Shown here piece after piece: positions 1 to 64,000 of a DNA stretch of 64,000 nucleotides (its first letter is position 1; every line of letters begins with the position of its first letter). The position numbers and the translations under genes are program-made. The notes under the pieces are model-generated. The model saw only the letters and a program-made list of their open reading frames with translations, had not been told where the DNA came from and searched no databases. Source of the DNA: Eledone cirrhosa (Eukaryota); NCBI GenBank assembly GCA_964016885.1, contig OZ024741.1, positions 206,770,001 to 206,834,000 of the forward strand, written 5' to 3'.

Positions 1-399
1 TTCCATTTGGCACTTGTGTGGCATTATCACCACGCTGTAGACGAACACAAATAAACAAACAAACACACAGGCATAAAAAAACCCAAAAATGAATAAGCAT
101 AAGTTTCATTGTAATGTAGTGTTCGAATGTCTGACTTAGTTTTTCCTTTCTCTTCTCTGTCCATCCGCTTGTTTCTCTCTTCATTCTTATTTTCTTTACG
201 TTTTTTTTTGTTTTTTTTGTTTTTTTGCTTTTTTTTGTTTTTTGTTTTTGTTTTTCTCTGTTTGTTTTTCTTGTTTTTTGCTGTTGTTGCTGTGCTGTTT
301 TGGTTTTGATGTTTGTTTTTTCTTTTTTCTTTTGAGTCTATCTATATATTTTGATGCCTTCCTCTTTTTTAGTAAGAATTCTATAATGTGGTGGCAGCA

Positions 400-1168
400 A
401 CTAGCAGAAGCAATGGGAGACAGTAGCGGCGGTAGCGATACTGAGACAGTGGTGGTGGTGATGTCGATACCGAGACAGTGGTGGTGGTGATGTGATCGTA
501 TTATTGTAGTGATGGTGTTGTAGCGGTGTGAGCAATGAAGGAGTGGTGGGGGCGGTGATGGTGGGATAGTGGTAGTAATGATGGCAGCAGTGATGGTGTT
601 GTTGTAGCGGTGGTAGCAATGAAGGACTGATGTCCGTTCGGTGAATCTATGGGGTTAGTCGCGTATATGTGTGTTGACCTAAATTCCCTTAATGTTGGGA
701 TTAAACAGTTTGTTAAGACTTGGGACAATAATAATAGTATTTATTATTATCCTTATTATGTTAAGATTGGTTGTGGTGGTGGTGAAATTGCCGTTATCTG
801 GCTGTTGTGTTTAGTGTACACAGAGAGGTGATGGGGTAGGTGGTGTATCTAGTTTCTGGTGTTGGTGAGATTGGTGTTGTTTGGCTGTTCTATATAGTGT
901 AGACAGAGGAGGAGGGGGGGGGTCTTCTTCCATTTATAGCCATTTTCTGTTTTGAATATACAATGTACAATACAAAGTTGAATATTTGAATATTTGAGCC
1001 TTATAACAATATATTTTGGGTCCGAATTTTTTTGGGGCTCAAGCCGGGTGCTTTACGTAGCATTTGTACTAAGAGTTGTTATTTCACAAATGATTTAAAT
1101 ATGTTAAAAATTCAAAACTTACGGGAGCGATTTCATGACCTTCTACCACCTCGTGCGTCTTCTTCCCT
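400..1168 (-). mobile_element. 5' leader of a Dong-like unit (partial; continues out of window or diverges left of ~400)
   Basis: Homologous to 5480-5954 and 10350-10920, including the terminal AGGGAAGAAGACGCACGAGGTGGTAGAA on the minus strand, next to (TAA)n. Confidence 0.7.
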
Positions 1169-1196
1169 TTATTATTATTATTATTATTATTACAGT

Positions 1197-4100
1197 TGCA
1201 TTTATCTTGCTTTATGTTCATACGAGTTATCACCAAGTCACAACCAGTGACCTCAAGAGACAACAAGGTCCGCCATGTTCAAGAAAGAACATACATATTC
1301 ACACATGCATCTTTAGTGTTTAGACTTGTGATGTACTTATATTGACAGAATCTTCCTTAGTATATGGGCAGTTCCCATTAATACTATCTTTTATATTTCC
1401 CCTATACGCGGGTTTCCTGGGATTTGCGATATGTAATCATTAGACCCCTTAGGTATCATTCCCAGAGCGCCTACAACCACTGGTATTGTTTTAGTTCTCA
1501 ATTTCCACATTTTTCCAATTTCTATCTCCAGGTCCTTATACTTGCTCAATTTTTCAAATGTTTTTATAGATACATTCTTGTCTATTGGAACAGACATATC
1601 AATTAGCAGGCATACCCTCTTTTGAAAGACTTTCAATATTATATCAGGTCTGTTTGCATCTATTTTTCGGTCTGTTTGGATGCTAAAGTTCCACAAGATT
1701 GAGATGTGATCTTTTTCAAGTATGGGAGGTGGTTGATGCTCCCACCAATTCTTTTGATGGGGCAGGTCAAAATGCTTACACATTATCCAATGTATGTATT
1801 GTGCAGCTCTGTCATGCCTGTTTAGGTATTCGGTTGGAGCTATAGGACTGCACATTGAAATTATATGGTCAATGGTCTCTGGTTGTTTTTTGCATACACG
1901 GCATATGGGCTGCACCCATTTTTTATTATGTTGGCTTGGTAATTTTTTGTTGGAGGACACTGATCTTGTGCCGATATAATCAGTCCTTCAGTCTCCGATT
2001 TCAGTCCAGAGGATGCCAACCACTGATGGGTTAAAGTTTTGTCAACATCAGGATTGTTAGCTCGCTCTGGGTATTTTCCATACAGAGGCTTTTCTTGCCA
2101 TTTCTTAGCCAGTTTCTGTAGCAGTTCTTTCTTTCCAGTTACTTTTACCTGCTTTGCTTTTTCTGTGTTTTCCATTTCAGCAGTAAATGGGACTTCTGAA
2201 ATTTGTAGTCCATTACTGTATCTTTGTGCATCTTTTGTAATGGAATATGATCTTTTGATGCTTTCGTGTTTCAAAACGAGTTTGATCATCCAATCATGTG
2301 ATTCCCTTAGATATGTAGATAATGCAATTGTTGCAGTTTTCAACGCAATGTCTAACTGGATTAACCCACGTCCTCCTTCTTTCCTAGGGAGATATATTCT
2401 ATCTATATCTGCCTTAGGGTGATGCATTCCGTGCATGGTTAAGAATTTTCGAATTTTTGTATTGAGCCTACGGATCTCTGTGCTTGACCAGTTGATGACA
2501 TTGTATGGCAAGCGTGTTTATGGCATCGATCCTATTCCTTGCATTCAATTCCGTTCTTAAGATTGCGCTTACTCTGCGGTAACATTCCTTCCTTATCCTT
2601 TCCCTCATTGTCGATTGTTTGATTCCGTCTCCTTCACAAACACCTAGATATTTGTAAGTTTTTTCTTGATCAAGTTCTCTTATCACGTTCCCCCGATCAA
2701 GATTAATGTCTGAACTCTTCAGCAGCTTTCCTCTGGTGAACGTTGCTTTGGAGCATTTATCTAGTCCAAACTCCATTTTAATGTCATCACTGAACTGCTC
2801 CACAGTGGATAATAGCCCTTGCAATTGTTCATCATTTTTTGCAAATAGTTTCACGTCATCCATGTAGAACAGGTGATTAATGGTTTTGTCATAGACTTTA
2901 TATCCATGTTTTGTTTCATTGAGCATTTTACTTAATGGTATAAGTGCGATGCAGAATAAAAGCGGTGATAAAGAGTCACCCTGAAAAATTCCACAATTAA
3001 TATTAACTTCTCCAGCTTCCAGTGATTTTGTTCCACTATTCAAAAGGAGTGTCGTTTTCCATGTCTTCATACTGAATGACAGAAACCTCCTGACAACGGG
3101 GGATATTTTGAAAATCTCTAAACATTTTTCAATCCAACTGTATCGAATGCTTTTTTATAATCTATCCAAGCAATCGAATGATTTTTGTGTCTATTATAAC
3201 AATCTTCCAGTATCATTTTGTTAACCAGAAGCTGATCCTTACAGCCATATGGGCATCGTTTACACCCTTTCTGCTCAATGGGAAATAGGTCATTTGTTAT
3301 CAGGTGGTCATATGTGTATTCAGTTAGGACTGATGTTAAAATTTTATACATTGTGGTCAAGCAAGTTATCGGTCTGTAATTTTTGGGATTGTTTGTCTCA
3401 TCATTCTTCGGAAGCAGGAATGTAATGCCGTTAACTAGCCATGATGGTATCTTTTCTGGCTCCTTAACTATTTCATTGTAAAGTTGGGCTAACAGCTCTT
3501 GAGACTCTGTGAAGGCATTTATCCAAAAGTTTTGTATTTTGTCTTTTCCTGGGGATTTCCATTTGCTGGTTTTTCTTAGAGCCAAGCGCCACTGTTCAAC
3601 TGTTATATTTTTCCCATATTTGTTCCTCAAGGTGAGCTGTATCTTTCATTTGTCTGTTTATCCATGGGACATGTATGTTATGAACTTTTTCTTCGGCCCA
3701 GATCTTTTCCTAGAATTCTTGCACTTCCTCCTTGATTTAGCAGTTATTGTTGACTTACCAATTTTTCTGTAGAAGTTTCTTTGGTTGTTTTTGAACATAT
3801 TATTGTCCTTATAGAATCTAGATCGTTTTTCAAAGCGCCTTATACGAGCAGCTTTGGCCGACACTTTTTGCTTGATTATTTCTATCAGCATGTCTATGTC
3901 ACATGTTGATTTTATACTGTACTTTTTTTTCAATTTTCTAAGTTTAGTTTGTTTAACATGTTCACCTACTTTATAGTTTGTTAAAATTTCTATGTCAGAT
4001 CGGAGAAGGTTTATTTGGCGATTGATGTTCTCTTGCCAAGTAGATTTCTTGTGGGAATTCTTTTGTTTTTTCATCTTCATTCCACATAAGTGAGTGGCGA

Positions 4101-5954
4101 CTTTAGCCAATGCATAATAGAGATGATTGAAATCAGTAATGTTTAGTTTGACTGTGATGATAATGTTTTTGAGAATTATGTTAGTCTTGTGTATTATCTT
4201 TTGGTTCTGTTTGGAGTTCTGGATCTTAGGGAGGGTGTCTCGTTGCCCCATGTCAGATTCTTTCATTTTCATCCATTCGATCATAATTTCATCCTTCAAG
4301 TTGGCAAGTTCATTCTCATTCATTTCTTTATCATTTACGATCTCATTATTTTCATTTGGAGTTTCATCCTGAGCATGCACTCCCTCCACTTTTTCGATCC
4401 TTTCTTTAATTTGTTCTGTTGCCAGTGATTCCGCCCCAACCCTGGGATTCGAAGTGTTACAGTTTACCTCGTTTTCACTGACACATGTTTCATTTTCCCT
4501 TCGCTGACTTTGTGCTAATAGCTTGATCTGATCAATTTCTATATCAGTTAGTATAATTTTTCTTACAATATTTCTTCGTATATTCGCTAGTTTGTTACTG
4601 TCAATATAGCCTCTGTTTTCGGCATGTTTCTTTTTTTTCAGTTGATATATGTCTGTTCTGTATTCGATGTATTTGATGGGTAGTACATGGCAGTGTAGAA
4701 AGCCTCAAGGACTTCTTTATTATCTTCCCTTGACAATTTTTCTCTCTTTTTCTTTGGATTTCTTGGTGGTGAGCATGGAGGGCCAACAGTAGGAGTATTC
4801 CGGTTATGGGAGGTCTCCAGCTCCGAAGTGATGGGAAGGTTTGAACCATTAGCTGATTTTTCGACCCCAGTCTGGTTCCTCTCTGAGGGACGCGGCCCTT
4901 TTTTACTCGGGTGACGGCTGATCCGGTATGAGATTTTATCAATAGACATTTACTTTATTTTGTCGCGTTTTATCCTTATCCGCCAAGGAGTAATCATTTT
5001 GTGTTACCACTTCTAGAACGAGTGTCAACCAAGACTAGAGGGGTCGTTCTCCCCTAGAGACACGGCTATTCCCCGCCGGCCGCCATCCCGGTATTTCTTG
5101 GTGACGGGGGTTTTCTTTTTGTTGTTTTTTTAAATTGTTATTATCATGAGTGGTTCCTTAATGTGAGCATTGCGTGGCTTAAGAATGAAATTATTAATAA
5201 TTGTCTCCACTCCAGGCACAAGGCCAGCAATCACCCAGTGCATTACAATAATATAATATACTTTTTGCTGTAGTTGCCTGTTATTGTTGCTGGCTACGTC
5301 GGTGGTGGTGCCGGGGCTTTTTATATTGTTGGTGAGGAAGGGGTGAGCCAGCAGTCTCATAGTTGTTGATGTTGACGTTTGGCCGGTGGCCAGGTCACTA
5401 AGTCAATCCATTTATATCTTTTGCTAGCCTCTCCCTTGTCTAGTGATACCGCCACCTTCCCCTTTCTCTCTCAAGTTAACAGGGGAATAGTGGTGGTAGC
5501 AATGAAGGAGTGGTGGCGGCGGCGATGGGATAGTGGTAGCAAGATGATGGATTGGCTGGTGGCGGCGGTGGCGTTGTGGTTACTGGGTTTTGTGATATGT
5601 AGTATCTATGAGTTTGTGTTCGTATATTTAGTGTGATGGGATAGGTGGTGTATCAAGTTTCTGGTGTTGGTGAAATTGCTGTTATTTGGCTGTTCTATAT
5701 AGTGTAGACAGAGGGTGTTTTCTTCCATTTATAACCATTTTCTTTTTTTTAATATAAAATATATAATACAAAATTAAATATTTGAGTGATATAACAATAT
5801 AATATGGATCCGAAATTTTATGGGACTTCATTCGGTGGTTTATGCAACATTTGTACTAAGAATTGTTATTTCACAATTGATTTAAATATGTTAAAAATCA
5901 AAAACTTACGGGAGCGATTTCATGACCTTCTACCACCTCGTGCGTCTTCTTCCC
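1197..5954 (-). mobile_element. R4/Dong-clade non-LTR retrotransposon, copy A (full length, disrupted ORF)
   Basis: RT motifs (NYRPITC, WIDYKKAFD, GIFQGDSLSPLLF, YMDD), CCHC finger (CRVC...ETIDHIISMC), RHD and PD..D restriction-like endonuclease; flanked by (TTA)n at 1169-1192 and 5955-5998. Confidence 0.92.
1339..4949 (-). pseudogene. RT + RLE ORF of Dong copy A, broken into about six frames
   Basis: Consecutive ORF pieces 4638-4949, 3658-4389, 3118-3630, 2468-3070, 1861-2511 and 1391-1960 are collinear with copy B. Confidence 0.9.
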
Positions 5955-5998
<44 letters not shown>

Positions 5999-8900
5999 TG
6001 CATTTATCTTGCTTTATGTTTATACGAGTTATCACCAAGTCACAACCAGTGACCTCAAGAGACAACAAGGTCCGCCATGTTCAAGAAAGAACACACATAT
6101 TCACACATGCATCCTTAGTGTTTAGACTTGTGATGTACTTATATTGACAGGATCTTCCTTAGTATATGGGCAGTTCCCATTAGTACTATCTTTTGTATTT
6201 CTCCTATACGCGGGTTTCCTGGGATTTGCGATAAGTAGTCGTTAGGTATCATTCCCAGAGCGCCTACAACCACTGGTATTGTTTTAGTTCTCAATTTCCA
6301 CATTTTTACAATTTCTATCTCCAGGTCCTTATACTTGCTCAATTTTTCAAATGTTTTTATAGATACATTCTTGTCTATTGGAACAGACATATCAATTAGC
6401 AGGCATACCCTCCTTTGAAAGTCCTTCAATATTATATCAGGTCTATTTGCATCTATTTTTCGGTCTGTTTGGATGCTAAAGTTCCACAAGATTGAGATGT
6501 GATCTTTTTCAAGTATGGGAGGTGGTTGATGCTCCCACCAATTCTTTTGATGGGGCAGGTCAAAATGCTTACACATTATCCAATGTATGTATTGTGCAGC
6601 TCTGTCATGCCTGTTTAGGTATTCGGTTGGAGCTATAGGACTGCACATTGAAATTATATGGTCAATGGTCTCTGGTTGTTTTTTGCATACACGGCATAAT
6701 GGGCTGCACCCATTTTTTATTATGTTGGCTTGGTAATTTTTTGTTGGCAGACACTGATCTTGTGCGGATATAATCAGTCCTTCAGTCTCAGATTTCAGTC
6801 CAGAGGATGCCAACCACTGATGGGTTAAAGTTTTGTCAAAATCAGGATTGTTAGCTCGCTCTGGGTATTTTCCATACAGAGGCTTTTCTTGCCATTTCTT
6901 AGCCAGTTTCTGTAGCAGTTCTTTCTTTGCAGTTACTTTTACCTGCTTTGCTTTTTCTGTGTTTTCCATTTCAGCAGTAAATGGGACTTCTGAAATTTGT
7001 AGTCCATTACTGTATCTTTGTGCATCTTTTGTAATGGAATATGATCTTTTGGTGCTTTCGTGTTTCAAAACGAGTTTGATCATCCAATCATGTGATTCCC
7101 TTAGATATGTGGATAATCCAATTGTTGCAGTTTTCAACGCAATGTCTAACTGGATTAACCCACGTCCTCCTTCTTTCCTAGGGAGATATATTCTATCTAT
7201 GTCTGCCTTAGGGTGATGCATTCTGTGCATGGTTAAGAATTTTCGGATTTTTGTATCGAGCCTACGGATCTCTGTGCTTGACCAGTTGATGACATTGTAA
7301 CTATAGGTTACTACTGGTATGGCAAGCGTGTTTATGGCATCGATCCTATTCCTTGCATTCAATTCCGTTCTTAAGATTGCTCTGACTCTGCGGTAACATT
7401 CCTTCCTTATCCTTTCCCTCATTGTCGAGTGCTAGATTCCATCTCCTTCTCAAACACCTAGATATTTGTAAGTTTGTTCTTGATCAAGCTCTCTTATCAC
7501 GTTCCCCCGATCAAGATTAATGTCTGAACTCTTCAGCAGCTTTCCTCTGGTGAACGTTGCTTTGGCGCATTTATCCAGTCCAAACTCCATTTTAATGTCA
7601 TCACTGAACTGCTTCACAGTGGATAATAGCCTTTGCAATTGTTCATCATTTTTTGCGAATAGTTTCAGGTCATCCATGTAGAACAGGTGATTAATGGTTT
7701 TGTCATAGACTCTATATCCATGTTTTGTTTCATTGAGCATTTTACTTAATGGTATAAGTGCGATGCAGAATAAAAGCGGTGATAAAGAGTCACCCTGAAA
7801 AATTCCACAATTAATGTTAACTTCTCCAGCTTCCAGTGATTTTGTTCCACTATTCAAAAGGAGTGTCGTTCTCCATGTCCTCATACTGAATGACAAAAAC
7901 CTCCTGACAACGGGGGATATTTTGAAAATCTCTAAACATTTTTCAATCCAACTGTGTGGCAAACTATCAAATGCTTTTTTATAATCTATCCAAGCAATCG
8001 ATAGATTTTTGTGTCTATTATGACAATCTTCCAGTATCATTTTGTTAACCAGAAGCTGATCCTTACAGCCATATGAGCCTCGTTTACACCCTTTCTGCTC
8101 AATGGGAAATAGGTCATTTGTTATCAGGTGGTCATATGTGTATTCAGTTAGGACTGATGTTAAAATTTTATACATTGTGGTCAAGCAGGTTATCGGTCTG
8201 TAATTTTTGGGATTGTTTGTCTCATCATTCTTCGGTAGCAGGAATGTAATGCCGTTAACTAGCCATGATGGTATCTTTTCTGGCTCCTTAACTATTTCAT
8301 TGTAAAGTTGGGCTCATGAGACTCTGTGAAGGCATTTATCCAAAAGTTGGGCTCATGAGACTCTGTGAAGGCATTTATCCAAAAGTTTTGTATTTTGTCT
8401 TTTCCTGGGGATTTCCATTTGCTGGTTTTTCTTAGAGCCAAGCGCAGCTGTTCAACTGTTATATTTTCCCATGTTTGTTCTTCAAGGTGAGCTGTTTCTT
8501 TCATTTGTCTGTCTATCCATGGGACATGTATGTTATGAACTTTTTCTTCGGCCCAGATCTTTTCCCAGAATTCTTGCACTTCCTCCTTGGGTGGTATTGA
8601 TTTAGCAGTTATTGTTGACTTACCAATTTTTCTGTAGAAGTTTCTTTGGTTGTTTTTGAACATATTATTGTCCTTATAGAATCTAGATCGTTTTTCAAAG
8701 CGCCTTATACGAGCAGCTTTGGCCGACACTTTTTGCTTGATTGTTTCTATCAGCATGTCTATGTCACATGTTGATCTTATACTGTACTTTTTTTTCAATT
8801 TTCTAAGTTTAGTTTGTTTAACATGTTCACCTACTTTATAGTTTGTTAAAATTTCTATGTCAGATCGGAGAAGGTTTATTTGGCGATTGATGTTATCTTG

Positions 8901-10920
8901 CCAAGTAGATTTCTTGTGGGAATTCCTTTGTTTTTTCATCTACACTCCACATAAGTGAGTGGTGACTTTAGCCGATGCATAATAGAGATGATTTAAGTCA
9001 CTAATGTTTATTTTGTTTGTGATGATAATGTTTTTGAGAATTATGTTAGTCTTGTGTATTATCTTTTGGTTCTGTTTGGAGTTCTGGATCTTAGGGAGGG
9101 TGTCTCGTTCCCCCATGTCAGATTCTTTCATTTTCATCCATTCGATCATAATTTCATCCTTCAAGTTGGCAAGTTCATTCTCATTCATTTCTTTATCATT
9201 TACGATCTCATTATTTTCATTTGGAGTTTCATCCTGAGCATGCACTCCCTCCACTTTTTAGCTCCTTTCTTTAATTTGTTCTGTTGCCAGTGATTCCGCC
9301 CCAACTCTGGGATTCGAAGTGTTACAGTTTACCTCGTTTTCACTGACACATGCTTCATTTTCCCTTCGCTGACTTTGTGCTACTAGCTTGATCTGATCAA
9401 TTTCTATATCAGTTAGTAACTTTTTTCTTACAATATTTCTTCGTATATTGGCTAGTTTGTTACTGTCAATATAGCCTCTGTTTTCGGGATGTTTCTTTTT
9501 CCAGTTGATATATGTTTGCTCTGTATTCGATGTATTTGACGGGTAGTACATGGCAGTGTAGAAAGCCTCAAGGACTTCTTTATTATCTTCCCTTGACCAT
9601 TTTTCTCTCTTTTTCTTTGGATTTCTTGGTGGTGAGCATGGAGGGCCAACAGTAGGAGTATTCCGGTTATGGGAGGTCTCCAGCTCCGAAGTGATGGGAA
9701 GGTTTGAACCATTAGCTGATTTTTCGACCCCAGTCTGGTTTCTCTCTGAGGGACGCGGCCCTTTTTTACCCGGGTGACGGCCGATCCGGTATGAGATTTC
9801 ATCATTAGACATCTACTTTATTTTGTCGCGTTTTATCCTTATCCGCCAAGGGGTAATCTTTTCGTGTTACCACTTCTAGAACGAGTGTCAACCAAGACTA
9901 GAGGGGTCGTTCTCCCCTAGAGACATGGCTATTCCCCGCCGGCCGCCATCCCGGTATTTCTTGGTTACGGGGTTTTCTTTTTGTTGTTTTTTTTAAATTG
10001 TTATTATCATGAGTGGTTCCTTAATGTGAGCATTGCGTGGCTTAAGAATGAAATTATTAATAATTGTCTCCACTCCAGGGACAAGGCCAGCAATCACCCA
10101 GTGCATTACAATAATATAATATACTTTTTGTTGTAGTTGGCTGTTATTGCTGCTGGCTATGTCGGTGGTGGTGCCGGGGCTTTTTATATTGTTGGTGAGG
10201 AAGGGGTGAGCCAGCAGTCCCATAATTGTTGATGTAGACGTTTGTCCGTGGCAAGGTCACCAAGTCAATCTATTTATATCTTTTGCTAGCCTCTCTCTTG
10301 TCTAGTGCTACCACCACCTTCCCTTTTCTCTCTCAAGTTAACAGGGGAATAGTGTCAGTAGCATTGAATGAGTGGTGGCGGCGATGATGGATGTGGTGGG
10401 GCGGTGGCAGCGGTGGTGTTGTGGTTACTGATATAGTATCTATGAGTTTGTGTTCGTATGTTTAATATATATTTTCATTATATTTTGTGCTGACATATTC
10501 CCGTAAAATTTGAATTAAACATTTTTTAAAATTTGAGACAATAATAATAGTAATTATTATTAATATGCCGGTGAAGTTGCCGTTATATTTAGTGTGATGG
10601 GATAGGTAGTGTATCAAGTTTCTGGTGTTGGTGAAATTGAAATTGCCGCTGTTCTATATAGTGTAGACAGAGGGTGTTTTGTTCCATTTATAACCATTTT
10701 CTTTTTTTGAATACAAAATATATAATACAAAATTGAATATTTGAGCGATACAACAATATAATATGGATCCGAAACTTTATGGGACCTCATTCGGTGCCTT
10801 TATGCAACATTTGTGCTAAGAATTGTTCTTTCACAATTGATTTAAATATGTTAAAAATCAAAAAACTTACGGGAGCAATTTCGTGACGTTCTACCACCTC
10901 GTGCGTCTTCTTCCCTATCC
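5999..10920 (-). mobile_element. R4/Dong-clade non-LTR retrotransposon, copy B (full length, disrupted ORF)
   Basis: Highly similar to copy A, with the same termini, flanked by (TTA)n on both sides. Confidence 0.92.
6139..9812 (-). pseudogene. RT + RLE ORF of Dong copy B (about 1200 codons; stops, frameshifts, and a ~39-bp tandem duplication near 8306-8383)
   Basis: ORF pieces 9258-9812, 8940-9254, 8292-8939, 7450-8184 (YMDD) and 6139-7422 (CCHC, PDI..D, EKLSKY). Confidence 0.9.

Positions 10921-10964
<44 letters not shown>
10921..10964. repeat. (TTA)n target microsatellite at the head-to-head Dong/Tx1 junction
   Basis: Pure TTA run; same motif at 1169-1192, 5955-5998, 16871-16909 and 22697-22749. 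Confidence 0.98.
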
Positions 10965-11487
10965 GGCGACCTACGTAGGAAATCGTATTATCGTGAGCTC
11001 CGCAAAGGTTTGTTATTTCCGTTTGTTTAAAAATTGCCATTTATGGAAAATTTTATTGTAAACTGTTTATAAGCACACATACATTGTTTTCCGAAAAGGA
11101 CACCCAAAAAGATTGGGGCCTTGTGCCCAAAATTTTAACTTTTATTATTATCCAAATTTTTTCTTTGAAAAAAAATGGCTAATTCCCCTCTGCACGAAGC
11201 AGCTGAAAGCCTTCCTCACAAAATAACACCTCACACCGACACCACCATTGTAAATGTTACTACGTTTGCCAACACAAAAAAAAATATAAGCAGTAGCAAT
11301 ATTTTAAATTTGTCTCAGGCAGACATTCATTTCCCGCCATTACCAATGACTGCAGGTGTTAAAGCCTCCACCACCACCACCACCGCGACAACCACCACCA
11401 CCACCGCGACAACCACCACCACCACCACCACCACCGCGACAACAGAAACAAAAGAAGAAAAAAAATAAATTAACTCGTGACGTCGAA

Positions 11488-13184
11488 ATGAAATCAAGCA
11501 AAATGGACTCTTCCCCACCAAAGACGACTGACGTCACCACCACCACAACTGAAAATAAAATTAATATTAACGATAGCAACAACAACAACAATGATATTAT
11601 AAAACCGACCCTCAGTTTCGCCATCGTAGCAAAACAATTCGAAGCGTTCACGGTAACTCAAGAAGATTTAGAAAATGCCAAACAAATGGTAAAGAAAGAT
11701 GGGTACAGGGTCAGCCTCACCCCCCACCTAATAAAATGGAGCATCGGCGCCTGTGCACCGTGTCGTATAGAACAATAAATGTAAAATCGCGCCGAGTGGA
11801 ACGGGCATCCGAGTCCCAAATCCAAAAAGCTTTGGGACATGTGTGGGCAAGAAAAACCCACATCAGACGTGGGCAAAAGTATGGAACCGTGGATGTGTTC
11901 TTTGAAACACCAGAGGAGGCTAGAGAACACTCCATGGCCCCATTAAAAAGTGACGACCTCACACTCGTCCCAAGCTATTGTGGCCAGAGACTCGTAAAGA
12001 TCAGGGTGACCCACGTTCCACCGGCCATCGAAATTCCCTGGCTAATAGCGGCTGTCCTCGCCGGCATCGAAGCCAACACGAAAATAATAGCAGTAGCAAA
12101 AGAAAAGCAGGAAAACTGGTCCGGATCTGGGATGGAGCTCCTGATCCAAGCGGACCAAAAAAGCATTGAGGAGATCCCAGAGGTAATAGACCTCAACGAC
12201 GGCAGCCACCTCACGGTAATTGTCGAGGGCAGAAGACCTAGGTGTGTCGTTTGTGGTGAAGGAACCCACCTAAGAGCTTTCTGCCCTCAGGCTAAAAGGT
12301 TGAGGCCACCTCTCCTACCCACCCCAGTGACACAACCATCAACACCACCAGTAGCAGAAATGGCAGCAACAACTGTAGCAGCAACAACAGAAGCAACTAT
12401 AACAGCAACAACCCCAGCAACAGTAGCAAAACCAACACCACTACCACCACCAGCAAAACCAACACCACCACCACCCAACGCTTCAGAACTAGCACCAGCG
12501 CCTACACCATCCACCACACCACAACCAAAACTAACGGCTGTGGAGGATTTTCCACTCCCCGGCCTATCACAACTGGAGACAGATTGTGACGACGAGGAGT
12601 GGGAAACGATATCCGGAAAAAAAAAAAGAAACCAAAAAAGAAAAAATTCTCTTCCTTCCCCATCCAAAAACAAAATACAGAGGGAAACAAATAAACTAAG
12701 AAACAAAAAGGTTAGGACAGATATGCCACCATCCACACCAGCATCACCAACCCCATCAACCCAAACACCAAACCCATCACCATCATTATCCCCAGCACCA
12801 CCATCACCTACACCACAAAAGTCACCAAAAAGCGAAACAGAAACAAACCCACAACAAACGCAAACAAAACAAAACAACCAAAACGATACACACTACACAG
12901 CATTAAATTTGAACAACAAGCAATTATTACACTACATCCAACACAACACCAGCATCACAGAAAAAGACTACACAACAACCCCAAAATTCACACCACCTCC
13001 ACACATACAAATCACTCGCATCACACAGAAAACGTACATGACACTAAAACAAAAATTCCCCAAAGACATCGGAGATTTCCGACAAGCACTCTCCAGGAGG
13101 ATTTATAAGGACATCCTTCCTGAGGAGGCCACAAGCAGTGAAAAGGATGGAAAAGCCGTCCTTCCCCTACGAGAAGTAAGGTAA
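11488..13184 (+). pseudogene. Tx1 ORF1 (gag-like, CCHC zinc knuckle, Pro/Thr-rich tail); 1-nt frameshift near 11720
   Basis: CVVCGEGTHLRAFC = C-x2-C-x4-H-x4-C; copy 2 reads through the frameshift position in one frame (RLTPPPNKMKHRRL). Confidence 0.85.
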
Positions 13185-13218
13185 GTGGTCTTTCCCATCT
13201 TTTCCACTCCTTTTCAAC

Positions 13219-16200
13219 ATGACCTCACTCAGAATAGGCAGCATAAATGCGCGTGGCTTGGGGTCGTCATGGAAGCAGGGCCACCTGCTCAACGACCTCA
13301 GGTCACTAAACATAGATGTAGTGGCCATCAGCGAGACCAGAATCTCCGAAGCACAGGCTTTCGCACCGATCTTCGGCGGCTACGATGTGTACGCATCTCC
13401 CAGCCGTCCGGGATCGGGGGGAGGTGTTGCTGTGCTTTTTCGGAGAGGTTTGGATCTTGCCATACGGGCCATCTTCCTGGACCCAGAAGGTAAGTTGGTG
13501 GTGCTGGACGTGACCAGCGGAGACGGGCAAGCTTTCAGGTTAGTGGCCGTCTATGCCCCGACAGGAGCAGGGCGGCCTGATTTCTTCCGGCGTCTGGAGA
13601 CCTTTCTTGGAACGTCCCGCTCTTTAGTGTTAGTGGGCGACTGGAACGGGATCTTAGATGCACGCTGGGATTGTGTGGGATTAGTGGATAGGGAAGGAGG
13701 GTGCAAGAGTGTCACCAACCTGCTCAGACGTTTTGAACTGTCTGACAGGTACCGAATGGATTTCCCGAATGTACCAATGTGGACTTGGACAAATCGCATA
13801 GGGTCATCCAGATCATATCTAGATAGAGTATTTTGTAGGGAAATAGATAGGTCTAGCATAGGCTGTCCACAATTCAAGATAGTCAGCTACACGGACCACA
13901 AATTCGTGATCTGTGTGCTTGACTTAAATAGGCTTCATAGACGAGGACCCGGCTACTGGAAGCTAAACGCGTCCTTACCAGCGCGCAAGGCCTACAGAGA
14001 CCGGATTAGCGAACTAGTTAAGCGGGCGTTGACGGGGGCCATCGTCAACAACAAGTGGTGGTTTGCTCTGAAAAGAGCAATTAGAATAGAGTCCATTAGG
14101 TTTAGTAAGACTTTAGCAATAGAGAAAAATAGAGCAGAGGGAGAATTAGTTAGAAAATTAGATGAGGCGCTTAGCAAAGGCATCGCGACCGACGTACTTG
14201 CGGCGAAATTGGCCCTTGACCAATTCTTCAATGCAAAGCACGAAGGTTGCGTTGTCAGAGCTAGGGTGCGTGCTCTCAGATACGAGGGGACGAAAGCCGT
14301 TCAATGGGCTCGAGTGGCGGAGGCGCGTCGTGGCAACAAAGCCACGATCCGGTCTTTGGTGGACCACGACGGGCGCATGCTACTCGATCCCGGGCAAATG
14401 TGTGAAGCTTTTCAGCGACACTTCGCTCAACTGTTCGGGGGCAGTGGCGGGCCGGATCGAGGGATGGACTTTAGTGTCTACCTCGACGGACTGCCGCGGC
14501 TTTCGGCCACTGAGGCGGAGTGTTGCGAAAAGCCGATAACAACCGCTGAAGTACGGGATGCAATGACTAGTTGCACAAGGGGTAAATCGCCTGGTTTGGA
14601 TGGTCTGCCCTATGAACTTTACGTACAAATGCCAAACTTGTTCGGAGGCCTCTTGGCGGACGTCTACTGCAACTGGCAACAGAACGGGAGAATTCCCAGC
14701 TCTGTGAGCCGAGGAGCGGTGGCGCTGCTGAGAAAGGATCCGAACAAGGGGGATAACATAGATAATTTTAGGCCCATAACTCTGCTAAACACAGAGTTCA
14801 AGATTTTGGCCAAGGTGCTAGCAAAGAGGTTGGCGCTTGTCGTTGGTGGTCTGGTGGGAGAGGCACAGACATGCGCCATTCCCGACAGATCCATCCACGA
14901 CAACCTCCACCTCATGCGATACATCGTAGAGAGGGTAGCTAGGGAACCTGGCACGGGTGGGTCTTTGATCAATTTAGATCAGTCGAAAGCCTTCGATAGG
15001 GTCGACCATCGTTACCTAGCGGCAGTCCTGAGGGCGGCTGGCTTTGGGCCCGTCTTCAGAGGCTGGATCGCTGCCATGCACAGCGACATCTGCTCTGTAG
15101 TGAGAGTGAACGGTCACCTTTCGGAACCGTTCAACATCATGCGCTCGGTCCGCCAAGGATGTCCCCTCTCGTCCCTATTGTACGTATTGACTCTCGAGCC
15201 ATTACTGCACAAACTGGAGACGTTGAGGGGGGTCCCGCGCGAACTAGGATGCGGAAGATCCGTGTCAGCATATGCCGACGATGTCACCGTAGTGGTGTCG
15301 AACGCCAAACACATCGAGGCGATCGGCACTACACTAAGAGAATACGAAGCGGTGACAGGAGCAATGATCAACCAGGAAAAGTCAGTGGGCCTGCAGCTCG
15401 GCACCTGGAGAGGCAGGTCCATGCCGTCCAACAGCGTCGTCGGGCGCTGGACGGACGGACCGGTTAAATTGCTAGGGGTCTGGTTCGGTCCAGACCTCCA
15501 GACGGACAAAAACTGGGACGAGGTGACGAGCAGGGTGGCTTCTCTCACCCAGAAATGGGCCGAGAGGAAGCTATCCCTGAAAGGTCGAGCGGAGGTGGCG
15601 AATGCGTACATCGCATCCGTCATCTACTACCGCCTGACCGTCGTACCTTGTCCTAAGCCCCGCCTGACTGCGCTGGAGCGTTTGCTCTTTCGCTTCTTGT
15701 GGAAGGGACGCGCTCCGATGGTCAGGCGGTCCATCTGCTGTCAACACCCGCTACGTGGAGGGCTGGGCATGCCGTGGCTGATGATGCGCAGACACGCGCT
15801 CAGGCTACGACATCTCCACCTCCTCCTCGACGGTGATCAGGTGTGGTCGCCGTTTGCAAGACACGTTTTTCCCCAGCTCGTCTCCTTGACGGAGCTGCAG
15901 TCCTGGGTCAAGCGAAGACCGAGAGGGAGCGCTTGGAGACTGGAATGTCTTCAGGCGCTCACAGCCCTCGACCAATCGGGCAATGTGATCGGTGGAAACT
16001 CCACCTTGGCGTTCTATAGGGGATTAGTGGAGGGGAAGAGCGACGACGTACTTGGAGAAACTCTAGGCGTCGACGAAAATCAACTAGCCAATCTCTTCGG
16101 AAGGACTTTCGGGCCGGGGCCTATGGACAACTTCCAGAAATCCCTGGCCTGGCAGTGCTACCGAGGAGCTTTGCCAGTTCGGGATAAACTCTACAGGCAT

Positions 16201-16278
16201 GGAGGTGCCGTCAGCCGGGCATGTCCGAGATGCGCGCAGGGCGACGAAACCGTCCTGCACGCACTCGTCCATTGCTGA
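13219..16278 (+). CDS. Tx1 ORF2: AP endonuclease + reverse transcriptase + C-terminal zinc finger; C-terminus (to 16627) shifted out of frame by an ~11-nt deletion
   Basis: SINARG, ISET, VYAP, GDWN, YLDR, TDH (APE); WKLN, GKSPGLDGLP, NFRPITLLN, DQSKAFDRV, QGCPLS, YADD (RT); CPRC..ETVLH. Confidence 0.93.
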   Translation: MTSLRIGSINARGLGSSWKQGHLLNDLRSLNIDVVAISETRISEAQAFAPIFGGYDVYASPSRPGSGGGVAVLFRRGLDLAIRAIFLDPEGKLVVLDVTSGDGQAFRLVAVYAPTGAGRPDFFRRLETFLGTSRSLVLVGDWNGILDARWDCVGLVDREGGCKSVTNLLRRFELSDRYRMDFPNVPMWTWTNRIGSSRSYLDRVFCREIDRSSIGCPQFKIVSYTDHKFVICVLDLNRLHRRGPGYWKLNASLPARKAYRDRISELVKRALTGAIVNNKWWFALKRAIRIESIRFSKTLAIEKNRAEGELVRKLDEALSKGIATDVLAAKLALDQFFNAKHEGCVVRARVRALRYEGTKAVQWARVAEARRGNKATIRSLVDHDGRMLLDPGQMCEAFQRHFAQLFGGSGGPDRGMDFSVYLDGLPRLSATEAECCEKPITTAEVRDAMTSCTRGKSPGLDGLPYELYVQMPNLFGGLLADVYCNWQQNGRIPSSVSRGAVALLRKDPNKGDNIDNFRPITLLNTEFKILAKVLAKRLALVVGGLVGEAQTCAIPDRSIHDNLHLMRYIVERVAREPGTGGSLINLDQSKAFDRVDHRYLAAVLRAAGFGPVFRGWIAAMHSDICSVVRVNGHLSEPFNIMRSVRQGCPLSSLLYVLTLEPLLHKLETLRGVPRELGCGRSVSAYADDVTVVVSNAKHIEAIGTTLREYEAVTGAMINQEKSVGLQLGTWRGRSMPSNSVVGRWTDGPVKLLGVWFGPDLQTDKNWDEVTSRVASLTQKWAERKLSLKGRAEVANAYIASVIYYRLTVVPCPKPRLTALERLLFRFLWKGRAPMVRRSICCQHPLRGGLGMPWLMMRRHALRLRHLHLLLDGDQVWSPFARHVFPQLVSLTELQSWVKRRPRGSAWRLECLQALTALDQSGNVIGGNSTLAFYRGLVEGKSDDVLGETLGVDENQLANLFGRTFGPGPMDNFQKSLAWQCYRGALPVRDKLYRHGGAVSRACPRCAQGDETVLHALVHC

Positions 16279-16869
16279 CTTGTGGGTTTATGTCGAACAC
16301 CTGCTGTCACGTGTAGGACCTATCCAGCTATCAGCTGAGTCCATCGTGAGGATTGCCCCGCCCCCTTCCTTTAGCCTGGAAGGGCAGGCAGTTTTTATCT
16401 GTCTGGTGGCCATAGCGAAAGAGATAGTATGGTGGACACGTTTGAAAGGGCTGAAGACGAGCACTTACCTCTTCGGTGATGCCCTGATTAACTTTTTCAA
16501 ATTTCATTTGAAAAGGAAAATCAGGGTAGAGAGGGAAGTGCTCTCTTCCCAGCATTTTGTTGAAAGATGGGTGAGAGAAGCAAGTATGGCCCGAATGAAT
16601 GGGCCTTCTCTGAGTATGTGTCTGTAAATTAAAGGTGGAAAACTGGGAGAGGGCACTTGCCCTGGTGGACAGGGCCACTGTGGTCTTTTAATGGGCTTTC
16701 TCCACAAATGTCCCTTGGAAGTCTCCCCCCTATTGGGGAATTTTTCTTTGTTATTTTATTTCAACCTCTGTTTTTTTACACGCAGAAATGCCCATTTGTA
16801 CCGTCCTGTATTGTCCTGTACTGTCCTTAATGTCTACTTTATGTGAACCCTTGTGGTTAATAAAGAAAA

Positions 16870-16909
<40 letters not shown>

Positions 16910-19900
16910 GGCGACCTACGTAGGAAATCGTATTATCGTTTGCTCCGCAAAGGTTTGTTGTTTTCAGTTGTTTAAATTTGCCATTTATGGAAATGTTTTA
17001 TTGCACATACATTGTTTTCTGAAAAGGACACTCAAAAAGATTGGGGTCTTGAGCCCAAAATTTAAACATTTATAATTATCAAACAAAAATTTCTTTGAAA
17101 AAAAAATCATGGACGATTCACAGTCACACCTTCCTCACAAACTAACACCTCACACCGACACGCCGATTGTAAATATTACTACGTTTGCCAACACTAAAAA
17201 TATAAGCAGTAGCAATAATTTAAATTTGTCTCATGCAGACGTTCATTTCCCGCCATTACCAATGACTGCAGGTGTTGAAGCCGCCACCCAACCACCACCA
17301 CAACGACAACAGAAATAAAATAAAAAAAAAAAATTATCTCGTGACATTGAAATGGATTCACCCAAAATCGACTCTTCCCCACCGAACACCACTGACGCCA
17401 CTACTACCACAACTGAAACTAAAAATAACAATAACAAAAATAACGATAACAAAAACACCAACAACAACAATGAGAATAAGAAAACCACCCTGTCTTTTGC
17501 CAGAGTAGCAAAAAAGTGCGAAGCAATCCAGGTAACTCAGGAGGAATTAGATGAGGCCAAGCGAATGGCAAAGAAAGATGGGTACAGGGTCAGACTCACG
17601 CCCCCACCTAATAAAATGAAGCATCGGCGCCTATGCACTGTGTCTTATCGGATTAACATAAAATCGCGCCGAGTGGAACGAGCATCCGAGTCTCAAATCC
17701 AAAAAGCTTTGGGACATGTGTGGGCAAAAAAAACCCACATCAGACGTGGGCAGAAATATGGAACCGTAGACGTGTTCTTGGAAACACCACAGGAGGCCAG
17801 GGAACACTCCATGGCCCCATTAAGATGTGACGACTTCACACTCGTCCCAAGCTATTGTGACCCACGTTCCACCGGCCATCGAAATTCCCTGACTAATGGC
17901 TGCCGTCCTCGCCGGAATCGAGGCCAACACCAAGATAATCGAAATAGCGAAAGAAAAGAAGGAAAACTGGTCCGGATCTGGAATGGAGCTCCTGATCCAA
18001 GCGTACCAAAAAAGCATTGAGGAGATCCCAGAGGTAATAGACCTCATTGATGGCAGCCACCTCACCGTAATCGTCGAGGGCAGAAGGCCTAGGTGTGTCG
18101 TTTGTGGTGAAGGAACCCACCTAAGGGCTTTCTGCCCTCAGGCTAAAAGGTTGAGGCCTCCTCTCTTACCCACCCCAGTGACTCAACCATCAACACCACT
18201 AGCAGCAGAAATGGCCGCAACAACTGCAGCAGCAACAACAGAAGCAACTGTAACAGCAACAACCCCAGCAACAGTAACAAAACCAACACCACCACCACCA
18301 CCACCCAACGCGCCGGAACTAGCACCAGCGCCTACACCATCCACCACGCCACAACCAAAACCAACGCCTGTGGAGGATTTTCCACTCCCCGACCTATCGC
18401 CGCAACTGGAGACAGATTGTGACGACGAGGAGTGGAAAACTGTATCAGGAAAAAAGTAAAAAAAAGAAAATGAAACCAAAAAAGAAAAAAATCCCCTTCC
18501 TTCCCCCTCCAAAAACAAAATACAGAGGGAAACAAATAAACTATCAAACAAAAAAGTTAGGACAGCTACGCCACCATCCACACCAGCATCACCAACCCCA
18601 TCACCACAAACACCAACACCATCACCATCACCCAACACCACCATCACCAACACCACAAAAGTCACCAAAAAGCGAAACAGAAACAAACCCGCAACAAACG
18701 CTAACAAAACAAAACATCCAAATCGATACACACTACACAGCATTAAATTTGAACAACCAATTATTACACTACATCCAACACAACACCAGCATCACAGAAA
18801 GAGACTACACAACAACCCAAAAGTTCACACCACCTCCACACATACAAATCACTCGCATCACACAGAAAACGTACACGACACTAAAACAAAAATTCCCCAA
18901 AGACATCGGAGAATTCCGACAAACACTCTTCAGGAGGATTTATAAGGACATCCTTCCGGAGGATGGCCACAAGCAGTGAAAAGGATGGAGAAACCATCCT
19001 TCCTCTACAAGAAATAAGGTAAGTGGTATTTCCCATCTTTTCCACTCTATTTCAACATGACCTCAGTCAGAATAGACAGCATAAAAGCGCGTGGCTTGGG
19101 GTCGTCATGGAAGCAGGGCCACATGCTCAACGACCTCAGGTCACTAAACATAGATGTAGTGGCCATCAGCGAGACCAGAATCTCCGAAGCACAGGCCTTC
19201 ACACCGATCTTCGGCGGCTACAATGTGTACGCATCTCCCAGCTGTCCTGGATCCGTGGAGGAGTTGCTGTGCTTTTTCGGTGAGGTTTGGATCTCGCCAT
19301 ACGGGCTATCTTCCTGGACCCAGAGGGTAAGTTGATGGTGCTGGACTTGACCAGCGGAGACGGGCAAGCTTTCAAGCTAGTGGCCGTCTATGCCCCGACA
19401 GGAGCAGGGCGGCATGATTTCTTCCGGCGTCTGGAGATCTTTCTTGGAACGTCCCACTTTTTAGTGTTAGTGGGCGACTGGAACGGGATCTTAGATGCAC
19501 GCTGGCACTGTGTGGGATTAGCGGATAGGGGAAGGGTGCAAGAACCTCACCAACCTGCTCAGGAGTTTTGAACTGTCTGACAGGTACCGATTGGATTTCC
19601 CGAATGTGCCAATGTGAACTTGGACAAATCGCATAGGGTCATCCAGATCATATCTAGATAGAGTATTTTGTAGGGAAATAGATAGGTTAGCATAGGCTGT
19701 CCACAATTCAAGATAGTCAGCTACACAGACCACAAATTCGTGATTAGTGTGTTTGACTTAGATAGGCTTGATAGACGAGGACCCGGCTACTGGAAGCTAA
19801 ACGCGTCCCTACCAGAGCGCAAGGCCTACAGAGACCGGATTAGCGAACTAGTTAAGCGGGCGTTGACGGAGGCCATCGTCAATATCAAGTAGTGGTTTGC

Positions 19901-22694
19901 TCTGAAAAGAGCGATTAGAATAGAGTCCATTAGGTTTAGTAAGGCTTTAGCAATAGAGAAAAATAGAGCAGAGGGAGAACTAGTTAAAAAATTAGACGAG
20001 GCGCTTAGCAAAGGCATCGCGACCGACGTACTTGCGGCGAAATTGGCCCTTGACCAATTCTTCAATGGAAAGCACGAAGGCTGCGTTGTCAGAGCTAGGG
20101 TGTGTGCTCTCAGACACGAGGGGACGAAAGCCGTTCAATGGGCTCGAGTGGCGGAGGCGCGTCGTGGCAACAAAGACACGATCCGGTCTTTGGTGGACCA
20201 CGACGGGCGCATGCTACTCGATCCCGGGAAAATGTGTGAAATTTTTCAGCGACATTTAGCACAGCTGTTCGGGGGCAGCGGCGGCGGGCCGGATCGAGGG
20301 ATGGACTTTAGTGTCTACCTCGACGGACTGCTGCGGCCCACGGTCACTGAGGCGGAGTGCTGCGAAAAGCCTATAACAGCCGCTGAAGTACGGGAGGAAA
20401 TGACTGACTGCACAAGGGGTAAATCGCCTGGTTTGGATGGTTTCCTCTATGAACTTTACGGACAGATGCCAGACTTATTCGGAGGCCTCTTGGCGGACGT
20501 CTACTGCAACTGGCAACAGAACGCGAGAATTCCCAGCTCTGTGAGCCGAGGAGCGGTGGCGCTGCTGAGACAGGATCCGAACAAGGGGGATAACATAGAT
20601 AATTTCAGGCCCATAACTCTGCTAAACACAGAGTTCAAGATTTTGGCCAAGGTGCAAGCAAATAGGTTGGCGCTTGTCATTGGTGGTCTGGTGGGAGAGG
20701 CGCAGACATGCGCCATTCCCGACAGATCCACCCACGACAACCTCCACCTCATGCGATACATCGTAGAGAGGGTAGCTAGGGAACCTGGCACGGGTGGGTC
20801 TTTGATCAATTTAGATCAGTCGAAAGCTTTCGATAGGGTCGACCATCGTTACCTAGCGGCATTCCTGAGGGCGGCTGGCTTTGGGCCCGTCTTCAGAGGC
20901 TGGATCGCTGCCATGCACAGCGACATCTGCTCTGTGGTGATGTGAACCTTTCGGAACCGTTCAACATCATGTTCCCGGTCCACCAAGTATGTCCCCTCTC
21001 GTCTCTCTTGTACGTATTGTCTCTCGAGCCATTACTGCACAAACTGGAGACGTTGAGGGGGGTCCCGCGCGAACTTGGAGGCGGAAGATCCGTGTCAGCA
21101 TATGCGAACGATGTCGCCGTAGTGGTGTCGAACGCCAAACACATCGAGGCGATGGGCACTACACTAAGAGAATACGAAGCGGTGACAGGAGCAATGATCA
21201 ACCAGGAAAAGTCAGTGGGCCTGCAGCTCGGCACCTGGCGAGGCAGGTCCATGCCGTCCAACAGCGTCGTCGGGCGCTGGACGGACGGACCGGTTAAATT
21301 GCTAGGGATCTGGTTCGGTCCAGACCTCCAGACGGACAAAAACTGGGACGAGGTGACGAGCAGGGTGGCTTCTCTCACCCAGAAATGGGCCGAGAGGAAG
21401 CTATCCCTGAAAGGTCGAGCGGAGGTGGCGAATGCGTACATCGCATCCGTCATCTACTACCGCCTGACCGTCGTACCTTGTCCTAAGCCCCGCCTGACTG
21501 CGCTGGAGCGTTTGCTCTTTCGCTTCTTGTGGAAGGGACGCGCTCCGATGGTCAGGCGGTCCATCTGCTGTCAACACCCGCTACGTGGAGGGCTGGGCAT
21601 GCCGTGGCTGATGATGCGCAGACACGCGCTCAGGCTACGACATCTCCACCTCTTCCTCGACGGTGATCAGGTGTGGTCGCGGTGTGCTAGACGCGTCTTT
21701 CCCCAGCACATTTCCTTGACGGAGCTGCAGTCCTGGGTCAAGCGAAGACCGAGAGGGAGCGCCTGGAGACTGGAATGTCTTCAGGCGCTCACAGCCCTGG
21801 ACAAATCGGGCAATGTGATCGGTGGAAACTCCACCATGGCGTTCTATAGAGGATTAGTGGAGGGGAAGAGCGACAGCGTTCTTGGAGAAACTCTAGGCGT
21901 CTACGAAAATCAACTAGCCAATCTCATCGGAAGAACTTTCGGGCCAGGGCCTATGGACAACTTCCAGAAATCCCTGGCCTGGCAGTGCTACCGAGGAGCT
22001 TTGCCAGTTCGGGATAAACTCTACAGGCATGGAGGTGCCGTCAGCCGGGCATGTCCGAGATGCACGCAGGACGACGAAACCGTCCTACACGCACTCGTTC
22101 AGTGTCCGAGCATTGCTGACTTGTGGGTTTATGTCGAACACCTGCTGTCACGTGTAGGACAGATCCAGCTATCAGCTGAGTCCATCGCGAGGATTGCCCC
22201 GTTCTCTTCCTTTAGCCGGGAAGGGCAGGCAGTTAGTTTTTATCTGTCTGGTGGCCATGGCGAAAGTGATAGTATTGTGGACACGTTTGAAAGGGCTGAA
22301 GACGAGCACTTACATCTTCGGTGATGCCCTGATTGACTTTTTAAAATTTCAATTGAAAAGGAAAATCAGGGTAGAGAGGGAAGTGCTCTCTTCCCAGCAT
22401 TTTGTTGAAAGATGGGAGAGATACTTTGAGTATGTGTCTGTAAATTAAAGGTGGAAAACTGGGAGAGGGCACTTGCCCTGGTGGTCAGGGTCACTGTGGC
22501 TTTTTAATGGGCTTTCTCTACGAATGTCCCTCGGAAGTCTCCCCCCTATTGGGGAATTTTTTCATTGTTCTATTATTACATCCTCTGTTTCTTGTTTTTT
22601 TTTACACGCAGAAACGCCCATTTGTACCGCCCTGTATTGTCCTGTACTGTCCTTAATGTCTACTTTATGTAAACCCTTGTGGTTAATAAAGAAA

Positions 22695-22696
<2 letters not shown>
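16910..22696 (+). mobile_element. Tx1-clade retrotransposon, copy 2 (more decayed)
   Basis: Same termini as copy 1; fragmented ORF1/ORF2; YADD mutated to YAND; AATAAA at 22685-22690 followed by (ATT)n. Confidence 0.92.
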
Positions 22697-22788
<92 letters not shown>

Positions 22789-23942
22789 CAAACAATTCTG
22801 ATCAAAATCTGAATATCCTATATAAAGTAATTGATGATGTGGGGGAAAACGCTAGGAATGCAAATAAGCAGATGAAATTTTAAAATGTACAAATATCTTT
22901 ATTGCCTTGCTCAACCGTGGCATGATAGTGTTTTCCCCTCCAAGACAGCACTAATGCAATCAGACGTGTTTCAGATCAAATATTTGCTGTGATCGTTTGG
23001 ATCTCGTTTTCCTAAGACCCTATAAAACTTATATATGGTTCAGGTTAGATATTCCTGGCCATTTATTAAATACAGTGGCATCATTAGCTCTAAACTAGTT
23101 GTTTATGCTTATCCACTCAGTAGGTAACTTCCTCAGAATATCCAGTCCTGTACACTATCCAACAACTCTTGCGTGACTCTTGCAAGTGTACGTCTGGGAT
23201 CGTACCTAAAGTCTAATGGACAATGAACGAAAGGAGTATTAAATGCTAATTCCTGTATGAATATTTAGTCACCATACTCCTCCTTAGACCAATGTTAATA
23301 TTCTTAACAGTATTGCAGGTGTTGTTGCATGATTTTTTTTAAAATTCTGTGACAACCTAATTTGCGCTGGATGTTTAGCAACTAGATTGAAATCTTCCTG
23401 CAATCAACGTCTTATTGCCTTAGTGCTGCAGTTACTGTGCTTTTGTGGTACTGCTAGTTGTGAATACAGAGGCTTGAAAAAGATAATGAAACATACGATC
23501 AGTTTAAAGAGCTTTGTTACTAAATCAAAGAGTTGGATAAAAATAATTTTGTATATGAGAATATACAAAATTATTTTTATCCAACTCTTTGACAGAAACT
23601 GGAGAAAAGTTTCTGGACTGCACTATGAGATATTAGTTCAGTTTGTATCTTCTTGAACGTAAATCCATTGTCATGTAAAGCCTATTTGACCCAGTTTTCG
23701 GATATATCTGATCAGTACATTACATTTATAAAATATTTATGTACATTCAAGTATCTTAAAGAACGAAAAAAATAAATTATGAAAAAAAAACAGTATATAT
23801 ATGTACTATACGTGATATAAGTAAATTAATGTTGTTAATACAAAGTACTATCAAACAAGTGATCACTTCTTTCCTTTATATCAAAAAAATTTCAAAAGAT
23901 ATTAAATTTCCTCTTTTGTATTCAGAATTTTCGTCTGGATTT

Positions 23943-24021
<79 letters not shown>

Positions 24022-24819
24022 GAAATTTAAAAAGTGTATGTACAAAATACACGTCTAATTGTAATAGTTAAAGAATTGAACCAAATCAGTGTAAGCTAAC
24101 TAAACACTTCACAAGTTGTCAGTGCTACTAAAGGTTACAACAATGTTCTGTGCATTTGTTTATTTAAAACACTATATCTTGGCGTGGTACTTCCTTATGA
24201 CTGTTGGAGTCCACGTGACATAATCACAAATACCGTGAAACATTGCTAATATTCAACAATCTATGATACTTTCTATACTCAAGACAGCGTAATCTAGCGA
24301 AATGTTTTTCTTGCTGTTGTTGCTGATATAATATTGATATAATATTGCAACTGCTATTAATATGGTTGATATTGTTGTTGTGGTTTATCCCCGAAGACAA
24401 CTGTATCTAGGACACAATAATTCACTGACTACATGAATATTTATGAACGTAGGTAGTTTGATTTGTGGTAAAAATGACGGCTCTTTGTATCTGTTTGTAC
24501 GAAAAGATGAAGTCATCTCGTTCTGTCGCTTGAATGAGAACTATACTTTAGTTCTCCGAGACGGCGAATCAACATTTCTACGTTACTTCGTCCCGTGGAA
24601 CAGATTGAAATGATAAAATTATTGCAATATTTCCCCATTGAAAGCACGTTGACAATAAACAGGAGAAACCGCTCTAAGATAGTTATCCATTGGGTATTTA
24701 ACACAATAATTCATGGATATTAACATCAAATTTCTCACACGAAAATGACAGTCTCCCAAACCACCTTGTGGGTATACTTATTAGAAATGAACTATTCTCA
24801 CTCTTAAACAAGTATTAAC

Positions 24820-25222
24820 GCTGAAGAGGAAATGCGAGAACAAGAGGGATACTTAAGACAAATTCAAGCCCCAAACTCTGTTAAACACAGAGTTTAAGAT
24901 TTTGGGCAAGCTGTTAGCGAAGAGGTTAACGCTTGTCGTCGAGCGTTTGGTAGGGCAGGAGCAAACTTGTGCAATACAGACCAGGTCCATACACGACATC
25001 CCCCACATCATACGATACACCATAGATAGTGTACGGTGTACACCTGTCTTCAGTAACGCTCTAATCAATTTAGATCAATCGAAAGCTTTCGATAGGGTCA
25101 AACACCGATACTTGGAGGCTGTCCTCAAGGCAACTGACTTCGGTCCCGTCTTCAGAAGCTGGATCACTGCAATGAACAGCAGCATCTGCTCGGTGGTCAA
25201 AGTTAATGGCCATCTTTCGGAG
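24820..25222 (+). mobile_element. Tx1 RT fragment (related subfamily)
   Basis: LLNTEFKILGKLLAKRL...NLDQSKAFDRV...VNGHLSE, homologous to ORF2 at about 14770-15125. Confidence 0.88.
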
Positions 25223-25322
25223 CAGATTCCATTGGTGGGGCGGTCCTTCTGCTGCTAGAAATAGTCCAGAAATAGCCGTCGAATCGGCTTGAGCTCTTCC
25301 GTCGGGGTCTTGAGCATTTTCC

Positions 25323-25394
<72 letters not shown>

Positions 25395-25397
<3 letters not shown>

Positions 25398-25608
25398 CAG
25401 TCACAACGGTGACTAATACAGGTACTTACCTTTGGGTTATGCACTCCAACTCATTCAGCAAGTTATAACAGGTTGTATGAGTTGAAGTGCATAAACCAAC
25501 GAAAAGTAAGTTGCTGTATATTTCATCCTTGTAACTGATTTTACTTAACTTGTCATATTGACTGAGTGCTCTTAGACTTGGATATTTCTACCAAACCTTT
25601 ACAACAGT
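25395..25608 (+). mobile_element. Short PLE-type fold-back (arms 25395-25540) plus tail, in (TA)n
   Basis: Degenerate inverted repeat with decayed hammerhead-like core; tail carries GAGTGCT at 25564. Confidence 0.55.
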
Positions 25609-25626
25609 ATATATATATATAGTGAT

Positions 25627-25945
25627 TTGGCGATATACCGTATATTTAATTAAAAACATTTTGAAGACCTTCCGCTATCATTTTAAAATAGTGAATATGT
25701 CAATTATTTCTTTTTTCAGCAAAGGAAGGGAGAGAAGCTGGTAGATTCTGTTTCACACTGTTGGTGTTCCTCAGAGCAACGTACTCCCCGCCTTAAAATT
25801 ATAGAGGCTGGATTGTTATAGAAATCCAGTAATAATCAGGAACTGATTATACAGAGCGATTGCCGGTCCAGCAAAAATTATAGCGCAAAAATAATAGCGC
25901 AAGGTCTTCAAAATGTTTTTAATTAAACATACGGTATATTGCCAA
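25627..25945. mobile_element. Element with ~58-bp terminal inverted repeats and an internal degenerate hammerhead (minus, 25737-25787)
   Basis: TTGGCGATATACCGTATATTTAATTAAAAACATTTTGAAGACCTT is mirrored at 25888-25945; CTGAGGA-ACAC/GTGT-GAAA core on the minus strand. Confidence 0.65.
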
Positions 25946-26336
25946 CTATACATACATTCATGTATACATCGCTATTTCAGAGCACCAATCCTAATTTATA
26001 TATATATATATATATATATATACATACATTCATGCACATATATATAGGCATTTACGCACAAATATGTACATGTATACGTAAATGTATGTATGTACGTATG
26101 TATATATGTATGCATGTATGAATGCATGTATGTCTGAATGTAAGTTCGTATGTATATATATATATATTTATAAAAGTGACACTTCAGGCTTTCAAGTTGA
26201 CAATTTATAGCCTAAATATTTTCTGCACTACCATTGCTAAGGTATTTCTACAATGGTCGTAACGGTGTGATAGTCTCCAATAGCAATAAGCGATAAGCAT
26301 GAATGTTACTCTTTGGAGGATATAAACCCAATTATG

Positions 26337-26479
<143 letters not shown>

Positions 26480-27078
26480 TTATATATATACACATACATA
26501 TATGTGTATACGTGTGTTTCTCTCTCTGTCTGTATATATATATATATATATTTCTCTCTTTCTCTCAATATATATATATATTAATACCTCAGTTAAAACT
26601 AGTACATTTCTACATTTCTATATACATTTTAGACACAATGAGAAAGTAGTTCATCTCTGCGAAGATTCAAGCTAATGATGCTTCTATTGGTTGCGTTGTC
26701 GCAAATAAATATTAGTTTGGTAAATTTCAATTTTTCCTGAATAATTCCAGACTGATGGTACTTTTGATTGTGTTTTTATGAAGGAAAATGTATTCCGGAA
26801 ATGCGTTTCCGTGTTTAATATATAAACGAATCGTTTAAACATTTTAATTTCTTCTTTTAATTGATATGTATTATCCATCCCTTTCGTAGACAATATGTTT
26901 TTCACTCTGGTGGTATTCTATCCCATATAATTGAACATAATTTTTTGTGTATTTTTCGCTATATACTGTCTTATAAAGAGCCCGGAATCGATGCTAGAGC
27001 TCATTAAATTATAGGAGATTAACGTGAGTCTTTAACTCCGTTTTTTTAATTTGTTATATATATATATATATATATATA

Positions 27079-27566
27079 TAGGGTGAGTAAACTCCCTATA
27101 TGAAATTGTTAATAACTTTTCATAATGCATGTTTTATTTTCAACAGTATAGTGGTAGAGGTACAGTGCATGTCATGAAATTCTACATAGGCGCCAGAGTT
27201 GTCTACTAGTGTTTGTACTAATCTGGATATATTATAGACTAACGTCATTAACATCTGAGATTGGCATTTAGATCAATACATGACGAACGCGTCCCGTCAA
27301 TTGAATCAGAGTTTTGGGTTTTGAGTTATAAATCTTTCCCTTCACCAACCACTACAGGAAAACATTGCATGGTGTTAAGTCAGGGTTACTTGTTGGACAT
27401 TCATGTCGACACCGGAAATTTGGTATGTAGCCACATGCGGACAGTGTATACAAAATGAACGGGGGCGCCATCTTTTATGAATATGAGGTTATTGATTTTG
27501 TCCCAAGTAGTCACAGTAAACCAAAAGTTATAAGTAATTTTCAATAGGGAGTTTCTTTCCACCTAC
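27079..27566. mobile_element. Non-autonomous Tc1/mariner-like MITE
   Basis: Imperfect ~40-bp TIRs (GGGTGAGTAAACTCCCTAT...ATAACTTTT / AAAAGTTATAA...ATAGGGAGTTTCTTTCCACC) with TA flanks. Confidence 0.55.
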
Positions 27567-27569
27567 TAT

Positions 27570-27682
<113 letters not shown>

Positions 27683-27684
27683 CT

Positions 27685-30090
27685 TTATAAACAACAATCA
27701 ATGTTTAGAACATGTAATCACTTACGATCGTTTCATCCTAGGACAAGGTCGATCCATCGGAGTATATTATAAAGGTTGAAACACAAATATAATATCGGTT
27801 GTTTGTCACAAGAACATTATGAGGATACAGAATATGGGAAGTAAGCATAATTATCAAACATTTATATAAGAAAAGATAGCAAAGGCAGAAGAAGCATATG
27901 AAAAATATGACCATATAAATGCAATAAAATAAAAGTAGGAGCAGCTGAAAGTATTAAACATTTTAAAAACATGCTGACATAGAGAAGATAAGACATATAT
28001 CATAATTAGTAAAATAAACATATATAAGCTTTACAAAAGTTTATAAAGTTAATAAGAGGTGTGCAGTTCAAATATAATTTTAAAAATATAAAAAATACAT
28101 CTCCAAAAGATATTTTTAATAATGGATATAAAAAGTTAAACTGAATCATACAGTCATAAAGATAGACTATTATTTTCCAACCATTCAAAGGTAACAATTG
28201 TTTCTAAATTTGGCACAAGGTCAGCAAGTGTATTACTGGAACTTTATTTTATCGACCCCGTAAGGATGAAAGGCAAAGTTAACCTCAGCGGGATTTGAAC
28301 TCAGACTATAAAGGGCCGTAACTCTTTGCTGCAAAGCATGGCGTCCGACTCTTTACCGATACTGCCAATCCACAAAAGAATTAATGTTGAGTAAATATAA
28401 TCAGCAAAGTAAAATCCAATATAGAATAAGTGTTGTCATCGGAAAAAGCACGACATATTTGAATAGAAAGAAGAAAGTCTTATATAAATAACTCCATCTC
28501 AACATAGAATTTGACAATTTATCGTTAGCTGACGGTCGATGCAAAATTAAGAATAAAAGGGAGGTAATTCGTAAATGTTTTTTATATGAGAGTTACAAAT
28601 TACTAAATGGAAAAATAACTATTTAGTAAGTCAAGGTGTAAATTACATTAAAAAAAATTATTTAGGGCTAATGATTATAGAACTAAAGAATTACTTTTTA
28701 AAATTATTTTAAAAAGTTATTTAAAAAAATAATAAATTACAAAATATAAATAAAATAATTTATCGATGTATACTAAAATGCTATGCATTACTTAAAAAAT
28801 GATATACATATGTTAAATAATATCAAAGGATAAACAATTATCCAAGAATAAAAAATGTATACTAGTAATTAAATATTAAATAAATTATATAAGTATTGAA
28901 GATATACTACTGAAAAAAGAGAGTGAGGCAATGGTTAATATATAGTATAATAGCAAAAATAAATTCAAATAAAAGTGGTGCTTATTAAAAACAATATGAT
29001 AAAATAATAACATGCCTAAATGTGATGGGATGGTTATAATAAGTTGTAATTACAACTGAATGGATCAGTATGGGGATGTTATAAGGATACAATGATACTA
29101 ATGTTACTAAATATATATATAGATTGATAGATAAATCTGGTATAAGTTAGTTAAAAGGTTAAAAATAAAAAAAGAATGGTGATTGATATGAGGACAAGTG
29201 GAAAAAATCTCAGATTTCCTATTTAATAAATGTAATTTAGAATAAATAATAGTATGGGACTCAAGAAGGCAAAAGTTACAAAATGTATTGGGGGGGGGGG
29301 GGTTAAAAGAAGTTTTTGCAATCACGTTCCAGACCAGGGTGTAAGGTGTATTATTACTCTTCAGAAATAATATGAAATTAGATAAAGAGGTTGCATGCTT
29401 AAGCTTACAGTTCTTAAAAGTATGAAGATGGTAGTTACAGCTCCTCTTGAAACTATTCGACGTAGAACCGATGTAGGTTTTGGAGTTGGTGGAAGCTATG
29501 ACAGTGCAGGAATAAATAATATTCTTAACAAGGCAGATTCCAATAAGAGGGCATACATTATTAGGCCTACAATTACAATTATAACTATTGATAAACGGTT
29601 TTGAGTTTAAATATGTTGTGAGTTATTAGAGTTAGATAGATGAGTGCTAGAATTGTTATTATTATTCCTATAAGTCCTAGAAAATAATGTGTTATGAGAC
29701 TGGTTACTAAAATTATTAGATACAATATTGTTAAGCATATCAACTGGTTGTGAATTGTTATTTAATTTATAAGAAGAAAAATATTTACTAATTATCTTGT
29801 TATGTGATTAGTAATGTTAGGTGTGGTAGAGTAAGAGATTTTAATGGTATTTTTATTAATTAAATTATGGTATTTGTGATCGAGTGGGACATTGTTTCAA
29901 TAATAGACAAGAATACTCTAGGTATATTAGTAGATCATTAGATTTATGGTAAGGAGTAAAGGTTTTAGAATCCAAGCATCACAGAAATTAACAGTTTTGG
30001 TGTTCTTATCTAAAGTAGTAGTTAGGTTTAAACTTTTGAAGAAGTTATGTAGTTCCTGCTTAGTTCATTCATTTTTAAATAAACCACACT
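27685..30090 (-). mobile_element. Penelope-like element (CxCx5C-linker, Hydra-type), 5'-truncated
   Basis: Minus-strand translation 29600-29107: CNCRPNNVCPLIGICL..IIY..TYIGST..FK..CNFCLLE..LNRKSE..CPH (GIY-YIG); degenerate hammerhead GAAACGATCGTA at about 27730-27773. Confidence 0.82.
28195..28373 (-). mobile_element. tRNA-derived SINE (Meta-domain-like), inserted in the PLE 3' UTR
   Basis: Homologous to 58041-58226. Confidence 0.85.
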
Positions 30091-30119
30091 TCATGACTTT
30101 CAATTAAATGGTACAATCC

Positions 30120-31262
30120 GACTAAATCTGTGAACTGTGCAGAATCACTAGACCCCATAGTGATATCAAAATTATTAGGTGTATTCTTACGGATCCAAAA
30201 TTAATCTTCAAATTTGATGAAAGTCTTACGGGCCGCCGTTTTATCTTCTCCCATTTGACCCCATTATTCACCATTCCATACCAGGTTTCTTTTGCAAGAG
30301 CTTTTATCTCCAATTCAGCCACCATCAAACCAGTTTTTTCAATGATTCCTTTACGCAATCTTTGAATCGGAGCTTTGACTTGTGAGGTGGTCTCTTACCT
30401 TTACAGAACTCACTATACAAAAGCTGTTTCGGGATTTGATCGTCTTCCATTCTGCAGAGGTGGCTGGTCCATCACAAACGACGTTGGTGGATGATACTTT
30501 CAATGCTTCGACACTCACTTCTCTCAAGGATCTCAACATCACTGACATGCATCTGTCACTTGATACCGAGCATCATTCTGAGACACTGCTGGTGAAATCT
30601 TTCCAGTTTTGATATGCCGTTTGTAGGCAACCCATGTCTCACATGCATACAGCAATGTTGACAGTACACATGCGGCATACACTTTTACATGGTCTTCATT
30701 GTGATTCCTCGCCTGCACAAAAGACCGTCGCTGAGCCTTCCAAATGACTCACTTGCTTTGCTAATACGTAGACCAATTTTAGTATATTGCCAGCAGGTCA
30801 CACTCAGTGTACTCCTCAAATAAACAAATCTGTTAACAACCTTCAGCTTTTGACCGTATACATATATGGAGGGTTCATTGAAAACATTATCCGGAGCAGG
30901 TTCGTACATGACAAGAGTCTTCTTCAGACTGATTGTCAGACCCAAAGCACTGCACGCATTAGAAAAATAATCCACGAGGTGTTGCATGTCACTCTGGGAA
31001 TGTGCGAAGAGATCACAATTATCTGCATGCATAAACTCTCTGATCAAGCTACTCAGTGCCTTTGTGTTTGCAGTGAGGCGTCTGTGGCTCTACAGCTTGC
31101 AGGAAGTGCGATATCTGAGATAGATACCCTGTTGACAAGCTTTGAAGGCCTTGAAGAACACCATTGCGAAAGACAAGGCAAACAAAGTTTGTGCAGCTAT
31201 ATGAGCTTGCTTGACAAGATTCTCAACCGAGATTGGTTCAGGCAGTTTACCTCCGATGTTTA
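30120..31262 (-). mobile_element. RTE-clade LINE fragment
   Basis: IREFMHADNCDL..SQSDMQHLVDYFSNACSALGLTISLKKT..FVYL.STLS..RISKAS.SFGRL (decayed RT). Confidence 0.82.
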
Positions 31263-31279
31263 TCCATATATATATATGT

Positions 31280-32206
31280 GTTGAAGTTTCCGTTGAAAAG
31301 GTCAGAGGAATGAAGAGTGCTGCATGTAAGTTACAGAGCTAAATATTTAATATATAATAAACAATACAATATAATTACCTCATTACCAGAGGTCTCCCGA
31401 ATAAGATGGATACAAGAAACGTTCGCATTCGTTCGTCAGACAAGGCAATTTAAACATAGTGAGGTATTTGAAAGATCTCCTCAAGAAAGGCTAAAAAAGT
31501 TTAACGGGCAAAAAATAAATAAAAGTAATAATACAAGAAATGTATAAAAAATAAAAATAAAGAAATATAGTAAAGGGATGTGTGCAAATGTGTGTATATG
31601 CACATACATATGTGCATATGTACATGTGTGTGTATGTACAACTGCATGTGTATAGTGAAAAAATGTGTGCGTAAATACATACATGAGGGAAAACATATTA
31701 GTGTATATATATATATATATATGTTGAAAATAGAAATTGTAAGATAATGAAGTTAGCGTACATACAGACTCAGGAACTAAGGGCTGATATATATACATAT
31801 ACAAGGATAAAAGGACGCACGAATATTAACATACACACACGCAACCACATACATGCATGTGATATATACAGGGAAGGGAGTGTAACGCAGTGCAGACGGA
31901 AGGTCGATACAAATATAAAATATGATGAATAAATGAAAAAATATATAAGATAAGAATAAAAAATTAAGGCAAAGAGAAAGTAAGTGGGAGGGGTTGTAAT
32001 ATATAAAGCAACACTAGAAAAAATAAATAAAAAGTTGAAAACATGCATACACGCGAACAAGCTGATACACACATACATATATATAGATATATATACATAC
32101 AGACAAAAACACGTGCAAACAAGCATACATACACATACACACATACATACATACATACATACATACATACATACATACATACATACATACATACACACAC
32201 ACACAT

Positions 32207-32230
<24 letters not shown>
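31280..32230 (-). mobile_element. Left arm (plus tail) of a long PLE-type inverted repeat; partner at 38190-39025
   Basis: Near-identical reverse complement of 38190-39025; hammerhead at 31373-31450 with GAAA changed to GAGA. Confidence 0.85.
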
Positions 32231-32269
<39 letters not shown>

Positions 32270-32273
<4 letters not shown>

Positions 32274-33240
32274 CATGCATTTTCATTTGGTATATGGTAC
32301 GGTTTATAAGAAGCAGTAGGCAGATCTAAGTTTATATGTAGAAGATTAACATTAGAAAGGTTTGTGTCGGTGTTAATTTTAAAATTAAAACTAGCGAAGG
32401 TTTTTAATAAGTCTTTCCGATATCCTGAAAACTTAAAAAAAGATTTACAAATGCTCTGGCAAGAAGAATATGGGATTTGAAGGACCAAGGTATCCAGTAT
32501 AAATTAGATTGGTCAATTTTGAACCAATCTAAAGAATAAATACGCAAGAGGAACAAGAAGATGCGCACTCTGCATAAGTGAAAAATATTGGATTTTACAA
32601 AACCTTAAATCACCAAAAAACCTGCCTAAATACAAAAACAGACATTTTCACCAGTTACCCACACATGAAATCATATTTGCTTTCCAGCTCACATAAACTT
32701 AACTCACTTTCAGACACTTATCCTCCTTAAACTCTTGTTCTTCGCGTTCCTTAACATACCTTCTTTATAGACTTCTCAATCAGTTTTACTTATCTTTTAT
32801 TTTTACTTTACATCCACTATTACATCCATTATTACATCCACGTTACATCCATTAACTTTATATTTTAACAATTTTAAATTATTTACATTTACTTTACTTC
32901 CCCTTTTTCTTTTACTACCAGACATCACATGTCACTTGTTTTTAACTCCAGATATTTTCCGTTGTCCCTCAGCCGTTTTTATGTATGTATACTTGCGTAT
33001 ATTTTGTACCCATTTATTCATACGGTTGTTTTTTATATATGTATGTATGCGTATGTGTGTATATGTATATATACGTGTATGTATATATACGTGTATGTAT
33101 ATATACGTGTATGTATATATACGAACGCATTGGTATGTGTGCGTGTATGTGTGCATGTGTGTGTGTGTGCGTATAGGTACATGTTTTTTCACATATATAT
33201 ATATATACTTTTATTTTTAATAAAAATGTTATTAAACTTT
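32270..33240 (+). mobile_element. PLE fragment with 5' inversion (RT piece on minus 32270-32488; GIY-YIG C-terminus on plus from 32490)
   Basis: Minus: KINTDTNLSNVNLLHINLDLPTASYKPYHIPN; plus: YKLDWSIL..RRCALCISEKYWIL..LNTK. Confidence 0.72.
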
Positions 33241-33279
33241 CATTCTCTACCACCCCTAATATTAGTTCTCATTTAGCTA

Positions 33280-35690
33280 GCACTAACAATAGGAAAATTA
33301 GGGATGGATTCTCCTCTCTACATACTACTAGTCTGAACAGATCTGGAAATGCCTTACCACCAGAGCGGACCTTATCTAATAGTAATCCTACGTGTAATGC
33401 ATCACTACTTCAGCCAATCAATAGCACCCGGAAGTGTAACTGTAGAGTGAGTTCTAACTGCCCTTTAAACGGTAACTGCCTCTCTAAGAACATCGTCTAT
33501 GCTTGCGTAGTTATAACTAATTCCTCCAATAGAACTTATATAGGCTCTACATCTAACACTTTTAAGACTAGGTTTAATTCTCATATCTCTAATTTCAAAC
33601 ATGTTAAGTTTAAGAATTCTACTTCTTTAGCACACTATATCTGGGATCTTAAGGGGGGCTAATATACCATATAGCCTTCATTGGCGTTTAGTAGCACGCT
33701 CTAATAACCTTTCTACACATACTAAATTTTGTAATCTCTGTATCCTCTATAATTTTCTCTAGTGAATCCTTACTTTATAGAAAGTCTGAGATATTCTCTT
33801 CTTTCCCCCACGCTATTTCTAATTCTTACTTTTATTATAAACCTAAAGGTTCTAGTAGTATAAATTGTATCCATTAGCTGATATATTCCATTACTTATTT
33901 TTTTAGTTTCGGTTCTTTTTGTTTACCACCATTATTATCATCATTATTATCATTAGTTTTTGACAACTCTTTATTCTAGCTCTGATAATCTTTTGGCTAC
34001 TATACCATATCTATCTTCTTACGCATTAAATTTTCACTATTAACACCTTATGAGTATATATCTGATTACATATTTTACATTATTTTATTTTATTTCATTT
34101 TATTTTATTTTATTTGGATTCCTCTTTGGATACCCCCCTCCCCATGCACACATAAACTTATTGTCAACCCCTTCAAATATATTATGATTATATTTAATCC
34201 CCCCCTCTTTTACGCTCCTTTCTATTATTTAAGATAGTATATTGACTATGATTTTATGCTCCTTTCTATCCTTCATACATTTCTTTTTTTCTGTCCCTAT
34301 TAGCCTACCATAATTCTGCCTAACTCAGTTTTTTAGATATCGTTATGTAAATGATAGTAGAAAATTTCATTCCTTTATATATATATTTGTAGTGAAATAT
34401 TAACGTTTATAAATGTTGATTACTTAAACCATAACTAATATTGTATTGCCTTATTAGATATTTTTAATATTTTTAATATTAATTTATCAAATAGGGTTTT
34501 CGAGTCATTTACCTGGGTTGTTTCCTAAGTTTTTACTTAACTGTATGTGAGACCTAAGTATATACTTTTGTTTTTGTTTTTTAATTTCCGGTTGATTTTA
34601 TTTATTTATTTATTAATACTACTGTGCATTCTATTTTCTGTCTGGCCCTTACTCACTCATCCACATATATGTCTGTTTACCAACCTTGTAATTATAAGTA
34701 ATTATATATTATATTATGTTTATTATTTTATATTGTAGTTTTTATTGTACTATTGATCCTTATTACTTACCGTTGATTATATGTACCATTATGATATGTT
34801 AAATTTTATATATCATGTAAGATGTTTATACTTTTGTACCATCATAATTTTGGGTATTGTACAATTTATATTTTTTTCTCACCTACTCTGTAACTCTATA
34901 TGAATTGATTTGTTAACTTACATGCCATTATATATTATATATTATATATGTTATTATATTATTATTATAGTATTATTGTGACATCTATATTGTTTGTGTA
35001 AATTAACCGGAGATTATCTATTATATTATAATATATAGTATATAATTATATAGTTTATTATATATTATATGTGTTACTTTTAATCATTTTATTACTTCAT
35101 GTATATTAGATATACGTATTATTATTATAATTATTATTTTTATTCCTATCATGCTTATTTATATTTAAACTCTTAATAAGGTTTAATTTGTGCTGTTAAA
35201 GATGGATATGTTTATTGATGTATATGTATATGTGCGTACGTGTGCGTACATATATACATATGTATATTGTGCCTTTTAATTTTTATTCTAATTTTAATAT
35301 TGTTACAAGTATATTATATTATATTATATAGTATTATATATAATTCCCGCTCTATATAACCACCTTTGTTTAGCTCTAGGTTTTTTCTGCTTTGGACTAT
35401 ATTTGTAATATGGTTCTAAATGTTATACACCTCCTTAGTGATTTTTATAATATATTTTTACCCATAATCTTGCAATACTTTAGTGTATGTACACTCCATA
35501 TTCTTCGGAGTATTGGCTTGTATTGGCCGATAGTACTTCTTGTTGTTTTAATTGCCCTGATGAGTCCTTAAAAGGACGAAACATTGTTGGCTAATAAAGA
35601 CTTTTGATGTATTGAAGGGTTCTTTGTTTTATTTACATAATATACTTATAAATGCATATGTGGTCGCGTGCGTGTGAATAGATGTGCATG
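33280..35690 (+). mobile_element. Penelope-like element (Hydra-type), GIY-YIG remnant, long AT-rich 3' UTR, terminal hammerhead
   Basis: KCNCRVSSNCPLNGNCLSKNIVY..TYIGST..FKTRFNSH..STSLAHYIWDLK at 33432-33662. Confidence 0.85.
35554..35591 (+). ncRNA. Minimal type I hammerhead ribozyme
   Basis: GCC-CTGATGA-GTCC(TTAAAA)GGAC-GAAAC(ATT)GTT/GGC, followed by AATAAA at 35593. Confidence 0.85.
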
Positions 35691-35787
<97 letters not shown>

Positions 35788-35789
<2 letters not shown>

Positions 35790-37215
35790 TGTTATACTTG
35801 GGGAGGGTCATATTTGTGTAATATTGCCAGAATTAATAACAGAACACACTCACTGTTTGGTTGGTTTTCGCTTCTCGCTGTCTTTTATATCTGTAATCTA
35901 GCTTACTCGGTCCTCAATGTTGCCATTGACTGACCGACGGTCAAAAATATCACAGATTCAATATAGACATAAACACATATATATAGTTTATATAATTTAC
36001 ATAAATCTTTCGTTGCACATCTGCAACATCGTCAGTGGTGTTATATTTTCCTCCTGTTGTGCTGTATGTTTACGCCATTTTCTATTCAGTCTGTCTATAT
36101 ATTTATTTATTTATTTGCTTGTTTGTTTATTTTATTTTGTCTTCTTTGCGCATGTGTTTGCGTGTGTGTATAGTGTTATGTTTGCTGTGTGACTAGTGTG
36201 TATAGTGTTGTGTTTGCTGGGTGACTAGTGTGTGTTTATGTGCTTGTTGTTATTGTGCTTGTGTATGTATTTATTTATCTTATTTTATTTACTTATTTAT
36301 ACTTCTCTTAGGTCAGTGTTGTTTGTTTGGGTGTTGTTGCTATTCCACTCATTCTTTCTGTTTAGCTTTGGTCTTCTAATTTCTATTTCACTGGCCTCTC
36401 TGATTTGCCTATCTGCTGGGTCATTTCTATGTTTAGATATTATTCTAATTTCTATGTTGTCTATGTTACCGTCATGTTGTTGTCTAGCATGTTCGTATAG
36501 TACTGACCCGATTTTTCGTCCTTTTAGTTCCCCCCAGTGTTGGTCTATCCTTTCACCTATGCTACGAGCTGTCTCACCTATGTATGTTGTTGTCATGTTT
36601 CTGCAAGTACCCTCTGTACATCTTATGCTATAGAGTACGTTTCTAGTTTTACAGTTTATCCGGGGGTTCACCTTACATATGATACATTTCCTATTGGTAC
36701 AGTGGGTTTTCTTAAAAGGGTAGGTTTTGCTGATCAGGGATTTTATGGTGGTTCCTGGCTTTTCTACCACCTTTATTTTTAAGTGGGTCCTTCTCAGGGC
36801 CTTTCTACACTGGTTAGCTAATTTCCCTCCAGGGGTGGCGTCCACAAACATGACACTCTGGTATCTCTGGTTGTCGTACCATGATGTGGCTTTACCTATC
36901 TTATGTCTAGCCCTATCTAAGCTATTCCATGATTTGCTCCTGTATAATGGGCAAATTCCTTTCATGTCCAGTTCTATGAGGGTCTTATACTTTTCCATGG
37001 CTCCTTCGTATACTCTGACTCTGTCTCTTTGGTTGTAGCCAGAGAACTGCATGCGGTTGATGAAGTGTTGGATGTGTCTTTCCATTTCTGTTGGGTCGCA
37101 CATTATGGACACATTCTTCATCACTCGTACCAAATCTGACCCTCCCCAAGTATAACAATATTTGTTTCGACACACGATTTCATATAAAAACCTCGCTAAA
37201 CTAATTCATCGCCGC
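35788..37215 (-). mobile_element. Penelope-like element (Naiad/Neptune-like), 5'-truncated, with a 24-bp inverted terminal copy plus tail
   Basis: TATTGTTATACTTGGGGAGGGTCA at 35788 (+) and 37137-37160 (-); flanked by (TA)n. Confidence 0.85.
36297..37135 (-). pseudogene. PLE RT thumb/linker + GIY-YIG endonuclease (open 3' part)
   Basis: MQFSGY..CPLYR..VMFVDATPGG..KVVE..CTNRKCIIC..NVLY..TYIGETARS..ER..H..RQIREA..LN. Confidence 0.88.
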
Positions 37216-37243
37216 TATATATATATATATATATAAATGATAT

Positions 37244-39077
<1,834 letters not shown>

Positions 39078-39499
39078 CATGAGACTCTCGTATATTTATC
39101 ATACATAAATATATCGTATATATTTTCAAATATACGCCAATGATGTGTCACACCATGTTAGTGCCGCGCCTAAATAACTCCCTTTCACCAGTCAAATTTG
39201 CAATATATACAAATGAGCATCTCCGGCTGATAATTCAAGTGCAAATGACATATTGGTTTTAACCTATTTTGTCTCAGTTGCAAGTGAGTAAATATCACTG
39301 TTGACTAGTAAGATAGTTGAGGTATAATCAAAGCTTATACAAGATTCGTAGGGAGATTAACGTATGTCTATTATACATAATCATATTGTATATGTGTCCA
39401 TATACACTCGTATGATGAATCACGCTATATTTGTGCCACTTCTAACTATTTCCCTGACACCAGTCATGTTTGCTCTACCTACTTTCATATACACCCCTA

Positions 39500-41465
<1,966 letters not shown>

Positions 41466-41619
41466 AATTTAATATATCTACTAACATAAGCGCACAGATG
41501 TACGCTAATGCCAGCAAATACACAGGTTATGTCATAGTACCTAGGTGGTTCAATGCAGGAGGATGCAGAACAAAGACGTAAAATAAGAAAATTTAAAAAA
41601 AAACTTTAAAAAATTAACT

Positions 41620-42289
41620 TACTTACTAAAATTTTCACTCCAACTAATTAGTTTCTGCAATGGATAAAGACGGTTACGTAATGAACTGTTGAGAATTTCC
41701 TTGCGTCATCAGGGAGGTCTATTCTCAGCCAAGTCTCCAGGCAATGCGCGGACACTGGGGACTCATATAAAATAATAATAATTCGGTAAATGGAACAGCT
41801 ATCGGGGACTGGATTCCAAGCACTGAAGGACTGGATTCCAAGCACTGAAAATCTCGCTGTCACTGGTCAAATCGCCGATTCTAAAGAATCAATCACGTGA
41901 CACTGACACTATATTTATCTCCAAATAACTGATTTGTCGAGCAAACCTGCCAAAACCACTACTAAATTGTTGGTGTGTTAGTAGGCGTCTGTCATCTTAC
42001 CATCCCACTCCTATCGACTAGCCTCAGTGTCACGTGATTGATTCTTTAGAATCGGCCATTTGACCAGTGACAGCGAGATTTTCAGTGCTTGGAATCCAGT
42101 CCCCGATAGCTGTTCCATTTACCGAATTATTATTATTTTTATATGAGTCCCCAGTGTCCGCGCATTGCCTGGAGACTTGGCTGAGAATAGACCTCCCTGA
42201 TGACGCAATGAAATTCTCAACAGTTCATTACGTAACTGTCTTTATCCCATTGAAGAAACTAATTAGTTGGAGTGAAAATTTTAGTAAGT
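41620..42289. repeat. Fold-back: arms 41620-41908 and 42025-42289 (runs into the gap)
   Basis: Near-identical inverted repeat with a hammerhead-like core in each arm. Confidence 0.85.
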
Positions 42290-42489
42290 NNNNNNNNNNN
42301 NNNNNNNNNNNNNNNNNNNNNNNNNNNNNNNNNNNNNNNNNNNNNNNNNNNNNNNNNNNNNNNNNNNNNNNNNNNNNNNNNNNNNNNNNNNNNNNNNNNN
42401 NNNNNNNNNNNNNNNNNNNNNNNNNNNNNNNNNNNNNNNNNNNNNNNNNNNNNNNNNNNNNNNNNNNNNNNNNNNNNNNNNNNNNNNNN
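42290..42489. other. Assembly gap (N run)
   Basis: 200 Ns. Confidence 1.
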
Positions 42490-43122
42490 ATATAAGTATG
42501 TATACGTACATACATATATGTATACAGATGTACAGTAGTATGTATATATATATATACATACATGCATACATATATATATGTACGTATGGAGTTACCGAGC
42601 ATTTATTATAATGCTCGGTTTGTTTGTAAACAAACATCCCGAATTAAGCCGTACAGTGTTTAGCAACCATCGTTGCCCTTTTGTTTAACACTGACAAAGT
42701 AACGCTGTACTAGTTTCAAGCTTATTAGCTATCGTCAGCACCGTATACCTTCCTGCCAGATGATTGAACGTCTGAAAGTATATACTTTCCTTATGTATAT
42801 TAACAGATGAGAAGCCTAATTTGCATATCAAGTGAGTTAATCGGCCGGGCGCACCGAAAACGGTAAATGGAAAATATGAAACGAAATTTCTTTTCTTACT
42901 CTTAGTACGGCTGTTACTTAAATATAAGTATGTATACGTACATACAGACGTACAGTAGTATATATATATATCCATAATTTGCATATCGAGTGAGTTTTTT
43001 CCATTCATCGTTTCATTTTTTCCATTTATCGTTTTCGGTGCCCCCGGTCGATTAACTCACTTGATATGCAAATTAGGCTTCTCATCTGTTAATATACATA
43101 AGGAAAGTATGCTCAGCCGTTA

Positions 43123-43125
<3 letters not shown>
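42490..43125. mobile_element. Rearranged PLE-type non-coding element (same family as 56245-57100)
   Basis: Internal inverted segments 42785-42875 / 43010-43110; shared sequence with the 56.3 kb copy. Confidence 0.75.
42702..42744 (-). ncRNA. Minimal type I hammerhead ribozyme
   Basis: ACGGTG-CTGACGA-T-AGCT(AATA)AGCT-T-GAAA-CTAG-TA/CAGCGT; palindromic stem III. Confidence 0.8.
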
Positions 43126-43169
<44 letters not shown>

Positions 43170-43170
43170 A

Positions 43171-44471
43171 TATAATATAAAACGAAAAATCAGTGATGGA
43201 TCTGAACTCAATTCATTGTGTGTTACAATTGTTTCGCCGGCGGACAGCTCGAGACACGATCATTGTGTGGATCTCTCTGATTCTGGACCTGCAAGTTCGA
43301 CGGTCATGTCTAATGAGTTCGGAGCAAATTCTTTCACTGGGGTATTACCGTCAAAAACTTCATCCTGTTCGCGCGACCTGTTATTGGCCGCAGGTTGTCT
43401 ACATCTACCACAGGTATTGTTCGGTTGAACATCAGCTGTCCCATGTCTGCCACACTTCAATGAATTACTGCTGCGTTTGGTAGTCTCACACGTCCACGCG
43501 TGCACTCACACACACATACACACACACACTCAATCACATAGATAACGACAGTCGTACATAAACTCCCGCTATACACACACATTTAAGGAGAACATATAAA
43601 CCTATAAACATACGCATAAACAGACGCATGCCTACATGCCTATATACATCAGCACACACACACACATACACACGCGCACACAGATGCATACGCGTATATC
43701 GTATATATACCCGTACACACAACACGTACAGACATATACACACACACGTATCCATATACAGGCACAGATAAACAATCGCTCGCAAACACACACATATATA
43801 TATATACACACAAACAAGCCCTTTCCTTACATGGGTGCTTGTACACACACACGCACACTGGCTCATATACGCTCTTACAAATATGCGCATATTCACATAC
43901 ACGTCCACGCACGCATAAAAAGATGCATATATATATATATACACAAATAGGATATACGCACAAAGTCATATAAAGATACACAATGGGTCATACATGAAAG
44001 GATGCATCGTGTTTTAAACATGCACATATATAAACAATATAACCATATACATAGATACATAGATACATATATATATACATATATACAAATATACATACAC
44101 ATACATATATACATATATATAAAAGAAATATAAAATATATTAAAAATATACATATAACGTCACATAGAGTGTGCTATACATGAAAGTGTGCGCCTAGTTG
44201 TATGTGTCTACAGTGATGTTGTTACGTTGCGAACATGGATCAATCCACGTATGGAATCCTCACGCAAGGCCACATAATGGCCGTTCATGGTATTACAGTA
44301 CATAGTAGGCGCAGACCGTACATAGAAAATGCATGCAGAAAAAAATATATATGTGTGTGTTGATGTATATAGGCATGTAAGCATGCGTCTGTGTATGCGT
44401 ATGTTTATAGGTTTATATGTTCTCCTTAAATGTGTGTGTATAACGGGAGTCTATGCGTACGACTGTCGTTA

Positions 44472-44565
<94 letters not shown>

Positions 44566-44994
44566 CGTGCGTATGAGTGCGCGCGTGGACATGTGAACTC
44601 CCAAACCTAGCAGTAATTCATTGAAGTGTGGTAGACATGGGACAGCTGATGTTCAGCCGAACAATACCTGTGGTCAGAATTATGATGACGTAGACGACCA
44701 GCAGCCAATAACAGGTCGCGCGAAGAGGATGAAGGTGTTGGCTGTAATACCCAGTGAAAGAATTTGCTCCGAAATCGTTAGACGCGTCCGTCGAATCTGC
44801 TGGTCCAGAATCAGACAGATCCACACAATGATCGTGTCTCGAGCTGTCCGCCGGCGAAACAATTGTAACACACAATGAATTGAGTTCAGATGCATCACTG
44901 ATTTTTCGTTTTATATTATATCATACTCTGCTCTGTAAAAGCATAGAGTGCTCAGCCGGCATACCGCCTATGGAAGTATCTTAGCTACAATCAG

Positions 44995-44996
<2 letters not shown>
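43171..44996. mobile_element. Fold-back: arms 43171-43660 and 44352-44920, tail to ~44996
   Basis: Diverged inverted repeat; GAAACAATTGTA half-site; tail GAGTGCT at 44946. Confidence 0.8.
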
Positions 44997-45040
<44 letters not shown>

Positions 45041-45060
45041 TTATGAAAATAACAGATTAA

Positions 45061-45111
45061 AGTTTAAGCAAAGAAACGCTGCTTTCACCCTTAACGGGAT
45101 CTTCTGAAACT
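45061..45111 (-). ncRNA. Hammerhead-like motif, core variant CAGAAGA
   Basis: AGTTT-CAGAAGA-T-CCC(GTTAA)GGG-T-GAAAGCA..TGCTT/AAACT. Confidence 0.6.
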
Positions 45112-45202
45112 AAAAAGGTCAATATGTGAACACTTACATATTTGATATATATTTATCCTTATCGAGCCCTCTTTAGATTTTAGTCTTCAAATTTATTATT
45201 AT

Positions 45203-45243
<41 letters not shown>

Positions 45244-45246
<3 letters not shown>

Positions 45247-45680
45247 GATATATTAACAAATGGAAACTATATGTATAAAACCATATTTATTTCATTATAC
45301 ATATTTCAAGGATACCAAGTTAAATTATGGTGTCGTTGCATCAGATAAAATATAATATAGAGCAGTTTTATAAATAAATATTGACATACCCTTAAAGAAT
45401 GCGACCATTTCTGTTGGAAGCTCCCGGATGGTCGCATTTTTTAAGGGTACGTCAATATTTAATTATAAAACTGCTCTATATTATATTTTATCTGATGAAA
45501 GCACACCATAATTTAACTTGGTGTCCTTGAAATATGTATAATGAAATAAATATGGTTTTATAAATATAGTTTCCATTTGTTAATATATCGTATTTTTACT
45601 CCAACAATTTCTTGAGTGCTTTGTATCAGTTATAAAAATATTTGGTTGTTGTATCCCAACAATTTAAATAGAACTTCTAC
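45244..45680. mobile_element. Hammerhead fold-back family F, copy 1 (arms 45244-45592, tail to 45680)
   Basis: Inverted repeat; hammerhead on plus at 45485-45547; flanked by (TA)n. Confidence 0.88.
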
Positions 45681-45764
<84 letters not shown>

Positions 45765-46075
45765 TAATCACACTGATAAGTTTTCTCCTTGTGTGACAGT
45801 CTGACGTTAATTAGATATTCCATTAAATCTGACTATTCTGGGAAAACTACATATAACTTTCTATCTCTCTCTCTTTCTTTCATTCTTCTTCGTTTTTCTC
45901 TTTCAGTTCTTCAATGCAATCTATTTTCTCCCCGTACATCGCCGCCCTAACAATCACACACAATTCCATGCAAATATTAATATATATATAATTTATATAT
46001 AAATATATATACATATATGTGTGTGTGTGTGTGTGCGTGTGCGTGTGCCTGTGTGTACGTGTGTGTGTGTATGTG

Positions 46076-46187
<112 letters not shown>

Positions 46188-46223
46188 CTTTTGCATCTGT
46201 GTTAGTCTTCTTATTTCCTGAGC

Positions 46224-46255
<32 letters not shown>

Positions 46256-46256
<1 letters not shown>

Positions 46257-46481
46257 CGTTTCTGAATTTGTTTAGCAAGATTCTTTATCTGAAAACGTGT
46301 GTTGAAACCGATATTGTTATATATTGGGAGGGTCATGTTGCCAATAAGAAACACACGCACCAGTTGCTTTCACTTCAATTTATTATAATAAATTTATAAA
46401 TTTATTATAATAAATTGAAGTGAAATTTTGTGGTGCGTGTGTTTCTTATTGGCAACATGACCCTCCCAATGTATAACAATA
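46256..46481. mobile_element. Miniature fold-back related to the 35788-37215 PLE (tail 46256-46310, arms 46311-46481)
   Basis: Terminal TATTGTTATA..TTGGGAGGGTCA and a tail homologous to 37137-37210. Confidence 0.75.
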
Positions 46482-46631
46482 TATATATATATATATTTAT
46501 ATATACAGGAACGATCGAATTTCGTCAAATCAGACCGAGGGAACTATGTTTCCGTTGGTCTTTCCAATTGCTAATACTATCTATCGGTCGCAACTCCAGG
46601 TAGAAGGAGCAACGTGAAATAAAGTGTCTTG

Positions 46632-46705
<74 letters not shown>

Positions 46706-46944
46706 TAAAGCTGAGCGTCGTATGTATGTATTATGTATGTATGTATCCTACACACCTCCCTATAGTTTCTTAGCTTTACTCTTTCCGTCGCTCTTCCTTC
46801 TCTCTATAATAGATCACACAAATACACATATTTTCACACCTGATTTCGCCAATTGCCAGATAACATCAGAACAAAACACACAGACACACACATGCACATA
46901 CACACATACACAAACACACATACACAAACACACACATACACATA

Positions 46945-47197
46945 TCTATATTTATAAAGCTGACGGTCGTATATATGTATGAATGTATTTATATTAACAA
47001 CACAGCTTAACACTTTCTTTTTAAACTCATTTCTACGGTAGCTCCTCCCCTTTGCAACTCATTTCTACGGTAGCTCCTCCCCTTTGCTACGAAGTCGAAA
47101 GGACAATGTGACACGGGAGGGTGTGTGGTATCTTTGCAGTGGAGTGTTGTGGGGGGCAGGTATACCTAGCTGCACGCCAGCCGGACGGGCCAGCTAG
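46945..47197 (+). mobile_element. Non-autonomous Helitron
   Basis: A|TCTATATTTATAAAGCTGA ... GC-rich subterminal hairpin GCCAGCCGGACGGGC ... CTAG|T; a second 5' end lies near 46700. Confidence 0.72.
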
Positions 47198-47215
47198 TAT
47201 ACATATATATTTATG

Positions 47216-47252
<37 letters not shown>

Positions 47253-47495
47253 TAAGGAAAATCTGCTTCGTAGAATCAAGACGTATCTGAGGAGCTTGCG
47301 ATTTTGAGAGTCATGTTCGATTATCACATCAACTGTGCCTCGAACAGGTCGCCAGAGAAACGAATGTAATATGTCCAATAAATTCCATTCGTGGTAACAC
47401 GGATTCTCTTTTTTCTGTGATATCATACTCTGGTCTATGAGAACACCCAGTGCTCAAATGCCTAACGCAAATGGACGCTTTAAGCATCCAACACC

Positions 47496-47530
<35 letters not shown>

Positions 47531-47616
47531 ATGTGTTATTCCGGGTTGAATCGGAGGTAACCACAGTAATTAAAGTACTCAGTACATTGCAGAGTATAAA
47601 AGTTTTAATATAGAAG

Positions 47617-47667
47617 AGCTTCTACAGGACTAGAACTGTTTCATTCGTGATAAATCATCAGGAAGCT
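47617..47667 (-). ncRNA. Type I hammerhead ribozyme at the 3' end of a PLE-like remnant (47530-48050)
   Basis: AGCTTC-CTGATGA-TTTATCACGAAT-GAAACAG(TTCTAGTC)CTGTA/GAAGCT. Confidence 0.8.
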
Positions 47668-48090
47668 GGCTGTCCAGGTATAGTATTTATATCTTTCCTT
47701 ATCTGGTGGTAGGAGAGGCTGGAGATTGGGATGGGTGTAGGTCAGTGGTTGAAGGAATTAAAGAAAAGAGAGTTCATTAAAAGCTAATTCTTTAAAGCTA
47801 TAACATTAACAAAGGCAGAAAGAATACAGTAAGCAAGTTCAAAATTGGAATACCAATCCTTGTTTATCACTGAGACTAACAATGCCTGTAAGACAGGTGT
47901 CTACAGGACGGATGGGGTTCAATGGTTTAAAGAAAAAGGAAATTCTTTAGAAGCTAATTCTTTGAGGCTGAAATATGGGTGATAAAGGCAGAAAGGGTTC
48001 CATCAACAGATTCAAGTGTTGGGGTGAACCGCCTTATTGTGAAGTTTCTCTTAATATATATTAATATATATATATATATATATATATATA

Positions 48091-48690
<600 letters not shown>

Positions 48691-48824
48691 CATATATTCA
48701 TTAGTTAAGCAAAACAAACCCAACATTTCACAAGGAAGACATTATTAAAAGATTGTCAACATATTTTAGTTTGATGTAAGGAATGTTGAGAATAATAATA
48801 ATAATATTAATAATAATAATGTCC

Positions 48825-48943
48825 GTTTACAATTGTTTCGCTACTCCATATAATATTTCTGGATCAAATGATTATATATCATTATTGATCTTGTTCAGTT
48901 GAAAATAATTAACATAGGTAGAAATAGAGCAGCTCATCGGAAC
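48825..48943 (-). ncRNA. Hammerhead-like motif, core CCGATGA with extended stem II
   Basis: GTT-CCGATGA-GCTGCTCTAT...ATGGAGTAGC-GAAA-CAATTG-TA/AAC; also present at about 52373-52489. Confidence 0.65.
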
Positions 48944-51034
48944 TTCATAAGGAATATAAATTAAAATAAGGAAAGAATGTTACATAAATGTAATGTTCCA
49001 TATGTTGGTATTTCACTATGTTGTCCTGGGTATATCAATTGTCTGCCATAGTGTAGCAGTATTTTTCTGTCGAGGCTGCATTGTATGAGATATGCCTATG
49101 GGTAACAAGATGACCGCCAATGTACATATTTACATTACTAATTAGAGGGTGGTTTCAGGGGAAGTAACTCCTCGAGTGATTACAAATTGTGGGTAGTTTA
49201 TAGTTAAGTGCTAATTTTTTTAATTTTTTAATTGAGAGACCATTTAAGGGAGGTAACTTATAATTATCTAAGTTAGTTATAGCTATTTAACTTATTAAAT
49301 ACAAGTGAAAATGAGGCTAGATGACTATGTTGGGTCAAATATTCTGTTGGCGAAGGAATTAGCACTTCGATGTTGACAGCTAATAGTTACCTCCGTTCTA
49401 TCGTTAATCGGTAGAGGTCGTGATAGAGTTATGTAATATACTTCGGTAAGACAGAGTTCACAAGATTTTCTTCGTGCATTGAACGGTTGGGCCATAGTCA
49501 AGATATCCCATGTTAGTGAGTGTTCAATGCTGGTTAATTTAAGGTTTTTACTGAGCCTAGCTAGAGATGTCGAACATCTGTTGTTAGGATCTGGGAAGGA
49601 AAAAGAGTGCGCGTTATAGCGTACCTTAAAAGGGTTCGAGTTAGACCCTACATATGAGCTGGTCTGCGAAGCAGTTTTAACCGTGGACCTATAGGCTATG
49701 TTGGGTGTCAGGCAATGTCCATTTAGTGGTAACGGCAGTTGCAGTTACTTCTGCGGTTAGTGAGAGTAGGGTTGTTTAACCTAAGCGGTTGGTCAATGCT
49801 AGAAGGATTAGATGGGGGAGGTGTGCTACTAGAGTAAGTATTGGTGTATTTGATGGGGGGGGTGTACCGCGGTGTGGGAGTTATACTATCCTAGTTTATG
49901 ATGGTTACTGAATGCGATGTGGCTAGCTAGGTTAGGTGTTGTGGAGAATGAGATTTCAATGTTATTTTTATTAAACAGTTTGTAATATCTATGGTTGGGG
50001 GGGGGGATGTTTAGATAGGATAGAGAAGAAGTGTTTAGGGATATTAGTGGCTAGATTAGATGAGAATGGGGGGTTAAGCAAGGTGATATTTCTAGGCCTA
50101 TTCTTTCTAGGGGTTCTAGTGGAGTTGGTAGGGGCCTTCATGGGGTTATTATTACCTGGGCGTTTGTTATTCGTCATCCCATTGCTCATTACTATGCTAG
50201 GGTTGATTTTTTAATTTGCTACTTGGAGTGGGAAGCAGGCCACTGCCACCATTAAGGCTCCCTGTATAAGTGCTGTTACTGCTAAAATTCCGGCGAATCT
50301 GGCTATATGCTAAGGTGTTTCTAGTTCTAGTCTTAAGTTTATTATGGTTGTGGTGAATTGCTGTGTTATGGCATTTAGGTATGTAGAAAATGGACTGTTC
50401 ATAACCAGATGGTTATGAAAAATGGACGAAGAACAATGGACGAAGAAAATCTTGTGAACTCTGTCTTACCGAAGCATATTAGATAACTCTATCACGACCT
50501 CTACCGATTAACGATAGAACGGAGGTAACTATTAACTGTCAACATCGAAGGGCTAATTCCTTCGCCAACAGAATATTTGACCCAACATAGTCATCTAGCC
50601 CCATTTTCACTTGTAGTTAATAAGTTAAATATCTATAACTAACTTAGATAATTATAAGTTACCTCCCTTACATTGTCTCTCAATTAAAAAATTAAAAAAT
50701 AGCACTTAACTATAAACTACCCACAATTTCTAATCTTACGAGGAGTTACTTCCCCTGAAACCACCCTCTAATTAGTAAGATAAATATGTCCATTGGCGGC
50801 CATCTTGTTACCCATAGGCAGATCTCACACAATGCAGCCTCGACAGAAGAATACTGCTCCACTATGGCAGACAATTGATATACCCAGGACACCATAGTGA
50901 AATACCAACATGTGTGGAACATTAAATTTATGTAACATTCTTTCCTTATTTTAATTTATATTCCTTTTGAAGTTCCGATGAGCTGCTCAATTTATACCTA
51001 TATTAATTATTTTCAACTGAACCAGATAAATAAT

Positions 51035-51219
51035 TGTTTCTACTTTAGGCACAAGGCCAGCAAATTACCCAGTGCATTACTCGTACTTTATTTTATCGAC
51101 CCCGTAAGGATGAAAGGCAAAGTCCACCTCGGCGGGATTTGAACTCAGATCGTAAAGGGACGTAACTATGCTGGAAAGCATGGCGTCCAACCCTCTACCG
51201 ACACTGCCAATCCACCGCC
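51035..51219 (-). mobile_element. tRNA-derived SINE with TSD ATAAATAAT
   Basis: Empty site visible in the other arm at about 48875-48890. Confidence 0.88.
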
Positions 51220-51582
51220 ATATAAATAATGATATATAATCATTTGATCCAGAAATATTATATGGAGTAGCGAAACAATTGTAAACGGACATTATTATTA
51301 TTAATATTATTATTATTATTCTCGACATTCCTTACATCAAAACTAAAATATGTCGACAATCTTTTAATAATGTCTTCCTTGTGAAATATGTGGTCTTGTT
51401 TTGCTTAACTAATGAATATTTCCAGCTCTTCGCACCTAATCTCTGCATGAACCCAGCCACCTAGCTGCCTTCCACTGAATATTGCACATTGAGCACATGC
51501 CTTTACGGTTTGGCCTCTAACTAATTCACCAATATCTCCTTTCCTATCTCCATCTCTCTCTTTAAGATTGGTTACTCTTGAA

Positions 51583-51687
<105 letters not shown>

Positions 51688-52106
51688 CTTATATATATAT
51701 ATAAGAAATAGGATTTTGCTTCAAGCATAACTTTATAAAATAGGTATAAATATTTTGTATCTCCAAAGAAATACAGTTTTAGGAAGCCGTAGGTATGCAA
51801 ACACCGGGGGGCTAACGCCCTCTGGTGATGTTCAGCAGAAGCAAGGAGGATAACCGTCTATGCATTTCAGGCTTAACTGGCCTTTATCAGGACGGTCCCT
51901 CCCACCGCTTGCGACTGCTGGACTAGAAGACAGCTGAGAATATATACTTTTCTCGTCTGTGTAAATGAGGTGATTAATCTCATTTGCATATGAAGCTGCG
52001 TAATATATGAAATATTTATACATATTGTATAAAGCTATGCTTGAAGCGAAATCCTATTTCTTTTTTATTATAAGTTAAGCCAACTTATGCAGCTTCATAT
52101 GCAACC

Positions 52107-52530
52107 AATATTTTAGTTTGATGTAAGGCATGTCGAGAATAATAATAATATAATATTAATAATAATTGTTTCTACTTTAGGCACAAGGCCAGCAATTGCC
52201 CAGTGCATTACTGGTACTTTATTTTATCGACCCCGTAAGGATGAAAGGCAAAGTCAACCTCGGCGGGATTTGAACTCAGATCGTAAAGGGACGTAACTAT
52301 GCTGGAAAGCATGGCGTCCGACCCTCTACCGATACTGCCAATCCACCGCCCTTATTAATAATAATAATGTCCGTTTACAATTGTTTCGCTACACCATATA
52401 TTTCTGGATCAAATGATTATATATCATTATTGATCTGGTTCAGTTGAAAATAATTAACATAGGTAGAAATAGAGCAGCTCATCGGAACTTCAAAAGGAAT
52501 ATAAATTAAAATAAGGAAAGAATGTTACAT
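52107..52530 (-). mobile_element. Third copy of the 48.7 kb PLE 3' end
   Basis: Direct homology to 48760-48985. Confidence 0.85.
52167..52350 (-). mobile_element. tRNA-derived SINE with 13-bp TSD TATTAATAATAAT
   Basis: TSD at 52154-52166 and 52353-52365; empty site at 48791-48820. Confidence 0.9.
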
Positions 52531-52534
52531 ATGT

Positions 52535-52596
<62 letters not shown>

Positions 52597-52597
<1 letters not shown>

Positions 52598-53946
52598 CTC
52601 TAAGAAAAATACTTCTGAGCATTACATTACAATTTAGAAATAAAAAATAAAAAAATAAAAAATATATGATCAACACTACTGTGTTTTTTTTTGCAAAATG
52701 ACAATAATTTTTTAGCCAGATAGAAATACCTTAATTCAAGTACATATAGTCCGTCTGTATCGATCTAGAGAATTTTAAATATTAAATCTATACTTACAGA
52801 CGTAAAATGGCAACTGCCTGGTGCCTAGACAAGTTTAAATTTCAAAATTCAAACCTTTTCAGCCGATCGGGCAGAACTTCAAAAATTTAACCTGTTTCAC
52901 AAGGGATGTTATACTAATGAAATAATTAATTCATTACGGAACAACTATTTATAAAATAATTATTAGTGGAGTAATCAATTTTCTGTGATCAACGGTAGGC
53001 ACCCAGAAATTAAAATCACTTCTCCTAAGATAGTATCTTAAGACTGATCTGTCGCAAGCCTAATACATGTGCTTTTGCACACGACCTTCTCAGCATTCTG
53101 GCTCATATCCATGGCGCTAGAAATAACAGCCGTGAATATGTGATTATGAATTCAGCTCGACCGTAGGAGCAGATAATTTCAGTTTAGTAGTCATTTACAA
53201 ATATTAAGCTCTAAGAAAAATACTTCTGAGCATTACATTACAATTTAGAAATTAAAAATAAAAAAATAAAAAATATATGATCAACACTACTGTGTTTTTT
53301 TTTGCAAAATGACAATAATTTTTTAGCCAGATAGAAATACCTAATTTCAGTTTAGAAGTCATTTACAAATATTAAGCTCTAAGAAAAATACTTCTGAGCA
53401 TTATCTGCTCCTACGGTCGAGCTGAATTCATAATCACATATTCACGGCTGTTATTTCTAGCGCCATGGATATGAGCCAGAATGCTGAGAAGGTCGTGTGC
53501 AAAAGCACATGTATTAGGCTTGCGACAGATCAGTCTTAAGATACTATCTTAGGAGAAGTGATTTTAATTTCTGGATGCCTACCGTTGATCACAGAAAATT
53601 GATTACTCCACTAATAATTATTTTATAAATAGTTGTTCCGTAATTAATTAATTATTTCATTAGTATAACATCCCTTGTGAAACAGGTTTATGTTTTGAAG
53701 TTCTGCCCGATCTGCTGAAAAGGTTTGAATTTTGAAATTTAAACTTGTCTAGGCACCAGGCAGTTGCCATTTTACGTCTGTAAGTATAGATTTAATATTT
53801 AAAATTCTCTAGATCTATACAGACGGACTATATGTACTTGAATTAAGGTATTTCTATCTGGCTAAAAAATTATTGTCATTTTGCAAAAAAAACACAGTAG
53901 TGTTGATCATATATTTTTTATTTTTTTATTTTTTATTTCTAAATTG

Positions 53947-53949
<3 letters not shown>
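52597..53949. repeat. Large fold-back (arms about 52626-53176 and 53401-53949) with central partial direct repeats
   Basis: Near-identical inverted repeat between (TA)n; GCTCTAAGAAAAATACTTCTGAGCATTA repeated at 52597, 53208 and 53376. Confidence 0.85.
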
Positions 53950-54024
<75 letters not shown>

Positions 54025-55162
54025 TATATATATATATATATACACAGTATATATATATATATACAAGTATATATATGTTTGCACACTGGATTGGAAGGAA
54101 GTTTGATGAAGTGTAGTTTAAACGTTCAAACGCATAACTGATGTAATAGAATAGGGTTTTAACAAAATAATAATAGATCATCAATTGCGTAAACTTATCT
54201 CTCATTCTTAACAAACGACATACACACATACAAATGTATGTGTGTATGTTTACATCAAGTATATATGCATACACCCACACACTCAAACTTATGTATATGT
54301 GTGTGTGTGTTTGTATATATATATATACAGAGAGAGATAGAGAGAGAGAAGTGTGTGTGTGGGGGGGGGGGAGAATATATAAAGAACTGATTAGATTTCT
54401 TTAGGGTAAATGGAAATCTATGTCAATATGAAATGGTTATTGACTTGACAAGTGAATCGCTTAGCATAGTGTTTCCGTGTTTTTTAACAGTGGGCACAAT
54501 GAAAGTAATTCTAGAAGTGTTTATATATATTATAATATGTAACATGAGTATGACAACATCACAGTATAGGGACTAATATTTATTATATAAATGAGACGTG
54601 TTTCGCTAGTCTACAAGTGAACAAGATCTAGAAATTTTAGTCCGATAGGATTTATCGGAGAATTCAATTCCCAATAGTTTGTAATATCAAAGTGGTAAAT
54701 CAGCTCCTCAAATAAAGTAACGTAAACAAGAAATAGTTTGAACGCATATGCAAGCCAGCCATACTCAAAGTGCTTACTTGTGTCCTGGACCCAATTGGGT
54801 TTATGCAAAACGCAGTCTGCAGCAACAGGTGCAGTGCGCAATCTGCTAGTTATTGTGGCAGAATAAATGCAAATATGCCTGCCAAATTACTGCAATGCTT
54901 TGTCAGAGGATGCTTTTAAACTGCGATAGACTCAAGGTATCCATGTCTAGCTCCATGCGTTGGTCAGTTACTACTACCAAAACTAGAATAGAGTCAGCAA
55001 GTAGTGGCGTCATAGGAGGAAGAACGATCTCTTGTTCACCTAGTGACAGTGCTGGCGGGAAAAACCGAAATGAGATATATTCGAAATAAATTAGCGTTAT
55101 AGATCTCACCCTTTTGAAAACAAAGCTGCAAGTCAATAATGAAAACATCATCATATATATAT

Positions 55163-55856
<694 letters not shown>

Positions 55857-55924
55857 GTATATATATACAAATATATTTATATATAAAAACACACGCGGGC
55901 ACATGCTCACACACACACACAAAC

Positions 55925-55963
<39 letters not shown>

Positions 55964-56187
55964 GAGAGAGAGAGAGAGAGAGGGGGGGGGAAGAGAGACC
56001 TTTTTAAATTGATCAAGTGTTTTTGTGTAGCATTCCAATTGAACCATGCTAATATCATTTCCTTTAGCTCCTGCGATAATCAAGCCGTGTCACCTCCCTG
56101 AAATAATCATCTCTTCTTATCTCCCTCAAGTATTTCTGTAGTGAAGGGGGAAACTTTAGAATAAATTAGAGTCTATGAAGAAAGATA

Positions 56188-56244
<57 letters not shown>

Positions 56245-56247
<3 letters not shown>

Positions 56248-57098
56248 AAAAGAATGAAATGAAATTTCATTTCTCACTCTTAGTACGGCTGATACTTAAA
56301 TATAAGTATGTATACGTACATACATATATGTATACAGACGTAGATTAGTATGTATATATATATACATACATGCACATATATATATATGTACATATGGGTT
56401 TACCGAACATTTATTATAATGTTCGGTTTGTTTGTAAACAAACCGCCCGAATTAAGCCGTACAGTGTTCGGCAACCATCGTTGTCCCTTTGTTCAACTCT
56501 GACAAAAGAACGATGAACTAGTTTCAAGCTTATTAGCTATTTGTCTACAAACAAACCGAACATTATAATAAATGTTCGGCAAACCCATACGTACGTATAT
56601 ATATATGTGCATGTATGTATATATATACATTCTACTGTACGTCCGTATACATATATGTATGTGTACATACTGATATTTAAGTATCAGCCGTACTAAAAGT
56701 GAGAAATGAAATTTCGTTTCATTCTTTTCCATTTATCATTTTCGGTATACCCGGCCGACTAACTCACTCGATATGCAAATTAGGCTAATCAGCCGTTAAT
56801 ATGCATAAGGAAAGTATATACTTTCAAACGTTCAATCATCTGACAGGAAGGTATACGATGGTGACGATAGCTACTAAGCTTGAAACTAGTTCGTCGTTCC
56901 CTTGTCAGTGTTGAACAAAAGGGCAACGATGGCTGCCGATCATTGAACGGCTTACTTCGGGCGGTTTGTTTACAAACAAACCGAACATTATAATAAATGT
57001 TCGGTAATCCCATACGTACATATATATATGTGTGCATGTATGTATATATATACATATTACTGTACGTATGTATACATATATGTACGTACGTATACATA

Positions 57099-57100
<2 letters not shown>
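56245..57100. mobile_element. Fold-back plus tandem copy of the 42.5 kb family
   Basis: 56245-56445 is mirrored at 56545-56732 and again at 56960-57100; hammerhead at 56855-56897 has GTGACGA. Confidence 0.8.
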
Positions 57101-57144
<44 letters not shown>

Positions 57145-57391
57145 ACAAAGGAGTCAATAATGAAAATGTATTGATATAACTTTGCTAGAATACCATACGT
57201 TGGCTGGTAATTATTTGTGGAGATTGGGCTTATCGCCATTTATATTTAGTCTCATTAAATATCTGGTTCGGGGATGGAACAATGAAAATTATCTTTACTT
57301 TGATTTGAAATACGAAAGTATAAAATAAATAATTTTCTTTTACATAAAATGTATGCGAGGAATGGTGTCCGCAAGCTACCCGCAAACTAAA

Positions 57392-57582
57392 TATTTAGTT
57401 TGATTGATTGCAACAGTGGTGTCTCTGCTAAGTGGGTAGTATTGAGCCGGTTTTCGGAACATGCCTACCACCCTAGGAACAGGACATTAAGTATTTAGTT
57501 TGATTGATTGCAACAGTGGTGTCTCTGCTAAGTGGGTAGTATTGAGCCGGTTTTCGGAACATGCTTACCACCCTAGGAACAG
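57392..57582. repeat. Direct duplication, period 100 bp
   Basis: TATTTAGTTTGATTGATTGCAACAGTGG...CCTAGGAACAG occurs twice. Confidence 0.9.
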
Positions 57583-58040
57583 AACAATCGATCCAATTGG
57601 TTACAGGGTAGTTTAATTTTCATGTAAAAAATTCCACTAATAAAGTGTTCATGTCCATAAATCATGGGCTTTACCGATTCTACCAATTATTAATTTCATT
57701 GTAGTAGAAGACAGGAATGATACAGCATCTATTATTATCTTGCGAAAAATAAGAATTTCTGTCTTCAATTAAAAGACATAATATAAACAGAATTGTTCAT
57801 ATTTAACTTTGCAGAATAACATAATGTTTTAAGGTGGATATATTTTCACCTTATCATACAATTCTAGTGGCAATAAATTAATGGATTACAACGAGAAATC
57901 GAAACCAAATCACTATTGGAGTTTGTGGGATTACGGGAGGTATGGCGATGTTTTTGTTAACGCCAGGTGAATTATGATCAAACATGACACCAAGTTTCAA
58001 AGCCTACGTTAATCAATGTTTACTTACGTTTTATTATTAA

Positions 58041-58746
58041 GGCGGTGGATTGGAAGTATTGGTAAAGTGTCGGATGCCATGCTTTGGCGCATAGAGTTAC
58101 GGCCCTTGCCATTCTGAGTTCAAATCCCGCCGAGGTAAACTTTGCCTTTCATCCTTACGGGGTCGATAAAATAAAGTACCAGTAATACACTGGGTAATTG
58201 CTGGCCTTGTGCCTAACGTAGAAACGATTATTAATGTTGGCAGTATCGGTAGAGGGTCGGAAGCCATGCTTTGACGCCTATAGTTACGGCCCTTGCCATT
58301 CTGAGTTCAAATAGGCCGAGGTTAACTTTGCCTTTCATCGTTACGGGGTCGATAAAATAAAGTACCAGTAATGCACTGGCTAATTGCTGGCCTTTTGCCA
58401 AAAGTAGAAACAATTATTAATGTATAGTGATTTGTTTGAGTTGGAGATTGGCTGTTGTATTGGGACCTTTAGTATGGAAACGATTATAATTGGTTCCATG
58501 TATGCTGTATCTGGCATACAAGCACGAATTTACAATAAGGAATCATTGCAACACATTATTATGGCGGATTGGCAGTATCGGTAGAGGGTCGGACGCCATG
58601 CTTTGACGCAAAGAGTTACGTCCCTTTCCATTCTGAGTTCAAATCCCGCCGAGGTGGACTTTGCCTTTCATCCTTACGGGGTCGATAAAATAAAGTACCA
58701 GTAATACACTGGGTAATTGCTGGCCTTGTGTCAAAAGTAGAAACAA
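58041..58746 (+). mobile_element. Cluster of three tRNA-derived SINEs (58041-58226, 58237-58412, 58563-58746)
   Basis: A box TGGCAGTATCGG, B box GAGTTCAAATCC, central GCCTTTCATCCTTACGGGGTCGATAAAATAAAGTACC (Meta-domain-like), 3' CCTTGTG-N8-AGAAAC(A)ATTATT. Confidence 0.88.
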
Positions 58747-60215
58747 TTATTGTATAGTACATGCAACAGATTTTGATGAGAGTACATTTTCTGATAACAC
58801 TATAACACTCAATATAGAATTCCACTCAGATCAGAGCTAGTAACTCTGGAGGTTTCACTAATAGCAAAATGTACACAAAGAAATAACATAGATACAGCAT
58901 ACACGAAACCAATTATAATAGACATGCTTCGCTTGTTGAGAAATATTAAATCAGACGTCCATGATATCCTACCTCTCCCATTATTCTTCGCAACTCTTCC
59001 TAAGCACGTGACGAATATGACACTAAGTATGGCCATTCTGATTCTGAAGATGAGTGTGTGAAATCCGTAAAACGTTAATATATATATATATGTGGGCTTA
59101 GGAAGTTTATTATTCCAAACTCGGCATAAAGACCTATGGCAAATCCTTAATAAAAATGATCCCCCTGTGACACAGTCGGGTTTTCAGTATAACAAGTTGG
59201 ACAAAGAAAAGTTATGTGTGCAGGTGTGTTTACACTTGTGTAAGTGAGTGTAAGTGTGTGCATTAATTTACTCATAAGAATACATTAAAATCCCAAACTT
59301 AAAGAGAGTATTCAATGCAGATTGAAACAATAGAGTATTCTAATTTATTTACATTACCTGAATGCTACGAACAATTAAGAAATTAATAACGCAAAAAAAG
59401 AAAAATTAATTTCACATTGAAATATTATAGGTGTTGTTAAAAAGGAAAAAACAGTTGCTATTGAAAATACATGTTAGAAATTGGAGGCAACATTTTTGAA
59501 ATGACTCCTTTAGGAGTCATTTCAAAAAGTGTGATGATAAAATTGTATAATTTGTATATCTATAAACTAGTATTTGTGAAGCACGATAGAGTGGATGTAA
59601 GAATAATAATTCTATAACAAAGAATTTAACAAGGTTATATTTCATGACAAATATGTATATAAGATTTAAGATGGGCGGTGACAATTAAATGTAATTAAAG
59701 ATATAATTATATAAACATCAGAGGTATTCAGTAAAACGGAGAGCAAGAGAAGTATAAATAAACTCTTTTTGAGCCGAAAGACAAAACTTTAATCTGAGTG
59801 GAAATATAATTATATACAAATTGAATCGTAATCAAGTCCCATAGAGATACAAAAATAAAGGTTGCCTCTGACTAGAGTTTGAAGAGGTCCAATGAAAGCA
59901 GAAATAAACTTAATTTTACACAAACTAAATATAGATACTTAGATAATCGTAACTTAAATTCGTAATTTATCATCTGCACTAAATCCCGTGACTATAAGTG
60001 TTGATCATAGTTTTTTCATCTCCCAATGCCACCCATTTAAAGCTATTACTTAGTTCTCTACAATCTACTGATATAATCAACCTTTAGTATATTACTAGCA
60101 GAATTTTTTTCCGTGCGAAGAAAATCAATACTTTATCGCGAAATAAATACTTTTGTTTATATTTTGTTATTGTGTATGCAAAAATATCTGTACACGAATA
60201 TATAATTATATATAT

Positions 60216-60274
60216 ATTTTAGTTTCAGAAGATCCCGTTAAGGGTGAAAGCAGCGATATAACTTTAATCTGTTA

Positions 60275-60346
<72 letters not shown>

Positions 60347-60405
60347 TAACAGATTAAAGTTATATCGCTGCTTTCACCCTTAACGGGATCTTCTGAAACT
60401 AAAAT
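60216..60405. repeat. Perfect palindrome centred on (TA)30; arms belong to the 45050-45115 family
   Basis: Arms 60216-60280 and 60341-60405. Confidence 0.9.
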
Positions 60406-60659
60406 AAAAAAAATCAATCTGTGAACGCAGAAGTAAATATTTCGAAAGACGTTACACCCTATATATATATATACACACACTATACATACATATATACACA
60501 CACACCCCCACACACACAGCTACGTCATAATGACGTGATGCAGACAAGCAGGCATACAGACAAATATTATAAGGGTGCAACGTTATATCTATGTATCTAT
60601 CTAAAATGAGAAAGACTAAGAGTTATAGAAAGAGATCGATAAATCGCCTAATGCGATCT

Positions 60660-60772
60660 CTAGGGCATTGAAAATTTAAAATTCTTTTCTTAAAACAGTC
60701 ACAGGCCCATAAGCATTACATGTGTTAAGTTTGAAAAAACTCAGTTGGGTGTTTCTCGTCTTTTGGTGATTG

Positions 60773-60832
<60 letters not shown>

Positions 60833-60855
60833 TTCTCTGTTTTAGATATATAGAT
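60660..60855 (-). mobile_element. Helitron-like 5' end with (TGTC)n
   Basis: Minus strand ATCTATATATCTAAAACAGAGAATGTCTGTCTGTC. Confidence 0.55.
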
Positions 60856-61303
60856 TTGTTGGTCTACAGTTAGATGAATGGCGCACAAAGGGTTAATGTT
60901 TATTGACAAGAAGTTTTTTGATTAATAAAAGACGGGTTAAAGCGACCTACAATGTATCATTCTGCATTGATGTTAGCGGTTTTCGTTATTTTCAATGGGG
61001 TTTTTGGACGGCAAATTCGCGACCCTTCTGTTTCTCCCTCAATAAACTGACTACTGCGGATGGTAATGGAAGTCCTATGTAACAGCAGTACCATTGACAT
61101 TGCTTACAACGTGTGAATCTGCGAAGGATATAGCAGTGGCCGTTTGATGTAGAGGAAAACTATGGAAGGTTTCATCCGAGCTCTTTCTGGTCATTCCTTC
61201 TGCCTGTGGTTGTTTCTGAATTCCTGACTTATACCTGATTGAAGGAAGGATGGTAATATGAAGGTGTAAATTCGAAATTGTATAGGGGCAGTAGTATAAA
61301 ACC

Positions 61304-64000
61304 TTAACTTGAGTTAGTCCGTTTGAGCACACATGGCATCTTGGCGTAAAACCTCTTGGTAGACAATGTACTTTGTTTTCCCTCGTGGAGTGTACGAGAA
61401 AAAACTTCTTTGCTCCCCACTCTGGAGCAGCCTACGTGTAGTTGACCGTGTGAGAAGCATGATTCTACCAAGTGAAGTCCTGCCACAGAAAGTGTCTGCC
61501 CCTGGGACTTGTTGTTAGACATGGCAAAACTTATGCGAAGCTGAAATTGAAGGCGTGTGAAGGTAAACGAAATTTCTTCACCTGATGGAATGAGTGGTAT
61601 TCTGGGAACGAACATATCCTCTCCTTTTCCACACCCTGAAATAATGGTGGCTTCAACGACGTGCTTCATTACCTTCTTTATAACCAGACGTGTGCCGTTG
61701 CAAAGTTTTGGAGGGTCCAAATTCCTAAGAAGCATTATTGGAGTTCCAGTTTTTAGTCCCAGTCTATGAGGAGGCGGTCCAGGAGGTTCTAGCGAATTGA
61801 GGAATTCAACAGGGTAGTTTACCGCTTTGTCTTGTTCGGGGACTGTATCGACGGACTTGTAAATATGCAGCCTTCCGGGAAGAGATTGCAACAGTTGCTC
61901 GTTGATAGTGTTCACTGGGCTGTTTTTTTTAGCTAAAATAGCTCTTTCGCATAACCAATTCACATCTTGGTAGTTATCAGGAAGACTGGGAAACACGAGA
62001 CTTGAGGTCCTCGACTGTGTTGACAGTGGTACAAATGGGACTGAGTGACAATTCGCCATCTCCACCGAGGGTGATCTTGCCATCGCCAAGTGACAAAATA
62101 TCCGAACCAAACTCTGCTGCCAGTTAGTCGCCGTGCAGTTGGGCTCTCATGTTAGTTGTCAGGGTCAACGTTGTTACCTATTGCCACAACGGAGAGGACT
62201 TGAGGCACGCCCGGACTTCATCTGCCCTGGTTCCCTTTGGAATAACGGGAAGGGTCTGTCGGAAGGCGCCGGATAGGAGAAGGGTGACACCTCCAATCGC
62301 AGTCTGGCCGTCTCTGGTGTCTTGCAAAGTAGTGTCGATTGCTTCCAGAGCTCGTTTATGGGCTATGGTACATTCATCCCACACTATGAGCTGGCACCTT
62401 CGGAGAACCAGTCCCTTGTCCGAAGGTTTGATAATGTTTCAGGACGGTGTTTCGGATGTCACCAAGTTCAGGGGGAGCTTAAAGGCTGAGTGCGCTGTCC
62501 TACCGCCGGGTAACAAAGTTGCAGCAATACCAGAGGATACCACGGCTAACGCGATGTCCTTGTGCTGCCTCACTTTGGCTAGAAAAAGCTTAGTTAGAAA
62601 CGTTTTTCCTGTCCCTCCAGGTGTTTCTAGGAAGAAGATTCCTTCTTTCCGGTTTCGCACATGGTCGAAAATAGTGTTATAGGCCCACTGCTGTCACGGA
62701 AGGAGTTTTGGCTCTGTTTCATGGACGTATTGGGCAAGAACGTCAATATCATAGGCTGTTTCGCGAATGAGCTCTGTCGGAAGGTTATCCATCCATGTCC
62801 GTACTGGTTGTGGCAGCCCGTACGTTGGCAAAGTATTCACACCCAGTGAACCAGTCCTGTTTTCCACGTCAATAAAAGCACAGTTGTAGACGTCGTCACT
62901 GGCAGCATCAAGGCTAGGATACCGCAATTGTGCTTGGTTGTAAAGTCTTCCACCAGGGCATCTCTATACTTCAACCACAGAAAGACGGGATCTAAGACTT
63001 CGCAAATATGCAGAAGCACTGCAAAGAGAGCCCTGAGACTTTTCGGCGACTGTGAAACGGCAGCCTCCGCGTGCGTAGCATCCCCTTGTGCGCAGTCTTC
63101 TAACAGTCCATGTCCTAAGCAGGCCGCTCTAAAAGTAGCGCAAAGCCGACCGTTGACTGTTTTCAAATGTTGGTAAGATGTTGGTCCCCTAACCTCATGA
63201 CGTAGCAGACGAAGGTAGAAATACTCTTGTTGGCTTGGATGAACTGTGTAAACTCTCCCGAGGCAACTGTCAAATTTAATGGCAGGGTATCCATCAACGT
63301 TTTGACCCTTCTTCCTCCGTTTTCATTTCTTTTTTTCCCAGATGTAATAGGACGGCATCTGTGGATACAGCAAGGTTTAGGCGAATGGATCGACTTGACA
63401 AAGGTTAAAGAAGGCAGTGAGGGTAGTGTACTTCGGTTCCTCGACGAATCGAGCAGCAGTGGAAGTAGTTAAGTATACGGGTTGACCGTTTTCAAGGTGA
63501 ACAGTAAGATGTTGGATGGGTGGGTGCCTTTGATGCAAGCGGAAACCGAAAATGCGCCAGAAGGCCTCGTTACTGCTTATGTACCTACCCACTTGGTAGT
63601 GTGTAACTTCGTCCCGATTGCCGTCTTGCTGCAGGCCAAACAGAGCAGCCTCTGAGCCCTTATTGATGTACTTCCAGACATATTTGATGGACTTCACGGA
63701 GTTGCAAAACTCTACGTTGACGTTTGCGTTGAACGCCTTGGACAGAATAGGGCAGTACGGCACTATCCACCTGTTGTCTACTGCGTATGGCCCAATGTGC
63801 ACTGTAAACCCGCCATCTTCCGGCTTTCTTCGTCTGTACAGTGGGTATCCGTCTTTGCCGGTCTGGGTCTCTCGAAGAAAGTGCTTCTGAAATTTGTTGG
63901 TGCAAACCGAATCTCTCAAGCATGGTGAGTGTAGGTTAAATCCACGCCAGCATGGACCATGAACGATGTTTTCCCGCACTATGTCAAAGAGGTCTTTGTC
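61304..64000 (-). pseudogene. Helitron RepHel (Rep C-terminal region + Pif1 helicase), fragmented; continues beyond the window
   Basis: VHGPC, DGYPLYRRR, DNRWIVPY, NVEFCNSVKSIKY, GRYISSNEAFWRI; GGTGKT, GRTAHS, WDEC, LLRNLDPPKLCNGTRL, NKSQGQT, FSHGQL. Confidence 0.93.

Follow-up and report, generated by a model that had tools for sequence, protein, structure and literature searches.

The common view of site-specific LINEs is that they occupy rDNA, snRNA genes or telomeres in low copy number. Among the closest described systems, cited here from excerpts of the sources, TRAS and SART of Bombyx mori lie in opposite orientation in telomeric repeats, where they form arrays (PMC10088271), and SART1Bm requires three repeats (PMC7265360). 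For Dong, TAA repeats are given as the target in silkworm, mosquito and snail by a study that places it among APE elements (PMC3812793), and in B. mori it carries an HDV-like ribozyme at its 5' end (PMC3774820). The microsatellite targets given for the Tx1 clade are (TTC)n, (TC)n, (TTCC)n and (TTTC)n, and Tx1-Mar was inferred to mobilise SINEU in crocodilians (PMC4494074). Utopia, with a restriction-like endonuclease (RLE), and Keno, with an APE, have a common site in the U2 snRNA gene (PMC4640811). Dong-R4 and L1-Tx1 elements were recently active in Octopus vulgaris and have expanded in coleoids (PMC13282606, PMC8967140); the excerpts of these two papers describe no target for either group, and the word "target" is absent from the main text of the former. 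Likewise, the excerpts of PMC3747384 and PMC4758252 contain no link between Tx1 and octopus SINEs.

Here, we describe a genome-wide system, real beyond a single locus, that combines the TRAS/SART mode with a pair of enzymes as in Utopia/Keno and uses a microsatellite that is dispersed and renews itself. Very probably, Dong (RLE) and Tx1-like (APE) LINEs sit by the thousands in (TAA)n in fixed opposite orientation, likely because different strands are nicked and primed and because insertions would leave fresh repeat on both sides for later ones. As with TRAS and SART (PMC10088271, in part), two site-specific LINE families occupy one short repeat in opposite orientation and form arrays; the system works like theirs but is not a member of it, because TRAS and SART are both telomeric R1-clade APE elements, whereas here the enzymes are unrelated and the repeat lies scattered along the chromosomes. 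The earlier note on this DNA had proposed TRAS/SART-like arrays at a non-telomeric repeat, which is borne out by opposite families in one repeat, interstitial sites and an RLE partner. Unlike Utopia and Keno, which share orientation, identical 3' flanks and a low-copy gene, the two families here face opposite ways, and their target would be renewed with each insertion. The Dong elements resemble those of the R4 clade (Bombyx mori, DongAg, and DongBg of Biomphalaria) in their single ORF with RT and C-terminal RLE and in their TAA-sense insertion (PMC3812793, PMC3774820, both in part), but differ in that at least two lineages (49% RT identity) and a more distant third have a common target and 5' end, and that copies number in the thousands; an RLE is also at odds with the APE listing in the excerpt of PMC3812793. 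The Tx1-like elements can be likened, by description, to Koshi, Kibi and crocodilian Tx1 families (PMC4494074, in part) as two-ORF APE elements in a microsatellite; however, their target, (TTA)n, is absent from the Tx1 targets in the main text of that paper and, unlike that of Koshi and Kibi, is common to an RLE element. Each ingredient has a precedent, and what appears new is the TTA-targeting Tx1 lineage and the scale. The literature searched, which covered sources outside Repbase Reports and most subscription papers, held no TTA-specific Tx1, no sharing of a target by Dong and Tx1 and no comparable scale; a TTA-specific Tx1 could already stand in Repbase Reports or in the supplements of PMC4494074.

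The window, that is, the whole 64-kb stretch of DNA analyzed, contains the features listed in Table 1.

Table 1. Elements, repeat tracts and SINE copies in the window
Feature	Position	Strand	Remarks
Dong-2 5' part (R4-clade, RLE)	1..1168	-	extends past window start to about -3599; 4,767 bp total
(TTA)8 tract	1169..1192	.	between Dong-2 5' end and 3' end of Dong-1 copy B
Dong-1 copy B, full length	1193..5954	-	ORF in pieces
(TTA)14 tract	5955..5998	.	Dong head-to-tail junction
Dong-1 copy A, full length, young	5999..10920	-	99.3-99.5% identical to the closest copies sampled; fragmented ORF with RT and RLE motifs
(TTA)14 tract	10921..10964	.	head-to-head junction, Dong-1 A / Tx1a
Tx1-like copy a, full length, young	10965..16870	+	99.5-99.7% to nearest sampled copies
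(TTA)12-13 tract	16871..16909	.	Tx1 head-to-tail junction
Tx1-like copy b, full length, older	16910..22696	+	94-97% to nearest copies; 6.8% diverged from copy a
(TTA)17 tract	22697..22748	.	array end; then (TA)n to 22788
SINE, about 190 bp, Tx1-like 3' end	52166..52353	-	target duplications starting ATTATT
Further SINE copies	28196-28371; 51029-51234; 58033-58751		three copies, two adjoining, in the last interval

The five units and five (TTA)n tracts reported in the earlier note were all re-found where it had placed them, and all five units keep their 5' ends; these tracts are the only runs of at least six TTA/TAA units in the window. Its description needed revision on three points. The three minus-strand units do lie head to tail, but the third belongs to a separate family, Dong-2. 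The array, given as 22 kb, exists but is larger: the 20 kb of upstream DNA examined hold an additional Dong-1 (-7981 to -3628) together with two further TTA tracts. The array thus begins ~8 kb ahead of the window start and ends at 22,748, a span of ~30.7 kb, and comprises six full-length elements (three Dong-1, one Dong-2 and two Tx1-like) and seven (TTA)n tracts. Third, none of the copies in the window has an intact reading frame. Divergence is 3.6% between Dong copies A and B and 6.8% between the two Tx1 copies, with many multi-base indels. Judged by identity to the nearest sampled copies, the central pair is the youngest (99.3–99.7%) and the outer copies are older (94–99%), indicating serial insertion. 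The bipolar shape of this array is one outcome of serial insertion, in which the two youngest copies entered the central tract.

The minus-strand units encode RT followed by a CCHC motif (CX2CX8HX4C), an RHD motif and a PD-(D/E)xK restriction-like endonuclease, and lack an APE. This one-ORF set of RT and RLE motifs is visible in both Dong-1 and Dong-2, with an RVT_1 domain match, and the best PDB matches of the protein are to R2 proteins, in alignments that include the RLE stretch. We take an N-terminal motif in these elements to be of R4 type. Together with insertion at (TAA)n in the TAA sense, this RT and RLE architecture agrees with the Dong/R4 clade; homologue searches with the Dong sequence returned no named reference sequence among the matches. 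Dong-2 is 49% identical to Dong-1 in RT and 35% in the C-terminal part, and the only common DNA is ~330 bp of the 5' end, at 80%. In Dong-2 subfamilies, the 3' end bears TAA-like units that are degenerate and inherited. At Dong 5' joins, (GAA)n or duplicated first bases are frequent, as would be expected from slippage during second-strand priming. As to the ribozyme of B. mori Dong (PMC3774820, in part), four Dong and three Tx1 5' ends gave no match to an HDV-like ribozyme with our own descriptor, which was used without a positive control; a weak candidate consisted only of G–U pairs and disappeared once Watson–Crick pairing was required. Rfam returned four weak matches, far below gathering scores and none of them relevant.

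In the plus-strand units, ORF1 carries a CCHC knuckle, and ORF2 has the L1-group arrangement of APE, RT and a C-terminal zinc finger. In copy a, ORF1 ends at 13184 and its knuckle is CX2CX4HX4C; ORF2 starts at 13219 and its frame is broken near the C terminus. Such a zinc knuckle in ORF1 is typical of Tx1 and is not known from vertebrate L1. ORF2 matched PF03372, PF00078 and PF13966 in Pfam, and the best PDB matches of the APE were the L1 endonuclease and its chimeras (E = 7e-6); the catalytic motifs of both endonucleases, Dong RLE and Tx1-like APE, are visible in the sequence. The label "Tx1-like" is a putative one based on architecture, and no clade names occurred among the 34 homologues and the members of their clusters. 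At the 3' end, a polyadenylation-like AATAAA lies a few bases ahead of the tract; in copy a, AATAAAG...C abuts the tract directly, without poly(A). A second Tx1 variant (locus L123) has a distinct 5' half, with ORF1 38–55% identical and ORF2 95.6% identical, and both ORF1 variants have the CX2CX4HX4C knuckle. This variant and the common 5' end of Dong-1 and Dong-2 on very different ORFs suggest swapping of 5' modules, which arrays perhaps aid.

We investigated target and polarity across the genome (2,996 Mb), using exact-pattern counts, which are lower bounds for young subfamilies. We found that 2,300 of the 2,486 Tx1-like 5' ends (92.5%) directly followed (ATT)3 and none followed (TAA)4, with 0 matches for control patterns; the other 186 lacked a perfect (ATT)3. 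This preference exceeds the threshold of more than 20% of flanks used in PMC4494074. The 3' ends of Tx1 and Dong-1 matched 11,231 times (control: 70) and 4,997 times, respectively, and the Dong 5' end matched 1,654 times. We also sampled the 30 best-matching loci for each of the four ends, all 100% matches and hence young copies, with identity cut-offs of at least 88% (5') or at least 85% (3') within them; six loci were removed because they belonged to the array itself (L010, L052, L061, L062) or overlapped (L059, L100), and two pairs resembling segmental duplicates (L012/L013, L067/L068) were kept in the end counts. In these loci, Dong 5' ends lay in TAA in 77 of 90 cases (full-length, 34/37; truncated, 43/53, leaving 10 truncated ends without a tract) and never in TTA, whereas Tx1 5' ends lay in TTA (full-length, 41/41; truncated, 8/10) and never in TAA. 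The repeat at truncated 5' ends cannot stem from the element RNA's 5' end and must therefore come from the target. At the 3' side, 79 of 86 Dong ends were in TAA (1 TTA, 1 both, 5 none) and 55 of 56 Tx1 ends in TTA. Two apparent polarity exceptions were discarded: L019 holds a Dong-2 whose 5' part is inverted, and L014 is an RT cross-hit that is a Dong-2 in the expected orientation.

The same pattern extended to other sets of copies. By hand count among the first 100 of the 1,654 Dong 5' ends listed, 86 had the repeat no more than 20 nt away, and the others showed (GAA)n slippage (9), duplicated 5' ends (3) or other sequence (2). Divergent lineages hold the same phase at the 3' end (Dong, 105/106; Tx1, 74/76; duplicates kept in), and in one old Tx1 3' end (L158) TAA stands ahead of TTA. 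In about one-tenth of the first 100 Tx1 3' ends listed (hand count), other sequence or repeats followed after one or two ATT units, and thus the specificity is strong but not absolute. In reads from another sample of the same species, 1,114 extend from the Dong 5' end into TTA, and both the Dong and the Tx1 5' ends are present in Logan contigs under two other species labels. The proposal of the earlier note, namely that a Dong/R4 lineage with an RLE and a Tx1-like lineage with an APE occupy one trinucleotide repeat in fixed opposite polarity, holds genome-wide: copies without the 5' repeat are the minority, and polarity is far from random.

In 39 evenly spaced 10-kb stretches of the five largest contigs (C1–C5), these families covered 39,371 of 390,000 bp (10.1%, bootstrap 4–17%) and were present in 11 stretches, and 14 of the 20 sampled tracts of at least six units adjoined an element. 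Judging from positions among the matches listed, the largest contigs look ~1.5 times richer than average, and the genome-wide share is therefore probably nearer 5–7%. Insertion sites are interstitial and distributed across chromosomes, and most copies lack the full 5' end.

The SINE in the window, whose head is presumably tRNA-like, ends in a 3' motif resembling that of Tx1 (shuffle p = 0.005–0.008 against three Tx1 ends, 0.04 against another) rather than those of Dong (p = 0.35 and 0.47). Of 40 copies whose 3' end is intact, 19 have a direct repeat of at least 9 nt, which starts with ATTATT in 16, and clear target duplications measured 13–19 nt. A motif built from both ends matched 25 Tx1 and 32 SINE ends (57 by hand count; not an independent test), with no third LINE body sharing it among these matches. 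From these sequence features, this abundant SINE, with a Tx1 3' end and an ATTATT target, is likely mobilised by Tx1. It is like SINEU and Tx1-Mar (PMC4494074, in part) in having the target preference of a Tx1 family and an inferred mobilisation, and unlike SINEU in its presumed tRNA-like head, in having ~20 nt of 3' end in common with Tx1 and in using ATTATT sites. We considered the SINE as a long-tailed source of new tracts and rejected this, since its tails for the most part consist of nothing beyond the ATTATT with which the duplication begins; the motif is duplicated, not created.

In TPRT, the strand complementary to the sense strand of the element is nicked first. By this geometry, Dong would prime on the (TTA)n strand, and the Tx1-like protein would prime on the (TAA)n strand at 5'-AAT^, pairing with a small number of terminal AUU bases of the RNA; the two predicted endonucleases would nick opposite strands. 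The Tx1 3' ends with only one or two ATT units indicate that the RNA probably supplies a short AUU match. If the SINE is mobilised by Tx1, the nick would fall at 5'-AAT^purine, and its duplications of 13–19 nt suggest that ~5–6 repeat units are copied per Tx1 insertion, an estimate borrowed from the SINE through this inferred link because a pure repeat gives no direct reading; the shortest tract 5' of a Tx1 in the sampled loci, 5 units, fits this length. Each insertion would turn one target into two, which would explain the growth of chains, and the nick and the short RNA–primer match probably act together to fix polarity.

A tentative but serious competitor is that RNA–primer pairing alone sets polarity, with endonucleases that nick either strand of TAA or other AT-rich DNA, extension of only the strand paired with UAA or AUU at the RNA terminus, and no convergence of the enzymes on opposite strands. 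The single fixed phase of the 3' junctions, the ATTATT start of most SINE duplications and the degenerate TAA-like 3' units of Dong-2 subfamilies, which point to repeat-like bases at the RNA end, agree with it. However, the Tx1 3' ends with only ATT before unrelated repeats imply a short match, which alone would not account for the strong bias for long tracts (92.5% with at least 3 units). It is very improbable, and already largely refuted, that the elements themselves generate the tracts as tails, through RT slippage or RNA-borne repeat, with untargeted insertion and passive clustering: 5'-truncated copies carry a tract at the 5' break, head-to-head junctions carry one without any tail facing it, and another element lies across the tract from nearly every young 5' end. 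One locus (L172) does lean that way, as a paralogous empty unit has ~5 imperfect ATT units as against 12 + 18 when filled, and tracts may therefore lengthen at or after insertion. That the array is an assembly duplication, the refuting case named in the earlier note, or a tandem segmental duplication can be practically dismissed, because the units are 3.6–6.8% diverged and belong to three families and different subfamilies, the array is gap-free (the only assembly gap noted, at 42290-42489, lies outside it), and junctions of these types are present in the genome by the hundred. Single-event tandem dimers formed by template jumping were likewise rejected for this array, given the same divergence of neighbours.

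The earlier note had further read the locus as a bipolar layout, possibly with a back-to-back bidirectional promoter. With L014 and L019 corrected, and "far" meaning more than 200 bp away, Tx1 5' ends were preceded by a Tx1 3' end (15/29) or a Dong 5' end (14/29), and Dong 5' ends by a Tx1 5' end (14/29) or a Dong 3' end (12/29); downstream of Tx1 3' ends lay Dong 3' ends (16/30) or Tx1 (3 near, 4 far or weak), and downstream of Dong 3' ends lay Dong 5' (15/30) or Tx1 3' ends (6/30). All four junction types were thus observed, joining copies of different ages and families by serial insertion, and head-to-head junctions (28/58) were not significantly more frequent than tail-to-tail ones (22/60, p = 0.26). 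Exact patterns for full-length junctions gave 14 head-to-head (~24 expected) vs 325 tail-to-tail; these patterns cover only tracts under ~46 nt, and tracts at head-to-head junctions are longer. We therefore take the count to show no enrichment rather than depletion. The families are frequently interleaved in arrays (L164–L169), some full-length copies are solo (L170, L172), and copies are mostly 5'-truncated. Bipolarity is therefore not a rule, and, on junction counts, a bidirectional promoter at the head-to-head junction is unlikely. As a separate observation, a neighbour was present slightly more often on the 5' side (46/57 vs 36/58, p = 0.04), against the reading of no bipolarity, and 5'-side neighbours were slightly younger (median 98.35 vs 97.1%, p = 0.057); because the 5' samples were drawn from other parts of the chromosomes than the 3' samples, both are a lead only. 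Arrays could become bipolar by bias or purpose if the tract at a full-length 5' end, in open chromatin or at a shared two-way promoter, were re-targeted and families sorted outward from a central head-to-head junction. This 5'-side lead, the two youngest window copies flanking the central tract with older ones outside, and the 6 of 29 young Dong-1 5' ends that adjoin the second Tx1 5' variant are in keeping with such sorting, but the junction counts, interleaved arrays, solo copies and regional difference between samples make it improbable.

These observations bear on how site-specific LINEs are viewed, as two unrelated endonucleases here use one dispersed three-base repeat, and on a scale of several percent of a large genome. 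The old question of whether site and orientation are set by the enzyme's nick or by RNA–primer pairing becomes testable, with one substrate and opposite outcomes. We put at about an even chance the broader reading that a self-renewing (TAA)n ecosystem is a main driver of the size of this genome, with several Dong lineages on one strand, an undescribed TTA-specific Tx1 and its mobilised SINE on the other, a target duplicated at every insertion, most long TAA tracts accounted for, ~5–10% of a 3-Gb genome occupied, and 5' modules exchanged in arrays. If the host is an octopod, as the SINE and the repeat composition make probable, the target rule would apply to Dong-R4 and L1-Tx1, two LINE groups that, according to the excerpt of PMC13282606, rank among those active most recently in Octopus vulgaris. 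There would also be consequences for TAA microsatellite markers and for the annotation of repeats in such genomes, and, if the broader reading is true, the active Dong-R4 and L1-Tx1 LINEs of octopuses would be site-specific, with predictable landing sites in both germline and soma.

A natural empty-site comparison (n = 1) was provided by L172, one of the sampled loci outside the window, which has a short tandem duplication (2860-2980 and 9007-9130) with a solo element of the Tx1-like family in one of its units. In the unit left empty there are ~5 imperfect ATT units, compared with 12 + 18 in the filled unit. This locus and L123 (G000:C1:83748101-83758100) also contain a second Tx1 5' variant, in which ORF2 is nearly identical and the 5' UTR and ORF1 are different. 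Six of the 29 young Dong-1 5' ends adjoin this variant, with short tracts between them.

The two RLE families, Dong-1 and Dong-2, have a ~330 bp 5' end in common at 80% identity (window 828-1168 vs 5623-5954 and 10584-10920), despite an RT identity of only 49%; promoter capture may lie behind this common end. TAA in sense also flanks the copies at L026, L055, and L049, which belong to one or several more distant Dong lineages (41-52% amino-acid identity).

A Dong-2 copy at L163 (8978-10000) has a 5' inversion, and at L179 (1667-1964) a Dong 5' fragment lies inverted around a palindromic TTA/TAA tract; both are possible products of twin-priming or fold-back. At L064, L079, and L181, 5'-truncated elements abut another element directly, with no tract between them, possibly because part of the target was deleted at the 5' junction or because a deletion occurred later.

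Elsewhere in the window, numerous dispersed repeat pairs, direct and inverted (200-940 bp), were observed at 31340-58751, and open frames continue from the Pif1-domain ORF to the window end, a region that is possibly a Helitron-type element.

Other features of the window.
Feature	Position	Strand	Remarks
ORF with Pif1 helicase 2B domain	61304-62146	-	domain match E=2e-17
Repeat pair (example)	31340-32276 with 38131-39030		
Repeat pair (example)	52537-53177 with 53400-54040		
Gap	42290-42489		200 N
SINE	52166-52353	-	~190 bp, abundant
SINE, further copy	51029-51234		
SINE, further copy	28196-28371		
SINE, further copies	58033-58751		

SINE tails host Dong and Tx1 insertions with the usual polarity kept (L006, L093, and L114). 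The Dong-1 5' UTR contains an embedded SINE 3' fragment (window 10058-10109, with its counterpart in copy B), which is common to the sampled Dong-1 copies. The 3' end of the SINE resembles that of the Tx1-like element and its target duplications start with ATTATT; Tx1 is likely the mobiliser of this SINE.
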